Source: Nanobdellota archaeon (lineage in GTDB: Archaea > Nanobdellota > Nanobdellia > Pacearchaeales > GW2011-AR1). From it: DNA of 64,000 nt. The notes under the pieces were generated by a model. It did not search any database and was not told the DNA's origin. It was given only the letters and a program-made list of their open reading frames with translations. Where the stretch lies: assembly GCA_038045945.1 (NCBI GenBank), contig JBBSXC010000001.1, positions 75,680-139,679 of the forward strand, written 5' to 3'. Positions 1-64,000 of the stretch are shown here, piece by piece. The position numbers and the translations under genes are program-made. The stretch's first letter is position 1. Every line of letters begins with the position of its first letter.

Positions 1-18
1 GTTAATTATAATGAGACT

Positions 19-1047
19 GTGATTAAGGTTCTTTCACCTTTCAATATAGATTATTCTTCTGATACTAAATTTTTAGATTTCTCTCTTGTTTCTAATACTG
101 ATCTTCGTGAGTGTCGTTATTCCTTAAACGGTTTAGAATCAGTACTTATGGATAAGGCTAATGGTACTTCTTTCTCTAAAAACGTTATTACAACTCCTGG
201 CTCTCACCAATTGTTCTTTATATGTAAGGATAATCTTGGTACTGTTTTTAATGTTCAACCAGTTATTAATTTTAATGTTAAGGATCAGCCTAAAGTTGGT
301 GTTATTAAGTCTAATTTGAATTTTTCTTCAGTTAATGATTCTTGTACTCCTTCTTGGAAGTGTTCAGAGTGGTCTGATTGTTCTGCTGTTTCTTATGATC
401 CTAGTGAAATAATTAGTGGTAAGATTGATGTTAGGGGTGAGCAGAGGAGGATTTGTTATGATACTACTATTTGTAAGAATGCGGTTATTGAGAAGCAGGT
501 TTGTGATGTTAGGATCCCTGTTAGGGCTGAGGCTAAGTTTTGGTGTGAACAAAACTATATTGAGATTTATGATTTAGTTACTAACCAGTTAGTTAGTAGG
601 ATTAAGGAGAGGGATATTGGCAATACTAAGACTGCTGATATTGGTTTTGTTATGAGTGAATTTGGTGATTATTGTGATTATTGTTATAATGATGCTCGTG
701 ATTTTGATGAAGCTGGTATTGATTGTGGTGGTAAAAATTGTCCTGCTTGTTACAATAAGAGTTCGCAGAAGGCTCTTTCTTCTAATGCTTTAAGGTTTTC
801 TTTAACTATTATTGAAGTTTTAGTTTTGGGTAGCATTATTTCTTACTTGTTTTATTGGTTGATTGTTAAAAGGTTGTGGGCTGGTGAAGAGTCTGAAGAG
901 TTGGTTAGTCCTGCGATGTCGCTTGTTAAGCAGGCTATGAAGAGGGGTTATTCTAAGGACCAAATTTATGAATTGTTCAAGAAGAAGGGTTGGAAGGATA
1001 GGGATATTGATCAGTTAATAAGGGAATCGCAAAAAAAGTTTGATTAA
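19..1047 (+). CDS. Cys-rich membrane-anchored surface protein (probably 5'-truncated by the window edge)
   Basis: CxPxWxCSEWSDC and CxNxxxDxDExGIDCGGxxCPxC modules, one TM segment, C-terminal KRGYSKDQIYELFKKKGW helical domain common in DPANN proteins. Confidence 0.6.
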   Translation: MIKVLSPFNIDYSSDTKFLDFSLVSNTDLRECRYSLNGLESVLMDKANGTSFSKNVITTPGSHQLFFICKDNLGTVFNVQPVINFNVKDQPKVGVIKSNLNFSSVNDSCTPSWKCSEWSDCSAVSYDPSEIISGKIDVRGEQRRICYDTTICKNAVIEKQVCDVRIPVRAEAKFWCEQNYIEIYDLVTNQLVSRIKERDIGNTKTADIGFVMSEFGDYCDYCYNDARDFDEAGIDCGGKNCPACYNKSSQKALSSNALRFSLTIIEVLVLGSIISYLFYWLIVKRLWAGEESEELVSPAMSLVKQAMKRGYSKDQIYELFKKKGWKDRDIDQLIRESQKKFD

Positions 1048-1103
1048 AATCTTTAACCTATTAGTGTTTTTATGCTGAGAAAACTTTTAAGTTTTCGAGG
1101 CAA

Positions 1104-1694
1104 TCAAGAAGCACTTATAAGCTTCTTTATGTCTAAGTACTTTGTTATTATGAATCTGCTTCCGGCTAGGTCTGATAGTACTGCTGTTATAGAATAATTT
1201 TTGTAAGCGGCATTGAATACTCCTTCTGTTGGGTATGTTTTTGCTAGGTTTGCGAAGTCTGCTATTACTCTTTTTATTTCATCTTCCGATAATGTTACTG
1301 CTGTTGTTTCTTCTCCACCTGGCTTCTTTATCACTAATGGCTTTTCTGGCCCCTGGCATTCTACTACGTATACGTCTCCTCCTATAACCTCGCTTACTTT
1401 TCCTAAATCTATTTTTTCTTCTTGATAAAACTTCTTGTTAGTTAAAGGAGTTGTTATTGTTTTGTTTTCTGTTTGTGGTGTTACAGTGGCGAATTTTACT
1501 TTTGGTAAGTCTTGCGGATTAATTCTTTCGTTTATTTCTTTTAGTATGTAATCTTTGTTTTTTATTACTTCTTTTAGTCTTCCTTTTATTTCTCTTCTTA
1601 TTTCTTCACGGAACTTGTTAGAATTAATGTTTACTAGTATTTCTCTTGTGAATTCTCTTAGGAAGAACCATGATTGTTCGTCACTGCTTAGCAT
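1104..1694 (-). CDS. hypothetical protein; C-terminal half resembles the N-terminal (PAS-like) domain of secretion ATPases, no Walker A
   Basis: 196-aa ORF; VVECQGPEKPLVI...LSEDEIKRVIADFA pattern; 2 nt from the upstream gene. Confidence 0.5.
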   Translation of the reverse strand: MLSSDEQSWFFLREFTREILVNINSNKFREEIRREIKGRLKEVIKNKDYILKEINERINPQDLPKVKFATVTPQTENKTITTPLTNKKFYQEEKIDLGKVSEVIGGDVYVVECQGPEKPLVIKKPGGEETTAVTLSEDEIKRVIADFANLAKTYPTEGVFNAAYKNYSITAVLSDLAGSRFIITKYLDIKKLISAS

Positions 1695-1696
1695 TA

Positions 1697-2194
1697 TTAC
1701 ACCTTTGGTTCTTCTTTGACTTGGAATCTTGTTGGTCCTAAATCTATTCTTTCCATTCTTTGTCTAGTTATTTGAGGTATTGTTGGTTGTGGAAATGATC
1801 TATTGTTTTGTGATCCTGGTGCCGGAGTCTCTCCGTACAATTTTTCTTTTAGGTCGTCTCCTAATAATGATAATCCTTTTGCTATTGTTTTGTTTTGGTC
1901 TAGTAGTGTGTTTAGTTTTCCTAAGAATTCTGCTTCTTTTTGTAAGTCTCCGCTTCCTACTGCTCCGCTAGGCCTAAAGTTTTTTTCTGCGAAGCTTCTT
2001 GCTGATACTTCGAATATTTGCAGTAGTTTGCTTATGTTCATTGTTAATAAGTCCATTTTTTCAGCGTTTGTTACTAGCACTTTTTGCAGCCTTACAAAGT
2101 TGTCTATTAGTACTTGGTTTAGGTGTTCTGATCCTGATGTAGAAAATCCGCTTCTGTTTGATTCTTTGTGGCCGCTCACCCTTTTCTTAACCAT
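1697..2194 (-). CDS. hypothetical coiled-coil protein
   Basis: ORF with ATG at 2194, TATA-like TTTATAAA about 22 nt upstream. Confidence 0.55.
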   Translation of the reverse strand: MVKKRVSGHKESNRSGFSTSGSEHLNQVLIDNFVRLQKVLVTNAEKMDLLTMNISKLLQIFEVSARSFAEKNFRPSGAVGSGDLQKEAEFLGKLNTLLDQNKTIAKGLSLLGDDLKEKLYGETPAPGSQNNRSFPQPTIPQITRQRMERIDLGPTRFQVKEEPKV

Positions 2195-2292
2195 AAAATA
2201 TTCGAGGTTTAGCATATTTATAAAGGTTATGCAGAGACTATGTGCTTTTGAGGAGATAAATCCTTAAAAGTGTCTTTTACTCTTTTTTTGTC

Positions 2293-3729
2293 GTGACTTG
2301 GATGTTGTTTAACTCTTTGCAGTTTTTGGTGTTTTTCTTAGTTGTTGTTTCATTATACTTTATTCTTCCTCATAAGTATCGTTGGTTTTTGTTGCTTGTT
2401 TCTAGTTACTATTTTTATATGAGTTATCTTCCAGAGTACGTTCTTGTTTTGTTGTTTGCTACAGTCATGGACTATTTTTTGGCTATTAGGATAGCTTCAA
2501 TTAAGGATTATACTAAGAGAAAGTTATTCCTTGTTTTTAGTATTTTTTCTAATCTTGGTTTATTGTTTGTTTTTAAGTACTTTAATTTTTTTGGTGATTC
2601 TTTAAGGTCTCTTCTTAGTTTGGCTTCTTTGGATGTTAGTATTCCTTATAGCTCTTTGATTCTTCCTTTGGGTTTGTCTTTTCATACTTTTCAGAGTTTG
2701 GGTTATATGATCGAGGTTTATAGGGGTGAGATTAAACCTCAGAAGCATTTTGGTATTTTTGCTTTGTATATTGCTTTTTTTCCTCAGCTTGTTGCTGGGC
2801 CTATTGAGAGGGCTAAGAATCTTATTCCTCAGTTTTATGTGAGTCACAAATTTGATTTTTTGAGAATTGTTGGTGGTCTTAAGATTGTTCTTTGGGGTTT
2901 TTTCTTAAAGGCTGTTCTTGCTGACCGTTTGGCTGTTCCTGTTGATTATGCTTTCACTCATCCTTCTTGGCCTGGTGGTATTTCTCTTCTTTTGGCTACA
3001 ATATTTTTTGCTTTCCAAATCTATGGCGATTTTGCTGGTTATACTTTCATTGCTATTGGTACTGCTAAAATTATGGGTTTTTCTTTAATGGATAATTTTC
3101 GCAGGCCTTACTTGTCTGGGTCTTTCGTTGATTTTTGGCGTAGGTGGCATATTTCTTTGTCTTCTTGGTTTAGGGATTACTTGTATATTCCTCTAGGTGG
3201 TAGTAAGAAGGGTTTTGTTAGGACTCTTGTTAATTTGTTTATTGTTTTCTTACTTAGTGGTTTGTGGCATGGTGCTGCTTGGACTTTCGTTATTTGGGGT
3301 ATTATTCACGGATTATTAGTAATTGGTAATACTTTAGTTATCAAGCTTAGTGGTAAGAAAAAGAAGGTTAAGCATAATTTTGGTACAGGCATTATTAATT
3401 TCTTTAAGTCTGTCTTTGTTTTCTCTTTTGTTTGTTTTGCTTGGATTTTTTTCCGTGCTAATTCTGTTTCTGATGCTTTAATAATCATTAAAAGGATTTT
3501 TTCTTGGACTGCTCCTAAAATTATTACTTTGAGTTTGACTTCTATTGATTTGTCTATTGCTGTTTTCTTAATTTTGTTTGTTATGATTGTTGATTTCTTT
3601 ACTGAGAAAAGGTTTTTTGGCGATAAGACTCCTTGGTGGGCAGAATTATTGTTTTATCTTTTGGTTTTTTGGTTTATTATTATTTTAGGCTCCTTTGGGG
3701 GTAGGGAGTTTATTTACTTCCAATTTTAG
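2293..3729 (+). CDS. algI: MBOAT family O-acyltransferase (AlgI/PatA-like)
   Basis: LPLGLSFHTFQ, FFPQLVAGPIER, DFAGY, FWRRWHISLSSWFRDYLYIPLGG, SGLWHGA, FIYFQF C-terminus. Confidence 0.92.
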   Translation: MTWMLFNSLQFLVFFLVVVSLYFILPHKYRWFLLLVSSYYFYMSYLPEYVLVLLFATVMDYFLAIRIASIKDYTKRKLFLVFSIFSNLGLLFVFKYFNFFGDSLRSLLSLASLDVSIPYSSLILPLGLSFHTFQSLGYMIEVYRGEIKPQKHFGIFALYIAFFPQLVAGPIERAKNLIPQFYVSHKFDFLRIVGGLKIVLWGFFLKAVLADRLAVPVDYAFTHPSWPGGISLLLATIFFAFQIYGDFAGYTFIAIGTAKIMGFSLMDNFRRPYLSGSFVDFWRRWHISLSSWFRDYLYIPLGGSKKGFVRTLVNLFIVFLLSGLWHGAAWTFVIWGIIHGLLVIGNTLVIKLSGKKKKVKHNFGTGIINFFKSVFVFSFVCFAWIFFRANSVSDALIIIKRIFSWTAPKIITLSLTSIDLSIAVFLILFVMIVDFFTEKRFFGDKTPWWAELLFYLLVFWFIIILGSFGGREFIYFQF

Positions 3730-3730
3730 T

Positions 3731-4891
3731 ATGGACAAAAGAATGTTTTTCTTATCGGTAATTGTTGTTTTGTTATTTTTAATGCCTTTGATTGTTCAGT
3801 TACTTTTGCCTTTTGGTTATGATAGTTTTCGCATTTGGGATTCTGTTTCTAGGGCTTTTATTAATTCTGATAAGCCTTTTTATTCTAATATTAACATTAG
3901 TAGGGTCGAGGTTGGTGATTTGGCTCATGGTACCGAGTTTGAGGTTAATAGGTCTGTTACTTGGTTTACTGATAGTAGAGGTTTTAGGACGCAAGAGTCT
4001 ATTGATGATTTTTATGATGTTGTTATTCTTGGTGACTCTACTATTGCTGGTGCTGGTTTGAGTCAGGAGGATATGCTTTATTCTGTTATTAGTAATAAGA
4101 CTGGTTTGAGGGTTTATTCTATGGGTCAGGTTGGTATTAATCGTTTTTTGAGTGATTCTCGTTTTGTTCTTAATCCTCCTAAAGTTTTGGTTTTTGGTGT
4201 TCTTGAGAGGAATATGAATAATATTGATGTGTTGAATAAAAGTGTTATTGTGAGGAGTAAATACTTTTTTCCTATTAAGGAGAGGCTTGTTGATTTGCTT
4301 GATCGTTCTTTAAAACTTAATTTTATTAGAAAGAAGATTTCTCCTTCTATTTCTTCTGATAATTTAGCTGTTAATAATAGTACTAGGATGGTTTTTTATG
4401 ATGTTTCTCTTACTCAACAATTAACTAATTCTTTTGTTGTTACACAGTTGGTTGATGAAATTTCTTCTTATAATGATTTGTTAGCTGATCGTAATATTAC
4501 TTTGATATTTTTGCCTGTTCCTAATAAGGAGACTGTTTATTATGATGATTTGCCTCAGAATTTTAAGAATAGGTATTCTAAGTCTAATTTTACTTCTCAT
4601 ATTTCTTTCTTAACTAATAATGCTGGTGTTAAAACTGTTGATTTATTACCTATTTATAATAAAGAAAAATCTCAGAGTTTTTTGTATCAGTTGGATGATA
4701 CTCATTGGAATAGGGATGGTGTTTTGATTGCTGCTGATGAGGTTATTAAACTGATGAATGTTTCCGACATTAATCACTCTGTTTTTAAGAAGCCTATTGT
4801 TAGTGATTTGGTTTTTGAGTTGTTAGTTTATGAGGCTTTTTTCTTACTTTTCGTTCTTGCTTTTCTTCTTAGAATTTTTGATCGTAAATGA
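3731..4891 (+). CDS. AlgJ/AlgX-like SGNH O-acetyltransferase
   Basis: GDS motif, PNKETVY, DTHWN catalytic motif; begins 1 nt after algI. Confidence 0.8.
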   Translation: MDKRMFFLSVIVVLLFLMPLIVQLLLPFGYDSFRIWDSVSRAFINSDKPFYSNINISRVEVGDLAHGTEFEVNRSVTWFTDSRGFRTQESIDDFYDVVILGDSTIAGAGLSQEDMLYSVISNKTGLRVYSMGQVGINRFLSDSRFVLNPPKVLVFGVLERNMNNIDVLNKSVIVRSKYFFPIKERLVDLLDRSLKLNFIRKKISPSISSDNLAVNNSTRMVFYDVSLTQQLTNSFVVTQLVDEISSYNDLLADRNITLIFLPVPNKETVYYDDLPQNFKNRYSKSNFTSHISFLTNNAGVKTVDLLPIYNKEKSQSFLYQLDDTHWNRDGVLIAADEVIKLMNVSDINHSVFKKPIVSDLVFELLVYEAFFLLFVLAFLLRIFDRK

Positions 4892-4894
4892 TTA

Positions 4895-4966
4895 TGGGTC
4901 CGGAGAGATTCGAACTCTCATCCTTCGCTCTGGAGGCGAAGAGACTAACCGTTATCCTACGGGCCC
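4895..4966 (-). tRNA. tRNA-Trp(CCA), intronless
   Basis: Cloverleaf GGGCCCG...TTCGC-CTCCAGA-GCGAA...GAGAG-TTCGAAT-CTCTC...CGGACCC-A. Confidence 0.93.
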
Positions 4967-5023
4967 TTTGCTAGTTATTGTTTGGAATGAAATGCTTAAA
5001 AATGTTGCTAACTAAGAATTATC

Positions 5024-5422
5024 ATGGTTGAAGTATTACTTGACACTAATTTTTTGATTAGTTGTGTTAAGCAAAAGATTCATTTTGTTGATGCTATTAA
5101 GGAGTTATTATCTGACTCCGAGATAGTTGTGCCTGCGCAGGTTGTTTCTGAGCTCCAGAGGATTTCTACCGATCATGATCGTAAGTATCGTTTGGAGGAT
5201 CGTGAGCATGCTAGTCTAGCTCTTCAACTTATTGTTAAGTATCGTGTTATTAAGGGTAAGGGCAAGTATGCTGATAAGGCCATTATTGGTTATGTTCATG
5301 AGAAGAATTATCGTAGTGAGCAAGTTATTGTTGCTACTATTGATTCTGGTCTTGTGTCAAAGGTTAGGAATGTTTCTAGAGTAATTAAGATTAGGGGTCT
5401 TAAGCGTTTAGTTATCGAATAA
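5024..5422 (+). CDS. PIN-domain protein (Fcf1/Utp23-like)
   Basis: LLDTNFL, V..EL, AD.AI, VATID motifs; conserved position upstream of rpoE'. Confidence 0.85.
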   Translation: MVEVLLDTNFLISCVKQKIHFVDAIKELLSDSEIVVPAQVVSELQRISTDHDRKYRLEDREHASLALQLIVKYRVIKGKGKYADKAIIGYVHEKNYRSEQVIVATIDSGLVSKVRNVSRVIKIRGLKRLVIE

Positions 5423-5535
5423 AAAACCTATTTTTTATTTGTAGTAACCTTTAAAAACATCGAAATTTTCGGAAAAAATTTCGTGGCTTAAAAAGCTGCA
5501 CTCCAAAGCTTTTTAAACTAACTTTTTCTAACATT

Positions 5536-6141
5536 TTGATGTTCTACTTAGCAGAAGTTGAAGATTATATTAGAGTTGAACCTAAATTATTTGGGCTTGA
5601 TACTCGCGAGGCTGTTAAAGAACAACTTAAGACTGCTTATAGCGGTTTTGTTAGTAAGGAATTAGGTTATGTTGTTTCCGTTTTGGATGTTTTGACTGTT
5701 CAGGAAGGAGTTGTTATTCCAGGGGACGGTGCTGTTTATTATAATTCACGATTCAAACTTTTAGTTTGGAAGGCTGAACTTGGAGAGCTTGTTTATTGTA
5801 TGGTTAAGGAAGTTGCTAACTTTGGTGCTTTCATGAGTTTGGGTATTACTGATGGTCTTATTCATGTTACTCAGGTTACTGATGATTATGTTAGTTTTTC
5901 CAAAACTGGTACTTTGGTTTCCAAGTCTGGTAAGAAAAGCCTTAAGAAGGGCGATTTATGTTTAGCTAGAATAGTTGCTGTCTCTTATAAGGCTGGAGAA
6001 CCTAAGATGAGTTTAACTATGAGACAGCCAGGTCTTGGTAAGATTGAGTGGATTAAGGATGATAAGAGAAAGTCTAAAGTTAAGGGTAGGGGCGAAAGTG
6101 AAGAGAAAGAATCTAAACCTAAAAAGTCTAAGAAAGAATAA
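5536..6141 (+). CDS. rpoE1: DNA-directed RNA polymerase subunit E' (Rpo7)
   Basis: IPGDGAVY, FGAF, DGLIHV, LTMRQPGLGK motifs. Confidence 0.95.
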   Translation: MMFYLAEVEDYIRVEPKLFGLDTREAVKEQLKTAYSGFVSKELGYVVSVLDVLTVQEGVVIPGDGAVYYNSRFKLLVWKAELGELVYCMVKEVANFGAFMSLGITDGLIHVTQVTDDYVSFSKTGTLVSKSGKKSLKKGDLCLARIVAVSYKAGEPKMSLTMRQPGLGKIEWIKDDKRKSKVKGRGESEEKESKPKKSKKE

Positions 6142-6329
6142 TGGGTAACAAAAAAGCTTGCAAATTATGCAAAAGAATATATGAAGAAGGGAATTGTCCT
6201 AGTTGTGGAAGTAACGAATACGTGAAAGATTACAAGGGAATTCTTGTTGTTTTCGACCCTGTAAATTCTGATATTGCTAAAAGTATGAAAATAAACAATG
6301 CTGGAGAATACGCTGTTAAGGTTAAATAA
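6141..6329 (+). CDS. spt4: transcription elongation factor Spt4 (RpoE'')
   Basis: KACKLC...CPSCGS zinc ribbon, S.IAK...GEYAVKV. Confidence 0.93.
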   Translation: MGNKKACKLCKRIYEEGNCPSCGSNEYVKDYKGILVVFDPVNSDIAKSMKINNAGEYAVKVK

Positions 6330-6334
6330 TTATC

Positions 6335-6637
6335 ATGGAACATCATAATATACTCAGTGATAAGGATAACAAAACTTTAGGTTTTAGAGAGGTTGAAATA
6401 TTGATGCCTTTCTCTAAGACACCAACAACTGTTGAAATAACTAAAATAATTGCTGATAAGTATAAGGCATCTGAGGATTCTTGTTCTATTCAGATGATTA
6501 AGGGTAGTTTTGGTAAAAACCTTTTTTCTATTAAGGCTAGAATTTATGCTAATAAGGAAAATAAGGATAAGATTGAACATAAGAATAAGAAACCTAAAAA
6601 GGCTCCTGGAGCCGCTGTCGGAGGTAAGAAGAAATAA
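6335..6637 (+). CDS. rps24e: 30S ribosomal protein eS24
   Basis: N..L..REV, TP, GSFG....ARIY pattern and operon position. Confidence 0.85.
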   Translation: MEHHNILSDKDNKTLGFREVEILMPFSKTPTTVEITKIIADKYKASEDSCSIQMIKGSFGKNLFSIKARIYANKENKDKIEHKNKKPKKAPGAAVGGKKK

Positions 6638-6873
6638 TGGCTGGTGACAAAGGCAGTAAAGGTAAAAGGAAGAGGAAAAAACACCCTTCTTCTAAGAGAT
6701 ACAAAATGTATACTGTTAGCGGTGATAAAATTACTTCTAGGAAGAGAATGTGCCCAAGATGCGGCCCTGGAATATTCTTAGCAGTTGCACCTAACAGAGT
6801 ATTCTGTGGTAAGTGCGCTTACACAGAATTTGCAGCAAGCACAACATTGAAAGCACAAGAAAAGAAAAAGTAA
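6637..6873 (+). CDS. rps27ae: 30S ribosomal protein eS31 (S27ae)
   Basis: CPRCGPGIFLA....R..CGKC.YTEF. Confidence 0.95.
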   Translation: MAGDKGSKGKRKRKKHPSSKRYKMYTVSGDKITSRKRMCPRCGPGIFLAVAPNRVFCGKCAYTEFAASTTLKAQEKKK

Positions 6874-6888
6874 AAATTTTATAAAAAA

Positions 6889-7881
6889 TTATCTCTTAGT
6901 TTCAACACTATCAAAGAGAGCACTCAAACTATCACCCTTAATTGTTCTGTAAATAGCTTCACCAAATAATGGAATCAGAGATATGGTTTCAAGATTGGGA
7001 CTTCCACTGTTTACTAGGGTATCAGAAACAAATAGTTTGTCTAGTGTAGAAAATCTTTCTAGTCCTGCGCTGAATAGTCCGTGAGTTCCATAAGCATAAA
7101 CGCTTTTAGCCCCATTCTCTCTCAAAGATGCTTCAGTCATGGCTATAGTCCCACCAGTATCAATCATGTCATCAACAATTAGACAATTCCTGTCTTTAAC
7201 ATCACCTATTATTACAACTTTATCAACAACATTATCTTTAAGTCTAATTTTGTCACCTATAGCAACATTCACTTCTAGACCGCTGGCCCTTAGCCTCTTA
7301 GCAAGACTTCTAACTCTTTTAGCCCCACCCATGTCCGGTGAAACAACAGCTAAATCCTCAAAAATTAATGGGTGTTTACTTCCCAGATAATCGATTAGTG
7401 TTGGAAAAGAATAAAGATTATCAAAAGGAATATCAAAAAATCCTTGCATTGCAGGGTTATGAAGATCAACGGTCATTGCTCTGTCAGCATAAGTAGAGAT
7501 CATCTTAGCAAGAGCTTTAGCATTAACACTAACCCTACTTTCATCCTTTCTTTCTTGACGAGCGAAACGAGTATAAGGAAGAACAACATTTATTTCTTCA
7601 GGCGAAGAGAACTTTAGTGCATCAAGGACAAAGTTAAGTTCTGTGTACCAGTCTGATGGGGACTTGTTAGAATCATGAATTAGATAACATTGCCTTCTGC
7701 GAACGTTCTTAGCAATACGAAGTTTGAATTCTCCATCCTTAAAGTCTTCTCTTTTGACAGTGACTAAGTCTACCTCAAAATCTCTTTTTGGCTTATATAG
7801 AAGGTGATTATAAACACCGATAGCAAAATCGTAACCTTTACTGTTAGGATCGGCAATTATTGCAGCATCACCATTTTCCAT
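6889..7881 (-). CDS. prs: ribose-phosphate pyrophosphokinase
   Basis: FKDGE, PY..FARQER, VDLH, VSPDMGG, IVDDMIDTGGT, THGLF. Confidence 0.95.
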   Translation of the reverse strand: MENGDAAIIADPNSKGYDFAIGVYNHLLYKPKRDFEVDLVTVKREDFKDGEFKLRIAKNVRRRQCYLIHDSNKSPSDWYTELNFVLDALKFSSPEEINVVLPYTRFARQERKDESRVSVNAKALAKMISTYADRAMTVDLHNPAMQGFFDIPFDNLYSFPTLIDYLGSKHPLIFEDLAVVSPDMGGAKRVRSLAKRLRASGLEVNVAIGDKIRLKDNVVDKVVIIGDVKDRNCLIVDDMIDTGGTIAMTEASLRENGAKSVYAYGTHGLFSAGLERFSTLDKLFVSDTLVNSGSPNLETISLIPLFGEAIYRTIKGDSLSALFDSVETKR

Positions 7882-8026
7882 AAAATCTTTTGCCGTGTTA
7901 GCTATTTAAGGATTATTGGTATAGAAAAATAAATGTATGATTATGAAAACACGGTGCATCTTATATAAATAACTGCTTTCTTTCTCCGTGAAAAGCGGAA
8001 TGCTTTTTTTTTTGTTTGAATATGAA

Positions 8027-8194
8027 ATTCTTTGCTGTAATTAACTTCTAAATCAAGCTTGTACCATATTTTAGAATGGTTTGCTTTCTAGTTAATAATT
8101 CTGCAAAGAATCATTTTTGCTTTTAGGATAAGCGGCTATATCAAGTTTGTACCCTGTTTTAGAAGGGTTTACTTTCTAGCTTATCACTTAAAGC
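8027..8194. ncRNA. tandem pair of structured motifs (candidate ncRNA or riboswitch-like element)
   Basis: 44-nt cores at 8048-8091 and 8136-8179 (38/44 identical; 4 of the 6 differences form 2 compensatory pairs), each closed by a different outer stem. Confidence 0.65.
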
Positions 8195-8195
8195 T

Positions 8196-8240
8196 TCAAG
8201 AATGTTAATTCTTGAGACCCAAAAATCTTATAGATTTTTG
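8196..8240. repeat. double-hairpin intergenic element
   Basis: TCAAGAAT-gtta-ATTCTTGA then CAAAAATC-ttata-GATTTTTG; inverted near-copy at 63486-63532. Confidence 0.65.
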
Positions 8241-8524
8241 AGTTTTTTTTTATCAAGTCGAGTTGATTATTATTTTAAGAATTCTTTATGAGGACTTCTT
8301 TGTTAACTTTTAGATATAGAAAATCTTTCTTATCCTTACTGTATAAATTATTTGTCCTAGAATTCTTGTCTGAAATCTAACTTTTCTTTACTTCTTATCT
8401 AAGTACCAGTAGTACTTAAACTTATCTATTGATCACCCTTTACCATCTTTTTGCCACCCTCAATCCTCTAATTACTCAGATTTGTATTGGTGAAAGTGAA
8501 AGGTGATGATCTTTTGATTATAAA

Positions 8525-8580
8525 ACCCTGGAAGAGGCTTTTATGCACTTAAATTAGGTTGCACTAAGCCTCTTCTGGGT
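8525..8580. other. long intergenic hairpin
   Basis: GAAGAGGCTT (8531-8540) pairs with AAGCCTCTTC (8566-8575), extended by ACCC/GGGT outside and TGCA/TGCA inside. Confidence 0.6.
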
Positions 8581-8714
8581 AAAAAGAGGTGATATAATAT
8601 GTAGGCAAAAGACCTATTTAAACCTTTCGATATTGTTATCATTACACAATGACAATATCTGCTCTTTATTTTTGACCCGTGGGTTTATAATATTTGTTTG
8701 TTTGTGTTTTATTG

Positions 8715-9692
8715 ATGGATGATCAGCCCAAAATTGAGGTGAATAAAGTAGAGGTGAGTAGTACTGTTCTTGATAGTATGAATCAGGACGAGGTTTACGG
8801 TCTTCTTCTTGATAATGAGGTTGGTTGGCAGGCTATTCTTTATGATTTGATTAATACTGAGCGGCTTGATCCTTGGAATCTTGATCTTGTTGCTCTTACT
8901 CAGAAGTATTTGGAGAAGGTTAGGATTCTTGAGGAGGCTAACTTCTTTATTTCTTCTAATATTATTCTTGCTGCTTCTTTGCTTCTTAGGATTAAGTCTG
9001 AGATTCTTCTTGACCATTATATTCCTTCTCTTGATGCTATTCTTTATGGTAAGAAGGATGAGGAGAAGAAGTCTTTGGAGAGGATTCATATTGATGAGTC
9101 GCAGCTTCCTTTGATTTATCCTAGGAGTCCTATGCCTAGGAACCGTCAGGTTACTCTTTCTGAGCTTGTTAGTGCTCTTTCTCATGCTATTAAGACTGAG
9201 AATAGGCGTATTCGTAAGGAGCTTATTATTAGGTCTGCTAGGCGTGAAACTGATATTGTTTTTCCTAAGATGAAGATTCGTATTCAGGATCGTATTAGGC
9301 AGATTTATGCTAAGATTCTTTCTAAATTCCAACAAAAGAAGGAGCGTATTCCTTATTCTGATATTGCTTCTGGTCGTGAGGATCGTATTGCTGGTTTTTT
9401 GCCTGTTCTTCATCTTGATAACCAACAGAAGGTTTTTTTGCAGCAGGAGGCTCATTATGAGGAGATTTATGTTTGGGTTTACAAGCATTATAAGGAATTG
9501 AATCCTCATGTTGTTTCTGCCGAATTAGAAGAGGTTGATTCTTCTGAGATTGCTAATCACGAGCAACTTGAAAATTTTGATGCTCAGGAGCAGGAAATTA
9601 TTGATGAACTAAACAAGTCTAGCAAGCTTTCTGATAAGACTGGTTTTGATAATCCTTTAGGTAATTTGCTTAGTGAATCGGGTGCAGAATAA
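8715..9692 (+). CDS. scpA: segregation/condensation protein A (kleisin)
   Basis: LDPWNLDLVAL..KYL, AASLLLRIKSEIL, VTLSELVSAL, FLPVLHL..QQKV.L.Q. Confidence 0.9.
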   Translation: MDDQPKIEVNKVEVSSTVLDSMNQDEVYGLLLDNEVGWQAILYDLINTERLDPWNLDLVALTQKYLEKVRILEEANFFISSNIILAASLLLRIKSEILLDHYIPSLDAILYGKKDEEKKSLERIHIDESQLPLIYPRSPMPRNRQVTLSELVSALSHAIKTENRRIRKELIIRSARRETDIVFPKMKIRIQDRIRQIYAKILSKFQQKKERIPYSDIASGREDRIAGFLPVLHLDNQQKVFLQQEAHYEEIYVWVYKHYKELNPHVVSAELEEVDSSEIANHEQLENFDAQEQEIIDELNKSSKLSDKTGFDNPLGNLLSESGAE

Positions 9693-9696
9693 TTTT

Positions 9697-10857
9697 TTAT
9701 TCTAATAATTCTTTTTCTCCTACTTTTTCTTCTTTTCCGCTTGTTAGGTCTTTTATTGTGAACTTTTTTTCTTTTATTTCCTTTTCACCTATGAATACTG
9801 CTTTGTTTATACTGTAGGAATTTGCGTATTCTAGTGCTTTGCTTGGTTTTCCGTAGAATATTACGCATGATTTTCCTTGTGATCTTAATTTTTTTGTTAT
9901 TTCTATTGTTTTTTCGTCTTGGTTTAGTGATACTACTAAGTATTGTGTTTTTGGTAATGGGATTTCTGCTAATACGCTTAGTCTTTCTATGCTTGTTCCA
10001 AAGCCGATGCCTTCAATATTGCCTATGATGTATCTTCCGCCGCCTAGTATTGTTTGTTTCATAACTTTAGATTTTATTTCAAAAATTGTTCCTGTGTAAT
10101 AGCTAAGTCCTCTGGCTAGTGATGGGAGGAATTGTACTTCGAATCCGAATTGCTTGCAATATTCTTTTACTTCTTTTATTTCAGAGTAGTTTTTGTATTT
10201 TTCAAAGTAACTTTCTGGTTTGCTAAATATTTTTATTAATGATTCAGCACCGAATTTTTTAAGGTTTTTTGTTACTTCTTCGTCTGTTAGTTTGTCTAAT
10301 TTGTCTATTTCTCTTATTACTTGTTTTCTGTCTTCTTCTTTTATTCCCTCTCCTGAGAGTATTTCGTCAATTAGTTTTCTATTGTTAAAGTATATGTTTA
10401 CTTCCCCTAAATTAAGTTTTTTTGTTATTTGGTTTGCCACGGATAATATTTCTGCGTCGCTTTTTATGTTAGAGTCTATTATGTCTACTTCGCATGTTGT
10501 AAACTGTCTAGTCCTGTTTTCTGCTACAGGTTCATCTCGGAATACTGGCCCTATTTGGTATCTTCTGTAAGGTAATTTTTTTCCTTGGGCTATTCTTTTA
10601 AGTTGGAATGTGAACTCGTATCTTAATGCTAGTTTTCTTTTCCCTTTGTCTGTAAGTTTGTATGTGTCGCTTACTGCTTCATCCGATGGGTTGTCTCCTC
10701 TCACGAATTCTTCATCCTCAATTATTGGTGTTTCTGCTGGTTCGAATCCGTAACTTCTAAAGATGTCCTCAACGATTCTTTGTGTTTCTTGACGCTTAAG
10801 AGCTTCTAGGCCAGTATAGTCTCTAAATCCTTTAACTGGTTCTTTTATGTTTGTCAT
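9697..10857 (-). CDS. hisS: histidyl-tRNA synthetase
   Basis: KGFRD, ALRYEFT, RRYQIGPVFRDE, RQFTTCEVD, LARGLSYYTG, GGGRY; start moved to ATG 10857 (SD GGTGA) because the longer ORF overlaps tRNA-His. Confidence 0.93.
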   Translation of the reverse strand: MTNIKEPVKGFRDYTGLEALKRQETQRIVEDIFRSYGFEPAETPIIEDEEFVRGDNPSDEAVSDTYKLTDKGKRKLALRYEFTFQLKRIAQGKKLPYRRYQIGPVFRDEPVAENRTRQFTTCEVDIIDSNIKSDAEILSVANQITKKLNLGEVNIYFNNRKLIDEILSGEGIKEEDRKQVIREIDKLDKLTDEEVTKNLKKFGAESLIKIFSKPESYFEKYKNYSEIKEVKEYCKQFGFEVQFLPSLARGLSYYTGTIFEIKSKVMKQTILGGGRYIIGNIEGIGFGTSIERLSVLAEIPLPKTQYLVVSLNQDEKTIEITKKLRSQGKSCVIFYGKPSKALEYANSYSINKAVFIGEKEIKEKKFTIKDLTSGKEEKVGEKELLE

Positions 10858-10883
10858 TTTTTCACCTTTTTTGTGATTTTGAA

Positions 10884-10955
10884 AGCGGAAGGAGGGAGTT
10901 GAACCCTCGTCTCGAGAGCCACAGTCTCGCATACTACCGTTGTACTACAACCGCC
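10884..10955 (-). tRNA. tRNA-His(GTG) with encoded G-1
   Basis: Anticodon arm CGAGA-CTGTGGC-TCTCG; T arm GAGGG-TTCAACT-CCCTC. Confidence 0.88.
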
Positions 10956-11137
10956 ATATTTATTACACTTACGAGTAAGTGATTGTGAGGGTATAAAAGA
11001 ATTGCTATTTGTTATGAAGTTGAAACTAGGGTTTTCTTTACTGCGAACAATGATTAAACTCCTGTAGTTTTGTGTTCATAGTATTGTTAGTGTTTTATCA
11101 GTTTATAAAATTATTGTTTGGAAATTCTTGTAGATTT

Positions 11138-11437
11138 TCAAGCCACAAAATTCAAAGAATTTTGATGTTTAGTAATGTTTGTAGTTGTTGTTTCTAATAA
11201 TAAGAGTTTTTCACCTTTGGGCACTTGTTTTATTTTGTATTCTAGTTTTGATGCTTCTGATCTGTTTCCTGCTGTTTTTACCAGTAATAGTTTTCCGTAC
11301 CCTTTTCTTTTTACATATTTGCTTCCGCGTCCGTTTATGTGTGCTTTCATTCTTTTTTCCAGGTTATTTGTTATTCCTGTATAATAAGTCCCATCTAAGC
11401 ATTCTATTATGTAAACGCACCAATCTTTTTTTATCAT
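11138..11437 (-). CDS. GIY-YIG nuclease family protein (YazA/YhbQ-like)
   Basis: VYIIEC.DGTYYTGITNNLEKR...H..G.GSKY, EA.KLE..IK. Confidence 0.9.
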   Translation of the reverse strand: MIKKDWCVYIIECLDGTYYTGITNNLEKRMKAHINGRGSKYVKRKGYGKLLLVKTAGNRSEASKLEYKIKQVPKGEKLLLLETTTTNITKHQNSLNFVA

Positions 11438-11551
11438 TTATTTAGTCGATTTTTTTGATGATGCTGCTATTACTCTTTTCTTTGCTTTTTTTACTCCACG
11501 CATTCTTCTTGTCATGGATCTGTGTTTGTGTGCTGCGTATCTTCTTCCCAT
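11438..11551 (-). CDS. 37-aa highly basic small protein (absent from the ORF track)
   Basis: MGRRYAAHKHRSMTRRMRGVKKAKKRVIAASSKKSTK; TTTATAA about 24 nt upstream; its TAA abuts the next ATG. Confidence 0.65.
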   Translation of the reverse strand: MGRRYAAHKHRSMTRRMRGVKKAKKRVIAASSKKSTK

Positions 11552-11608
11552 GTTTTTTCTTAAGAAATGGTGCCTTATAAAGTTTTAGAAGAGGGATCCA
11601 GAGTTTTT

Positions 11609-12457
11609 TTATGTTGTTATTATTGTTTGGTTTGCTAGCTTGTTTATTACTGGTACGAAGTATTCTGCTGGTAGTGCGAACCCTATGTTTTCTGCTTCTC
11701 CTACTTTGAAGTTGTTTATTCCTACTACTTTTCCGTCTTGGTCTATTAGCGGTCCTCCCGAGTTTCCCGGGTTTAGTGCTACGTCTGTTTGTATATATCT
11801 TGCTGGGCTTGAGCTTACTTGTCTGTCTAGCGAGCTTATTATTCCTTGTGTTACTGAGAATGATAATCCTAATGGGTTTCCTATTGCTATTACTTTTTCT
11901 CCTACTTTTGGTTCCTTGTTTAGTTCAAGTGGTTCGTAAGTTGTTTGTACTCTTAGTAGTGCTACATCCATTTTTTGGTCGTACCCTACTAGTTCTGCGT
12001 ATTCTGAGTTTTTGTTTGAGTCTATTATTTGTGTGTATCTTCCCCCTTCTAGTACGTGCGCGTTTGTTACTATGTAGCTTTCTCCGTTCACCTTAGCTAT
12101 TACAAATCCTGTTCCTTGCCCTACGTCTGTTTTTATGCTTAGTACACTCACGATTGATTGTTCTATTACTCCTGAGAAGTCATCTGTTGTGTGTGCTTTT
12201 AGTATGTTTATTTCTGCTTTTATTGTTGATTGTGTTTGTACTAGCGCGTTTGATAAATCGCTTATTTTTGTTTGTGCGTCTAGACTGTTCGTCGCTATTG
12301 TTTTCTTTATTTCGTTTATGCTTTCGTTTAATGCGTTGCTTATTTGTTTGTTGTTTTGGTAGAAGTATGTGAATGTTACTATTTGTGTTATTAGTAGTAC
12401 ACCGATTATTGTGTATAGTAATATTATGTGTGTGTTTTTATTATAAGCCATAAGCAT
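11609..12457 (-). CDS. HtrA/DegP-like trypsin protease, membrane-anchored, no PDZ domain
   Basis: GTGF, TNAHV, DVAL, AIGNPLG, QTD..LNPGNSGGPL. Confidence 0.9.
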   Translation of the reverse strand: MLMAYNKNTHIILLYTIIGVLLITQIVTFTYFYQNNKQISNALNESINEIKKTIATNSLDAQTKISDLSNALVQTQSTIKAEINILKAHTTDDFSGVIEQSIVSVLSIKTDVGQGTGFVIAKVNGESYIVTNAHVLEGGRYTQIIDSNKNSEYAELVGYDQKMDVALLRVQTTYEPLELNKEPKVGEKVIAIGNPLGLSFSVTQGIISSLDRQVSSSPARYIQTDVALNPGNSGGPLIDQDGKVVGINNFKVGEAENIGFALPAEYFVPVINKLANQTIITT

Positions 12458-12583
12458 TTTTTGTTGTTTTTGCTTTAAAAGAGTTATGAAGATAGAATAC
12501 TTTCAAAAAAATTCTTTATTTGAACATTTTCTTCAAAGTTTTAGAAATTTTATTATTATAAGACTTGAGCATAATCCTTTTTT

Positions 12584-13324
12584 TTATATTCCTAAATCCT
12601 TTGCTATTTTGTCTGCCGCGATTATTTCCGGTATTGTTACTATTTCTGCTCCCGCTCTTTTTAGTTTTGATACCATCCCCGGACTTTCGCATCTTGAGTG
12701 TACTTCTATTTTTGGGTTTAGTTCTTTTGCTGTTAGCGTTAGTAGTATGTTTGTTTCTGTTTTTGGTAGTGTTAGTATTATTTTTGCTGCTTTTTCTATA
12801 TTTGCTGCCTTTAGTGCTTCGTCGTTTTGTGCGTCTCCTTTAACAACCAAGTATTTTTTCTTTCTTAGTTGCGATACCATTTTTTGTTCCGATTCTATGA
12901 TTAAGAAGTCTCTATTCTTTGTTTTTAGTACTCTTGCTATTTCTTCTCCCACTCTCCCACCCCCCACTATTATTATGTGGTTTTTCATCTTCATCACTTT
13001 TGATATGGATATTCTTCTTTTTAAATACTCTCTGACCTTTCCCTCGAGGATTAAGTCTGCTATGCTCCATAATACCCACCACACTAAGAATACTCCTACT
13101 ATTGCTAGTGTCATCTCCATGAATCTTTCTGGTATTGTGCTATCATCATTGAACATGAATGCTAATGTGTGCGTTGTTCTGTATAATGATGCACTTATTG
13201 TTTCTTCTGATGTTACTCTAAAACCTATTGTTCCAAAAACGAATAAGAATAGTATCACCCAAAAAAATATTCTTAATCTTTTTGGTAATTCTTCTATTTC
13301 TTTTATTCCTGCCCCTTTTGACAT
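12584..13324 (-). CDS. MthK-like 2-TM channel with TrkA-N (RCK) domain and atypical pore
   Basis: HIIIVGGGRVG Rossmann motif, GDA....L..A.IE.A, L.AKELNP; two TM helices; no TVGYG. Confidence 0.8.
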   Translation of the reverse strand: MSKGAGIKEIEELPKRLRIFFWVILFLFVFGTIGFRVTSEETISASLYRTTHTLAFMFNDDSTIPERFMEMTLAIVGVFLVWWVLWSIADLILEGKVREYLKRRISISKVMKMKNHIIIVGGGRVGEEIARVLKTKNRDFLIIESEQKMVSQLRKKKYLVVKGDAQNDEALKAANIEKAAKIILTLPKTETNILLTLTAKELNPKIEVHSRCESPGMVSKLKRAGAEIVTIPEIIAADKIAKDLGI

Positions 13325-13419
13325 GTTATTGCTATTTTTTCCCCTCCTTCTAAATTAACTAAAACCTCCATAGTTTAAAAGCCCTTTTATAAAAAATAGA
13401 ACAAATAAATAATATAGAA

Positions 13420-13492
13420 CGCCCCCACCGGGATTCGAACCCGGGTTACCAGCTCGAAAGGCTAGTGTCCTTGGCCTCTAGACGATAAGGGC
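13420..13492 (-). tRNA. tRNA-Glu(TTC)
   Basis: Cloverleaf with CTAGC-CTTTCGA-GCTGG anticodon arm and CCGGG-TTCGAAT-CCCGG T arm. Confidence 0.93.
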
Positions 13493-13545
13493 ATTAAAGA
13501 GATAATAAGAAATACGTTTTTAAAGGTTTGGAGTGATAAATTTTT

Positions 13546-13980
13546 TTATTTTGTTTGAACTTTTTCTGTGTAAGCTACAGATGCTACATTTCCTGATACT
13601 ACTTTATTAAATGTTGATGCAATTAGTTCTAACTCTTCTCTTTGGCCGTTTATTAATGCTAAAGGTGATTTGTTTAGGTATAATAATCCAGAGTATCTTT
13701 CTAAGTCTCCTTCTATTGAGGGATTTAGTGGTAGTTCTGTGTATGATTCTGCTTTTAGTTCTAATGATCTCATTGAGTTTACACCTCTTATTTCTACACT
13801 TTCAACCCACGAGTCTTCTTTTCTATGCTCGCCTTTATAGAATTCTTCTGTTCTTCTTCCAGAAATTCTTACTTCTCTATTATTAACTCTTGCAAGACGA
13901 CTAAGAGAATCTGTAAGTTGTCTTCTTGTGATGCCATATGAGAAATTAATCCTTGCTACTACTTCTGATGGATTTTTCAT
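13546..13980 (-). CDS. hypothetical protein
   Basis: 144-aa ORF, ATG start, TATA-like element upstream. Confidence 0.55.
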   Translation of the reverse strand: MKNPSEVVARINFSYGITRRQLTDSLSRLARVNNREVRISGRRTEEFYKGEHRKEDSWVESVEIRGVNSMRSLELKAESYTELPLNPSIEGDLERYSGLLYLNKSPLALINGQREELELIASTFNKVVSGNVASVAYTEKVQTK

Positions 13981-14035
13981 AATGAATAATTATAATAATC
14001 CTTTTTTAAGATTAGTGGTGACTGTTTTCTACTGT

Positions 14036-14419
14036 TTATAGCTTCATCATTTTTGCGAATTTTCCTACTATTGGTACATTTCTGTATTCGCCTTTTATTG
14101 CGTAGAACCAGCTCAAGACCCACAGTAGTACTGCTATAACGTATACTATTGGTCCGATGATCCATCCGAATCCAGGTATGCTTACAGCTACTGCTGATAT
14201 TAGGTATACTATGAATATCATTAGTGATTGTTTAGCGTAGAACATTACGTAGTGGTCTCTTCTTCTTACTAGTAGTGCTATGAAGAATCCTACTATGCTG
14301 AAGAATGTTGCTATGAATGCGAATAGTTTGCTGTCATCGTTAAGCACCAGGTTTATTCTTGATTCAATTCCTGCTAAACCTTTTTCTTCCTTCTTTTTTG
14401 TGTTTCTTCTTTTTGCCAT
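14036..14419 (-). CDS. DUF4870-like membrane protein
   Basis: YVMFYAKQSL, three TM helices, A.KGE...VPIVG. Confidence 0.75.
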   Translation of the reverse strand: MAKRRNTKKKEEKGLAGIESRINLVLNDDSKLFAFIATFFSIVGFFIALLVRRRDHYVMFYAKQSLMIFIVYLISAVAVSIPGFGWIIGPIVYVIAVLLWVLSWFYAIKGEYRNVPIVGKFAKMMKL

Positions 14420-14425
14420 TGTTTA

Positions 14426-14740
14426 TTATTTTTTGTGTGTTTCTCTTATTAGTTTAATTCCTGTTACTATTCCCCATATCCATGCTGCTGTTGGTGCTAT
14501 AATTATTATTGGCACTCCTAGGGCTATTCCTACTCCGCTGATTATTAGCATTGTTCCTAAAAGTAGTCCTCCGAGGATTATTGCTATTTGCCATACTCCT
14601 TCTTTTATTTTTCCAGCTATTAGGCTTCCTAATCCTGGTAAGATTATTATGTTAAGTATTAGTGCTAGAATTGCTATGCTTTGTTCGTGATTAGCGTTGT
14701 TAATAGATTCTTTACCACCACTCTTTTTCTTTGCAGTCAT
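14426..14740 (-). CDS. small membrane protein (TM2-like)
   Basis: ALILNIIILPGLGSLIAGK..EG..Q motif and hydrophobic helices. Confidence 0.65.
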   Translation of the reverse strand: MTAKKKSGGKESINNANHEQSIAILALILNIIILPGLGSLIAGKIKEGVWQIAIILGGLLLGTMLIISGVGIALGVPIIIIAPTAAWIWGIVTGIKLIRETHKK

Positions 14741-14815
14741 GAAAATTGTAAGATTTAGTAGTATTTAAATATTAATACTGAAGAAAAATTGTTATTTTTT
14801 TATAAGAAATTAGAA

Positions 14816-14953
14816 TGAGCCTATGCGGATTTGAACCGCAGACCTCCGGCTTTCTTAGCACGTATATGCCACTAAAGCATTAGTTCGCTCAAGTTGCTTG
14901 AGAGAACAACGTCTTATAAGACCGGCGTTCTAACCGGGCTGAACTATAGGCTC
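14816..14953 (-). tRNA. tRNA-Ile(TAT) with a 63-nt intron at 37/38 (14852-14914)
   Basis: CCGGT-CTTATA|intron|A-GCCGG; canonical bulge-helix-bulge (CTTA/TAAG helix, TAA and AAA bulges); perfect acceptor stem GAGCCTA/TAGGCTC. Confidence 0.9.
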
Positions 14954-15135
14954 ATTCCCTAAAACCCATATCGCTACTAGCTAAAAAAGTGAAGTAAAAA
15001 ACTCTATTTAAAGGTATTGTCCAGGTTCTTCACTTAACCTTTTCCCAATCCTCAATTCTGCCCTTAACAACTGCAAATAAGGTGTTATTTTCAGGTATGA
15101 AGAACTTTTTTGTTATTTTTTCTTTAAGGAAACCT

Positions 15136-15456
15136 TTATTTTTTATCAATAAATTTTGAGAATTCTCTAACTACTTTTCTAAACTTTTTTGTGTGCCCTC
15201 TTTTAGAGCCGCTTATTTGTCTGCTGTAGGCGTGGGCTAATTCATGTATTAATGTATTTATTTGTGATAATAAAGAGTTATTCTCTCCTATTGATATTAT
15301 CCTTTTTTTTATTTTGTAGTATCCCTTAACTTCTCTTTTTTTGTGGAATCCGTCAAAAAGGTTTATTTCTTTTATTACTAGTTTTCCTTTACAAAATTTT
15401 TTGTTAATTAGAAGTGTTATCTTCTTAAAAAGTAAGATTTTTTCTTTATTCTCCAT
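15136..15456 (-). CDS. small zinc metallopeptidase (SprT/ImmA-like)
   Basis: TLIHELAH followed by GH..KF. Confidence 0.7.
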   Translation of the reverse strand: MENKEKILLFKKITLLINKKFCKGKLVIKEINLFDGFHKKREVKGYYKIKKRIISIGENNSLLSQINTLIHELAHAYSRQISGSKRGHTKKFRKVVREFSKFIDKK

Positions 15457-15563
15457 TGTTATTGTAATGTTTTTCTCGTATAAAAGGGCTTTTGTTGGAC
15501 CGTTTTTTTAATTGATAATGAGTTATAGGATAGTTTTTAATACTAAGATTAAGAAATAATTTT

Positions 15564-16748
15564 ATGTTAATAGGACTTGTTGGTGCCCCTAATGTTGGTA
15601 AAAGTACTTTTTTTAAGGCTGCTACTTTAGCTGATGTTTTAATAGCTAATTATCCTTTTGCTACTATAAAGCCTAATCATGGAGTAGCTTATGTTCGTAT
15701 TGATTGTATTGATAAAGAATTAGGCGCTAAGTGTAATCCTCGTGAGGGTTATTGTGTTGATGGTCAACGTTTTGTTCCTTGTGAATTAATGGATGTTGCT
15801 GGTTTAGTTCCTGATGCTTCTAAGGGTAAGGGTTTGGGTAATCAGTTTTTAGATGATTTGCGTCAGGCTGATGCTTTTATTCAAATTGTTGATTTGTCTG
15901 GTAAGAATAATGAAGAAGGTAAGGCTGTTGATGATTATTATCCTGGTAACAGTATTGCTTTTTTGGAGAAGGAGTTAGATTTGTGGTATTTGGGAATTCT
16001 CAAAAAGGTTTGGCCTGTTTTTGTTCGTACTGCTGAGATGCAAAAGCAGAATTTTGCTCAGGCTGTAACAAAACAGTTTTCAGGGCTGAAAGTAACTGAG
16101 GATGATGTTAAGAAAGTTTTGTTAAAGACGGGTTTAGACCCCCTTCATCCAACTAAGTGGTCTGATGATGAATTAATGAAGTTTTCAAACATGCTTCGGT
16201 CTTTGACTAAGCCTATGATTATTGTTGGTAACAAGATTGATTCAGCTAAGGGTAAGGAGAATTATGATAAGATTAAGAAGGATTTTTCTTATGAGGTTAT
16301 TCCAGTATCAGCTGAGAGTGAATTAGCTTTGCGTGAAGCATCAAAGAATGGAATAATAGATTATGTTCCTGGCGATAAGGACTTTATTATAAAAGATGAG
16401 TCTAAACTTACTGATAAGCAAAGAATGGCTCTAAAGTTTGTTAAAGAAAAAATTCTTGACGTTTATGGCTCGACCGGTGTTCAAAAAGTTCTTAACATGG
16501 TAGTTTTTGATTTGTTAAAGTATATCGCTGTTTTCCCTGCTGGTACAAAAAAGTTAGCTGATAGTAAAGGAAATATTTTACCAGATTGTTATTTGATTCC
16601 TTCAGGTAGTACTGCTTTAGATTTTGCTTTTAAGCTTCATACTGATTTAGGTAAAAACTTTATTAGAGCAATTGACGTTAGAACTAAACAAACTGTTGGT
16701 AAAGATCACAAACTTAAAAATCGTGATGGTATTGAGATAGTAACTTAA
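15564..16748 (+). CDS. ychF: YchF/Obg-family NTPase (archaeal type, TGS domain)
   Basis: GAPNVGKSTFF, NYPFATI.PN, DVAGLVP.A..GKGLGNQFL, NKID. Confidence 0.93.
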   Translation: MLIGLVGAPNVGKSTFFKAATLADVLIANYPFATIKPNHGVAYVRIDCIDKELGAKCNPREGYCVDGQRFVPCELMDVAGLVPDASKGKGLGNQFLDDLRQADAFIQIVDLSGKNNEEGKAVDDYYPGNSIAFLEKELDLWYLGILKKVWPVFVRTAEMQKQNFAQAVTKQFSGLKVTEDDVKKVLLKTGLDPLHPTKWSDDELMKFSNMLRSLTKPMIIVGNKIDSAKGKENYDKIKKDFSYEVIPVSAESELALREASKNGIIDYVPGDKDFIIKDESKLTDKQRMALKFVKEKILDVYGSTGVQKVLNMVVFDLLKYIAVFPAGTKKLADSKGNILPDCYLIPSGSTALDFAFKLHTDLGKNFIRAIDVRTKQTVGKDHKLKNRDGIEIVT

Positions 16749-16811
16749 GAATTCTTCTTTAGTTTCTTTTGCACATAAATCTTTTAATACGTATTAATCA
16801 TTATCCTAATT

Positions 16812-18185
16812 ATGAGTTTTGATGAAAAGTTAGATCATTATGTTAATGGTATGGTTGATTCTTATTCTAGTGAGTTGTGTGATTTGGTTAATATTCCAAG
16901 CGTATCAAACGATCCTACAAAGAAGGATGATTTACAAAGAATTTTGTTAAGAGTTAGTGAAATCGTTCAGCCTATTGGTTTTGTTACCCAAATTGTTCCA
17001 ACAAAGGGTAATCCTGCTATGATAGCAACACTAAAAATTAGTGATGATAAACCCTGGCTTATGATTTATAATCATATGGATGTTCAGCCTGCTAATGAGC
17101 CTGAGTGGAAGACTCAAGCGTTCACCGCTACTATTACTAACGGTAAAATTATTGGTAGAGGTAGTACTGATGATAAGGGTCCTGCTCTTTCAGTTATTCA
17201 TGCTATAAAGTTTTTGAAAGATAATAATCATGATTTGCCTAATATTCAACTGGTTTATGAAACTGAGGAAGAAATTGGTTCTCCCAATTTTGGTTCTTTT
17301 ATTGAAGAAAACCTTAAGATTGGTAAACTCATGATTCCTTCATCAATTCTTGTTTCTGATACTATTTTTGAGGGTGATAGTCCTAGTATTTCTTATAAGC
17401 TTAGGGGTGTTGTTAGGGCTTTTGTTACTCTTCAGACTGCTGATAAGGAAGTTCATTCTGGAATGGCTGGTGGTATTGCTAAGAATCCACTTAAGATTTT
17501 GATTAAGGCTCTTAATTCTTGTTATGAGGAAAATAATATTTTGATTCCTGGTTGGCATGATGGGATAATACCATTAACTGATAAGGAGAAGGAATCAACG
17601 AAGAAGGCTTCAACATCGCTAATTATTGAGAAGTTTAAGAGTGATTTAGGATTGCTTGAAACTCATACTGATAACTCGCAAGAGGCTATTATGAGGCTTT
17701 GGCATCAGCCTACTTTTGAGGTTCATGGCTTTGAGGGTGCTCAGCATTTGCCTGGTTCTATTAAGACTGCTATTCCTAAGTCTGTTACTGCTAAACTCAC
17801 CATGAGGATTGTTCCAGGTCAAGATGTTGATAACTTGTTATTTCTCTTAGGCGAGCATTTGAGGAATACTCATCCTGGAATAATTGTTAGAGGTGATGGT
17901 CTTCCAGCATCAATTACTGATATTAATAATCCTTTTGTTAAGAGGGCTGAGCAAGCATGTCTTTACGGTTTTGGTAAGGAGCCTTTGTTTGTTGGTTGTG
18001 GTGGCTCTATTGGTGCTGTTACAGAATTTCAGAGATTACTTGAGGGTGTTCCAGTTGTCTTAATCGCTCAATCTCTTCTTTCTGATGGTTATCATGCTCC
18101 TAATGAAGAATTTCGTTTAACTCAGGCTCAGGCTGGTTGTAAAACAATGGCTAAGTATATTAGTAGTATTGCGTTAATGAGGTAA
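16812..18185 (+). CDS. M20 family metallopeptidase (dipeptidase-like)
   Basis: YNHMDVQPA, GRG.TDDKG, EEEIGS, HSG, GGSI, HAPNE. Confidence 0.9.
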   Translation: MSFDEKLDHYVNGMVDSYSSELCDLVNIPSVSNDPTKKDDLQRILLRVSEIVQPIGFVTQIVPTKGNPAMIATLKISDDKPWLMIYNHMDVQPANEPEWKTQAFTATITNGKIIGRGSTDDKGPALSVIHAIKFLKDNNHDLPNIQLVYETEEEIGSPNFGSFIEENLKIGKLMIPSSILVSDTIFEGDSPSISYKLRGVVRAFVTLQTADKEVHSGMAGGIAKNPLKILIKALNSCYEENNILIPGWHDGIIPLTDKEKESTKKASTSLIIEKFKSDLGLLETHTDNSQEAIMRLWHQPTFEVHGFEGAQHLPGSIKTAIPKSVTAKLTMRIVPGQDVDNLLFLLGEHLRNTHPGIIVRGDGLPASITDINNPFVKRAEQACLYGFGKEPLFVGCGGSIGAVTEFQRLLEGVPVVLIAQSLLSDGYHAPNEEFRLTQAQAGCKTMAKYISSIALMR

Positions 18186-18226
18186 TTACAATAATTTTTA
18201 TAAAGTGAAACAATCATTTTTTTGTT

Positions 18227-18745
18227 ATGGATTCTAAACAAGCTGATTCTTTTTTGGGTTTTACTTATTTAAGTCTTGATGCTTTGCAACAATTCTTAAG
18301 TGTTGATATTCCAAAGGCGAGGGATCCTTCTGTTCGTTTTCCTTCTTTAAGGCTTGATGATATAAGAGTTGTTGGTGTTGGCTCTTCTCATGATGGAACT
18401 AAGGCAGTTAGAGCTACTATTAGGGATTATTTTAGTTCTAGGAACGGAGATGTTTCTGGTAAGATAGTTTATGGCAAGGTTTTAGCTACTATGTCTGATG
18501 ATCATAAAGGGGTTGTTGAGGCTGTAAGGTTTAGGCTCGATAGAGAAATACCTTTGATTAATCCTAGAAGTGGTGGTAGGCGTTGTAATTTTGCTCCTGA
18601 AACTAGTATTAGTCCTTGTAATACGAAAGTTTTAGCTCTTCATAATAAGGATAATTTTAGGTTGATGTTTGGTGCTGGTACTCTTAGTTTTTCTCAGGAT
18701 TATTTTATTTCTGAGAAAGGTCTTGATCTTATGTATTCTTTCTAA
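18227..18745 (+). CDS. hypothetical protein
   Basis: 172-aa ORF with TTTATAAA about 23 nt upstream. Confidence 0.6.
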   Translation: MDSKQADSFLGFTYLSLDALQQFLSVDIPKARDPSVRFPSLRLDDIRVVGVGSSHDGTKAVRATIRDYFSSRNGDVSGKIVYGKVLATMSDDHKGVVEAVRFRLDREIPLINPRSGGRRCNFAPETSISPCNTKVLALHNKDNFRLMFGAGTLSFSQDYFISEKGLDLMYSF

Positions 18746-18757
18746 AAAAAAAGTTTT

Positions 18758-20794
18758 TTAGTGGTATTCGTTTCTTGCTTTGAATGAGTCTATGAATTTG
18801 CTGTTGTCGTCTCTGTTTACTACGCTGTTTAGTTCGTATGCTTCTGTGTCTCCTTTAACTATCTTTTTGACTTTTGTTGCTGATGCTACTCTTCTTTGCA
18901 TTTGTTGTGATAGTAATACTTCGCTTGTTGCTCCGTCTGCTAATTTTTTTGCTAGGCTTAGTGTTTGTCCTAGGCTTGTGAATTTTAGTTTTTTTGTTTG
19001 TTTGTCTATTTCTACTACTAGGTCTCCGTGGTTTATTCCTATTCCGAATTCTATTTTGTTTGCTGGGTTTGATTTTGAGTTGTGTAGTGTTAGTACGGAT
19101 TTTATTTCTTGTGCTATTATTAGGCTTGTGTTTTCTGTTTTGTATGTTTTCGTTGCGCTTGGTGCTAGTATTCCTATGATGAATTCTTCTGCTTGGTATA
19201 CTGATCCTTTAACTTTTGTTATTTGTGCTATTATTGTTTCTAGTGCTGTTTTGTAGTAGTCTTGTTTTTCTATTTTTTGTTTGTTTTTTATTTTTATTGC
19301 TATTATTGAGCATGGTTCTTTAACTCCCCTTATTACTAGTGAGTGTTCTGCTTCTTTTGGTGTTACTCTTCCTATTGTTACGTCTGAGCTTCTTATTGTG
19401 CTTATGTTTGGTGCTTCGTAGTTTGTGTTTCCGTACTTGTTTCCTTTTACAAGCCTACTTAATGCTGCCAGTGAAGGCATGTAGTGTATGAATTTTTGTT
19501 TTCCTAAGCCTTTTGATACTCCGAATATGAATAGTCCTAATACGCCTAGTATGAATAGCCATACTAGCGAGTATCTTGTTATTATTGATGTGCTGTCTGC
19601 TACGTCGATAAGTCTTACTGCATTACCTGTTAGTGATATTCCTGATGCTGAGAATTTTCCTACCCCATCTGTTGCTGATACGTCGTAACTTCCGTCTGGT
19701 GCTTGTAAACTGTATATTGCGCTTTCACCAACTCCTAATTCTAAGTCTATTATTTCTTTGTTTGGTCCTATTCCTACCTCAACGCTTTTTTTGTATGGTA
19801 CGTTTCCCGTATTTGCTATTTTTAGTGTTGTGTTGACTATTTCGAATGTTACTTTTTCTACTTCTGGTACGTAGAAGAATCGTTTGTTGCTTAGTGATTC
19901 TACTTTTACTACTATTGTTCTGTATCCTGGTGTTTCGTTTATTGGTAAATCAATCATTATGTCTTCTCCCGAGTTTACTATTTGGTCGTTTATTTTTGTG
20001 TCTTCTCCGTTTAGTAATGAGTATCTTGCTTGTGTTGTTATTTCTTTATCTGTTTGGTCGTATACTAATATTTTGAATTTGTATGGTGTTCCTGGTGTTG
20101 CTTCTTGGTTTTCTATTGATACTTCTATTTTTCTTGCTTCTTGTTTTACGAATATGTTGCTTTCTAGGTTTGCGTCGTTTATTATGTTTCCTTGTTTGTC
20201 TTTTTCGTAAACTTTTGTTTTTATTGAGTATGTTCCTGATGCCATGTTTTGTGGTAGGCTGAAGTTGTATACTGCTACTCCGTTAATTACTGGTAAGTCT
20301 AGTGATATTCCTGCTTCTGCGAATGTTACTGATGCGAATCCGTTTATTGCTTTTCCGTTTGCTTTTGTTGCGCTTATTCTTATGATTATGCTTTCGCTAG
20401 GCCCTACTTCTTTTTTGTCTATTTCTGCGTATGCGTCGGTGTGGTCGCTTATTGTGAATGTTTGGCTTTGAACTGATGATGTTCCGTATGTTGCTGCTAT
20501 GAAGCATGATCCTTTTAGTGGTCCTATGAATGAGTTTGATAAAGTGAATGATTTTCTTACAATTGTTGATGATAATATGTCGTGTGTTATTACTACTTTG
20601 TTTTGTTCGCAGTTAAGACTCATATCGAAGAAGTTGTCTGATAAGCTGTCCACTGTTGCTGCTAGTGTTATTTCGTCGCCTAAGTTGTAAATTGCTGCTG
20701 GTTGTTCTAAGAATACTTCAGCTCGCACAGCGCTAACTGTTAGTAATAATGTTACTGCTAAAACTATTAATAATACTGTTGATGACTTCACCAT
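18758..20794 (-). CDS. single-pass surface protein: Ig-like ectodomain plus degenerate class III nucleotide cyclase domain
   Basis: Signal peptide, beta-rich ectodomain (NTGNV), one TM, cytoplasmic FGIGINHGDLVV...KFTSLGQTLSLAKKL...EVLLS. Confidence 0.7.
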   Translation of the reverse strand: MVKSSTVLLIVLAVTLLLTVSAVRAEVFLEQPAAIYNLGDEITLAATVDSLSDNFFDMSLNCEQNKVVITHDILSSTIVRKSFTLSNSFIGPLKGSCFIAATYGTSSVQSQTFTISDHTDAYAEIDKKEVGPSESIIIRISATKANGKAINGFASVTFAEAGISLDLPVINGVAVYNFSLPQNMASGTYSIKTKVYEKDKQGNIINDANLESNIFVKQEARKIEVSIENQEATPGTPYKFKILVYDQTDKEITTQARYSLLNGEDTKINDQIVNSGEDIMIDLPINETPGYRTIVVKVESLSNKRFFYVPEVEKVTFEIVNTTLKIANTGNVPYKKSVEVGIGPNKEIIDLELGVGESAIYSLQAPDGSYDVSATDGVGKFSASGISLTGNAVRLIDVADSTSIITRYSLVWLFILGVLGLFIFGVSKGLGKQKFIHYMPSLAALSRLVKGNKYGNTNYEAPNISTIRSSDVTIGRVTPKEAEHSLVIRGVKEPCSIIAIKIKNKQKIEKQDYYKTALETIIAQITKVKGSVYQAEEFIIGILAPSATKTYKTENTSLIIAQEIKSVLTLHNSKSNPANKIEFGIGINHGDLVVEIDKQTKKLKFTSLGQTLSLAKKLADGATSEVLLSQQMQRRVASATKVKKIVKGDTEAYELNSVVNRDDNSKFIDSFKARNEYH

Positions 20795-20914
20795 TTTTCT
20801 TCTATAGTGTTATCGAGCAAATAATGTATATAAATGTTATGAGGAAGAGAAACATACAATAAAGATAGTTATTTATCAGCAATCTCTGCAGACAAAGTTT
20901 ATATAATTAGGATT

Positions 20915-22057
20915 ATGACTGTTTTTATGGTAAAGGGTGAATCAATGAAGGTTACTCCTTATGAAGCAAAAGGGGAAATAGACTATGATCAATTAGTAAA
21001 ACAGTTCGGTGTTGAGAGGATTGATCAAGATTTAATGAAGAGGATAGAAAAGAAGGCAGGTGAGCTACATTTCATGCTTCGCAGAGGAGTCTTTTTTGCG
21101 CATAGAGACTTAAAATTTGTACTTGAAGAGTACGATAAGGGAAACAAGTTTTATCTTTACACTGGGAGAGCTCCAAGTGGACCAATACATTTAGGGCATC
21201 TACAACCTTGGATTTTTACTAAGTGGTTACAGGATACTTTTGGTGTAGAGTTATGGTTTCAATTCCCTGATGAAGAAAAATTTTTGTTTAAACCAGAGAT
21301 GAGTTTTGAGGATGGACAAAAATATCTTAATGATAATATGTTGGACATTATAGCTTTAGGTTTTGATCCTAAAAAGACTCACTTCTTGATAGATACTAAG
21401 CATGCAAATGCTATGTACAAAGAAGCATGTAAAGTAGCAAAAAAGATTACTTTTAACATGGTAAGGTCATCATTCGGATTTGATGAAAGTGATAATATAG
21501 GATTAATATTTTACACTAGTATGCAAGCTGTTCCAGCATTTTTGCCTTCGGTAATCGCAAAAAAGAATATTCCTTGTTTGATTCCTCACGCAGTTGACCA
21601 AGACGTCCACTTTAGGTTAACTAGGGATATTTTGCCAAAACTAGGTTATTATAAACCTGCAAGTATTCAATGCGTATTTTTGCCGCCTTTACAGGGGGTT
21701 GCTGGAAAGATGAGTTCATCACAAAGCAGTGAAGCAATACTAACTACTGATACACCAAAGGAAGTTGAGCGTAAGATTAACAGGTACGCTTTTAGTGGGG
21801 GAAGAGATACCATTGAGGAGCATCGTAAACTTGGAGGAAATCCTGATGTTGATGTTTCTTACCAATATTTGAGGATGCTATTAGAAGATGATGATAAGAA
21901 ACTAAAAAAGATTCATGATGATTATAAGAGTGGAAAGATGACAACAGGCGAATTAAAGAAATATACTATTGATAAAATTAATTCTTTTTTAGCAGTTCAT
22001 CAAAAGAAGCGCGAAGAAGCAAAAAAGGTTGTTGACAAATTTATTTGGAAAGAATGA
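20915..22057 (+). CDS. trpS: tryptophanyl-tRNA synthetase (archaeal/eukaryotic type)
   Basis: LYTGRAPSG.IHLGH, DQDVHFR, KMSSS, AFSGG. Confidence 0.96.
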   Translation: MTVFMVKGESMKVTPYEAKGEIDYDQLVKQFGVERIDQDLMKRIEKKAGELHFMLRRGVFFAHRDLKFVLEEYDKGNKFYLYTGRAPSGPIHLGHLQPWIFTKWLQDTFGVELWFQFPDEEKFLFKPEMSFEDGQKYLNDNMLDIIALGFDPKKTHFLIDTKHANAMYKEACKVAKKITFNMVRSSFGFDESDNIGLIFYTSMQAVPAFLPSVIAKKNIPCLIPHAVDQDVHFRLTRDILPKLGYYKPASIQCVFLPPLQGVAGKMSSSQSSEAILTTDTPKEVERKINRYAFSGGRDTIEEHRKLGGNPDVDVSYQYLRMLLEDDDKKLKKIHDDYKSGKMTTGELKKYTIDKINSFLAVHQKKREEAKKVVDKFIWKE

Positions 22058-22058
22058 A

Positions 22059-22697
22059 TTATTTTTCTTTATAAAAGACGTGTTTGAATTCTTTAGCATT
22101 TTTTATTTCATCAAAAGTTTTTCTTTCCATTAGTTTTGAGCCAGCCCATTTAGGACTAATAGCTAAAGTGTGATAATGAGTTTGTCCAAGATTATAAGAA
22201 TTGGAATTTTCTCCTAAGACAGTATCTGCAGCTGTTAAGCATTCTTCCCATGATTTCGAGTCATATCTTTGTGGGTCCATAAGTTTTTTCTTATTAGGAT
22301 CATTATCGTTAAAGCATGAGTATTGCCACTCTTTAAGTATAGAATCCTTTATTGTTTCCCCATTCCACTTTTTCCCATCTTTAGCTCTATTAATTGCCGT
22401 GTAAGCAATAACCCTTTTTTCTTCTCTAGAACAGTTTCTTGCTTCTCCAAAAAGCATTCTAGCAATTATTACTTTATCACTATCATTTTTAAAATCATTA
22501 GTGCTATAATCTACTTGTTTGGCTTTTTGTTTATCACTTTTTGGTAAATCAAATAATTCTAAGCGTTCTTCTAGTTGCGAGTTATTTGTTATTCCCTTAG
22601 GATTTTCTTCAGTATAAGTTTGGCTTTTATCAAAATAGTATATAAGCGCACTTAGACCTATTATTCCCCCAGCAACTATTTTTTGTCTAGTGTTCAT
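22059..22697 (-). CDS. SleB/CwlJ-like cell-wall hydrolase (Hydrolase_2), membrane-anchored
   Basis: ARMLFGEAR (catalytic Glu), AINR, WQYSCFN.NDPN, THYH....P.WA, HVFY. Confidence 0.85.
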   Translation of the reverse strand: MNTRQKIVAGGIIGLSALIYYFDKSQTYTEENPKGITNNSQLEERLELFDLPKSDKQKAKQVDYSTNDFKNDSDKVIIARMLFGEARNCSREEKRVIAYTAINRAKDGKKWNGETIKDSILKEWQYSCFNDNDPNKKKLMDPQRYDSKSWEECLTAADTVLGENSNSYNLGQTHYHTLAISPKWAGSKLMERKTFDEIKNAKEFKHVFYKEK

Positions 22698-22709
22698 TTT
22701 TGTCTAAGC

Positions 22710-22958
22710 TTATAGATGCGCTGCCTCCATTCTTCTATGCAATTTTTCTTTAGTTAATCCTAAATTTATTGCTTCGTCTAATAATTTTTCGTCAGCTAGG
22801 ATAATAGCAGCAGCTAATTCTTTACCCTCAGGAGAATAATTATTACCTGCATTATTAGAGAAGTCTGTTCTTAGTGCTTCAAGGTCTATACTTCTTTGAG
22901 CGATTATTAAAGCGTACTGAGGTTTTTCTTTTAGTTTAGAGAAGTATTCTGGTTCCAT
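22710..22958 (-). CDS. hypothetical protein
   Basis: 82-aa ORF, start overlaps the upstream stop. Confidence 0.5.
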   Translation of the reverse strand: MEPEYFSKLKEKPQYALIIAQRSIDLEALRTDFSNNAGNNYSPEGKELAAAIILADEKLLDEAINLGLTKEKLHRRMEAAHL

Positions 22959-23239
22959 TATTGATTGCTCCCTTCATAATTTTCTTCGTTAATTTTTCCA
23001 ATAGGTTTGCATTCGTCAAAAACTATTTCTTCAGCTTCAAGAACGCCTAAATCACTAGCTAAAGCAACAACTCCCCTTTCTCTTCTTTCAAGTTCTCTTG
23101 TAAGCATCCTGCTCTTATGGTGATTCAAAACTCCTGAACGGTAGCGTCCTTCAACTTGGTTATTAGCTACTTCAGCTGCATTGACGACAGGTCTAAATGC
23201 AGCAGCAGCATACAAGACTTCTTTATAGTCAACTCTCAT
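22958..23239 (-). CDS. hypothetical protein
   Basis: ATG at 23239 with TTTATATA about 22 nt upstream. Confidence 0.55.
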   Translation of the reverse strand: MRVDYKEVLYAAAAFRPVVNAAEVANNQVEGRYRSGVLNHHKSRMLTRELERRERGVVALASDLGVLEAEEIVFDECKPIGKINEENYEGSNQ

Positions 23240-23339
23240 AAAAACTACAGGAAAAAGAACTATATAAATCTTACTGATAGTGTATCTTAGTAGTAGTAAC
23301 AAAAGGAAGATTTATATAGTATTGATGAATCAATGATTT

Positions 23340-23765
23340 ATGGTTAAAAAAGAAGTTTTTGATTGTGGATGTTACAGAGTATCGGGAAACTTTTATGATG
23401 ACAATGACGAAACTATAGCAACAGCTGTGGCTAGTGCTGCAAGGGAAGCTGAAGTAGCATCAAGAAATGCTAGTCAAAGACCAAAAGATTTGGACTTAAT
23501 AGCGGGTAGTTTAGATGTCAGATTCAGAATTAGAGGATTTAGGGGGGAAGGAAGTCCTAGGGAATGGAGAACTGCTCCATTGAGTAATTTATCACATGCA
23601 GCCGGTTTTACTCGTGAGAAAGCAATAAGAGACTTTGGAAGAGCAAACTACCAGTTATTGGAAGATCCATTAATGCCACTACAAGAACACATATATGGGG
23701 ACGGGATGTACAGAGCTACTCTAGAAAAAGCGCAATTAGCTGTAAAGTTAGAAGAAATGAGATAA
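23340..23765 (+). CDS. hypothetical protein
   Basis: 141-aa ORF with TTTATATA upstream. Confidence 0.55.
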   Translation: MVKKEVFDCGCYRVSGNFYDDNDETIATAVASAAREAEVASRNASQRPKDLDLIAGSLDVRFRIRGFRGEGSPREWRTAPLSNLSHAAGFTREKAIRDFGRANYQLLEDPLMPLQEHIYGDGMYRATLEKAQLAVKLEEMR

Positions 23766-23829
23766 AAAGTGAGAAAAATTATTATTATCTAATTAAAACT
23801 TTTATAAACTCTTCTTTTGTTGTTATTGT

Positions 23830-25128
23830 ATGGCTGATTTTAAGTTTAATTTTGGTGATTTTGTTAAGATTAAGGATAATAATGAATTTTTAGAGGGCGT
23901 TATACTTGAGAGTCCTGATAGCGAGTTTTATTTGTTGAAGCTTAATAGTGGTTATAATATTGGTGTTAGAAAAGAGAATATTGTTTCAATAGAGGTCGTT
24001 AATAGGAGGGTTGTGGAAAAAGTTGTTGATGTTAAGAAAAGTGTTGATAGTGGTCTTCCTAAAGTTGATATTATTATGACAGGTGGCACTATTAGTAGTC
24101 GTCTTGATTATAGAACTGGTGGTGTTACTAGTCTTACAAGCCCAGAGGACTTTTTTCGTTTTTACCCAGAAATTTTTAAGATTGCGAGCGTTAATAGGGT
24201 TGTTGTTCCTTTCATGAAGTTGTCAGAGAACATGGAGATTAAAGATTGGAAGATTATTGGTGAAGAAGTTGAGAAGAGTATGAATAATCCTGAGGTTGAT
24301 GGTGTTATTGTTACTCATGGTACTGATATTTTACATTATACTTCTTCTGCTTTATCTTTTTTCTTTCCTAAGCCTAATAAGCCTGTAGTTTTGACTTTTA
24401 GTCAGAAGAGTACTGATAGGGCTTCTTCTGATGCTTCTTTGAATTTGCAGTGTGCTGCTAGACTTGCAGTATCAAATATTGCCGAGGTTGTTATTGTTGG
24501 TCATTCTAGTACTAATGATGATTTTTGTTATGCTCTTCTGGGAACTAAGGTTAGGAAGATGCATTCTACTTCTAGAGATGCTTTCAAACCTGTGAATATT
24601 GATCCTTTAGTTAAGGTTTATTCTGATAGGATTGAGAAGTTGAATTATTTTAGAGAGAGACCTTCTAAGTCTGATAAGAGTGAAAAATTAAAGGGCGATA
24701 TATTTATTAGTGAAAAGGTTGGCCTAATAAAGTTTTATCCTGGTCAAAGTTTTGAGATACTTGATTATTATTCTAAGATTTGTGAAGCTTTAATAATTGA
24801 AGGTGTTGGCGTTGGTAATGTTCCTGTTGAGGGTAATAATTCTTGGATTCCTTCTATTAAGAAGGCTATTAATAATGGTATGATGATTTTTATGACTTCT
24901 CAGACTGTTTTTGGTAGGACAGAGCCTTATGTTTATTCTACGGCTAGAGATTTGCAAAAAGCTGGCGTGATTTTTTTAGAGGATATGTTGAGTGAGGCTG
25001 CTTTTGTTAAGCTTTCTTGGGTTCTTGGTAATAAGAATTGGAATAAGGATAAAGAAACTATTAAGAAGAAGATGCTTGAGAATGTTAGTGGTGAGATTAA
25101 TAATAGATTGCAGTTAAGGGGGGATTAG
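23830..25128 (+). CDS. gatD: Glu-tRNA(Gln) amidotransferase subunit D
   Basis: KLNSGYNIG, TGGTISSRLDY.TG, THGTD, RKMH..SRDAF, VYSTAR. Confidence 0.95.
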   Translation: MADFKFNFGDFVKIKDNNEFLEGVILESPDSEFYLLKLNSGYNIGVRKENIVSIEVVNRRVVEKVVDVKKSVDSGLPKVDIIMTGGTISSRLDYRTGGVTSLTSPEDFFRFYPEIFKIASVNRVVVPFMKLSENMEIKDWKIIGEEVEKSMNNPEVDGVIVTHGTDILHYTSSALSFFFPKPNKPVVLTFSQKSTDRASSDASLNLQCAARLAVSNIAEVVIVGHSSTNDDFCYALLGTKVRKMHSTSRDAFKPVNIDPLVKVYSDRIEKLNYFRERPSKSDKSEKLKGDIFISEKVGLIKFYPGQSFEILDYYSKICEALIIEGVGVGNVPVEGNNSWIPSIKKAINNGMMIFMTSQTVFGRTEPYVYSTARDLQKAGVIFLEDMLSEAAFVKLSWVLGNKNWNKDKETIKKKMLENVSGEINNRLQLRGD

Positions 25129-25130
25129 TT

Positions 25131-25670
25131 ATGTCTGTTAAGATTACTTATTTTGTTCATGGTACAACCACGGATAATGAGGAGGGGCTTTCTACTGGCC
25201 AAAATGATGGAGAGTTATCTGAACTTGGAGTAAAACAATCAAAGGATTTGCCAGGACAAGTAAAAGATAAGTCTTTTGTTGAAGTATTCTCCTCTGATTT
25301 AAGGAGGGCTATTGATTCTTCAGAGATTTCTTTTGGTGAGAATCGCCAGATAAGAATTGATGTGAGATTAAGAGAGTGTGATTATGGCAAGCTTAATGGG
25401 TCTAAGGAAGAAAAAGTTGATTATTCAGAACACATTGATAACCCATTTCCTGATGGAGAATGCTTAAAGGATGTTGAGGAAAGAATGAGGAACTTTTTAA
25501 AATTCTTGAAAAGAAATTATTCTGGTAAACATATAGCGATTGTAGCTCATAAGGCACCACAATTAGCTTTGGAAGTTTTAACAAATAATAAGACCTGGAA
25601 GGAAGCCATTGAGCAAGATTGGAGAAAAGTTGGTAAGTGGCAACCAGGATGGATTTATACTGTTAAATAA
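25131..25670 (+). CDS. histidine phosphatase family protein
   Basis: VHG.T.DN, SSDL.RA, LRECDYG, IVAH. Confidence 0.85.
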   Translation: MSVKITYFVHGTTTDNEEGLSTGQNDGELSELGVKQSKDLPGQVKDKSFVEVFSSDLRRAIDSSEISFGENRQIRIDVRLRECDYGKLNGSKEEKVDYSEHIDNPFPDGECLKDVEERMRNFLKFLKRNYSGKHIAIVAHKAPQLALEVLTNNKTWKEAIEQDWRKVGKWQPGWIYTVK

Positions 25671-25682
25671 TTTTATTAGATT

Positions 25683-26369
25683 TTAAGCTAAGGGCGTTAT
25701 TGTTTTTCCAGCGAACATTACTAAGAATATTACTGCTAATACTAATAATGCTAGCGGTATTATTATTAGTGCTAGGAATGCTTTCATCTTGGTCATTTTT
25801 TGGTATTTTGCTAGTGCTGCTATTTCGAAGTAGAATACGTGTATTATTTGTATTATGAAAACTATCATTAGTCCTATGTATTCTGGACTTGTGTATGCGT
25901 CTGTTATTTGGCTTGACCCTACTCTTAGTATTAGTGCTGCGCTTAGTATTGATGTTATTATTCCATAAGGCATCCCTAAAACCGCTCCGTACGTTGATGG
26001 TTTGTATGTGTTAAAGTATCCTTGTTTTCCTCCAAATATTAGTACCCCTAAGTGTATTATTCCTGCGAATATGAATGGTGTTACAAATGAGAATATTAAT
26101 CCTGATAATAAATTGAGTATCATTCCGCCTGTGCTTGTTGGGTTATTGCTTCTTAGTATCAGTGCTGTTATTATCGTGCTTAGTATTGTTATCCACACGT
26201 ATGTTTTTACGTAGAAGAACATTATTCCCTGGTAGTCTTTTTCTTCGTTCATTGATTCAGCGAACTTTTTAGGGTGGAAGAATAATTTTGAGAATTTAGA
26301 AAAGTATCCACTTATGCCTTTAGCACCTTGGACTTTATTGCCTCTTTCTTTAGCCATTAAAAGAGTCAC
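25683..26369 (-). CDS. Yip1-family membrane protein
   Basis: FFHPKKF, HLGV.IFGG..GY..TY, five TM segments. Confidence 0.75.
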   Translation of the reverse strand: MTLLMAKERGNKVQGAKGISGYFSKFSKLFFHPKKFAESMNEEKDYQGIMFFYVKTYVWITILSTIITALILRSNNPTSTGGMILNLLSGLIFSFVTPFIFAGIIHLGVLIFGGKQGYFNTYKPSTYGAVLGMPYGIITSILSAALILRVGSSQITDAYTSPEYIGLMIVFIIQIIHVFYFEIAALAKYQKMTKMKAFLALIIIPLALLVLAVIFLVMFAGKTITPLA

Positions 26370-26471
26370 ACAAAAAGCATTAATAAAGGTTATCAGAGAA
26401 ACAATAAGCGTAGTAACTACTTATTAGTTACAAAAAGAAAGGTTTTTAAAGGAAAATGCCTGTTTATTTTA

Positions 26472-27614
26472 ATGACAGACCTAAATAAAAGCCATAGGAT
26501 TATGGGCACGATTATATATGGACTTGAAAGAGGAGTGGAAGGTAAAGAAGGATTCGAAGCATCTTTATCAAGACTTCATCTAGCCTTACTGAGCGGCCAT
26601 AAACCCGAGTATAGCTCCAAATCAGATTTTGTTAATGGAATTGTTGCTGACATGGAAAAATATTGTGGACTAGTTAAGGCTAGAAGAAATATCGTTGTTG
26701 AGGGCTCTAGCAGAGAGATGGCTACTGAAACTGAAGCACTAGAAAGCTTGAAGTATGCTGTTAAGATCGCTAAAGATTACTTAACGCCTTTTATGAGAAG
26801 GAGATTTGATTTTTCTGATAAGGTTTTTCACGATATCCATGACCTGGGAATAGCCTATGTAAACGCTGTAACTGACAGTGCTTCAGAAGAGTATATTCCT
26901 CGTGAAGCAACTGTTGATGCTAAATTAAGATCAACTAATCTTGCTAAGCAAGCTTCAAGAACGAGGAGAACTTATGCAGCAGACCATGTAAAGAAGGCAG
27001 ATTTAGAAGACACATTGTCAGTTTTGTCTGATTCAGTTTCAAAGAATACCACTGAATCTTATATGAGGCCTTATGAAAATGTTGTTGTTACTCCTAAGAA
27101 AGTTTCTAAAAAAAGAAAGTTTACTGATAGGTTGATTGATGGACTAACTACAAGCTTAGGTACCGCTGAGAAATTAGAGTTTGTTCCAGATGTTATATTC
27201 CCTATAGCTACAGGTGGCGTGGAGTTAGGTATCGATGTCGCCATTGTTTATGAAAATTTTGGTTTTGACCCAATTGTTTATCCTGTAATGTTCTCTATGA
27301 AAACTAGAAAGCATAGGCACCCTTGGACTGCAAATGATGAAGAATTTTTAAGAACTAGAAATCATGAGGGAGAAAAGTTTTTAATAACTGAAGACTGGGT
27401 TACAACTGGTAACACTGTTAGAGGAGTAATAAACGAATTAGAATCCAGTTTTCCTAAAGAAATAAGAGTGGCTACAATAAAGAGAGATCCAAAAATATCT
27501 AGAATGCCTATACTTGATAAATACAGATTCTATGTTGGCCAGTGGATCCCTTATAGAGGAAGCAAAACCGATTCAATAGCGGATCAGGCAGCACCTGAAA
27601 GTAAGTCTGAGTAG
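26472..27614 (+). CDS. protein with C-terminal type I phosphoribosyltransferase domain
   Basis: PDVIFPIATGG and FLITEDWVTTGNT PRPP-binding loop. Confidence 0.7.
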   Translation: MTDLNKSHRIMGTIIYGLERGVEGKEGFEASLSRLHLALLSGHKPEYSSKSDFVNGIVADMEKYCGLVKARRNIVVEGSSREMATETEALESLKYAVKIAKDYLTPFMRRRFDFSDKVFHDIHDLGIAYVNAVTDSASEEYIPREATVDAKLRSTNLAKQASRTRRTYAADHVKKADLEDTLSVLSDSVSKNTTESYMRPYENVVVTPKKVSKKRKFTDRLIDGLTTSLGTAEKLEFVPDVIFPIATGGVELGIDVAIVYENFGFDPIVYPVMFSMKTRKHRHPWTANDEEFLRTRNHEGEKFLITEDWVTTGNTVRGVINELESSFPKEIRVATIKRDPKISRMPILDKYRFYVGQWIPYRGSKTDSIADQAAPESKSE

Positions 27615-27671
27615 ACTTTAGTTTTTCCTCTTTTACTAAACCTTTAATAATCTCTTTGTTTTCTTTTTTTT

Positions 27672-29183
27672 ATGTCTAAAAAAGTTCCGAAGGATAAGAA
27701 GGTTTTAGAAGAAGCTGAGGAGAAAAAAGTTTTTGATAATGATGACTTAGTTCTTGATATGAAGTGTGGTATTGAGATTCATCAGCAGCTTAATACTAAT
27801 AAATTGTTTTGCAATTGTCCTTCTGTTCTTCGTGCGGATAATCCTGATTTTAAAGTTATGAGGAAGTTACACTTGGTTGCTGGTGAGGGTGGCGTTGTTG
27901 ATGCTGCTGCTGTTCATGAATCCAGTAAAGAAAAAACTTTTTTTTATGAGGGTTATAAGGATAATACTTGTCTTGTTGATTTGGATGAGGAGCCCCCTCA
28001 TGATATTAATAAGGATGCTCTTAAGACTGGAGTACAAGTTGCACTCATGCTTAATTGTGAAATTTTACCTTTAACTCAGATTATGCGTAAGACTGTTATT
28101 GATGGTAGTAATACTAGCGGTTTTCAAAGGACTGTTCTTATTGCTAGAAATGGTTATGTTCAGACTGATAGCGGCAAGGTTAGGATTGATTCTGTTTGTT
28201 TAGAGGAGGATTCTTCAAGAACTATTAGCGAGGATAAGGGTGTTAAGATTTATCGTCTTGATAGGTTAGGCATTCCGCTTGTTGAGATTGCTACAGCTCC
28301 TGATATTAAGTCTCCAGAACAGGCTAAGGAAGTTGCTTTGTTTATTGGTGATATTTTGCGTTCTTCTAATGTTAAGCGAGGTATCGGTACTATTCGTCAG
28401 GATGTTAATGTTTCTGCTTGTGTTAATGGTTTGTGGGGTAGTCGTGTTGAGATTAAGGGTGTTCAGGATCCTTCACTTATAGAAAAATCTGCGAGTATTG
28501 AGGTTGATAGACAGAAGACTTTGATTCTTGAGGGAAAATCTGTTGGTGAGGTAAGGAAAGCTAATGAGGATGGTACTAGTGATTTTTTAAGGCCTATGCC
28601 AGGTGCTGCTAGGATGTATCCTGAAACTGATCTTCCTCTTTTAAGGATTACTAGAGAAGAAATTAATGATTCTAAGAAGACTCTTCCTAAGCTTAAGTCT
28701 GCTATTAAGGGTGAACTTAGTAGTGCTGGTCTTAGTGATGAGATGATTAAGCTCGTTCTTGATAATAATAAGATTTCTGATTTGCAAGAATTACTTAAGG
28801 TTTATCAGAATCCTAATCTTATTGCTAAAATGCTTGTTTTGTGGCCTAGTGAAATTAGTAAGAAGACTAACGAAAAGTTAGATTCTTTGGATAAGAAGTT
28901 AACTCTTGATGTTTTAGAAACTGTTCTTTTTGCTATTAATACTAAGAAGCTTGATGAGAGTAACGCTAAAGAAGCCATTAGTAGGATTGTTTCGGGTATT
29001 CCTGTTAAGGATGCTATAATTTTCCATAAGACTGAGAACTTGGAAGAGTTGATTATGAAAATTGTTAATTCTAAGCCAGGTCTTTCTAAGCAAGGTTATA
29101 TGGGTTTGGTTATGGCTCAGCTTAGGGGTAAGGCTTCTGGTAAAGAAGTTATGGATGTTCTTAACACTTTAATAAAAGATTAA
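27672..29183 (+). CDS. gatE: Glu-tRNA(Gln) amidotransferase subunit E (short form)
   Basis: GIEIHQQL, DEEPPH, RK.VIDGSNTSGFQRT, LDRLGIPLVEI, RPMPGAARMYPETD. Confidence 0.95.
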   Translation: MSKKVPKDKKVLEEAEEKKVFDNDDLVLDMKCGIEIHQQLNTNKLFCNCPSVLRADNPDFKVMRKLHLVAGEGGVVDAAAVHESSKEKTFFYEGYKDNTCLVDLDEEPPHDINKDALKTGVQVALMLNCEILPLTQIMRKTVIDGSNTSGFQRTVLIARNGYVQTDSGKVRIDSVCLEEDSSRTISEDKGVKIYRLDRLGIPLVEIATAPDIKSPEQAKEVALFIGDILRSSNVKRGIGTIRQDVNVSACVNGLWGSRVEIKGVQDPSLIEKSASIEVDRQKTLILEGKSVGEVRKANEDGTSDFLRPMPGAARMYPETDLPLLRITREEINDSKKTLPKLKSAIKGELSSAGLSDEMIKLVLDNNKISDLQELLKVYQNPNLIAKMLVLWPSEISKKTNEKLDSLDKKLTLDVLETVLFAINTKKLDESNAKEAISRIVSGIPVKDAIIFHKTENLEELIMKIVNSKPGLSKQGYMGLVMAQLRGKASGKEVMDVLNTLIKD

Positions 29184-29202
29184 ACAACACCCAACTATTT
29201 TT

Positions 29203-29316
29203 TTAGTGAAGTGTTGTTGAAAGAAAATAAGATACTAAGAACACTAACATCCCTAGTATTATAAGTGCTGATGCTATAGTTTTTGCTGTGAAGAAGCGAA
29301 ATTCTTTTTGACTCAT
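29203..29316 (-). CDS. 37-aa single-TM small protein (absent from the ORF track)
   Basis: MSQKEFRFFTAKTIASALIILGMLVFLVSYFLSTTLH; TTTTATA upstream. Confidence 0.5.
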   Translation of the reverse strand: MSQKEFRFFTAKTIASALIILGMLVFLVSYFLSTTLH

Positions 29317-29446
29317 AAATTAGTAATGTTTAAACTTCTATAAAAATAGTTGTGGTCTAAAAAAATACAAAAATTGAAACGTAACAAAAATACTTTTTTT
29401 TGAGATACAACAAAGATTAATAAATATGGTTCACTAATATTTTTTT

Positions 29447-29854
29447 ATGCCTAAGCTTAATCGACCTATTCATTTTGAGATTCAGGGTGAGAATCCTGAA
29501 AAACTTGCTAAGTTTTATTCTGATGTTTTTGGTTGGGTTATTAAGAAGTGGGATAGTCCTGATATGGATTATTGGATGATTATGACTGATGATAAGGATA
29601 GTAATAATCCTGGTATTAATGGCGGTCTTCTTAAGAGGCCTTGTCCTGCTCCTGCTTTAGAACAAGGCACTAATGCTTTTACTTGTACTATGAATGTTGA
29701 AAGCGTTGATGATATGATTAAGAAGGTCGTTAAGCATGGTGGTAAGATTGCTATGCCTAAGTTTGCTATTGCTGATATGGCCTGGCAAGCTTACTGTGTT
29801 GATCCGGAGAATAATGTTTTTGGTCTTCATGAAGAATTCAAAAAGGTTAAGTGA
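29447..29854 (+). CDS. VOC/glyoxalase family protein
   Basis: HFEI, FY..VFGW, GINGG, DPENN.FG. Confidence 0.9.
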   Translation: MPKLNRPIHFEIQGENPEKLAKFYSDVFGWVIKKWDSPDMDYWMIMTDDKDSNNPGINGGLLKRPCPAPALEQGTNAFTCTMNVESVDDMIKKVVKHGGKIAMPKFAIADMAWQAYCVDPENNVFGLHEEFKKVK

Positions 29855-29899
29855 TTCTGCTACAATAATATTTTTAAGCTAGCTTTGCAGTGATTAATT

Positions 29900-30259
29900 A
29901 TGATAGCGCTTTATGATCCTTTGAAGAAGGAGTTAGGATTCTATATTGATGAAAAAAGAGAATCTGCCAGGTCATATCTTGAGGGTCCATTAATTGTTAA
30001 AGGAATGGAGAATGATGGAGTTTTAAGAAGAGCCGCAATAAGTTTTCCTCGTGATGCTATGTATAGCGAATTTCAAACTAATTCAGAATTTTTTTCTGAC
30101 AAGCCTCGCGAACTAACTCAGGTAAGTCTTACATTAACTCCTTGGGCTAGAACAAGACTTGATGAAAAAAAGGCGATTATTCCAGTGAAAAATCCGGGTA
30201 TAGAGGTGATTGTTAGTTTAGAGCCTGATATGAGTTTATTATCATCATCTGCCGCTTAA
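29900..30259 (+). CDS. hypothetical protein
   Basis: 119-aa ORF with TTTTAA upstream. Confidence 0.55.
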   Translation: MIALYDPLKKELGFYIDEKRESARSYLEGPLIVKGMENDGVLRRAAISFPRDAMYSEFQTNSEFFSDKPRELTQVSLTLTPWARTRLDEKKAIIPVKNPGIEVIVSLEPDMSLLSSSAA

Positions 30260-30324
30260 GGGGCAGGCTAGTAATAATTCTTAAATCATAATCTTAATAA
30301 ACCCGTTCTTGTAATATTATAACT

Positions 30325-31599
30325 ATGGAAAGAAAAATGATTAGCGATTTGAAGGAGGGCGAGCATTCTTTGATTAAGGGTTGGGTTCATGAAATTCGTG
30401 ATTTGTCTAAGATGAAGTTTATTCTACTTAGGGATTCTTCGGGTATTGTCCAGTGCATTATTAAGGATGATAAGTTGATGAAGGATTCTTCTAGCATTAG
30501 TTTGGAGAGCGTTATTGAGATTGAAGGAGCGGTGAATAAGGCTTCTGTTAAGGCTGATCTTGCTCGTAAAGATGTTGAACTTCATGCTAAGTCTATTAAG
30601 ATTCTTAGTTTGGCTGAAACTTTACCTATTCAAGTTAATGAAAAAACAATAACTACTGAATTACCAACAAGGCTTGATCATCGTTCTTTAGATGTTAGGA
30701 AGCCTAAAATTTCAGCTATTTTTAAGATTCAGAGTGAAATAGCTAATTCTTTCAGAAAGTTTTTTTATAAGAATGGTTTTACTGAGATTCAACCACCTTT
30801 TATTATTGGAGCAGCAAGCGAGGGTGGAAGTGAAGTTTTTGAGGTTAAATATTTTGATAAGAAGGCTTACTTAGCTCAAAGTCCTCAATTGTATAAACAA
30901 ATGATGGCTTGTGCTTTTGAGAAAGTTTTTGCTTTAGGCCCTGCTTGGAGAGCAGAGAAGCATAATACTACTAGACACATTAATGAGATAAGGCAAATGG
31001 ATGTAGAAGTAGCCTTCACCGACCAAATGCAAATAATGAAGTTGCAAGAGGAGGTTTTACAATTCATAATTCAGAACGTTAAAGAAAGATGTTCAAGAGA
31101 ACTAGAAATATTGGGAAGAAGTGATATAAAAGCTCCTAAGGGTGTATACTTACATTATGAGGATGCTATTAAGAAGTCTGGTGGAAAAATTGGTGAGGAT
31201 TTTACTCCTGAACAGGAAAGGAAGCTTTGTGACATGTACCCTGGGGACATAGTGTTTACTCATTCTTGGCCTACAAGCATTAAAGTTTTTTATATAATGC
31301 CTAAGGATGGTAAGAAGAATGCTACTGAAAGTTGTGGTTTTGATTCTTTGTATGGCGGCGTTGAGATTTCTAGTGGTGGTCAACGTATTCACATTCCAGA
31401 ATTATTAATTGATAGGATTAAAGCTAAGGGTTTGAACCCTAAAGATTTTAAAACTTATATTGATAGTTTCCGTTACGGTGCTCCACCTCATAGCGGTTGG
31501 GCTTTAGGTCTTGAAAGACTTACCCAAATGATTTGCGGTCTTGATAATATTAAAGAAGCAACATTATTCCCTAGAGACAGGGATAGGTTGACACCTTAG
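30325..31599 (+). CDS. aspS: aspartyl-tRNA synthetase (archaeal type)
   Basis: OB domain, LAQSPQLYKQ, WRAEKHNT.RH, EISSGGQRIH, YGAPPH.G..LGLERL, FPRDRDRLTP. Confidence 0.93.
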   Translation: MERKMISDLKEGEHSLIKGWVHEIRDLSKMKFILLRDSSGIVQCIIKDDKLMKDSSSISLESVIEIEGAVNKASVKADLARKDVELHAKSIKILSLAETLPIQVNEKTITTELPTRLDHRSLDVRKPKISAIFKIQSEIANSFRKFFYKNGFTEIQPPFIIGAASEGGSEVFEVKYFDKKAYLAQSPQLYKQMMACAFEKVFALGPAWRAEKHNTTRHINEIRQMDVEVAFTDQMQIMKLQEEVLQFIIQNVKERCSRELEILGRSDIKAPKGVYLHYEDAIKKSGGKIGEDFTPEQERKLCDMYPGDIVFTHSWPTSIKVFYIMPKDGKKNATESCGFDSLYGGVEISSGGQRIHIPELLIDRIKAKGLNPKDFKTYIDSFRYGAPPHSGWALGLERLTQMICGLDNIKEATLFPRDRDRLTP

Positions 31600-31603
31600 A
31601 ACC

Positions 31604-32938
31604 ATGGTTAAAAAAGTAGAAAAAGTTTCTGTTGATACTCACAGCGAATCATTCATTAGTATTTCTGATGCTATCAAGCAAGGTTCTGGTCGTGTTTCTA
31701 TTAGAGGTTGGGTTTATCGTGAGAGGGATGGAAAAGAATTAAGATTCATAGTCCTAAGAGACTCAAGTAATATAATACAGTGCGTGTTGAAAAAGGAAAA
31801 GTTTGAAAAACAATGGGGAGAGATAAGTAAAATAGGAATTGAAAGCTCACTAGAAATAGTTGGGGAAATAAAAGCAGACGCTCGAGCACCAACAGGTTAC
31901 GAAATATCAGCAGAAAAAATAATAATAGTGCAAATAGCTGAGGATTTCCCCATTAACAAAGATTTGAACGAGGAGTTGCTTGGAGACAGAAGGCATTTGT
32001 GGCTTCGTAGTAGAAAGATGACTTCTATTATGAAGATTAGAAGCAGGTATATACAGGCTAGAGAAGCATTCTTTCATAAAGAGGGATTTTATCGTTTTGA
32101 TACTCCTATACTTCAACCAACACAAAGCGAAGGTGGAAGTACAGTTTTTGAAGTAAAATATTATGATAAAAAAACGTTTTTAGCCCAAACATGGCAGTTA
32201 TACGGCGAATCAGCAATTTTCGCTCTTGAAAAAGTTTACAATATGGGTCCAACTTTCAGGGCTGAGAAGAGTAATACTTCAAGACATTTATCTGAATTTT
32301 GGATGGCAGAAGTAGAAGTGGCCTGGTGGGGTCTTAAAGAAATATCTGAGTTTGCAAAAAAAGAATTAAAACATTGTATAAGCATAGTGGTAAAAGAATG
32401 TGAGGAAGAGTTTAAGATATTAGGAGTGGATGCAAAAAAATTGTTAGAGATGACAAAGAAAGAGTGGCCTACAATTAAGTATCGTGATGCACTAAAATTA
32501 ATAAAAGAAAAAGATGGGATGACAGTACCGTTCGGCAAGGATTTAAGGACAATTGAAGAACAAACAATAATGAAACATTTTGATACTCCTGTTGTTGTTA
32601 CTCATTATCCTAAAGAAATAATGGCTTTTTATAAGCCGAGTGACCCAAAAAGTCCTGATGAAGCATTATGCTTTGATATGTTAGCTCCACAGATAGGCAT
32701 AGAGATAGTTGGAGGAAGCCAAAGAGACTTGAATGTTGAGGAGATGTCAAAAAAACTAAAAGCTGATGGTGAAGACCCAAAAAATTATCAGTTTTATTTT
32801 GATACTAGGAAGTATGGAAGTGTGCCTCATTCAGGATACGGAGTAGGAATCGAGAGGGTAATACAGTGGATTTGTGGTCTTGAAAGTATTAAGGATGCTA
32901 TTGCCTTCCCTAGGACTATGAATAGGACAACTCCTTAA
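31604..32938 (+). CDS. asnS: asparaginyl-tRNA synthetase
   Basis: RHLWLRS, QLYGE, PTFRAEKS.TSRHLSEFW, EIVGGSQR, YGSVPHSG.G.GIER. Confidence 0.93.
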   Translation: MVKKVEKVSVDTHSESFISISDAIKQGSGRVSIRGWVYRERDGKELRFIVLRDSSNIIQCVLKKEKFEKQWGEISKIGIESSLEIVGEIKADARAPTGYEISAEKIIIVQIAEDFPINKDLNEELLGDRRHLWLRSRKMTSIMKIRSRYIQAREAFFHKEGFYRFDTPILQPTQSEGGSTVFEVKYYDKKTFLAQTWQLYGESAIFALEKVYNMGPTFRAEKSNTSRHLSEFWMAEVEVAWWGLKEISEFAKKELKHCISIVVKECEEEFKILGVDAKKLLEMTKKEWPTIKYRDALKLIKEKDGMTVPFGKDLRTIEEQTIMKHFDTPVVVTHYPKEIMAFYKPSDPKSPDEALCFDMLAPQIGIEIVGGSQRDLNVEEMSKKLKADGEDPKNYQFYFDTRKYGSVPHSGYGVGIERVIQWICGLESIKDAIAFPRTMNRTTP

Positions 32939-33041
32939 ATAATTGCGATAATTACTAAAAAGATTATGAGTGCGCCTTAATGATTGATCAGTATAGTTTG
33001 TTTCAGCAATTCTTAAATAACGTTCTAACAACTAATTTTTT

Positions 33042-33845
33042 ATGAAGAGACGTTATTTTCCTTTGACTCGTGGTAAAAGGTTGAGGGAAGCAAATTTTGA
33101 TTCCACTTGGGATAGTTATCTTAAAGGTAGAAGCGATTATGATCGTAATGCTTTGGTAGAGCATTATATGCCTTTAGTTGATGATGTTATTAATTCTTTA
33201 ATTAGGACTTTGCCCCCTTATATTGATGTTCAAGAGTTGTCAGGTCCTGGGAATATGGGTCTTCTTCAAGCAGTTATTAATTGTGATTCTAAAAAACTAA
33301 CAGTTTTTGATCATTATGCTAGGAAGAGAATAAAGGGTTCTGTTCTTGATCATTTGAGAAGTTTAGACTTTATGCCTAGGACTAGAAGAATATTTTTGAA
33401 GAAGTCAAAGAAGGCTGAGTTAAATCTCAATAATAAGCTTGGTAGAAAATGCACTGATGAGGAATTATGTAAATATATGGGTATGAGTTATGATGATTAT
33501 TATAAGAAGATGTCTGAGGCTCGCGAAGTTGAGAGTTTGGAGTATGATGATTTTGGTACAGAAACAGCCTCTAATGATTTGAGAAGAAGGAGACTTTTAT
33601 TAGAAGATTTAGATTTAGATCCTCAAATAGCAACTACTCTAAGAGAAGTTTCTAGTATAGCCAGGGATAATCTTTCTGATGAAGATTATAAGATGCTAAC
33701 TTTAAGAATGGAGAATAGAGGTAATGAGGAGATAGGTATAAGTATTCGTGGTTTAGCTCCTTCCACAATTTGTGCTAGATTAAGAAAAGCGGTTTATCCT
33801 TGTATTAAGGAGAAATTGGGTGAAGGTTATGAAGAAGCAGCATAA
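33042..33845 (+). CDS. FliA/WhiG (sigma-28)-like RNA polymerase sigma factor homolog
   Basis: RNALVEHYMPLV (region 2.1), LPPYIDVQEL...G.MGLLQA (2.2), F..YA.KRIKGS.LD.LRSLDF.PR (2.3/2.4), LGR..TDEEL...MG (region 3), divergent region 4 HTH. Confidence 0.85.
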   Translation: MKRRYFPLTRGKRLREANFDSTWDSYLKGRSDYDRNALVEHYMPLVDDVINSLIRTLPPYIDVQELSGPGNMGLLQAVINCDSKKLTVFDHYARKRIKGSVLDHLRSLDFMPRTRRIFLKKSKKAELNLNNKLGRKCTDEELCKYMGMSYDDYYKKMSEAREVESLEYDDFGTETASNDLRRRRLLLEDLDLDPQIATTLREVSSIARDNLSDEDYKMLTLRMENRGNEEIGISIRGLAPSTICARLRKAVYPCIKEKLGEGYEEAA

Positions 33846-34653
33846 ATTAGGAGTTTTTCTTGAAGGTGGTGGCATTAAGACTTTTTATGGAGGTGGAGTT
33901 ATTGATCAATTAAAGGCTTTTGGGATAAAGCCCGATTATTATGCTGGCATAAGTGCTTCTGCTGGTACAATATTTGGTAACATTTTTTCTTGTAGTGAAG
34001 AAATAATTGATATTTTTGGTAAGAGGTGTGATAATAATAAGAAAAACTTTTATTTCTTTAGAAAGCCTCACTTTCCTCATAACCATATGATGGAGAATTC
34101 TCTTATAAAAATTTTTGATAAGCACATAAAGAATCCTAATTCTAAATCAGAATTCAAAATTATTGCCGGAATAACGAATAATAACTATTCTTGGGTTAAG
34201 ACCCATTTGGTTCTTTATTTGATGATAATGAAAAATCTTCTTCGCATAAACCTCTTTGATTATTTCAGAAAAATGTTTTCTGTTAAAGAATCAAGTATTA
34301 CCTCTGATGATAACTTAGATAAAAAAGTTATTGTTAATTTTATTATGGGTTCTTCAAGCATCTATCCTTTCATCAAACCCCATTATCATGATGGTAAACT
34401 CTTGCTCGAGGCTAATTGTTTAGATCTAGATTACCAGAATTGTCTAAGTAATTGTGATAAAGGTATAATAATTCATAATTCTACTGGTAAAAGTTTTGTT
34501 AATGGTAAATTTTTACATGTTTATTCTTCTACTAGTTTGCCCAGTAACATTTTAGATTATACTAGCAAAGAAAAGCTTGTTAGTTTAAGAAAAGTTGGTA
34601 TGCTAGAGGTAAAAAAGCAGAAATTTTTTGTTGAAAAGTTTATTTCTTCTTAA
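33829..34653 (+). CDS. patatin-like phospholipase
   Basis: EGGGIK oxyanion motif, GISAS nucleophile elbow, SSSIYPF; DGG motif replaced by EAN; overlaps the sigma gene end. Confidence 0.7.
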   Translation: MKKQHKLGVFLEGGGIKTFYGGGVIDQLKAFGIKPDYYAGISASAGTIFGNIFSCSEEIIDIFGKRCDNNKKNFYFFRKPHFPHNHMMENSLIKIFDKHIKNPNSKSEFKIIAGITNNNYSWVKTHLVLYLMIMKNLLRINLFDYFRKMFSVKESSITSDDNLDKKVIVNFIMGSSSIYPFIKPHYHDGKLLLEANCLDLDYQNCLSNCDKGIIIHNSTGKSFVNGKFLHVYSSTSLPSNILDYTSKEKLVSLRKVGMLEVKKQKFFVEKFISS

Positions 34654-34721
34654 TTTTCTCTTCGTTCTTGTCAACTTCTTGTATCTTTTAAGTGGTAATG
34701 TACAGTTTATTAAAAAAAGTG

Positions 34722-34739
34722 TCGTCGATTTATCGACGA
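34722..34739. promoter_or_regulatory. perfect inverted repeat upstream of ftsZ
   Basis: TCGTCGAT-TT-ATCGACGA. Confidence 0.45.
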
Positions 34740-34964
34740 TAAAACAACGTAGCTATAGGGTAAAAATATATAAAGAAGAAGTGCTTCGTGTTTGTATTAA
34801 TTTGACCCGCCAAGATTAAATTAATACCGTTCGTTTAATGAAGAGTATTTCTTAAGAGTTATTTGTAACTCTTTTTATTAATAGGATAAAGAACAAACAA
34901 GTATTTAAACTTGCCGTTTTATATTCTATCTAACAACACAAAAAGGAGGATACAAAAAAAGAAA

Positions 34965-36038
34965 ATGTTAAATTTTGCGGAAGAGGCGATTAAGAATTCT
35001 GCTGCTTACAGCATCAACTTTGATGAACTTAAAGCCGGAAAAGCCAATATCAAGGTTTTCGGTTGTGGTGGAGCTGGTTGTAATATGATTACATGGCTCT
35101 TCAATAAGGGTATCAATGGTGCTACTGTTTATGGTTTGAACACTGATGCACTTCACCTTAGTATTACTAAGGCTGATGAAAAAATCTTAATAGGTAAGGA
35201 ACTTACTAGAGGTCTTGGATGTGGTGGTTTTCCTGCTAAAGGAAGAGAAGCTGCTAAAGAGTCAATCTCTGATATTAAGAAGGGTGTTAGTGGTGCAGAC
35301 ATGGTCTTCGTTCTTGCTGGTATGGGTGGAGGTACAGGTACTGGTTCAGCACCTGTTGTTGCTCAACTTGCTAAGGAAGCTGGCTCAGTAGTTATTGGTG
35401 TTGTCACTATGCCTTGGGAGATGGAGAAGGCTAGAATTGACAAAGCAGAATTTGGACTTCAGGAGCTTAGAGATGCAACGGACACTACAATTGTCCTTGA
35501 CAATAACAGGCTTACTGATATTGCTGGTAATTTGCCTATTGAGCAAGCATTCGCTGTTGCTAATGAACTGGTTAGTACAATGATTAAGGGAATAGTGGAA
35601 ACTATTACTCTCCCATCATTAATCAACCTGGACTATGCAGACGTTTCGGCCATCATGAAGGGTGGTGACGTTGCTGTCATTGGTATTGGTGAAAGCGACA
35701 CTCAGAATAGAGTAGATGAAGCTGTTCGTCAAGCATTGACTCACCCATTACTGGATGTTGACTATAGGGGCGCTACTGGTGCTCTTGTTCACATTAGTGG
35801 TGGTACTGACTTAAAGCTTGAAGAATTTAGTAATATTGGTATGTTAGTTACTGAAAACCTTTCACCAGATGCTCAAGTGATCATCGGTGCGAGAATCAAC
35901 AAGGATTTTGCAGGTAAAGTAAGAGTTATTACCATCATGACTGGTGTTAAGAGCCCTTATGTTCTTGGCAAACAAAGAACTAACTCCTATGAGTCTAGCT
36001 CAGAGATGTCAGAGCTTGGAATAGAGGTTTTAAGATAA
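34965..36038 (+). CDS. ftsZ: cell division protein FtsZ (likely FtsZ2 type)
   Basis: [31 protein letters not shown]; AGGAGG before ATG 34965. Confidence 0.96.
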
Positions 36039-36095
36039 TAGTTTCCAAATTATTATCATACTCCAGTATTCGGCAAGCTCATGATTTGTTTTTTT

Positions 36096-36153
36096 GAGGA
36101 TCCGCCCATAAGGGAAGCGTTTCGCGACGCGTCCTAAGGGATTGGGCGGCCTC
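36096..36153. ncRNA. GC-rich stem-loop downstream of ftsZ (ncRNA or terminator)
   Basis: GAGG/CCTC, CCGCCCA/TGGGCGG and GCGT/ACGC stems, with T runs on both sides on the + strand. Confidence 0.5.
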
Positions 36154-36213
36154 CATTTTTTTATGTTTTATGGCTGCAAGTATGAAAGGTTTTTTAGGCT
36201 ACTAGTCTTTTTT

Positions 36214-36726
36214 TTAGAATATTTTTATTAATGTGTTGCTGAAGTATCCTGTGTTTGAGCAGTGGTATACTTTGTGTGTTACTTGATTTAGATTTCCGTA
36301 ATAGATTAAGTTGTTTTTTTCTAATAATTCATCGTTTTCTTTTGCGTATTTTACTTGTGGTGGTTTGAACTTTTCTGGTTTGTAGCCTAAACATTCTTGG
36401 AATGCTTTTATTCCTTCATTCATTTCTTCTTGTGTTCTTTGTGTTTCGAATTCTCTATAAGTATGGCGTATTCCGTGCAGCCCTAATGTTTTATTGAAGC
36501 TTTTAATGTAGTTGCACCATTGTGTGTTATTTGCTATTGACTGGTTTTGGTATAGTGGTATAATCCATAAAACATCGCTTTTTCTTATTAGTTCTTCATC
36601 GCATTGTATTAGTGGGTTTAGATCGTCTAACTCTGCTCGGTTTATTAGTCTGATTGTAAATAATGCTAATATCAGTATTAGTATAGTAGCTGTTGTTATT
36701 ATCAATCCCTTTTTTGTTTTGTTCAT
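36214..36726 (-). CDS. DUF2334/polysaccharide deacetylase-like protein
   Basis: N-terminal TM, LDD, GLHG..H...EF, F.PP. Confidence 0.7.
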   Translation of the reverse strand: MNKTKKGLIITTATILILILALFTIRLINRAELDDLNPLIQCDEELIRKSDVLWIIPLYQNQSIANNTQWCNYIKSFNKTLGLHGIRHTYREFETQRTQEEMNEGIKAFQECLGYKPEKFKPPQVKYAKENDELLEKNNLIYYGNLNQVTHKVYHCSNTGYFSNTLIKIF

Positions 36727-36736
36727 TAGAAAGAAT

Positions 36737-37288
36737 TTATTGTCTTTTGTTCTTATCCCATTCTTCAAAGTATAGTGTGTCTTCTATTTTTGGTTTCGCT
36801 GTCGCTTTTTTTCTGTCTCCTAACTTTACTGGTGCTTCGTAACCTATTGGTATTATTGCTTCCACTTCTACTTCTTTTGGTATTTTTAGTAATCTTTTTA
36901 TTATTCTGTCTGAGAAGTGTCCTATCCAACAACTTGCCATTCCTGCTTCACTTATTGCTAGTAGCATGTTGTTTATTGCTGCTCCTGCTTCTTGGTGTGC
37001 GAACATTTCTCCTTTTTTTTCAAAGTTTCTTAATAGTTGTTCTTTTCGCGAGCATACGACTATTATTGCTGATACATCTGCCAGGAATCCTTGTTGGCAT
37101 GCGTCTGCTATTTGCATAATCTTTTTTTGTTCGCTTACTATTATGTAGTTTAGTGTTGGTATGTTTCCTGCTAGTGGTACTTGGTTTGCGTAGTCTATTA
37201 TTTCTGCTACTTCTTTCCAACTCACAGTTTTTTCTTTTATGTATGATCTTACTGATTTTCTCTTTTTTAATAAGTCGTAAAAATTCAT
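36737..37288 (-). CDS. nitroreductase family protein
   Basis: KRKSVRSY, P.AGN, A..NMLLA....GMASCWIG, IPIGY. Confidence 0.9.
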   Translation of the reverse strand: MNFYDLLKKRKSVRSYIKEKTVSWKEVAEIIDYANQVPLAGNIPTLNYIIVSEQKKIMQIADACQQGFLADVSAIIVVCSRKEQLLRNFEKKGEMFAHQEAGAAINNMLLAISEAGMASCWIGHFSDRIIKRLLKIPKEVEVEAIIPIGYEAPVKLGDRKKATAKPKIEDTLYFEEWDKNKRQ

Positions 37289-37364
37289 ATAATGAGTATG
37301 TTTGGCAGGTATAAAAACTTTGAGATGCATTTTGTTAAGCACTTCTAAACCTCAAGAACTTTTT

Positions 37365-37736
37365 TTATAATATGTCGGCTCTGTCTATTTGTTCAAGAGT
37401 ACTTTTAAGTGTTGCATCCAGGTCTTTTGCGTTAACACGGTTATTTCTAACAATCAACTTTTTTGCTTCTGCAAGGTTTCTTTCTGCTTCTTTCCATAAG
37501 CCTTTACTTAGTGATGCGCCTTCAAATGTTCCTACGTAGAAGTCTCTTCTGAGCCCGCCAGTCATACCCCTTCTTCTTTCTACTTCTGTTACAACAACGT
37601 TTGTGTTAGTTCCCTCATAGTTTGCTATGTAGAAGTTATGGTTTGCGTCATCATCACTTATAGTCATATTCGGTTCTTCACCATTAATTCCTGCTCTTCT
37701 CAGCGTTTCTGCCTTAGCGTATCCTGTTAGTGTCAT
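37365..37736 (-). CDS. hypothetical protein
   Basis: 123-aa ORF with TATA-like element upstream. Confidence 0.55.
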   Translation of the reverse strand: MTLTGYAKAETLRRAGINGEEPNMTISDDDANHNFYIANYEGTNTNVVVTEVERRRGMTGGLRRDFYVGTFEGASLSKGLWKEAERNLAEAKKLIVRNNRVNAKDLDATLKSTLEQIDRADIL

Positions 37737-37776
37737 GATTATCTAGGGTTATTTGGTATTAAAAGCATTGTTGTTT

Positions 37777-38898
37777 TTAGGAGGATACTATTCCACCACC
37801 TATTACTTCGTAGCTTTTTGGTTTGTATATTACGCTTGCTTGCCCTTGACTTATTCCTGTTGCTCCTTCTTTTAGTGTTATTGTGAAACTTTTCTTTTTT
37901 GTTTCGTATTTCATTTTTGCTGGTAATAATTCTCCTACTTTTCTTATTCTAACGTCCACCGTCATTTTTTTCTTTTTTGTTTCCTTAATGTCTTCTGTTA
38001 TTAGGTGTAAATTTTTTATTGTGAAGTATTTTTTCAGTAATATTGGGTGTCCTTTTGGTGCTGCTACTATTATGTTTTTCTTTACGTCTTTTTTTGCTAC
38101 GTACCACCTTTGTGAATTAATCCTGTCGCGCACGCCAGGATTAATGTCAATACCAAAACGCGGGCCTATTCTTTGTCCTATTGTGTAGTAGAACACTCCG
38201 TCATGTTCTCCTATGATTTTTCCTTCTGGCGAGAGTATTTTTCCTTTTTTTTGTTTTATTTTCTTTTTTAAGAATTCTTTCAGATTTACCTTTCCTATGA
38301 AGCATATTCCTTTTGTTGATTCTCTGTCATGGTTTGGTAATTCTAGTTTTTTTGCTATGTTTCTTATTTCTTTTTTTGTGTATTCTCCTATTGGGAATAG
38401 TGTGTGGCTTAAGTCTTCTTGACTTAGTCTGTATAGGAAGTATGATTGATCTTTTAGGTCTTCTTTTCCTCTAAGTAAATAATACTTGTTTTTTTTCTTT
38501 TTTATTCTTGCGTAATGTCCCGTTACTATGTACTGGCACCCTAATTTTTTTGCTGCTTTCCATAATAATGGGAATTTTACTAGTTGGTTGCAGTCTACGT
38601 CAGGGTTTGGTGTTATTCCTTCTTTGTATTGTTTGAACATTTCTTCTACTACACTTTTGCGGTATTCTTTTTCGAAATCTAGGGTTATTAGCGGTAGGTT
38701 TAGTTTTGCTGTTACACGTCTTGCCATTCTTCTGTCTTCGCGCCAGGAGCATTCTCCCATATCGTTTTTTGTGTCACTCCAATTTTTCATGAATGCACAA
38801 ATAACTTCGTGTCCTTCTTTATTCATTAAGTATGCTGCAATACTTGAGTCTACTCCACCCGATAACGCTACTAGTACTTTAGTTTTTTTCTTTTCCAT
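37777..38898 (-). CDS. mnmA: tRNA 2-thiouridine(34) synthase, bacterial type
   Basis: SGGVDS, TPNPDVDCN..VKF, TGHYAR, KDQSYFL, GICFIG, YTIGQR, GQA.V.Y. Confidence 0.93.
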   Translation of the reverse strand: MEKKKTKVLVALSGGVDSSIAAYLMNKEGHEVICAFMKNWSDTKNDMGECSWREDRRMARRVTAKLNLPLITLDFEKEYRKSVVEEMFKQYKEGITPNPDVDCNQLVKFPLLWKAAKKLGCQYIVTGHYARIKKKKNKYYLLRGKEDLKDQSYFLYRLSQEDLSHTLFPIGEYTKKEIRNIAKKLELPNHDRESTKGICFIGKVNLKEFLKKKIKQKKGKILSPEGKIIGEHDGVFYYTIGQRIGPRFGIDINPGVRDRINSQRWYVAKKDVKKNIIVAAPKGHPILLKKYFTIKNLHLITEDIKETKKKKMTVDVRIRKVGELLPAKMKYETKKKSFTITLKEGATGISQGQASVIYKPKSYEVIGGGIVSS

Positions 38899-38930
38899 GA
38901 TGTTTTTTAGAAATGTTTTGTTAAAAGTTT

Positions 38931-39515
38931 TTATTTGCTCATCTTTTTTAGTAATTCTACCACTATTGGTAATTCTTTTGTGCTGGCTGTTTCTTCGTCA
39001 AAGTGTCCCATTCCGGATAGCATTATTATTTCGCTGTCTAGGTTGCTTTGGTATAGTGTTACGTTGTTCATTGGTACGTATGGGTCGTTGTCCGAGAATA
39101 TTGCTACAAACTTCTTTGCTCTAGTTTTTATTTTTTCAAAGTTTGTTTTCATTTCCAGCCATGGTTTAGCTGTTAGCTTCATTTGAGGCTCAGGCGTTGC
39201 TTCTTTGCTTAGTGAGAACCATCCTCCTACGAATATTACTCCTCCGCATACGTCTCCATCTGCTACTTCTCCTTCTAAATATTTCATTACTGCTTTGCAT
39301 CCTATGCTGTGGCATATGAAGTATGTTTCTTCGTCTACTTCTCCTACAATTTTTACTAGTTTTTCTACCCATTCCCTAATTACTGGTGAATGTGTGTCTG
39401 GCATTTCTGGTATTTCTACTTTGAATCCTTCTTTTTCGAGTGTTCTGGCTACACTTTCGTACCAGTTCATTTTTGGGTTAAAATCCCATCCGTGAATAAT
39501 GAATACTCTCTTCAT
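38931..39515 (-). CDS. RBBP9/YdeN-family alpha/beta hydrolase
   Basis: IIHGW, CHSIGC, SDNDPYVP, GHF. Confidence 0.9.
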   Translation of the reverse strand: MKRVFIIHGWDFNPKMNWYESVARTLEKEGFKVEIPEMPDTHSPVIREWVEKLVKIVGEVDEETYFICHSIGCKAVMKYLEGEVADGDVCGGVIFVGGWFSLSKEATPEPQMKLTAKPWLEMKTNFEKIKTRAKKFVAIFSDNDPYVPMNNVTLYQSNLDSEIIMLSGMGHFDEETASTKELPIVVELLKKMSK

Positions 39516-39606
39516 AGCAATAATTTAGGGTTTTTTGTCATATATTAATCTTGCTAATAAGTTTGTTATAGTTAAGCTTATAAATTAGGAAAATTGGTTT
39601 TATTTT

Positions 39607-39840
39607 ATGAGTAGGGCTTTGGAGTTTTTTAGACGAATCGATTTAAAATCATTAGCTAATGCTGCTGGCCAAGTAGTCGTTCCCGGTTATTCCACGGCTC
39701 ATTATGTTTATTTTGATAGGTACGCCGCTAACCCTCAAACTGATGGAAAAGTTTATGTTTTTGAGCAGAGAGCTAAAAGGTTTGGTTTAGATCTTGTTAA
39801 AGGCTTGGCTTGGTACGGTCTTTATGAGATTGTTAAATAA
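39607..39840 (+). CDS. hypothetical protein
   Basis: 77-aa ORF with TTATAAA upstream. Confidence 0.55.
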   Translation: MSRALEFFRRIDLKSLANAAGQVVVPGYSTAHYVYFDRYAANPQTDGKVYVFEQRAKRFGLDLVKGLAWYGLYEIVK

Positions 39841-39847
39841 CATTTTT

Positions 39848-40327
39848 TTATTCTATTTTTAGCCCTGGGAATAGTTTTCTTTCTTCTTGTAATTCTGCCT
39901 TTCTTTCGCTCATTTTCCAGCCTAAGTCTAATAATTGGTCTTTTCCCATTGCTTTTCTTGCTTTTGGGAACATTTCTGATTCTTCTTCATGGGCGTGATG
40001 CCCTACTAACTCTTTTAGTATTTTAGCTTTTGCTGAGAATACGTCTTGGTTTTTTTCTCCTCCCATTTTTGATATTAGGTAGTCTACTAGCTCTTGCTCT
40101 TCGTGTGCTTCATAGAATAATTCTCTTCCTTCTTGTGTATTAACTGCGTTTTTGAATGCTGGATAAAATATTTCTTCTTCTATTTTAGTGTGTATAGTTA
40201 GTTCTTTCTTTATTTTTTTAAATAATTCTTCATTAATGATTTTTGATGCTGTTAGTCTTTTTAATAATTCTCTAACTGTTTTATGATCATCTTTCAATAA
40301 TTTAATTGCGTCCATTCTCTTAGCCAT
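39848..40327 (-). CDS. hemerythrin/HHE-domain protein
   Basis: LKDDH, H..IEE.IFYP, HH..EEE.EMFP. Confidence 0.88.
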   Translation of the reverse strand: MAKRMDAIKLLKDDHKTVRELLKRLTASKIINEELFKKIKKELTIHTKIEEEIFYPAFKNAVNTQEGRELFYEAHEEQELVDYLISKMGGEKNQDVFSAKAKILKELVGHHAHEEESEMFPKARKAMGKDQLLDLGWKMSERKAELQEERKLFPGLKIE

Positions 40328-40443
40328 TATACTTAGAGTTCAATGACCCATAAAAAGCCGTGCAGTATGAAAGATAACGACTAAAATATAGAATTCTCCC
40401 ATCCTTTAATGCTAGTTTTAGTGTTCTTTATCTAGCGTGTGTA

Positions 40444-40518
40444 CGTCCCGGGGAGGATTTGAACCTCCGACCCCCTGATTAACAGTCAGGTGCTCTAACC
40501 GGACTGAGCTACCGAGAC
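40444..40518 (-). tRNA. tRNA-Asn(GTT)
   Basis: Anticodon arm CCTGA-CTGTTAA-TCAGG; full cloverleaf. Confidence 0.95.
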
Positions 40519-40624
40519 ACAAAACAAACAAGAAAATACGCGTATTTAAGTTTAATTGTTAATAGGATGAATCCTGCGTTCTAGTATAGAAGTGTTTAAA
40601 TTGTTCTTAGTCATGATACACTCC

Positions 40625-41785
40625 ATGGATTCTAGACCTATTCCTGAAAGAATAAGTGAAAGAGTTTATAATGGTAGGAGTTTAGCTGAGATGCTCAATT
40701 TTTCTAGGGATTATGGTGCTAGTGATATTAAGTTTGTTGTTGGTTTGCCACCTTATTTTAGAAGGGGTGAAGGATTAGTTCATAATCTTGGTGATGGTAA
40801 GGGCGCTTTTGAGCCAGTAAATCTTGAAACTATGAATAAGTTTGTTGATTGTTTAACAACACAAAAGCAGAGGGACAAGTTATTATCTGGAGAGGAGGAT
40901 TTAGATATGTCAGTGATAATGCCAGAGAATGACGGGGCAAGATCTTATAGACTAAACTTGGCTATGCAGAAAGGAACGCCAATGATAATGATAAGAGTAG
41001 TTCCAGATAAAATAAGGCCTTTATCAGATCTTGGACTTCCAAAAACTATAATTGACTATTTTAGGACTTTACAAAGGGGTATTGTTTTGGTTACTGGGGC
41101 TACTGGTGCTGGTAAGTCTTCAACTTTAGCTGCGATGGTGGATGATATAAGAGTTAGGAATAGTGATGAGATAATAACTATTGAAGACCCTATAGAGTAT
41201 GTTCATAATTCTGATTCATCATTAATAATTCAGAGGGAGTTAAGAAGGGATACTCAGTCATATAGTTCGGCATTGAAGTCTGCTATGAGACAAGACCCTG
41301 ACGTTATAGCTATAGGAGAAATAAGGGATACTGAAACCGTGAGAGCATGCTTAGAATCATCTTATACCGGTCACTTAGTCTTAGGAACTTTACACACTGC
41401 TGATGCTATACAAAGTGTTAATAGAATGATCGATTTGTTTCCTGAAAGTTTACAAAGAGATATATCGTCTCAGCTTTCCGATACTTTAAGAATTGTTATT
41501 TCTCAGTCTTTAGTTCCAACAATTAATGGTGGTAGAAAACTTGTGGCTGAGATTTTGAGGAATGACCCTTTTTCTGCTATATCTAAACAAATCCGTGATA
41601 GGGATCCTCCTGGAAAAATTTTGTCTAGTATGCAAACAGGTAAGAGGTATGGGATGGTAGTTATGGAAGACGCATTGTTTGACGCTTATCAGGCAAATCT
41701 TATCGATAAAGTAACAGCTTTTGGTTATGCTATAAGAAAAGATGAGATGAAAAGAAAACTAGATTTTGGCGAGTTAGGCAAATAA
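40625..41785 (+). CDS. pilT: PilT/PilU-like type IV pilus retraction ATPase
   Basis: ASDI, GATGAGKSST, TIEDPIEY, QRE, RQDPDVI.IGEIRD, TGHLV.GTLH, AISKQIRD (AIRNLIRE-like), MQTG...GM. Confidence 0.85.
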   Translation: MDSRPIPERISERVYNGRSLAEMLNFSRDYGASDIKFVVGLPPYFRRGEGLVHNLGDGKGAFEPVNLETMNKFVDCLTTQKQRDKLLSGEEDLDMSVIMPENDGARSYRLNLAMQKGTPMIMIRVVPDKIRPLSDLGLPKTIIDYFRTLQRGIVLVTGATGAGKSSTLAAMVDDIRVRNSDEIITIEDPIEYVHNSDSSLIIQRELRRDTQSYSSALKSAMRQDPDVIAIGEIRDTETVRACLESSYTGHLVLGTLHTADAIQSVNRMIDLFPESLQRDISSQLSDTLRIVISQSLVPTINGGRKLVAEILRNDPFSAISKQIRDRDPPGKILSSMQTGKRYGMVVMEDALFDAYQANLIDKVTAFGYAIRKDEMKRKLDFGELGK

Positions 41786-41793
41786 TCATTTTT

Positions 41794-42567
41794 TTAGTCT
41801 TCTAGTTCTAGTCCTTCGTCTTGTGGGTCTTGTAAGTTTTTTATTCCTTTTGTTAGTTCGTCATTCGATATTTCTGGTGATGCTTTTTTCTTCATTGGTT
41901 TCATTGTTGCTTTTTTGTTACCGTTATTGTTTTCTTCGTCCATTTCTTGGTCAAAATCATCATCTTCATCGTATAATTCTGGCCTTGATCTTTTTAGGTT
42001 GTTGTCTTCGTCTTTCTTTCTCATTAGTGGTTTTTTCTTGAACTTTTTCACTTTTGGTTGCTTACCTTGTACTTTTACTCCGTTGTCGTATTTGTGTTGT
42101 GTTCTTGACCTTTCTAAGAAGCCGTATACTTTTCCTTGTGCGCTTCCTCTAATGAGTTTTTCTACTGCTGTCATTGTTGCTCTTATTTCTTCTGCTATTC
42201 CTATTATGTATATTGTGTTTCCTTTGATTTTCATTACTGAGTCTGATAACTTTTCCATTAGCTTTTTTGTTTTTCCTTTAGTTCCTATGATTCTTGCTCT
42301 TACGTCTGCTATGTTTGTTCTTCTAGAATAATCTCTTATGTGCATTGTTTCCATTAAGTATTCTGGGTTTGCTAATAGCAATGCTATTTGTATTTCGTAG
42401 TCTGCTTCTAATGCTTCAAACACTTTTTCGCAATCATAAATGTTTTCTTCTTTTCCGTTAATTGTTACTTGGTTTGCTGATACTTCTAAGCCTACGCCTA
42501 AAGTTTTTTGTAGTATTGGTAGGTTGTTAATTACTGATCTTATGTTTCGAACAAATACTGTTTTCAT
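41794..42567 (-). CDS. KH-domain ribosome biogenesis factor Pno1/Dim2
   Basis: RARIIGTKGKTK, A...LIRGS...KVY.FLE; long charged C-terminal tail. Confidence 0.85.
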   Translation of the reverse strand: MKTVFVRNIRSVINNLPILQKTLGVGLEVSANQVTINGKEENIYDCEKVFEALEADYEIQIALLLANPEYLMETMHIRDYSRRTNIADVRARIIGTKGKTKKLMEKLSDSVMKIKGNTIYIIGIAEEIRATMTAVEKLIRGSAQGKVYGFLERSRTQHKYDNGVKVQGKQPKVKKFKKKPLMRKKDEDNNLKRSRPELYDEDDDFDQEMDEENNNGNKKATMKPMKKKASPEISNDELTKGIKNLQDPQDEGLELED

Positions 42568-42615
42568 AAAATTATTATGTTAAAGAGTCGTTATTAAAGT
42601 TTCTGTTGTGTTTTT

Positions 42616-43023
42616 TTATCCTAATTCGCCTTTTAGTAGTCCGCTTCTTTTTAGCCATTCTGATTCTGCTGGCGTGTATTTGAATATTACGTCTCCTTTT
42701 ATGTCTCCTTCGAATTCCCATGGTTCTATTAGTACTATGTTTCCCTCTCTTAACCATAGTTTTCTTTTCATTCTTCCCGGTACTCTGCAATTTCTGTCTT
42801 TTCCGTCAGAGCATTTTACTAACATTTTTGCTCCACCGTATCTTTGCTCTACTCTTCCTATTACTTGTCTTCCTTTTGGTACTCTTGCTCTTGCTACAAA
42901 TGTTGGTTGTCCTTCAGGTGAGTCGCGAGTGAATACTTCTTTTTTCTTGTATTTTACTTCTTTGTTTGCGTTAGAATTCTCTATGTTTTCGTAATCATCG
43001 CTTGAATTTTCATCATCTGCCAT
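42616..43023 (-). CDS. eif1a: translation initiation factor aIF-1A
   Basis: C.DGK.R.CRVPGRMKRKLW.REG..V...PW, KGD...KYT. Confidence 0.95.
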   Translation of the reverse strand: MADDENSSDDYENIENSNANKEVKYKKKEVFTRDSPEGQPTFVARARVPKGRQVIGRVEQRYGGAKMLVKCSDGKDRNCRVPGRMKRKLWLREGNIVLIEPWEFEGDIKGDVIFKYTPAESEWLKRSGLLKGELG

Positions 43024-43058
43024 TATTTATCGTTAATAAATCAGCGTTTATAAACTTT

Positions 43059-43118
43059 GAGATGCTTTTTTTGCGCATCTCGAGGCCTAAAAAATCTAGA
43101 ACCGAAGATTTTTTAAGG
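43059..43118. repeat. double-hairpin intergenic element
   Basis: GAGATGC...GCATCTC then AAAAAATC...GATTTTTT. Confidence 0.55.
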
Positions 43119-43151
43119 TTAATCTAATTTTTTAGAAAGCGTTTATTTTTT

Positions 43152-46613
<3,462 letters not shown>

Positions 46614-46615
46614 GA

Positions 46616-46828
46616 TTAATTCTTACTTATGAATAATTTAATTGAGTAAATAATTCCTAGTGCTCCAATTACTATGAATAATAACCCACCAACACCTGGC
46701 AAGTTTTTCCAACTCCCAGATAAAGCTGATAATGAATAGAAGAATACTCCTACAAGTGTAACTACAAGTGAAGCGGCTAACGTTAAAAGTTTACTGTTCA
46801 AGTTATTGTGATTATTTTCTTTTGCCAT
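46616..46828 (-). CDS. small 2-TM membrane protein inside the rpo operon
   Basis: 70-aa ORF packed 7 nt after rpoB and 2 nt before rpoA. Confidence 0.6.
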   Translation of the reverse strand: MAKENNHNNLNSKLLTLAASLVVTLVGVFFYSLSALSGSWKNLPGVGGLLFIVIGALGIIYSIKLFISKN

Positions 46829-46835
46829 TGTTTTT

Positions 46836-49800
46836 TTATTCGTATTTGTTTCCTAGTTCGAATTGTGTTTTAATGTGTAGTCCTTGTAGTTCGTCTACTA
46901 GTAGTTTGAATGCGTATGATACTTCTATTTTTTCTATTTCGTTGCTTGAGCATGCTGGGCATGTTATTTTGTTTCTTATTCTGTCGTCTACTGCTAAATA
47001 TCCGCACTTAGCGCATATTGGTAGTACTACTCTGTCGCTGTCGTATCTTTCTTTTAGTAATAATGATGCTCCATGAGCAACAAGAGCTTCTTGTTCCATT
47101 TCTCCTAGTCTTAATGCTCCTCCCATGCTTCTTCCTTCTATTGGTTGTCTTGTTAATAGTTGTACTTTACCACTTGCTCTTGCGTGTAGTTTGTTAGCTA
47201 CCATATATTTTAGTCTTAAGTAGTACATTTCTCCAATGTATATTTTTGCTTTCATTACTCTTCCTGTTATTCCGTCGTACATTGTTTCTTTACCATCGTA
47301 TCTGAATCCTATGCTTTTTAGTTCTTCTTCTAGTTCATCTCTGCTTTCACCTGAGAATGCTGTTCCGTCAATTATTCTTCCTGAGTTGCTTCCTACTTTT
47401 CCTCCCATTAGTTCAATTAGGTATCCCATAGTCATACGTGATGGGATTCCGTGTGGGTTGAACATTACGTCTGGTTTCATACCACGCGAAGTGAATGGTA
47501 TGTCATTTTCTGGTACTATCATTCCAACTACTCCTTTTTGCCCGTAAGGTGTTGAGAATTTGTCTCCTAATTCTGGTATTCTTTGGTCCCTCATTCTTAC
47601 TTGTACTAGTCTGTTTCCTTCGTTGTCGATTGTTAAGAATACTGCGTCAACTATTCCTTTTTCTTCTTGCCTCATTGCTGAAGATGATTCTTTTCTTGTT
47701 CTAACACTAATTTCTCTTGCTTCTGATAAGAATTTTGGTGGTGAAGTTTTTCCTATGATTACGTCTTCTTCGTGCATGTCTGCTTCAACGTATGCTATTC
47801 CGTCGTCTTCTAAGAATTTGTAGCTGTCTTGTGTTCTGTATCTTGATGTGTCTTTTTCTGGTATTTCTATTTTGTCAGCTAGTCCTCCAGCGTAATGTAT
47901 TTCTTCTGTTACGTAAGGTCTAAAGTATGTGCTTCTTCCCATTCCTCTTTGTACGCTTCCTCTGTTTAGCACTATTGCGTCTTCCATGTTGTATCCTTCG
48001 TGTGTCATTACTGCTACTACTAAGTTTTGTCCGCTTGGGTAAATGTTTAAAGTGTCATAAACGAAACTTCGAACGATTGGTTTTTGTGGGTAGTGTAGTA
48101 CTGATACGTCTGTGTCTACTCTTACTGGGTAGTTTGCTGCGTATATTCCTAATGCCTGTTTTTGTGTTTTTGATCCTCTGTTAAGACGGGAAGCTTGGTT
48201 GTGGTTTGCGTATGGTACTAAGCTTGTTACTAGGCCTAGCAAATCTATGTGGTCTATTTCTAGGTGTGTGTGTTCGCTTGTTAGTTCGTCTTTGTTTAGG
48301 CATACTAGTGAGTTTTCTTCTTCTCTTGCGTCTAAGTATTCTACTATTCCTTGTTTTAGTAAGTCGTTCCAGTTCATTTCTCCGGCTGCTAGTGAAGCTT
48401 CGTGGTCTTCTGTGAATCTGCTTACTCCGTTGTCAACTATTATTATTGGTCTTAGTACTCTTCCTGTTTCGCTTGATATTATTATTGTTTTTAGTTCGTC
48501 GTTTAGTCCTATGCTTAATTCCATTGGTAGTTTGTCTCCTCTTCTCATTTCTTTTACTTTTCCTATGAATTCTTTTTCGTCGTCTACTGATCCTACGAAT
48601 CTTCCGTTGAAGAATACGTCATGGTTGTATCCTTCTTCTGTTTTTGTGTTTGGGCTCATTCCTAATGCTTCTAGTGTTTCAACAAACTTTTTTTCTTCTA
48701 TGTTTGATCTTGTTGCTATTCTGCACATTATTGCTAAATTCTTTTTCAGTCCTATTTCTGTTCCTTCTGGTGTTTCTACTGGGCAGAATCTTCCGTAGTG
48801 TGTTGGGTGTAAAGTTCTAGCCATGAAGTTTTCTTGTTCTCCTGGTAGTTGGCTTGACACTTTTTGTAGTTGTGATAGTATTGCTAAGTAGTTTGTTTTG
48901 TCCATGTTTTGTGTTACTCCGCTTGTTTCTCCAATCCAGCTTCCTGTTGCTATTGCTGATTCCATTCTGTGTGAGAATAGTGTTGATTTTGCTATTGTTT
49001 TTACTGAATAAAACTTTTTTCTTTTTGCTATTTTTTGCAATGAGTATTGTATGTCTCTTATTAGTATGTTCATGTTAACTCTGAATAGGTCTGCTAGTAA
49101 GTCTCCGCTTAGTCTTACTCTTTTGTTTGCGTAGTGGTCTTTGTTTGTGACTATTGATGAGTCGTCTTTTGCTGCGTAGAATTGTTTTATTAGCTTACAT
49201 AGTGTTACTGCTTTTTCTCCTCTGTCATCTTTTCCTAGGCCTATGTGTGGCATTAAGTATGAGTCTAATCTTTGTTTTACTCTGTCTACCATTTCTTTTT
49301 TTGTTCCTTGTAATGATGTTTTTTCTGCTATGTACACCATTGCGTCGTCTGCTGTGTGAATGTTAGCGAATTCGTAAAGGTTTACTATGAATGAGTCGCT
49401 TTCTCTACCTACAAAACGAGCTATGTCGCTTTCTTTTGTCATTCCTAATGCTTTTAGTACTACTACTGTTGGTATGTTTTTGAATCTTGAGAATGATGTT
49501 TCTAGTATTCCTTCACTTGTTTCTGTTATTGATACTGGTATTCTGTATGATCCTCTTAGGCTGAATAATCTTAAAGTTAGTTTTCCTCTTGATATTCCTA
49601 TGAATGGTTGGTTTGGTGCTAAGTCTTCTATCATTACTATTACTCTTTCGTTTCCGTTAACTATGAAGTATCCTCCCGGGTCTAATGGGTCCATGTAGTT
49701 TTCTTCTAATTGTTCTTTATTCATTCCGTAAGTGTTACAAATATTACTTCTTACGATTACTGGTATTTTTCCTATTTCGAAGTTGTGGCTTTCTATGTTG

Positions 49801-50102
49801 CTTCCTTGTTTTACGCTTATTTCTACAAATACTGGTGCTGAGTATGTTAGGTTTCTTAGGCGTGCTTCTGTTGGTGTTAGAACGCTTGTGCTTCCGTCTG
49901 CTTCCACGACTACTGGTTTTTGCACGCTTACTTTTCCTAGTTTTATTTCGAAGTCGTCTGATATTAACCCGTCTGATATTTCGTCAACTATTTCTTGCAT
50001 TCTTTTATCTAAGAAGTTGTTGAATGATACAATGTTTGATTCTACTAGTGAATGATTGGCTAAATAGTTTTTTAGTATTACGTGCTTTTTATCAACTACC
50101 AT
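46836..50102 (-). CDS. rpo2: DNA-directed RNA polymerase subunit B (unsplit)
   Basis: DPGGYFIVNG, CPVETPEG, GYNMEDA, GDKFS..GQKG, RQPIEGR..GGALRLGEME. Confidence 0.97.
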   Translation of the reverse strand: MVVDKKHVILKNYLANHSLVESNIVSFNNFLDKRMQEIVDEISDGLISDDFEIKLGKVSVQKPVVVEADGSTSVLTPTEARLRNLTYSAPVFVEISVKQGSNIESHNFEIGKIPVIVRSNICNTYGMNKEQLEENYMDPLDPGGYFIVNGNERVIVMIEDLAPNQPFIGISRGKLTLRLFSLRGSYRIPVSITETSEGILETSFSRFKNIPTVVVLKALGMTKESDIARFVGRESDSFIVNLYEFANIHTADDAMVYIAEKTSLQGTKKEMVDRVKQRLDSYLMPHIGLGKDDRGEKAVTLCKLIKQFYAAKDDSSIVTNKDHYANKRVRLSGDLLADLFRVNMNILIRDIQYSLQKIAKRKKFYSVKTIAKSTLFSHRMESAIATGSWIGETSGVTQNMDKTNYLAILSQLQKVSSQLPGEQENFMARTLHPTHYGRFCPVETPEGTEIGLKKNLAIMCRIATRSNIEEKKFVETLEALGMSPNTKTEEGYNHDVFFNGRFVGSVDDEKEFIGKVKEMRRGDKLPMELSIGLNDELKTIIISSETGRVLRPIIIVDNGVSRFTEDHEASLAAGEMNWNDLLKQGIVEYLDAREEENSLVCLNKDELTSEHTHLEIDHIDLLGLVTSLVPYANHNQASRLNRGSKTQKQALGIYAANYPVRVDTDVSVLHYPQKPIVRSFVYDTLNIYPSGQNLVVAVMTHEGYNMEDAIVLNRGSVQRGMGRSTYFRPYVTEEIHYAGGLADKIEIPEKDTSRYRTQDSYKFLEDDGIAYVEADMHEEDVIIGKTSPPKFLSEAREISVRTRKESSSAMRQEEKGIVDAVFLTIDNEGNRLVQVRMRDQRIPELGDKFSTPYGQKGVVGMIVPENDIPFTSRGMKPDVMFNPHGIPSRMTMGYLIELMGGKVGSNSGRIIDGTAFSGESRDELEEELKSIGFRYDGKETMYDGITGRVMKAKIYIGEMYYLRLKYMVANKLHARASGKVQLLTRQPIEGRSMGGALRLGEMEQEALVAHGASLLLKERYDSDRVVLPICAKCGYLAVDDRIRNKITCPACSSNEIEKIEVSYAFKLLVDELQGLHIKTQFELGNKYE

Positions 50103-50107
50103 TTTTT

Positions 50108-50314
50108 TTATACCACCACCCTGTAATACATAAATGTTTTTTCTTCGAATTTTCTTTCTATTTTGATAACGTCTCCTTTACTACACCCTTCAGGTAATCC
50201 TGGATCAGTTATGCTTATTTTTGGTAATTGGTATGTTGATACGTTAAACTTTTCTAATAGTTCGTTAACTTCATCTTTTTTTATTTTCGTGTGTTTTGGC
50301 TGTAATGCGTGCAT
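50108..50314 (-). CDS. rpoH: RNA polymerase subunit H (Rpo5)
   Basis: H.LQPKH, QLPKI..TDP, GDVIKIER, YYRVVV. Confidence 0.95.
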   Translation of the reverse strand: MHALQPKHTKIKKDEVNELLEKFNVSTYQLPKISITDPGLPEGCSKGDVIKIERKFEEKTFMYYRVVV

Positions 50315-50591
50315 CTTTTAGAATATTTTAGGGGTTTAGGTTTTTATTGGAAAATTGCTAGCACAACTTAACAATAATAAAAACCAGCAAAAATGCCTTT
50401 TTAAACCTTTCTAAGACTTATGTATTCTGAGCCCTAAAACCTTAAAGACGGGCTTTTTAGGTCCTAAAAACTATTTTTTATTGTCAAAAACTCCGAGTTT
50501 TTTTCTTTTAGGTGTTTACTTAGTAGCTCCTTCTTTGTTTTCTTAGCTAATCAGAGGATTTTTAAACGATTAATTGTAGTTATTTGTATAT

Positions 50592-50666
50592 GGCTCCGTA
50601 GCTCAGCCTGGATAGAGTACTTGGCTTTTAACCAAGGTGTCGCGGGTTCAAATCCCGTCGGAGCCA
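50592..50666 (+). tRNA. tRNA-Lys(TTT)
   Basis: Acceptor GGCTCCG/CGGAGCC; anticodon arm CTTGG-CTTTTAA-CCAAG. Confidence 0.95.
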
Positions 50667-50685
50667 TTAACTTTTTTTAGAATTA

Positions 50686-51006
50686 TTATTTTATGTAGCT
50701 CGTTATTTTTTCAATTAGTGTTTCTTCGCTTACTGCTCCTATTATTCTTCCTACTTCTTTTCCTGCCTTTAGTATTATCATTGTTGGTATGCTCATAACA
50801 CCATATTTTTCTGCTATTTCTCCGTATTCGTCTACGTTTACTTTTGTGAAGTGTACTTTTTTCTGGAATTTTTTTATTGCTACTTCGTCTATTATTGGCC
50901 CCATCATTACGCATGGCATGCACCATTCTGCGTAGAAATCTACAAATGCGTATTCTGCTTTTAGTGCATTATCAAATTCTTTTATGTTGCTTATTTCTTC
51001 TACCAT
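50686..51006 (-). CDS. trxA: thioredoxin
   Basis: VDFYAEWCMPC, SIPT. Confidence 0.93.
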   Translation of the reverse strand: MVEEISNIKEFDNALKAEYAFVDFYAEWCMPCVMMGPIIDEVAIKKFQKKVHFTKVNVDEYGEIAEKYGVMSIPTMIILKAGKEVGRIIGAVSEETLIEKITSYIK

Positions 51007-51070
51007 GAAAAGTGTTTAGAAACAGGACTATAAAAAGCTGACGGGGATAGACAGATGTTCAGCAGAGTCA

Positions 51071-53182
51071 TTATTTTGTTATTTTTGTTTCTTTAATTTG
51101 AATCTCGCAATGGTCATTACTGCAGAATTTTTCTTCTTCTTTTTCTATAACTCCCATTTTTGAGAAGTCTGCTTCTTTTATTTCGCTTCTTCTTTTTTCG
51201 TATTCTGTTTTTGTTATTTCTTCGTATGGCATTTGTTCGAATGCTCCTTCTTCTGTTCTTGGCAAGAAGCTTATTGCTTTTAGTTTGTATTGCATTACGT
51301 CTAATACTCTTACTATTTCTTTTGCTTCTGTTTTTGGATCGAAGCTTGCTGTGCAGCTTACTTGGTTGTCTGCCCAGTGTTCTTGCATGAATGCTGCTAG
51401 GTTTACTTGTTCCCATAATGAAACTTGTTTTATTGTTCTCATTGATCCTACGTGTACTGGTATTTCTACAACTATTGATGATTTGTCGTCTTTTGAGTCT
51501 TCTATTTTGTATCCTGCTTCTTGTAGTATTGGTATCATTTCGCTTCCTTTTCCTAGTCTTATTCTTCTTATGTAGTATTCTGATTCTGGGTAGTGTATTC
51601 CTGGTGTTGCTCCTGCTAGTAGGCTTACGCTTCCTGATGGTTTTACTGATGTTGTTTTTATTGATTTTGGTACTGTTAACCAGTCGCTATAAACTCCGTC
51701 GTAGTGTTGTATTGTGTCATAACCGTCTCTTGACCATTCTCTTAAATTTTTTATTCCCCTTGATGTTAAGAATTGTGCAATTCCGCTCATTGATGCTCCT
51801 ATTCTTCTGTTTCTTAGTAGTACTCTGTTTGTTTCTGGCCAGTGGCTTTCTCCCAGCGCTACAGTTTTTGCGTATAAGTATGCGAATTTTAGTGTTCTTA
51901 AGAAGTCTTCTTTTGTTTGGTGTCTTTCTGGGAATGTTTCTACTAGGTTGCATAATTCGTAGCTTTCTAGGCTTTGTTCTACGCATGGGTTTGCTCCTTT
52001 AACTCTTCTGTCTTTGTGGTTTGGTGGGTCGCTCATTCTTCCAAAGGCTCTCATGTTTTCCAGCCATGCGTATCCTGGTTCTCCGTTTATTGCTGTTCTT
52101 TTTGCTGGTTCACTATAGTCCATTCCTAGCCTAGCAAATATTGAGTTATTACTTACCCATCCGAAATCTTTTCTTTCTGGGTGTCTGTCATAATTTTTTA
52201 GGTCTAAGAATTCTTCGTCTTCCGGCTCTCCTAATGCTAGTTCTGCGCTTCTTCTAACGTTTCCTGCTACTACGCATCTTCCAATCATGTTTTCTAGATC
52301 TGTTATGACTCTGGAAGTTATTGGTCTTCCTCTAGCTTTTTCTAAAGTGTGTATTATTCCTTCGTGAAGTTCTACTAATGGTTCTGGACCTGATGATTTT
52401 CCTCCGAAACCATTAATGTGTGATCCTAAACCTCTTATTTTGTCGTAAACAAAGTCTACTGGTGCTATTCCTAAAAAGTTGCTTTCTATTAGCATTCTAA
52501 CACTTTCAACCCATCCGTCGCGGGTGTCAGGTATAACAAATTTTTCGTGCGATCTTCTTTTATCAGGTCCTTTGACTAGCATTGTTCCTGCTCCTTTTGT
52601 GTCAAATCCTACACCTACTCCTAACATTGACATGTCCATTAGGAAGGTGAATGGTTTTGCTAAGTCGTCTTTTATGTTGTCTGTTGAAACAAAGCCGCAA
52701 TTATTTAGTGCAGCGTATAGTCCTCTTTCTTCAGTTGGTTCAGCGCCCATAGCCCACAGCCCTCTTCCTGGAGGTAAAAATTTCATACTCCAAATTCTTT
52801 CATACATTTCTTGTGCGCTTTCTTGAGCTTTGTGATCGCTCCATTCTAGTCCTCTTTCTGTAACCCAACGTTTTTGAAGATTGTAAGTTCCAGTTACTAC
52901 TCTTGCTACGGTTTCATGCCAACGCTCGTTTTTTCCGTCAGGCTTCGGTCTTGAATAAGTACGTAAATAAGTTATTTCTCCTAAACCGTTGAATCCAAAA
53001 TCTGCTTTTCTATCAGAGTATTTAGCAACGAATGCGCAGTCAATTGCGAATGGTTCGTAAGATGGATCATGAAGCCTAGTAATTATTTTTCTTTGAATAG
53101 GCCCCATGTACCTATTTTCTTTTAGTTCTCTCTTCCAATCCCATTTTCCGTTCGAGTTTTCAGAGTTTTTTCTATTTGACAT
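51071..53182 (-). CDS. nrdJ: class II (B12-dependent) ribonucleotide reductase, monomeric RTPR type
   Basis: YLRTYSR, PPGRGLW, NNC, GNVRRSA, NPC.EQ, CNLVE, KPSG, C-terminal CSNDHC. Confidence 0.92.
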   Translation of the reverse strand: MSNRKNSENSNGKWDWKRELKENRYMGPIQRKIITRLHDPSYEPFAIDCAFVAKYSDRKADFGFNGLGEITYLRTYSRPKPDGKNERWHETVARVVTGTYNLQKRWVTERGLEWSDHKAQESAQEMYERIWSMKFLPPGRGLWAMGAEPTEERGLYAALNNCGFVSTDNIKDDLAKPFTFLMDMSMLGVGVGFDTKGAGTMLVKGPDKRRSHEKFVIPDTRDGWVESVRMLIESNFLGIAPVDFVYDKIRGLGSHINGFGGKSSGPEPLVELHEGIIHTLEKARGRPITSRVITDLENMIGRCVVAGNVRRSAELALGEPEDEEFLDLKNYDRHPERKDFGWVSNNSIFARLGMDYSEPAKRTAINGEPGYAWLENMRAFGRMSDPPNHKDRRVKGANPCVEQSLESYELCNLVETFPERHQTKEDFLRTLKFAYLYAKTVALGESHWPETNRVLLRNRRIGASMSGIAQFLTSRGIKNLREWSRDGYDTIQHYDGVYSDWLTVPKSIKTTSVKPSGSVSLLAGATPGIHYPESEYYIRRIRLGKGSEMIPILQEAGYKIEDSKDDKSSIVVEIPVHVGSMRTIKQVSLWEQVNLAAFMQEHWADNQVSCTASFDPKTEAKEIVRVLDVMQYKLKAISFLPRTEEGAFEQMPYEEITKTEYEKRRSEIKEADFSKMGVIEKEEEKFCSNDHCEIQIKETKITK

Positions 53183-53368
53183 TGTTTTTTTCTCCTTTTG
53201 ATTATGAAAGTTACCACTAACTTTGATGATTCGTAATTTTTTTAAAGTTCCAACTAAGTTGTAATTTCTTAGTCTTTTACAGCACCAGCTAATCTTATTA
53301 TTTTAGTGCTGGAAAATTATGGCTATCGCTAAGTCTTTATTTTTGTTTGTTTGAGTATGAATTTTTGA

Positions 53369-53824
53369 TTAGTGATTTTTTCTTGATTGGACTTCTTTTA
53401 ATTCTTTTTTGAAGTCGCTTATGTCTTGGAATTCTTTGTAAACTGAGGCGAATCTAACGTATGCTACCTGGTCTAATTTTTTTAGCGCGTTCATTACTAA
53501 TTCTCCGATAAAAGTGCTTTTTATTTCTTTATTGTTTTTTTTGCGGATTTTGCTTTCTATTTCATTAACAATTTTTTCTATGTCTGCGTGCGAAACTGGT
53601 CTTTTTTCACATGCTTTAACAATCCCCATCGTTATTTTATCTCTTATGAATGGGACGCGCCTTCCGTCTTTTTTCACAACCATGAATTCTTTGTCTTCAG
53701 GTTTTTCGTGAGTTGTAAATCTTTTACCGCACTTTAAACATTCTCTTCTTCTGCGAACCAGGCCCTCACTGTCACGCTTATTAGTAACTTTAGTTTCGCT
53801 CTTACCACAGAAAGGACATCTCAT
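53369..53824 (-). CDS. nrdR: transcriptional repressor NrdR
   Basis: CPFC...RRRRECLKC.KRFTT.E zinc ribbon, ATP-cone VVKKDGRR, VAYVRFASVY. Confidence 0.95.
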   Translation of the reverse strand: MRCPFCGKSETKVTNKRDSEGLVRRRRECLKCGKRFTTHEKPEDKEFMVVKKDGRRVPFIRDKITMGIVKACEKRPVSHADIEKIVNEIESKIRKKNNKEIKSTFIGELVMNALKKLDQVAYVRFASVYKEFQDISDFKKELKEVQSRKNH

Positions 53825-53861
53825 TTTTTATTTCATCACCATTTTTTGTTTAATTTTTAAG

Positions 53862-53909
53862 GTACAATTAGTTGTACTTGCTTATTATGCTAAATACTCT
53901 TAATTGTAC
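53862..53909. promoter_or_regulatory. tandem NrdR-box-like sites
   Basis: GTACAATTAGTTGTAC (53862-53877) and ATACTCTTAATTGTAC (53894-53909), starts 32 bp apart, downstream of minus-strand TTTAAATA (53936-53943). Confidence 0.55.
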
Positions 53910-54079
53910 TTAAACTGGTATTTACTTGTTTCTAAGTATTTAAACATTGCTGCATTAATGTAAATACAATTATCTTAAAAAATATTTTTCTTTCGAAACT
54001 CTTTAGGAGTTATTAACTATAATTTTTTGTTGTTGGTTTGTTCATAAACATTTAAAAACAAACACGGGTTATTGTTTTT

Positions 54080-54343
54080 ATGGACATACAATCTTTTGCT
54101 CAAAATCTTGCGAGTATTCCGCAGTGGATTATTGTTCTTGTTGCTGCTTGGTCTATCGCTTGGAAGGGTTTTGCTATGTGGCGTGCTTCTAAGAATAATA
54201 GTCCTTATTGGTTTGTTGCTTTACTTATCTTCAACACTATGGGTATTCTTGAAATTCTTTATCTGTTCTTATTCTCTAAGATTAATTTGAACAAGTCTGA
54301 GGTTAAGAGGGTTAGGTCTTCTTCCAGGTCTAAGAAAAAGTAA
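54080..54343 (+). CDS. DUF5652-like membrane protein
   Basis: WS..WKG.A.WRA..N...WF.ALLI.NT.GILEI.Y. Confidence 0.8.
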   Translation: MDIQSFAQNLASIPQWIIVLVAAWSIAWKGFAMWRASKNNSPYWFVALLIFNTMGILEILYLFLFSKINLNKSEVKRVRSSSRSKKK

Positions 54344-54362
54344 TCTTTTTTTTGTTTTAGTA

Positions 54363-54755
54363 TTATTCTTGCATTTCGTATGTTTGTTTGTATAATGAGT
54401 GGTTTGATTTGCATCTTTCTATTACTCCTTTGTTAAACTTTTTGCACGCTTTGCATCCTACTCCTTGTATTTTGCATATTTTTAGTAGTTTCATTATTTC
54501 GTGAAATGCGTCTGTTCTTTTTTCTTTAATGTTTTTTGCTGAAGTTTTTATTTCTTCTAGAACTGCCTTTGGCATCTTTATTGATTTCCCTCTTTTCTTG
54601 CTCATGTATTGACTTACTGCTGCTTTGCTTACTCCTATTGCTTTTCCTGCTTCTTCTAGTGTCATTCCGTGTTTCTTTACTAATTCTTTTGATAACTCTT
54701 TTCTTATTGCTGGTATAATGTACCATACTTCTATTTCTTGTGGTAAGTAATACAT
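54363..54755 (-). CDS. archaeal HTH transcriptional regulator (COG2522-like)
   Basis: PQEIEVWY.IPAIR, GVSKAAVSQY...KRG. Confidence 0.85.
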   Translation of the reverse strand: MYYLPQEIEVWYIIPAIRKELSKELVKKHGMTLEEAGKAIGVSKAAVSQYMSKKRGKSIKMPKAVLEEIKTSAKNIKEKRTDAFHEIMKLLKICKIQGVGCKACKKFNKGVIERCKSNHSLYKQTYEMQE

Positions 54756-54869
54756 AATTAATGTTAACCATTGTTAACTTATAAACTTTAACTATTGTAA
54801 CAGTGGTTTTTTGTGATAATAGTCTTTATATATCTAAAATCACTGTTTTTTTTAGCAGGTTTTTGTTTT

Positions 54870-57800
54870 ATGAATAATAAAAAGAGGGCGCTTAAGAATA
54901 AGAATAATTTTTTGTTAGTTTCGCTAATTGTTTTCTTAATAATTTTGTTATCAATAACTATTTTACGGCTAAGTTATCAAACTATTACTGGTGAAGCTCA
55001 AAAATCTGATAAGAATGGAGGGTTAGAATTAAGTCCTGGGATTACTCAGTGTAATGATGGTGTTGATAATGATAATGATGGTTTAGTGGATTATGGTTAT
55101 GATTTGTCCTGTGTTAGCGAATCTGATAATTCTGAGATTGGTGTTAGTGGTCAGTTGGAGGATGGTTGGACTAATTTTGAGCCTTCTGTTGATACTAGGG
55201 TTGTTTATGTTAGTTCTAGTACTGGTGATGATTCTTATGATGGTTTAACACCTTCTACTGCTAAGAGGACTTTAGCTAGTGGATGGTCGCTTATGCGTGA
55301 TACTTATCCTGATTGGTTATTGCTCAAAAAAGGAGACACTTGGTATAGTGAAGCTATAGCTGAAGTACCTTTTGGGTACTCTGGGCGTTCAGAATCAGAA
55401 AGAACAATTGTAGCTTCTTACGGGCAGGGAGAAAGGCCGAGGTTAGTTAATGGGTTTTTTCGTGGTGATCGTATAAATAATATCGCATTCGTTGATATAA
55501 AATTTGATGTTTATGACCCTAACACTTGGGCTCCTAATACTATGACCCTTGGTAATGGTGCTAATTACCTTATTGAGGGTTGTTATTTTGCTCGTGGCGG
55601 AATTAATATTCAAAATAAGGTTACTAATGTTAAGATTCGTAATAGTATGCTTGTTGATTCTATCAGCTTCCTTGATGGGGGAGTAAAAGTTGGTGGTATG
55701 GGTGCTTTTTTACATGATATTACTGGACTCTTAATGGAGAATAATGTTGTTGATTATAATGGTTGGCGCGATCCTGATATTCCTAGAAGTGTTTTCACTC
55801 ATAACATTTATAGTCAATACACAAATAGGGATGTAACTTCGAGAAATAATATTTTTGCTAGAGGATCAGGGGAAAACGAGATGCAGCGATCTGGTGGTGA
55901 CATGATAAATAATTTGTACTTAAGGGGCCCTTTTGGTCTTAGTTATAGTGATGATAAAAATCTTGATCCAAGTGGATTAATAAAAGATAATGTTGTTCTT
56001 GATGGTGATGATCTTTGGCCTACGAATGGGGGACGAGGTTTTGGTATAGAACTTAAGTATGTTAATGATGTTGAGGTAAGTGGAAACATTATTGCTCATA
56101 ATGTTCGTGGTAGTTGGGGATTTGGTATTTCTTTTGGCGGGGATGCTTCAAATATTAATCTTCATGATAATATTGTTTATGATTGGGTTGGTAAGGATGA
56201 TGGTGGTTGGGCAACTGTTGGGATTTCTGCAGCAGCAGCGTTTTCAGGAAATAACTATTTTACTAATAACCAGATTAATCTAGCTAAGGGTTGGCTTATT
56301 GATTCATGGGCTGGTAACCCAATCACTTATTCTGGTAATACTTATTATCGTGGTGGCGCAGTTAATGATCACTTCCAGAGAAGTTCTCCTATGGGCGATT
56401 CAGAGTGGCCTGCCTTTTCTGGTGAGACTAACGCTCAGTTTAAACAACTCAATTATTTAGATCCTAATCGTGATATTTCAACATATATGGCAAGTTTGGG
56501 AATGACACCTACTCTTGAAGCATTCTTAGCCGAGGCTAGAAAGAATACTAAGGATAATTGGGACGTCCGATTTACTTCTAATGCGGTTAATGATTATATT
56601 AGGGAGGGTTTTCAAGTTGTTGAAGAGAAAAAAGATGATAAAATGTTAGTTCCTGGTTCAGGATTCTCTGGAGAAACTCCCCAGCCTGCAACCTTGGGTG
56701 CTGGTCCTGGTTCTGATGCTAAGGCTATTGCTAGGTGGGATGTTGTTCCTTTTCAAACTATTACTAATAAGTTGAATGTTGGTGTTTTGGCTTATCACAT
56801 AAATGATATTAAGAGTGTTGATTTTTCTTTAGATAGTGGCCCTTGGATTAGTGTTACAGAAACTTCTATTAATCCTGATACTAATGTTGATGAATACTTT
56901 GTTACCTTTGATGCAAAGGGATTGTCTGATGGTTTACATGAGATTCGTGCTATCGCCTATCCTAATGTTGGCATTCCTAGAGTTCTTTCTGGTGATTTTG
57001 CTAGTCATAGTGGTTCTTTATTTTTGAATTCTAATTCTAAGGGTACTTTGAGAGAAGTTTTTATGTGGGTTGCTCCCGAGGGAAATGATGGTAATCCTTG
57101 TACTGAAGCTTTGCCTTGTGCTTCTCCTTTTAGAGTTGCTCAAAGAGGTGCTGACTTGAATAATAATGCTGATGGTGTGACTGTTTATATGAAAAAGTCT
57201 GCTGATGGAACCCCTGGCAGGTATGCTTGGCCTAGGACTTATTGGCCTGCTCCTTATACTTATACTCGTTTCTTAACTATTAGTTCTGCTCCAGGACTTG
57301 ATAGGAGTGAAGTTATTTTTGATCGTGGTGTTGCCCCTAATTCTGATGGCGCTTATGATCAAGCTGGTGGTTTTGGCACGAGTAAGGTTCATATGAAGGA
57401 CCTTACTTTTGAGCGAACAGCAGCTAATACTGATAATTCTGGTAATCGAGGTAATCCTTATGGTGGTGCTTGGCTTTGGCTCCAGAATGTTCATTTTGAT
57501 GGTAAAGGTTCTGGCCTTGGAAGGCCTCACTCAGGGTGGGATGGTATTTGGGCTACTGATGGTAGTAGTGTTGATAGTTATGAATGGGCTTTTTATGGTG
57601 CTCTGTTATTAAGGGGTGTGCGTATAACTAAGATTAGTTCTCAGGGTTGGCAAGATGTTGGAGGAATTTTTTATAGCACTATTGATGTTATTGACCCTTC
57701 ACTTTATCCAGAGAGAGGTGTCCATCCTGATCTTGAGTATTGGTGGGGCATGAGTGGCGATGTTAATGCTATTAGAAAAAATTTGAGGGTTTATGATTCG

Positions 57801-59234
57801 TCAGCCCAAACAATTTTTATTAAGAATGGTGTTCCTATCTCTAACGTTGTTTGGGATAATGTTCTTTATGATTCTGCTAATAGTGATATTAATGCTCAAA
57901 ATATTGACCACTTTATTATTAAGGATTCTACTTTCTCTGGCGGTGCTTGGTATAGTACTGCTGCCGGTTTAGATCCTTCTTACACTATGACTTGGAAGAA
58001 TGTTTTGATAAAAAATAGTATTTTTAATTTGTGGGCTTTGAGTATTGGTGGCGAAAACGTTAACATTTTTAGCAATCATTATATTCTTTCTCCACCAACG
58101 TGGGGTGCTCAAACTCCAGGTACTGATTTCACAACTGGCGATCCTGGTTTTGTTGATCAAGGCAGTAATGATTTTACTCCTAAGAGCGATAGTGTTCTTT
58201 GCAGGTCTAACGGTATTACTGTTGGTGCTATTCTTTGCCAGGGTAAGACTCCTGTAGTTGTTTGTGGTAACTCTAAGGTTGAATCTGGAGAATTATGTGA
58301 TAGCACTTCACAATCATGTACTATTGATGGTTCTTCCGGTACTCAAACTTGTAAAAGTAACTGTAAGGGTTATGATTCATGCCAGATTATTCCTAAGAGT
58401 AAAGTTGATGAATTGAAAGAGAAGTTTGATGGATCTCAAACAATTAAGCTAGATGAGGTTAGTGATTTAAGAAAAGTTAGTAATTTAGAGTTGGTTAAGA
58501 ATGGTATAGGAAGAATATTGTTTTCTAAGGAGATTGATTTAAAGAAGTATGATAGTAGTTTAACTGTTGAAAATATTGCTAAGAAGATTAGTGATTATGT
58601 TAACATTTATGATAAGACCGTGGTTATTGATTCTGCGAACTTACCAGAGTTAAATGAGCCTGCATCAATAACGCTTAATATAGGTGTTGGTAAGAAAGAA
58701 AGCGATTTAGTTATACATCAAGATGGAGTTAAATGCCCAGCAGATGTATGCTCTAGCCCAGTTTATAATTCTTTAACTGGGGAATTATCATTCTCAGTTA
58801 CTCACTGGACTAATTATACTATTATTGAGTCTAACTCTAGTGATAACTCAACAGAGAATAACAGTTCTAATAATGGCAGTATTAGTAATCAAACAGGCAA
58901 TGATAGTGCAGGATCTGGTTCTGGAGGTAGTAGCGGAGGGTATATCGGAGGTGGAGGAGGCGGTGGAGGTTATAGCGCTCCAGCAGTTAAGAATAATACT
59001 AATGCAAGTGTCAATAAGAGTCCAAGTATTAGTCCTGTTGATAAAATTAAAGAGTTATTTAGTGTTCCTAAGGTTACTAATGATAACCCTTCTGATATTA
59101 GGGTTATTTCAAAATCAGAAATAATAATTATTTCTTTGTTAGTAATTATTGGACTTGTATTAATAGCTATAATAATTAGGTTATTAATGAATCGTTTTAG
59201 GAGTCAACCTGTTACTGTTCCTTCTCAATTATGA
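54870..59234 (+). CDS. giant membrane-anchored surface protein with two beta-helix (pectin lyase-like) regions
   Basis: N-terminal TM, CNDGVDNDNDGLVD Ca-binding motif, VYVSSS.G.D..DG, HNIY, beta-helix repeats, CGN...E.GE.CD module, HWT.Y, Gly/Ser linker, C-terminal TM. Confidence 0.75.
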   Translation: MNNKKRALKNKNNFLLVSLIVFLIILLSITILRLSYQTITGEAQKSDKNGGLELSPGITQCNDGVDNDNDGLVDYGYDLSCVSESDNSEIGVSGQLEDGWTNFEPSVDTRVVYVSSSTGDDSYDGLTPSTAKRTLASGWSLMRDTYPDWLLLKKGDTWYSEAIAEVPFGYSGRSESERTIVASYGQGERPRLVNGFFRGDRINNIAFVDIKFDVYDPNTWAPNTMTLGNGANYLIEGCYFARGGINIQNKVTNVKIRNSMLVDSISFLDGGVKVGGMGAFLHDITGLLMENNVVDYNGWRDPDIPRSVFTHNIYSQYTNRDVTSRNNIFARGSGENEMQRSGGDMINNLYLRGPFGLSYSDDKNLDPSGLIKDNVVLDGDDLWPTNGGRGFGIELKYVNDVEVSGNIIAHNVRGSWGFGISFGGDASNINLHDNIVYDWVGKDDGGWATVGISAAAAFSGNNYFTNNQINLAKGWLIDSWAGNPITYSGNTYYRGGAVNDHFQRSSPMGDSEWPAFSGETNAQFKQLNYLDPNRDISTYMASLGMTPTLEAFLAEARKNTKDNWDVRFTSNAVNDYIREGFQVVEEKKDDKMLVPGSGFSGETPQPATLGAGPGSDAKAIARWDVVPFQTITNKLNVGVLAYHINDIKSVDFSLDSGPWISVTETSINPDTNVDEYFVTFDAKGLSDGLHEIRAIAYPNVGIPRVLSGDFASHSGSLFLNSNSKGTLREVFMWVAPEGNDGNPCTEALPCASPFRVAQRGADLNNNADGVTVYMKKSADGTPGRYAWPRTYWPAPYTYTRFLTISSAPGLDRSEVIFDRGVAPNSDGAYDQAGGFGTSKVHMKDLTFERTAANTDNSGNRGNPYGGAWLWLQNVHFDGKGSGLGRPHSGWDGIWATDGSSVDSYEWAFYGALLLRGVRITKISSQGWQDVGGIFYSTIDVIDPSLYPERGVHPDLEYWWGMSGDVNAIRKNLRVYDSSAQTIFIKNGVPISNVVWDNVLYDSANSDINAQNIDHFIIKDSTFSGGAWYSTAAGLDPSYTMTWKNVLIKNSIFNLWALSIGGENVNIFSNHYILSPPTWGAQTPGTDFTTGDPGFVDQGSNDFTPKSDSVLCRSNGITVGAILCQGKTPVVVCGNSKVESGELCDSTSQSCTIDGSSGTQTCKSNCKGYDSCQIIPKSKVDELKEKFDGSQTIKLDEVSDLRKVSNLELVKNGIGRILFSKEIDLKKYDSSLTVENIAKKISDYVNIYDKTVVIDSANLPELNEPASITLNIGVGKKESDLVIHQDGVKCPADVCSSPVYNSLTGELSFSVTHWTNYTIIESNSSDNSTENNSSNNGSISNQTGNDSAGSGSGGSSGGYIGGGGGGGGYSAPAVKNNTNASVNKSPSISPVDKIKELFSVPKVTNDNPSDIRVISKSEIIIISLLVIIGLVLIAIIIRLLMNRFRSQPVTVPSQL

Positions 59235-59279
59235 TTAGTCTTTAATAACGTTTATAAATAGATTTCATGTCATTATTTT

Positions 59280-59837
59280 ATGGTTTTGTTCATATGGATA
59301 ATACTAGCAGTTGTTGCTTTTATTGTCTTAATGTTTGTTACTTATTATAACAAGTTTGTTGTTTTAGGTAATCGCATTGATAATTCTTTGGCTCAGATTG
59401 ATGTTCAGTTAAGAAAGAGAGGGGAACTTGTTCCTAACCTTATCGAGACTGTTAAGGGTTATGTTAAGCATGAGAAGAGGATTATTGATTCTGTTACTAG
59501 TGCTAGGAAGGCTTTTGTTGGTGCGGCTACTTTTGAAGGTCGTTTAGCTGCTGGTAAACAACTGCAGCAGGCTATTGGCGGACTTTTCGCTATCGCTGAG
59601 AATTATCCTAATCTTAAAGCTAACGAAAACTTTTTACAACTTCAACAAGAACTTGCTTCAATAGAGGATAAAATTGCTTATTCTAGACAGTTCTATAATG
59701 ACTCAATTCTAGATTATAATAATTCTGTTCAGGCTTTCCCAGGCGTTATTTTTGCTAAGATTTATAATAGGCATCAAAAGGCTTACTTGCAGATACCAGA
59801 GGAAACAAAAGCCGTTCCTAAAATAAAGTTTGAATAA
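59280..59837 (+). CDS. lemA: LemA family protein
   Basis: IDVQL.KR..L.PNL.ETVKGY..HE, AENYP.LKAN.NF..LQ, RQFYND. Confidence 0.95.
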   Translation: MVLFIWIILAVVAFIVLMFVTYYNKFVVLGNRIDNSLAQIDVQLRKRGELVPNLIETVKGYVKHEKRIIDSVTSARKAFVGAATFEGRLAAGKQLQQAIGGLFAIAENYPNLKANENFLQLQQELASIEDKIAYSRQFYNDSILDYNNSVQAFPGVIFAKIYNRHQKAYLQIPEETKAVPKIKFE

Positions 59838-59857
59838 AAAATCATTTAATTCTCAAA

Positions 59858-60406
59858 ATGGCAAATATTAAACCTAACAATTATGCTCAAGACTTAGCAA
59901 AAGCTAAAGAACTTAGAGATAGGGTTTTTAGAACAGCAAGAAGTCAGGATTATGTTTTAGAATTAGACCCATCAAGGAGTATTAGTTCTAAGATGGAAGT
60001 TTATAAGACTAGAAGAGGAGACTTACCTAATAGTGATGTTATAGACATGTCTGTTGAGTATGGAGATAGAGGTTATATTAGTAGGATAGTTATTAATTGT
60101 CTTTCTTCAGATATAGAGGTTTTTGGAAGGTTGGCTTGGTATTTACAGACTGAAGCTTTAGCTGAGAGATGGAAGTATCCTAATACTGTGGAGCTTGTCC
60201 AACCCTTTACTGAAGAACAGTTTGAGAAAAGAAGAAGAGAGAAGCTTTTACAAACTCCTGAGGGTAGGAGAATAATGAGCGCTTACGAGGATAGACAAAG
60301 AGAAAATGAGGGATTAGAAAGAAGGAAAGAATTGGCGGGTCAGTTTCCTACTAATAGTATGGGTTTTAAGAAAGTCCTTGAAAGACCAGATTATACTGCT
60401 TTCTAA
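59858..60406 (+). CDS. hypothetical protein
   Basis: 182-aa ORF downstream of lemA. Confidence 0.55.
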   Translation: MANIKPNNYAQDLAKAKELRDRVFRTARSQDYVLELDPSRSISSKMEVYKTRRGDLPNSDVIDMSVEYGDRGYISRIVINCLSSDIEVFGRLAWYLQTEALAERWKYPNTVELVQPFTEEQFEKRRREKLLQTPEGRRIMSAYEDRQRENEGLERRKELAGQFPTNSMGFKKVLERPDYTAF

Positions 60407-60410
60407 TTGT

Positions 60411-60998
60411 TTATTCTTTCTTTTTTAGTAGAAAGACGTTTATTAGTCTTAACTTGTTATCGTAAGTTGTTGTTTGTTGTTCTTGTGTGATTATCTCAAA
60501 ATATTTAGAGAAGACTTCTGATAATTCTTCCATCGTGTAACAATTGATGTTTTTATTTTCTGCGTTATCAGAGAGTGATGATGACAAATAAAGTCCTTTA
60601 TGGTTCATTAGTCTGTTTATTCTTGAAACATGATTATCAAAAAACTTTTTTTCTAAGTGGTTTATTAATAACCATTCAAGAACAAAATCGAAAGTTTCGT
60701 TCATTTGACCAATATTTAATGCATCCATAACTTTGAAGTTTACCTTTGTTCCAGACCTTGTCGAGTTTTCTTTTGAATAATTGATTGCTTTTCTTGAAAA
60801 GTCTATTCCTGTAACATCAAAACCATGTTTAGCTAGAAAAATGCTGTTGTAACCTTCACCGCAACCAACATCTAAGGCTTTACAAGGCTTTATTATTCCG
60901 CCGGCTATAAGGCCTTTTAATAGCCCGGGCGGGCTAGTGCTAGTCCATGGAGCGTTAGTTTTAGAATATGCGTCATCAAATTCTTCTTTACTTATCAT
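60411..60998 (-). CDS. class I SAM-dependent methyltransferase
   Basis: ALDVGCGEG, VTGIDFS, FDFV. Confidence 0.9.
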   Translation of the reverse strand: MISKEEFDDAYSKTNAPWTSTSPPGLLKGLIAGGIIKPCKALDVGCGEGYNSIFLAKHGFDVTGIDFSRKAINYSKENSTRSGTKVNFKVMDALNIGQMNETFDFVLEWLLINHLEKKFFDNHVSRINRLMNHKGLYLSSSLSDNAENKNINCYTMEELSEVFSKYFEIITQEQQTTTYDNKLRLINVFLLKKKE

Positions 60999-61040
60999 GC
61001 TAATGAACAGAATAAATGGCTATTTAAAACAATTAGTAAG

Positions 61041-61499
61041 CTATTCGTATTTTCCTACGGCTGATTCATATTCTCCAGGTTGGTTAGATCCGTATTTTCC
61101 TACAGTGTTATCGTACACAGCCCCAGTTCCAGAGTTTGCTAGGTTATAACCTACTGATAAGCTTTTAGCAGAATAGCTTCCAGTACCTATAGTTTTTGAT
61201 GATAAATCATAAGAAACAGTTTGGCTTTCCCCAGCGTTGTCTGATCTTGATGCCTCTGAGTATGAATCAAACATGCTTGATGTTCTTGAGTATTTTCTGC
61301 TTGCTTCATCGTTTTCTATCATTGATACTTCTGATGATTTATGGTTGTGAGATTCGCTATCAGTAGTACAGTCAATAGAGTGTCCTCTACTTCTTCTCTC
61401 TATTTCAATTCGCAATGCTCCTCCGAACATACCCGCTCTAATGTTGCAGCACATAATAATGATTAGTATTTTGAGTATAAAAACCTTGTTAAAAGTCAC
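61041..61499 (-). CDS. hypothetical Ser/Tyr-rich protein (start uncertain)
   Basis: Low-complexity ORF with recurring VG.Y-type words. Confidence 0.4.
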   Translation of the reverse strand: MTFNKVFILKILIIIMCCNIRAGMFGGALRIEIERRSRGHSIDCTTDSESHNHKSSEVSMIENDEASRKYSRTSSMFDSYSEASRSDNAGESQTVSYDLSSKTIGTGSYSAKSLSVGYNLANSGTGAVYDNTVGKYGSNQPGEYESAVGKYE

Positions 61500-61894
61500 T
61501 TAGTAGTGGTATCTAGTGTTGTGTATGATATTTCTATTACGTAACCGTCAGGGTCTTTGAAGTCAATGTGGTATGATTTTCTTCCACTATATTCTGACTC
61601 TAACGGCCCACGAATTATTTTTGCGTTAGCAAAAATCAAGTATTCGTGTGCTTTGTTTACTATTTCTCTTGATAATGCTCGCAGGCATACGTGTCTTGGT
61701 CCTACCGTGTCTATTTTTGTTACGTTGTTTTCTACAAAGTATATTTTTGTTCCGCTTCCTGGTGCTCGAAAGCCATTATTTGCGTATTGTGCCCACCCTA
61801 ATAGGAAGAATAGTGGTTGGTAGAATGTTAATGCTTTGTCTAGGTTGCTAACCCAAAATTCTAAGTGTTTAATTCCAGGAACTAATGAGTCCAT
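61496..61894 (-). CDS. VOC/glyoxalase family protein
   Basis: HLEFWV, FY..L...LGW, HVC..A.SRE.V, F.DPDG..IE. Confidence 0.88.
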   Translation of the reverse strand: MDSLVPGIKHLEFWVSNLDKALTFYQPLFFLLGWAQYANNGFRAPGSGTKIYFVENNVTKIDTVGPRHVCLRALSREIVNKAHEYLIFANAKIIRGPLESEYSGRKSYHIDFKDPDGYVIEISYTTLDTTTK

Positions 61895-61996
61895 TAATAA
61901 GCATAAGTGATAGAGGTATAATTACTTATCTATCAGTAAAACTATTATTGAGGTTTGAGGGAAAAAGTTTAATAAGAGTAATTTTGTAGTGGTTAC

Positions 61997-62854
61997 ATGG
62001 CGAATGTTGATTTTAAGAATTATGGTGGCGCTATTGGTTTTCAGGATTCTTGGATGAGAATTCAAGGTATTGGTGAGAGGCACGGTCTTCTTAAAAAACT
62101 TGTTGATTCTGCTATTGATAAAGGTGTTAATGTAGTTGTTGTTCCTTCAGCTTATAATAGTGAAGTTGAGCCAGGTTCTATTCATGATAGGTGGGGCATT
62201 CTTAGGGGTCAGGCTCAGAGTCTTCCTTCGAGCGATTATTATTATAAAATTTTAGGTAGTGAAAGAAAAGCTTTTGAGGTTTCTAAAGGCAAAACAGGTA
62301 TTGATGGTCGCGTCATTGTTGTTAATGCTCAGTTTGTTAAGACTGATCTTTGTAGTGATAGTGTATTGAGGCCTTTGCTTGTTATTGGGGGTAATAATCT
62401 TCCTCCTTTTCTTCATCCTACAGATGTTTCAATGCGTTCTCATGATGAGGGTTTTATTACTCTTGTTGATCAACCTTTCTTGGATCAGCGCGGTAAAGGA
62501 TGGGTTGAAGATAATAGAGATCGTGTTGATGGTGTTGTTGGCCATTATGGTCTTGCTCGATTTAATAAGGATATTAATTATGATTCTCAAACTTTTGCTT
62601 ATAGTTTGAGTCTTCCTTGGGTTAGTGGTTCTGGTGGTAAGCTTCCTGGACAAATTGTTGCTTATTCTAGACTTGCTTATGATGCGAGACATAATTCTAA
62701 TGAGGTTTCTTTGTTATCTAATATGCGAGGTGCTCTTAGAAATGGTCCTGTAGGTAACCATCAAGGTTATGCTTCTTGGTCTGATCTTGCAAAGCTCGCT
62801 ATTGCAGAGTTTAGAGGTAATAGGGCTAGGGCTCGTGGCGATAATACGATATAA
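61997..62854 (+). CDS. degenerate PHP-fold protein
   Basis: PHP-like pattern (LLVIG, G.ITLVDQPF, VDGV, PWVSGSG) lacking the metal-binding His/Asp residues. Confidence 0.45.
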   Translation: MANVDFKNYGGAIGFQDSWMRIQGIGERHGLLKKLVDSAIDKGVNVVVVPSAYNSEVEPGSIHDRWGILRGQAQSLPSSDYYYKILGSERKAFEVSKGKTGIDGRVIVVNAQFVKTDLCSDSVLRPLLVIGGNNLPPFLHPTDVSMRSHDEGFITLVDQPFLDQRGKGWVEDNRDRVDGVVGHYGLARFNKDINYDSQTFAYSLSLPWVSGSGGKLPGQIVAYSRLAYDARHNSNEVSLLSNMRGALRNGPVGNHQGYASWSDLAKLAIAEFRGNRARARGDNTI

Positions 62855-62872
62855 ATTTTTTAACTGTTTTTT

Positions 62873-63478
62873 ATGAAAGATTATGATTTGATGATTGTTC
62901 TTGGTAAGAATTGGAGTAATCCTGGAGGTGTTTGGTTTAGAGGTGAAGAGCCGACTTTGAGTGTTGATTCTAAACTTTGTTCTATAGCATCAGGTTTACT
63001 TTATTCTAGGGGTATTACTGATAATGTGCTTTTTTGTGGCGGGAAGACTCTTGGTCGACAGTACCCTGGTGAATCAGAGGAAATGTTTTCTTTCATGTTA
63101 GAATGCGGATTCTTTGCTAATTCTAATAATGTTTTTTTTGAGAGGGAATCTTTTGATACTCATGGTAATGCTCAAGGAGTAAAGAAGTTTTTATGGCATC
63201 ATGATTTTAGTCGTCTTGCTCTGGTTGCAACCCAGCCCCACATTGCTCGAGCAAAGAAGGTTTTTGATTATCATGATATCTCTACTGATACTTTAACTGT
63301 TGAAAAAGTCATTGAGGAAGAAAGAGGTTTATCTAGCTACATCCAAGATTACAGAAGAAGTATTCATTATAGGAGTGATATTATGAGAGAACAGGTTCTT
63401 AATTTTGTTCAGGATATTAATCCTTCTGGAAGTTTTCTCAGATTTGCTGCTAAAGCGCTTCCTACGAGAAAGCACTAG
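62873..63478 (+). CDS. YdcF/DUF218 family protein
   Basis: IVLG, FCGG, ESE.M, ERES.DT.GNA, H..RA. Confidence 0.85.
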   Translation: MKDYDLMIVLGKNWSNPGGVWFRGEEPTLSVDSKLCSIASGLLYSRGITDNVLFCGGKTLGRQYPGESEEMFSFMLECGFFANSNNVFFERESFDTHGNAQGVKKFLWHHDFSRLALVATQPHIARAKKVFDYHDISTDTLTVEKVIEEERGLSSYIQDYRRSIHYRSDIMREQVLNFVQDINPSGSFLRFAAKALPTRKH

Positions 63479-63485
63479 TTTTAAA

Positions 63486-63532
63486 CATCAAAAACCTGCA
63501 GTTTTTGTGGTCTCAAGAATATTAATTCTTGA
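63486..63532. repeat. double-hairpin intergenic element
   Basis: CAAAAAC-ctgca-GTTTTTG-TGGTC-TCAAGAAT-atta-ATTCTTGA; inverted near-copy of 8196-8240. Confidence 0.65.
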
Positions 63533-63624
63533 CGACTGTCAAAAAAAGACTTTTCTGAAGCTTAAAATCTTTTAGAAGATTTTAAATATTCTTTATTATT
63601 TGTTTGTTAAAGTGGTGGTTGATT

Positions 63625-64000
63625 ATGCCTGAGGCAGTTACTCATTTTTTGATAGCAGCGATTGTTGTTAATCTTATTAGGGATTTTCTTATTAAGAATA
63701 AGTCTGCCTTTCCCCTTCATTTAGTTCTTATTGGCGGTCTTGCAGGTTTACTTCCCGATTTTGACATTGGTGTTTATTGGGTTTTAGGTTTTTTTGGTTT
63801 TTCTGTTAGCCAGGTTCATAGAACTTTTTCTCATACGCTTTGGGTTCCAATACTATTTTTTGTTCTTAGTTTTGTTTTTTGGAAATATAAAAGTTCAGCC
63901 CTATCTAGGAGGAAGCTTTCTTGGAGTAATGTCCTGTTCGTTTTAGGTGTTGGCACTTTCATCCATATTATTCTTGATGCTGTCTTCATTGGCAGTGTTA
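63625..64000 (+). CDS. membrane metal-dependent hydrolase (YdjM-like), runs off the window edge
   Basis: Hand translation MPEAVTHFL...LLPDFD...HRTFSH...HIILD. Confidence 0.85.
   Translation, partial: MPEAVTHFLIAAIVVNLIRDFLIKNKSAFPLHLVLIGGLAGLLPDFDIGVYWVLGFFGFSVSQVHRTFSHTLWVPILFFVLSFVFWKYKSSALSRRKLSWSNVLFVLGVGTFIHIILDAVFIGSV

Follow-up and report, generated by a model that had tools for sequence, protein, structure and literature searches.

The spacer between prs and a gene encoding a ScpA-domain protein in a Nanobdellota archaeon contains two similar hairpin-forming units in tandem, which raise the question of whether they represent a new class of structured RNA, as an earlier note on this DNA had proposed in naming them a candidate non-coding RNA or riboswitch, or are the more local product of a single lineage. 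We addressed this in a window of 64 kb (the whole stretch of DNA that was analyzed, 64,000 nt) from an 847-kb assembly that is 93% complete. The genes of the window include those for archaeal RNA polymerase and ribosomal proteins, along with one intron-bearing tRNA, all in keeping with an archaeon. The units are located in an 812-nt gap between prs (6889-7881, minus strand) and the ScpA-domain gene (scpA; from 8694, plus strand), and this gap is devoid of any ORF of at least 40 aa (Table 1).

Two cores of 44 nt (8048-8091 and 8136-8179), placed 88 nt apart as previously described, are identical at 38 of 44 positions, and their 6 differences include the two compensatory changes already recognized, namely AAGC/GCTT versus AAGT/ACTT and ACCAT/ATGGT versus ACCCT/AGGGT in the core stems. 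The closing stems reported around them (ATTAAC/GTTAAT, ATTCTTTGC/GCAAAGAAT, GATAAGC/GCTTATC and GCTTT/AAAGC) are also found in the sequence, but their description as unrelated does not hold: ATTAAC/GTTAAT and ATAAGC/GCTTAT are one stem in the 88-nt register and contribute two further compensatory pairs, which raises the total to four. Because these closing stems share the register and carry compensatory pairs, the homologous unit extends to 57 nt, with 45 of the 57 positions identical, and has the structure ((((((.........((((....(((((........)))))..))))....)))))). All 15 base pairs are Watson-Crick in both units. Eight of the 12 differences fall in the four double-changed pairs (unit positions 3/55, 5/53, 19/44 and 27/38) and the remaining four at unpaired positions, 23 of 27 of which are identical; the in-register flanks (7/20 and 2/11 identical) are at the 30% background of the spacer. 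The outer stems that enclose the two units are in roughly equal register.

Table 1. Positions of the tandem units and neighboring elements in the prs-scpA spacer (window coordinates).
Feature	Position	Strand	Details
Putative prs TATA box	7903..7910	minus	CTTAAATA on minus, 21 nt from prs ATG (7881)
Block A	7902..8032		77% identity over 131 nt to congener; prs BRE/TATA, stem CACGG/CCGTG, terminator-like hairpin, TATA-like box
T10 run	8004..8013	plus	After hairpin AAAAGC/GCTTTT; terminator-like on plus; ends block A
TATA-like box in block A	8015-8022		TTTGAATA; conserved with congener
Unit 1, long irregular hairpin	8027..8111	minus (tentative)	Outer stem 8027-8035/8103-8111, 9 bp
Unit 1 core	8040-8096 (57 nt)	minus (tentative)	P1 6 bp, P2 4 bp, P3 5 bp, 8-nt loop
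Unit 2, paralogous hairpin	8118..8194	minus (tentative)	Outer stem 8118-8122/8190-8194, 5 bp
Unit 2 core	8128-8184 (57 nt)		P1 lengthened to G8127-C8185; 4 compensatory pairs versus unit 1
Two-hairpin module	8187..8245	minus	H1, A-run/T-run hairpin; H2, CCTCAAGA..TCTTGAAG; abuts unit 2
T9 run	8243..8251	plus	Directly past H1; hairpin and T-run terminator-like on plus
Block B, conserved hairpin element	8521..8596 (~76 nt)	minus	Minus-strand 5' end reads AUCACCUCUUUUU

When random sets of 12 substitutions were simulated on copy 1, 1347 of 1,000,000 retained all 15 pairs, and 5 of 1,000,000 did so with at least four double-changed pairs. Therefore, the pairing of the units has been preserved non-randomly, and their hairpin fold has been retained through compensatory change far above chance. 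The unit pattern has 2 matches in the 64-kb window versus 0 expected from shuffles, and a 181-nt region holding the units folds better than its shuffles on both strands (z = -5.39 on the minus and -3.46 on the plus). The duplication and its compensatory pattern are thus established. The earlier note had seen in them the signature of selection on RNA structure; preservation beyond chance stands, but the extension to a class of RNA is not supported, as no similar element was found in the other genomes and contigs searched. The covariation of two paralogs is compatible both with RNA-level selection and with processes acting on DNA hairpins: the compensatory changes could all date from a single copy, and hairpin-templated correction of DNA palindromes could yield the same pattern without selection at the RNA level.

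Searches for relatives were uniformly negative. Membership in an Rfam 15 family was defined as a covariance-model score reaching at least the family's gathering score, and at these thresholds the window yielded only 6 tRNA matches, none of them over the units. With E-values up to 10 across 7600-9000, the top-scoring family at the motif, mir-6505, reached 19.5 bits versus a cut-off of 96, in agreement with the earlier note, which did not recognize the motif as a known family; an RT-16 assignment of the region likewise found no match in the Rfam scan. BLAST of the 181-nt region recovered only itself in the 847-kb assembly and short low-complexity matches in 41 genomes, the best foreign one (E 4e-4) lying in the linker and not the core. 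A covariance model built from the two copies (R1) scores each of them at 86 bits (E about 2e-20); with E-values up to 1, it has matches in 8 of 101 genomes, of which the two own copies are the only significant ones. Across the 100 other genomes of the family, its best match is 23.1 bits (E 0.026) and the only congener has none, so that the homologs which such a two-copy model had been proposed to find did not emerge there; applied unfiltered to the congener's syntenic 12 kb, it reaches at best 11.9 bits. A loop-anchored pattern has 0 matches in the genome contigs of 185,579 species and 2 in metagenome contigs, both to one stretch that appears coding-like by eye and has non-complementary stems, and looser patterns gave 2 genome-contig and 4 viral-contig matches retaining only 5-8 of the 15 pairs. 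These genome, metagenome and viral matches are chance only, and it is established that none of the collections covered yields a detectable homolog of the units. Among the public runs, the same DNA is present in one soil run and in four DNA runs on groundwater from a single study, and no RNA run is among those that contain it; the contigs of the 4 DNA runs are identical over 7700-8500, with neither variants nor relatives.

The congener (G001, the only same-genus genome) provides the closest comparison. Its prs protein is 57% identical, and prs is followed by an 810-nt gap and then by a 327-aa plus-strand ORF; on the prs side, the ORFs of the two genomes match in size and order, with identity verified for prs alone. 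Accordingly, the prs-scpA spacer appears from this gene order to be a conserved gene-free gap between corresponding genes. Significant likeness between both gaps is confined to three stretches, namely block A, the palindromic hairpin H2 (8189-8215) and block B (8517-8627, 79% identity). At the place of the units, the congener has a single 58-nt segment that has GxTAAGCGG in common with unit 2 and forms a different 9-bp hairpin. Since this segment folds differently, the tandem element is evolutionarily short-lived, and since the units are missing from the congener, they are specific to this species' lineage. Nearer scpA, the congener's spacer has an unrelated stretch of ~72 nt that is repeated three times in tandem and includes an H1-like hairpin. 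The proposal of a new RNA or riboswitch class is not supported, given the lack of significant covariance-model matches among the 100 family genomes and the different hairpin of the congener. The units are best described as an orphan, a species-specific, duplicated and structure-preserving hairpin in a spacer that collects small hairpin elements.

One of these elements, a two-hairpin module with a covarying H2 top, is more widespread and bears on the orientation of the units. BLAST of 7895-8265 against 401 family genomes recovered a place on our own contig 4 (2282-2335, 84% identity), block A of the congener and further places in several other genomes, all of the latter via query positions 8191-8245. 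A model of the module (R2), which scores 76.4 bits at 8187-8245, has matches in 3 of 40 genomes with E-values up to 0.01, at 8 distinct loci in the present genome, 3 in the congener and 4 in a third genome (G014). At about 10 of the 14 other loci, there is a putative same-strand stop-to-stop ORF whose end is at most about 130 nt upstream, and 12 of 17 copies, including 4 near-identical ones from one genome, fold better in the sense orientation. The contig 4 copy is directly 5' of the RNase P RNA core, within a 12-bp helix (CTGAGTAGTTGGG...CCCAACTACTCA) that brackets the whole RNase P RNA gene. In the congener's tRNA-His leader, the module is present between a TATA-like ...GTATAATAAA and the mature tRNA-His 5' end; the orthologous site here (10956-10975) reads ...GTGTAATAAATATG directly followed by the tRNA, without the module. 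As a present/absent insertion that is tolerated in the precursors of essential RNAs, the module is thus unlikely to be an efficient terminator in its sense orientation. It is also an insert inside the RT-16 RNAs (Rfam RF03019) of two same-family genomes, G109 and G401 (77.3 and 69.8 bits, cut-off 50). In both the RNase P region and the RT-16 RNAs, its sense corresponds to the minus strand of the window; this dispersal and orientation are established. The RT-1 to RT-19 motifs are described, in the part of Weinberg et al. 2017 (PMC5737381) that deals with them, as occurring near reverse-transcriptase genes and having an unknown function. A literature search for RT-16 found nothing bearing on the elements considered here.

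Given these observations, we favor, at a probability of about 0.4 and thus tentatively, a reading in which the prs-scpA spacer gives rise to a non-coding transcript specific to this lineage, probably from the minus strand, with the units as one of its structural domains; we infer the transcription, strand, ends and role. In such a scenario, an irregular hairpin of about 85 nt (outer stem, P1, P2, P3 and 8-nt loop) would have been duplicated in the lineage of this species, after which the pairing of each unit would have been maintained via compensatory substitutions. A minus-strand transcript would enter through the abutting module (8245 to 8187), continue through unit 2 and then unit 1, and end before a separate prs promoter. 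The role is likely to be architectural: the hairpins would provide a folded scaffold that resists nucleases or binds protein, or would keep small transcription units apart as a spacer or insulator. Sensing of a metabolite by the units is unlikely.

The strand of such a transcript has to be read from the surroundings, as the units' own pairs are silent on it, being Watson-Crick throughout. The orientation of the module in RNase P, RT-16 and tRNA-His mildly favors the minus strand, which is also indicated by the better fold z-score, the A-rich loops and possible tandem G-A pairs on that strand. Pointers to the plus strand are the T10 and T9 runs, each following a hairpin, and the TATA-like box past T10, which together fit a plus-strand small RNA; on this strand, however, there are only 13 nt between the T10 run and the outer stem of unit 1, which leaves no room for a promoter transcribing the whole of unit 1. 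On the whole, the minus strand seems somewhat ahead of the plus. The earlier note's minus-strand transcript heading toward prs has some support as to strand but none for a link to prs, which appears to have a conserved BRE/TATA of its own (see below).

The foremost competing explanation, unlikely in our estimate, is that of a hairpin repeat at the DNA level that plays no part of its own as RNA. The pair would have arisen by slippage or insertion as a duplicate of a palindromic element in the spacer, comparable to the small hairpin repeats scattered through the intergenic DNA of this lineage, and its complementarity would be kept through hairpin-templated correction (quasi-palindrome template switching) or because a DNA hairpin is needed for copying. 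It draws on the two-hairpin module, with its 8 distinct loci in this genome and its presence or absence at orthologous sites, on the unrelated tandem repeat with its H1-like hairpin in the congener's spacer, and on the units being missing from the congener and every other collection searched. Bacterial REP/BIME elements and Correia-type repeats, along with prokaryotic MITEs, are short intergenic imperfect hairpins in which pairing is kept by matched changes; they are lineage-specific and often co-transcribed with neighboring genes. The abutting module resembles them in its 8 loci and its present/absent distribution at orthologous sites. The units, however, exist as only two adjacent copies in the 847-kb assembly by both BLAST and model R1, with none dispersed, which removes them from consideration as a REP- or MITE-like dispersed repeat; neither terminal inverted repeats nor target duplications were recognized, and this genome, at 93% completeness, yielded no matching transposase, no Y1 transposase and no reverse transcriptase. 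Further, the retention of 23 of 27 unpaired positions next to flanks at background fits purifying selection acting on both the loops and the stems, and compensatory pairs in four separate stems would call for several correction events.

Also unlikely, and ranked next, is a plus-strand small RNA that would start near 8045 from the TATA-like box and end at H1 and the T9 run; it would take in the inner part of unit 1 and all of unit 2, followed by H2 and H1 in antisense. The T10 and T9 runs are the only T-runs of at least 9 in the 64-kb window; they bracket the units, both on the plus strand, and H1 with T9 is terminator-shaped on that strand. The congener has a hairpin at the position of H1 with a G-U pair that is valid on the plus strand only, followed by T5. 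Moreover, the hairpin preceding T10 shows covariation, reading AAAAGC/GCTTTT here and AAAGAT/ATCTTT in the congener, and the box past T10 is conserved, reading TTTGAATATGAAATTCTT here and TTTTAAATATAAAATTCTT in the congener. In DNA as AT-rich as this, TATA-like matches as such show no enrichment over shuffles (19 observed versus 20.9 expected), and a sigma-70 promoter scan, which is not applicable to archaea, was used for terminator-shaped sites only. Against the plus-strand RNA, a start near 8045 would omit the 5' arms of both the outer stem and P1 of unit 1, which are perfectly complementary and coaxial. On this strand, the loops would be U-rich, GA/GA would turn into UC/UC, the fold z-score is weaker, and the module would run opposite to the sense it has in RNase P, in RT-16 and in the leader of tRNA-His. 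We retain the minus-strand structural domain as the preferred reading.

Two known kinds of RNA help to place such a domain. Some RT-16 RNAs of the same family carry the two-hairpin module in the minus-strand sense of the window, but the window region itself has no RT-16 match and this genome has none above threshold, its best score (22.1 bits versus the cut-off of 50) falling elsewhere in the genome and no reverse transcriptase having been found. A second parallel is with lineage-specific expansion hairpins of stable RNAs, such as the extra 5' hairpins of this genome's RNase P RNA region, for the H1-H2 module precedes the RNase P core inside the bracketing helix, which indicates that hairpins of this sort are carried in stable-RNA precursors here; the tandem units differ in lacking a catalytic or other recognizable RNA core.

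A more elaborate possibility, which we consider improbable, is a pseudo-symmetric tandem receptor for a small ligand or for a dimeric protein, with reciprocal UAGA/UCUA pairing between the units. It would be part of a modular minus-strand RNA of ~320 nt that shares its hairpin module with RNase P RNA and would be a new, very narrowly distributed structured RNA of a DPANN archaeon. The complementarity behind this idea is real: as the earlier note had observed, the UCUA loop can pair with the UAGA junction on the minus strand, and the junction is complementary to the loop of either unit. The GA/GA juxtaposition flanking the inner stem on that strand is present too, and both features are invariant between the copies. 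A kink-turn comprises a canonical stem, a 3-nt bulge, tandem sheared G-A/A-G pairs and then a non-canonical stem. Here, on inspection, GA/GA has as its neighbors 2 bp and, in the opposite strand, a 5-nt bulge, and since no 3-nt bulge with an adjoining canonical stem could be drawn, the kink-turn-like part of that earlier description was not upheld.

Still less probable is a tandem aptamer (riboswitch) or small ribozyme in a minus-strand leader controlling prs. In a riboswitch, the 5' UTR of the controlled gene contains an aptamer that is conserved between species, together with an expression platform. Among known tandem sensors, guanidine-II (mini-ykkC) has two small hairpins with conserved loops (ACGR tetraloops) and covarying stems, and the units resemble it in being two similar hairpins in tandem, joined by a short linker, whose stems vary while the loops are nearly invariant; the UAGA/UCUA complementarity would allow reciprocal contacts between units, and prs is downstream on the minus strand. 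In contrast to guanidine-II, the loops are of 8 nt, no Rfam riboswitch or ribozyme matches even with E-values up to 10, no expression platform overlaps the prs start, and there is no conservation across species, with no significant match in the 100 other family genomes and none in the congener despite its corresponding prs and spacer. The gene downstream of the units also appears to be served by a promoter of its own. The two genomes share an identical 18-nt block (CTATTTAAGGATTATTGG), which on the minus strand reads AATAAT-C-CTTAAATA and which we take to be a BRE-like followed by a TATA-like element; its distance to the prs ATG is 21 nt in both, though the intervening bases differ, and the ATG is not preceded by a Shine-Dalgarno sequence. 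Because of this BRE/TATA at a conserved 21 nt from the ATG, the prs mRNA is probably leaderless and transcribed from its own promoter, which makes a riboswitch or other long regulated leader of prs unlikely. A conserved T-rich stretch on the minus strand (7934-7924; CATTTATTTTT or CATTTATTTT(T)) separates the units from this promoter and, being placed just upstream of it, counts further against a sensor in a prs leader.

The least probable option is a protein-binding DNA site, either a replication-origin repeat or an operator pair for divergent prs/scpA promoters: it could account for direct repeats flanked by long A/T tracts in a long AT-rich spacer between divergent genes, but archaeal origins have ORB repeats flanking an AT-rich unwinding element, usually beside orc1/cdc6 and with a skew shift, whereas here the single Cdc6/Orc1 gene (Cdc6_C) is on contig 4, the cumulative GC skew has no turn near 8 kb, the compensatory changes within the repeats suit a hairpin and not a duplex binding site, and the repeats are not retained in the congener.

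Several other identities were considered and rejected. In archaeal H/ACA guide RNAs, an ACA box follows the lower stem on its 3' side, the guide pocket differs from one hairpin to the next and the apex has a K-turn or K-loop. Here, ACA is found 1 nt past the lower stem in unit 1 only, with CUA in unit 2; the two units have almost the same pocket sequences (UAGA / GAUWUAG..), which is not the case for guides, and no K-loop was seen on inspection. For a C/D box sRNA, neither strand of 8027-8194 has a RUGAUGA and CUGA pair, and no C/D family matches over the motif. CRISPR arrays have three or more nearly identical repeats, separated by unique spacers that are alike in length, and are accompanied by cas genes or a leader; the units are only two repeats, 79% identical, each inside its own outer stem. 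A micro-protein is disfavored by the longest ORFs of the spacer being of 21-33 aa, none of which spans the units.

The remaining conserved part of the spacer, block B, is separate from the units and widely conserved. BLAST of 8510-8640 found matches in 181 of 201 family genomes with E-values up to 0.001, and a covariance model of block B (R3) detects it in 51 of 151 genomes across the class, including 17 of 17 of the family, mostly once per genome. Its core hairpin (CCCTGGRAGAGG...CCTCTYCTGGG) is followed by AAAAAGAGGTGATA, about 20 variable bases and then TATTTAAACCTTTCG. At 20 of 29 loci, a putative plus-strand stop-to-stop ORF of 259-343 aa is found 71-306 nt rightward. Comparison of folding energies by strand is nearly even, with 14 loci favoring the plus and 16 the minus. 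Folding of the alignment gives 16 pairs on the minus strand, of which 10 have double changes and many include G-U; on the plus strand it gives 8 pairs, the columns that are G-U on the minus becoming A-C, so the alignment favors the minus strand for this element. A BRE/TATA-like CGAAAGG-TTTAAATA (8629-8615, minus) is placed about 25 nt upstream of the conserved AUCACCUCUUUUU. The minus-strand 5' end includes AUCACCUC and resembles the anti-Shine-Dalgarno end of 16S rRNA; the 16S rRNA gene itself was not found in this 93%-complete assembly. Rfam over the 7600-9000 region that includes block B, with E-values up to 10, had no family match for it. Block B has the appearance of a conserved small RNA, about 76 nt long and so far uncatalogued.

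The tandem units offer a clean case of two paralogs in which matched mutations have kept a hairpin intact. They are at the same time a cautionary one, as tiny archaeal genomes yield such signals in short-lived, species-specific hairpin repeats, and the signal ought not to count as evidence of a new riboswitch class. Their surroundings carry more weight, with a conserved gene-free island, a module tolerated in the precursors of essential RNAs and the conserved block B, and these spacer elements provide concrete targets for small-RNA sequencing in DPANN archaea.

The spacer between prs and the ScpA-domain gene displays two further stretches conserved with the congener (G001, the only same-genus genome), one of which, block B, centers on a strongly conserved hairpin element with no match in Rfam. 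BLAST recovered block B in 181 of 201 genomes of the family, and its covariance model (R3) found matches in 51 of the 151 genomes of a sample across the class, mostly one per genome. Covariation and G-U pairs favor the minus strand as that of the element; on this strand its 5′ end reads AUCACCUCUUUUU, which we take to resemble the anti-Shine-Dalgarno 3′ end of 16S rRNA. The element usually precedes a plus-strand ORF of about 300 aa by 100-300 nt, and the corresponding ORF in the window is the ScpA-domain gene. Within 8683-8717, the listed start of this gene is TTG 8694, with an in-frame ATG at 8715; given its distance from a TATA-like sequence, this ATG could be the true start of a leaderless message. 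In the other conserved stretch, block A, the hairpin preceding the T10 run pairs AAAAGC/GCTTTT here versus AAAGAT/ATCTTT in the congener, i.e., it covaries. From its sequence features, the 7937-8013 segment has the appearance of a small RNA on the plus strand, complete with a terminator and back-to-back with the putative prs promoter.

Features of the prs-scpA spacer and related loci (window positions unless a locus is named)
Feature	Position	Strand	Remarks
Block A elements	7937-8013		conserved stem CACGG/CCGTG, then covarying hairpin, then T10 run
Block B hairpin element	8521-8596	minus (favored)	~76 nt, strongly conserved
BRE/TATA-like CGAAAGG-TTTAAATA	8615-8629	minus	~25 nt upstream of block B 5′ end
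TATA-like TTTATAAT	8684-8691		~27 nt upstream of ATG 8715
Two-hairpin module	8187-8245	minus	window
Two-hairpin module	63485-63541	plus	window
Two-hairpin module	G000 (source genome) contig 4: 2283-2339
Two-hairpin module, remaining copies	five more loci in G000
Tandem repeat, ~72 nt x 3 copies	L042 (G001 contig 35) 6161-6345		directly before scpA-like ORF, equivalent spacer

Each copy of the congener tandem repeat, which is missing from the source genome, features a hairpin (GGTTTAAAAATCT...AGATTTTTAGACC) like H1, the A-run/T-run hairpin that, together with a CCTCAAGA..TCTTGAAG hairpin, constitutes a two-hairpin module dispersed over eight loci of the source genome. A same-strand ORF often ends directly before the module. 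In the congener, it is inserted before tRNA-His, where the source genome lacks it. At the RNase P RNA locus (L088, G000 contig 4: 782-3835), the Rfam RNase P hit reaches 49.4 bits, short of the 84-bit cut-off. The gene is surrounded by a long-range helix of 12 perfect base pairs (L088 positions 1443-1455/1924-1935; TGAGTAGTTGGG/CCCAACTACTCA), which also takes in about 100 extra 5′ nucleotides, the module among them; this helix possibly serves as a processing stem or represents an enlarged version of P1. The module is likewise contained in RT-16 RNAs (RF03019) of other genomes. RT-16 RNAs as such were matched in 59 of 151 genomes of the archaeal family (E <= 0.001; 58 above the Rfam cut-off), many with 2-4 copies; the family-wide search found none in the source genome, in which no reverse transcriptase was detected either. 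In its behavior, the two-hairpin module resembles a small insertion element whose presence RNA precursors tolerate.

Follow-up and report, generated by a model that had tools for sequence, protein, structure and literature searches.

A FliA/WhiG-like sigma-70 family gene between asnS and a patatin-like gene in a Pacearchaeota-type DPANN archaeon

Results

A sigma-70 family gene overlaps a patatin-like gene in an archaeal neighbourhood

The window, i.e. the whole stretch of 64,000 nt that we analysed, carries a sigma-70 family gene whose 3' end overlaps the start of a patatin-like phospholipase gene. The features of the locus, in window positions, are as follows:

31604..32938, + strand, asnS (asparagine--tRNA ligase), upstream flank; NF003037, 458 bits, cut-off 414
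33012..33020, + strand, TATA box (C-TTAAATAA) of the leaderless promoter, at -30..-22 of the sigma ATG
33042..33845, + strand, sigma-70 family gene, FliA/WhiG-like; 267 aa plus stop, ATG start
33087..33365, + strand, sigma2 domain, residues 16-108 (regions 2.1-2.4); from Pfam, model helices and conserved columns
33378..33533, + strand, sigma3 domain, residues 113-164; from Pfam, pLDDT 84-91 without an alignment
33534..33620, + strand, region 3.2-like linker, residues 165-193, predicted to be disordered; pLDDT <50 at residues 165-190
33621..33818, + strand, degenerate sigma4, residues 194-259; alignable to FliA region 4 only when the full-length proteins are compared
33809..33823, + strand, Shine-Dalgarno-like GGAG...GGTGA before the patatin start, inside the sigma 3' end; read from the sequence, putative function
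33829..34653, + strand, patatin-like phospholipase gene, 274 aa from the ATG; PF01734, 45.4 bits, cut-off 27.7
34965..36038, + strand, ftsZ, downstream flank; TIGR00065, 381 bits, cut-off 295.2

Both flanks score above their cut-offs, in agreement with the first-pass annotation of this DNA, in which the sigma gene was placed between archaeal asnS and ftsZ genes. The upstream flank also matches Asp-tRNA(Asn) ligase (489.6 bits), and asnS is a conserved anchor of the locus, with a 63% identical copy in G001, a genome of the same genus.

The sigma protein is FliA/WhiG-like with a degenerate region 4

Using Pfam, we detected Sigma70_r3 (PF04539) at residues 120-179 of the sigma ORF (32.9 bits, cut-off 25.3) and Sigma70_r2 (PF04542) at residues 38-108, the latter barely above its cut-off (24.9 bits, cut-off 24). 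No match to region 4 (PF04545, PF08281) was obtained at E<=0.01, and a search with the last 78 residues alone, at a limit as loose as E<=10, likewise returned 0 families. The earlier description of regions 2 and 3 as preserved and of region 4 as divergent is thus borne out. FliA/WhiG/sigma-28 models made up the top 6 of the 24 NCBIfam matches to the protein, followed by SigBFG (39.7 bits), and RpoD_Cterm scored 25.3 bits; compared with bacterial FliA/WhiG, however, the archaeal copy scores under every curated NCBIfam cut-off, e.g. 104.5 bits for TIGR02479 (FliA/WhiG) with a cut-off of 189.6. The protein reached 192 bits with a profile of FliA-like database matches versus 43 bits with the DPANN RpoD-like clade described below, and its best solved relatives are Escherichia coli FliA (6pmi) and Aquifex sigma-28 (1rp3), at 73 bits each. 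It has in common with bacterial FliA/WhiG the length class of ~240-270 aa, the order sigma2-sigma3-linker-sigma4, and motifs of the FxxYAxxRIxGxxLDxLR and D(W/F)xPR types. Judging from its sequence, we conclude that the ORF at 33042-33845 is a sigma-70 family protein that is closest to FliA/WhiG.

We compared the conserved columns of each domain with those of 40 FliA-like relatives. The share of consensus residues kept by the sigma protein is 0.69 for sigma2 (4th lowest of 41), 0.71 for sigma3 (8th lowest of 41) and 0.53 for sigma4 (2nd lowest of 41). The region 2.2 skeleton (G70, G73, L74 and D82) is retained. In sigma4, P-S-T stands in place of E-S-R and A in place of Q, at positions where the 40 relatives are 85-93% conserved. 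The YY pair is also lost; the E-S-R ... Q residues of region 4.2 are those that we take to read the -35 element.

An alignment-based model of the sigma protein had a pLDDT of 83, with values of ~90 or more in the sigma2 helices, and all 47 of the 47 Foldseek PDB matches listed for this model were chains of sigma factors or entries centred on such chains. The single-sequence AlphaFold model was poor (pLDDT 50) and confident in sigma3 alone (pLDDT 84-91); the sigma4 fold was confident only when the family alignment was supplied. In a complex prediction, the sigma protein was paired with the archaeal large subunit (residues 1-340); the score was 0.22, the mark being 0.32.

The sigma gene has a leaderless promoter of the type usual in this genome

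The sequence CTTAAATA is present at 33012-19, 22 nt ahead of the sigma ATG, and TTAAATAA occupies positions -29..-22 of the gene, which is the usual position in leaderless promoters of this genome: a TATA-like hexamer starting at -31..-27 was found in 278 of the 631 long ORFs, and such hexamers peak genome-wide at -30..-27. The distance of about 23 nt given in the first-pass annotation, and the likeness to native leaderless genes that it noted, therefore hold. In a leave-one-out matrix, the sigma TATA box scored 5.28; of 5000 positions drawn at random from the genome, 0.48% score as high. An equivalent TATA box lies at -30 of a small ORF in G001, and the sigma promoter may be nothing more than the one that the patatin unit already had.

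We also searched for sigma-28-type promoters, the consensus of which we assumed to be TAAA-N15-GCCGATAA. In the whole genome there was 1 full match versus 0.4 expected, which is within chance, and in the window 25 matches to the -10 element, one mismatch allowed, versus 28.1 expected. The single full match is located outside the window, near position 1976-2003 of contig C1.

The locus is part of an archaeal chromosome

The sigma gene lies on a 140-kb contig that also bears archaeal RNA polymerase (RNAP) B and A subunits, GatD/GatE, AsnRS and FtsZ. TBP, TFB and TFE are encoded in the genome, the window contains genes for GatD/GatE and for RNAP subunits of archaeal type, and an intron-bearing tRNA was found, which supports an archaeal host. 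The genome is reduced (0.85 Mb, 35% GC, 93% complete). GC content is flat across the window; the sigma gene has a GC content of 0.343 (genome mean 0.350) and its codon use is at the 37th percentile. This native composition and codon use imply either long residence or an AT-rich donor.

The continuity of the locus was checked, as the first-pass annotation had proposed, in contigs made with an independent assembler. A contig of 3639 nt from run X1 (depth 19.6) spans 31973-35611 and a contig of 8525 nt from run X2 (depth 12.2) spans 31973-37500, both with 0 differences. Together they bridge all junctions between asnS, the sigma gene, the patatin gene and ftsZ at even depth, and two further runs cover the sigma-patatin junction. 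The four runs are all DNA and come from one groundwater study, and X1 and X2 may be source samples of the assembly. As all junctions are bridged by independent contigs from two runs, we conclude that the sigma locus is not a chimera. We also considered, and rejected, a mobile-element context: no integrase was seen among the annotated neighbours, all of which are housekeeping genes or encode ordinary enzymes, and 6 kb separate the locus from the closest tRNA gene.

The patatin-like gene is conserved in the genus independently of the sigma gene

The patatin-like gene can start at the ATG at 33829 or at a GTG at 33820, which gives an overlap of 17 or 26 nt, respectively, with the end of the sigma gene. 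Its product has an oxyanion GGG, a nucleophile serine motif and an invariant aspartate. Residues G14, G15, G40, S42, S44 and D243 are invariant in 17/17 relatives, and D243 is presumably the catalytic Asp. While other patatin-like phospholipases (PF01734) have a G-x-S-x-G motif, the motif here is G-x-S-x-S. The subfamily is small, with members seen among Pacearchaeota/Nanoarchaeota and in a single CPR bacterium. When metagenome contigs were scanned with the patatin protein no match was obtained; a scan with the patatin alignment returned only two 36-residue fragments and one record that, over the compared part, does not differ from the G001 locus.

In G001, asnS is followed by a 63-aa membrane ORF and then by the patatin gene (68% identical, and likewise beginning with MKK), with no sigma remnant between them. 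Moreover, none of 11 other DPANN loci with FliA-like genes has a patatin neighbour (0/11), and no conserved neighbours of any kind were found among these 11 loci. The coupling of sigma factor and patatin that had been proposed from the sequence thus stands as a physical overlap at this locus, but not as a wider link between the two genes.

The FliA/WhiG-like sigma gene is an orphan

Among 41 genomes of the same order, a strong match to the sigma protein was present only in this genome, with weak, partial matches in three others. Among 1.84 billion protein representatives, the only match at E<=1e-30 was the sigma protein itself; the best other representative had 108 bits and 33% identity, the best DPANN match just 66.9 bits, and the nearest named relatives are mostly bacterial. 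No relative was found in viral contigs, and phage records gave 7 weak matches (30-37% identity), none of them a closer relative. The first-pass annotation had named two findings that would speak against its reading, a chimeric assembly, or a dN/dS near 1 combined with a lack of orthologues in related genomes. The bridged junctions dispose of the former; of the latter, one half is what we observed, with no orthologue found in 40 related genomes.

Among the phylum's 401 good genomes, 145 match the FliA model. Within the family, this model is matched by 10/27 genomes, and the second sigma of this genome, an unrelated RpoD-like protein encoded on contig C5, is present in 13/61; both sigma genes of the genome have native promoters. 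A DPANN-specific sigma clade, which the first-pass annotation had suggested looking for by HMM search and phylogeny, does exist (36 rows, 100% local support). However, it is RpoD-like and holds the genome's other sigma, and in both free trees the present copy falls outside it and inside the FliA-like group, with no resolved sister. When the sigma protein was constrained to join the DPANN RpoD-like clade, the tree was 11 log-likelihood units better, and the AU test did not reject this union (p 0.739). The end branch of the sigma protein is 1.86 versus a median of 0.86, i.e. about twice as long, which fits relaxed constraint as well as changed function.

The 11 other DPANN FliA-like loci do not form one clade but are scattered among database FliA, with 7 label changes in the tree, and their genes are mostly on long branches (median 1.75). 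In these proteins, Pfam region 4 was detected in 6/6 scanned, as opposed to none in the present copy. Regions 1.2, 2, 3 and 4 were detected at 28-90 bits in 6 of 10 long DPANN sigma proteins scanned. Examples of DPANN FliA-like proteins include L059, from a genome of the same family, and P0017, a protein named 'FliA/WhiG family' at NCBI from an Aenigmarchaeota MAG.

The genome lacks the partners of sigma-28

A search for bacterial rpoC gave as its best match the archaeal subunit (245.7 bits, cut-off 963.5). Neither alpha-CTD (best E 0.25) nor FlgM (best E 0.21) was found in the genome, and flagellin had 0 matches. Because this genome is without a bacterial core polymerase, FlgM and flagellar genes, we conclude that the sigma protein cannot work as sigma-28 does.

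Discussion

Rinke et al. reportedly described sigma-70 family genes in DPANN archaea in 2013. Such genes have also been published as fam00359, with their mechanism left open (Castelle et al. 2021, PMC8204110). The novelty implied by the first-pass annotation is therefore lost, since DPANN sigma-70 genes are already in print (PMC8204110). As in the DPANN cases treated there, the sigma gene described here lies in a verified archaeal chromosome, with TBP/TFB/TFE present and no anti-sigma found (PMC8204110). Unlike those cases, the present copy is FliA/WhiG-like and an orphan, and its region 4 is undetectable; bacterial FliA/WhiG genes differ from it in turn, as it is under an archaeal TATA promoter and has lost the reading residues of region 4.2. 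In total, the sigma gene is a new member of an already known kind, and the locus alone leaves existing knowledge unchanged.

What the gene does in this archaeon can be read in several ways. An assembly chimera or bacterial contamination would explain why the gene family is bacterial; with the two-run contigs running from asnS to ftsZ with 0 differences and at even depth, the two further runs across the sigma-patatin junction, the native composition and the archaeal-type promoter, we regard this as exceedingly improbable. Hardly more credible is an effector or decoy acting on the polymerase of a bacterial neighbour or on FlgM, which had been put forward in the first-pass annotation. The core-binding region 2 is indeed retained and the nearest named relatives are mostly bacterial, but the N terminus is basic and contains neither a signal peptide nor a hydrophobic stretch, no secretion-linked gene adjoins, nothing at the locus suggests export, FlgM was not found in the genome, and we know of no bacterial partner or host for this archaeon or for these archaea. 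A further alternative is that the protein is a sigma-like factor of the archaeal polymerase, with sigma2 on the clamp coiled-coil of the large subunit, serving as an alternative initiation or regulatory factor beside the RpoD-like sigma. The preserved region 2.2 skeleton, the two different, natively promoted sigma genes and the well-conserved DPANN-only sigma clade are in line with this idea; because that clade is well conserved, its members are likely to have some function inside archaeal cells. We nevertheless consider the idea unlikely, as TBP, TFB and TFE are all present, sigma-28-type motifs are not enriched, the copy is an orphan whose sigma4 is degenerate, and to our knowledge there is no biochemical precedent for a sigma acting on an archaeal polymerase.

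The strongest competitor, although we judge it rather improbable, is a neutral passenger, i.e. a functionless transferred sigma that is tolerated because of where it landed, with a pre-existing promoter on one side and the patatin gene on the other, and that slowly decays, sigma4 first. The lack of orthologues in related genomes, the long branch, the degenerate sigma4, the patchy presence of sigma genes in the family and the G001 locus, in which the promoter and patatin unit does without a sigma, are all as expected for a passenger. However, the ORF of 267 codons has stayed intact in a 35% GC genome reduced to 0.85 Mb, its composition and codon use are fully native, the spacing of its TATA box and ATG is exactly that of a leaderless gene, and the conserved sigma2/sigma3 columns are kept at 0.69-0.71.

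We favour, with about even confidence, the reading that the FliA/WhiG-type gene was acquired horizontally and is now a resident, lineage-specific accessory regulator of transcription, the regulatory role being the conjectural part. The repurposed DNA-binding regulator considered in the first-pass annotation would fit the intact ORF, the native codons and promoter, and a protein in which sigma2/sigma3 are kept and the DNA-reading residues of sigma4 are lost. In bacteria, sigma2 and sigma3 are the modules that bind the clamp of the polymerase, along with DNA of the -10 and extended -10 elements. In the mechanism that we propose, a bacterial FliA/WhiG-type gene would have been transferred horizontally into the chromosome of a DPANN archaeon of the Pacearchaeota type. 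It would now reside between asnS and the genus-conserved patatin-like gene, and in no lineage but this species-level one. The native leaderless TATA promoter most likely transcribes a two-gene unit, sigma first and patatin second. The retained sigma2/sigma3 surfaces, perhaps together with a re-specified sigma4 helix, would bind DNA or possibly the archaeal polymerase, and the regulator would act alongside TBP, TFB and TFE rather than replace them.

A more speculative proposal, which we think improbable, is that the RpoD-like gene on C5 and the FliA-like gene constitute a small 'sigma system' on the archaeal RNAP, in which sigma2 would dock on the fused A'/A'' subunit, at its clamp coiled-coil, and the two proteins would modulate TBP/TFB-dependent initiation. 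If this were true, bacterial sigma modules would be reusable on an archaeal enzyme.

The question of sigma-70 homologues in archaea without a bacterial polymerase, raised in print in 2021, gains a clean, well-anchored case. With its exact insertion slot, the 'empty' state in the same genus, a native leaderless promoter and a second, unrelated sigma in a 0.85-Mb genome, the locus could serve as a compact test system.

Genomic setting of the first sigma gene

The genome under study (847,022 bases in 7 contigs; completeness 93%, contamination 1%) is archaeal: it encodes a TBP with two repeats (97 bits) as well as TFB and TFE, and the window (positions 75680-139679 of contig C1) contains RNA polymerase subunit genes (Rpb2 domains 1-7, Rpb1 domains 1-5), the GatD and GatE genes and an intron-bearing tRNA. 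Proteins 73-82% identical to the large polymerase subunit carry the source names Pacearchaeota or Nanoarchaeota. The fused A form (~1140-1200 aa) is common to the listed relatives of this subunit, several of which are source-named Pacearchaeota.

Features (window coordinates unless a contig or locus is stated)
18758-20794 (-): ORF of 677 aa, no Pfam match (E<=1e-4)
33042-33845 (+): first sigma ORF, 267 aa; upstream, Asp-tRNA(Asn) ligase, AsnRS; downstream, patatin-like gene and ftsZ
33829-34653: patatin-like gene
40592-41785 (+): PilT/PilU-family ATPase, 329.3 bits, barely above the NCBIfam cut-off of 319.1; 6 kb downstream of the first sigma, with no connection found between the two
43152-46613 (-) and 46836-50102 (-): RNA polymerase large subunit, one 1153-aa protein (Rpb1 domains 1-5, A' and A'' fused), and subunit B, likewise a single protein (1088 aa)
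54813-59234 (+): 1473-aa ORF; sole Pfam match Nup98-96 autopeptidase S59 (32.3 bits, residues 1217-1336), a domain uncommon in archaea
C5:57703-58566 (L003:1354-2220): C5 sigma, the second sigma-70 family gene, 288 aa, RpoD/RpoS-like; region 2 54 bits, region 4 41 bits

A chimeric assembly, which the first-pass annotation had named as fatal to its reading, was not found when contig continuity was checked: a 3639-nt contig of run X1 spans 31973-35611 and an 8525-nt contig of run X2 spans 31973-37500, both from an independent assembler, without differences and at flat depth, ruling out an assembly artefact at the first sigma. The sigma-patatin junction is also crossed in runs X3 and X4; the four runs represent two samples of one study, which may be the source of the genome.

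TATA-like hexamers start at -31 to -27 of the ATG in 278 of 631 long ORFs of the genome, and at this position they are the signature of leaderless transcripts. As annotated earlier, the first sigma lies between asnS and ftsZ, has a native-type TATA box, TTAAATAA, at -29 to -22 of its ATG, and overlaps the patatin-like gene. Its leave-one-out promoter matrix score is 5.28; 0.48% of random positions score as high, and among all ORFs this ranks at the 66th percentile. The gene is native in GC content (0.343; the genome averages 0.350) and in codon usage, which is at the 37th percentile. The patatin-like ATG (33829) lies 17 nt inside the first sigma, is preceded by GGAG/GGTGA motifs, and matches the start of the 68% identical homologue in G001, a genome of the same genus. 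In an alignment of the patatin-like subfamily, G-x-S-x-S replaces G-x-S-x-G and an N-x-L-D-Y-T motif is invariant; its members are named Pacearchaeota and Nanoarchaeota, plus one Kaiserbacteria (CPR).

Domains and family of the first sigma

Sigma regions 2 and 3 are kept, as first proposed, with Pfam scores only slightly above cut-off (Sigma70_r2 24.9 bits, Sigma70_r3 32.9 bits). The FliA/WhiG-type assignment is supported by the six best NCBIfam models, all FliA/WhiG/sigma-28, though the best, TIGR02479, scores 104.5 bits, below its cut-off of 189.6; SigB/F/G and RpoD models give 39.7 and 25.3 bits. Among solved structures, E. coli FliA (6pmi) and Aquifex sigma-28 (1rp3) come closest, at 73 bits each. 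An AlphaFold model based on 41 aligned sequences (pLDDT 83) contains sigma2 (residues 16-108), sigma3 (113-164), a disordered linker (165-190) and sigma4 (194-259), and all matches listed by Foldseek against the PDB are sigma factors. Because sigma3 is the only confident part when AlphaFold is run without a family alignment, support for the sigma4 fold comes from the alignment.

The divergence of region 4 was likewise confirmed. Judged by the columns that 40 FliA-like relatives conserve, the first sigma keeps 0.69 in sigma2, 0.71 in sigma3 and 0.53 in sigma4, the last being the second lowest of 41. In sigma4, P-S-T replaces the conserved E-S-R and A replaces a Q conserved at 93%; the YY pair is gone. 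Pfam finds no region 4 in the protein, nor any match at E<=10 in its C-terminal 78 residues alone, whereas the other DPANN FliA-like proteins scanned retain Pfam region 4 (6/6).

Profile scores point to a FliA-like protein (192 bits for database FliA-like, 117 for DPANN FliA-like and 43 for DPANN RpoD-like sequences, the database set being query-chosen and thus biased), and the independent NCBIfam models concur. In a FastTree of 133 rows, 36 rows including both C5-type sigmas form a DPANN-only clade (local support 100%), and the first sigma and 11 DPANN FliA-like rows are dispersed among 85 database FliA-like matches. A 54-row tree with a better model puts the first sigma among the FliA-like sequences, with no sister resolved, on an end branch of 1.86 vs a median of 0.86 (DPANN FliA-like rows, 1.75). 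Since the AU test (p 0.739) does not reject its union with the RpoD-like clade, the tree so constrained being 11 lnL units better, the tree does not settle its origin.

Distribution and gene order

No orthologue was found in related genomes, which is one half of the outcome (with dN/dS near 1) that the first-pass annotation had held to speak against its reading: 40 same-order genomes gave only three weak, partial matches (E 7e-8 to 4e-4). Apart from the query, a word-indexed search of 5.8 billion proteins returned two FliA proteins of bacterial type (36-37% identity across 46% of the length), and phmmer against 1.84 billion representatives gave 9146 matches at E<=1e-3, none above 108 bits or 33% identity. 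Names were found for four of the 30 top matches (Planctomycetota, Opitutales/Verrucomicrobia, Verrucomicrobia and Aenigmarchaeota); a fifth named relative is an Aquifex MAG.

In G001, asnS (AsnRS 63% identical) is followed by a 63-aa membrane ORF, which lies behind a separate TATA box at -30 and lacks a homologue in the genome under study, and then by the patatin gene; this slot holds neither a sigma nor a sigma remnant. Because G001 has this ORF and no sigma, yet keeps the patatin gene, the first sigma, as judged from gene order, fills a slot that is variable among close relatives, and the conserved element is the patatin gene. The latter is present in 2 of 41 related genomes, with further database relatives at 62-65% identity.

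Other sigma genes

The C5 sigma, preceded by a TATA box, TTTTAATA, at -30 to -23, has no BLASTP similarity to the first sigma. Its G001 counterpart is just 34% identical, and it is matched in 13 of 61 family genomes. The FliA/WhiG model (E<=1e-5) matches 145 of 401 high-quality genomes of the phylum, a count that takes in the unpublished G371, G283 and G284, on which none of the conclusions rests; none exceeds the cut-off (best, 170.8 bits). Of the ten long DPANN proteins scanned, six (one from G371) score strongly for regions 1.2, 2, 3 and 4. In other genomes of the class, sigmas of 563-719 aa at loci L034, L028, L024, L044, L035 and L040, with long N-terminal parts and the same four regions high-scoring, resemble complete primary-type sigma factors encoded by archaea. 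A well-kept FliA-like gene of a same-family genome (G453, L059:1453-2238; Pfam regions 2, 3 and 4) scores 308 bits on the profile of the first sigma and its relatives, directly follows a MinD/ParA-type ATPase gene and is a strongly supported sister of a database match; its GC content (0.40-0.43), a little higher than its flanks, may reflect a similar but more recent transfer.

Possible roles of the first sigma

Bacterial beta-prime, alpha-CTD, FlgM and flagellin are all absent from the genome (93% complete), and the sigma-28 promoter consensus is not enriched. Because these partners are absent and the consensus is not enriched, we reject a working sigma-28. A retained but altered function, most simply that of a DNA-binding accessory regulator, has in our judgement about an even chance of being correct, because the ORF is intact, its composition native, its promoter spacing exact and its sigma2 and sigma3 preserved. 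These same features weigh against a neutral passenger without function, which we regard as rather unlikely; that reading would be favoured by the degeneration of sigma4, the length of the branch and the missing orthologues. A true polymerase-bound, sigma-like role seems improbable, an effector very improbable, and an artefact, given the contigs bridging the locus, the least credible of all.

Rinke et al. in 2013 are said to have first reported sigma genes in DPANN. An Aenigmarchaeota protein already carries the NCBI annotation 'FliA/WhiG family', and our literature search found one paper and no further one on sigma-70 genes in DPANN. That paper describes such genes, especially in Woesearchaeota, excludes mis-binning, reports no anti-sigma factors and leaves the mechanism open (Castelle et al. 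2021, PMC8204110). Because that account and the annotated protein precede it, the first sigma is a further case of the same, already known phenomenon. What sets it apart is that its slot is defined and is 'empty' in a relative, that it has lost region 4, and that a very small genome holds two unrelated sigmas.
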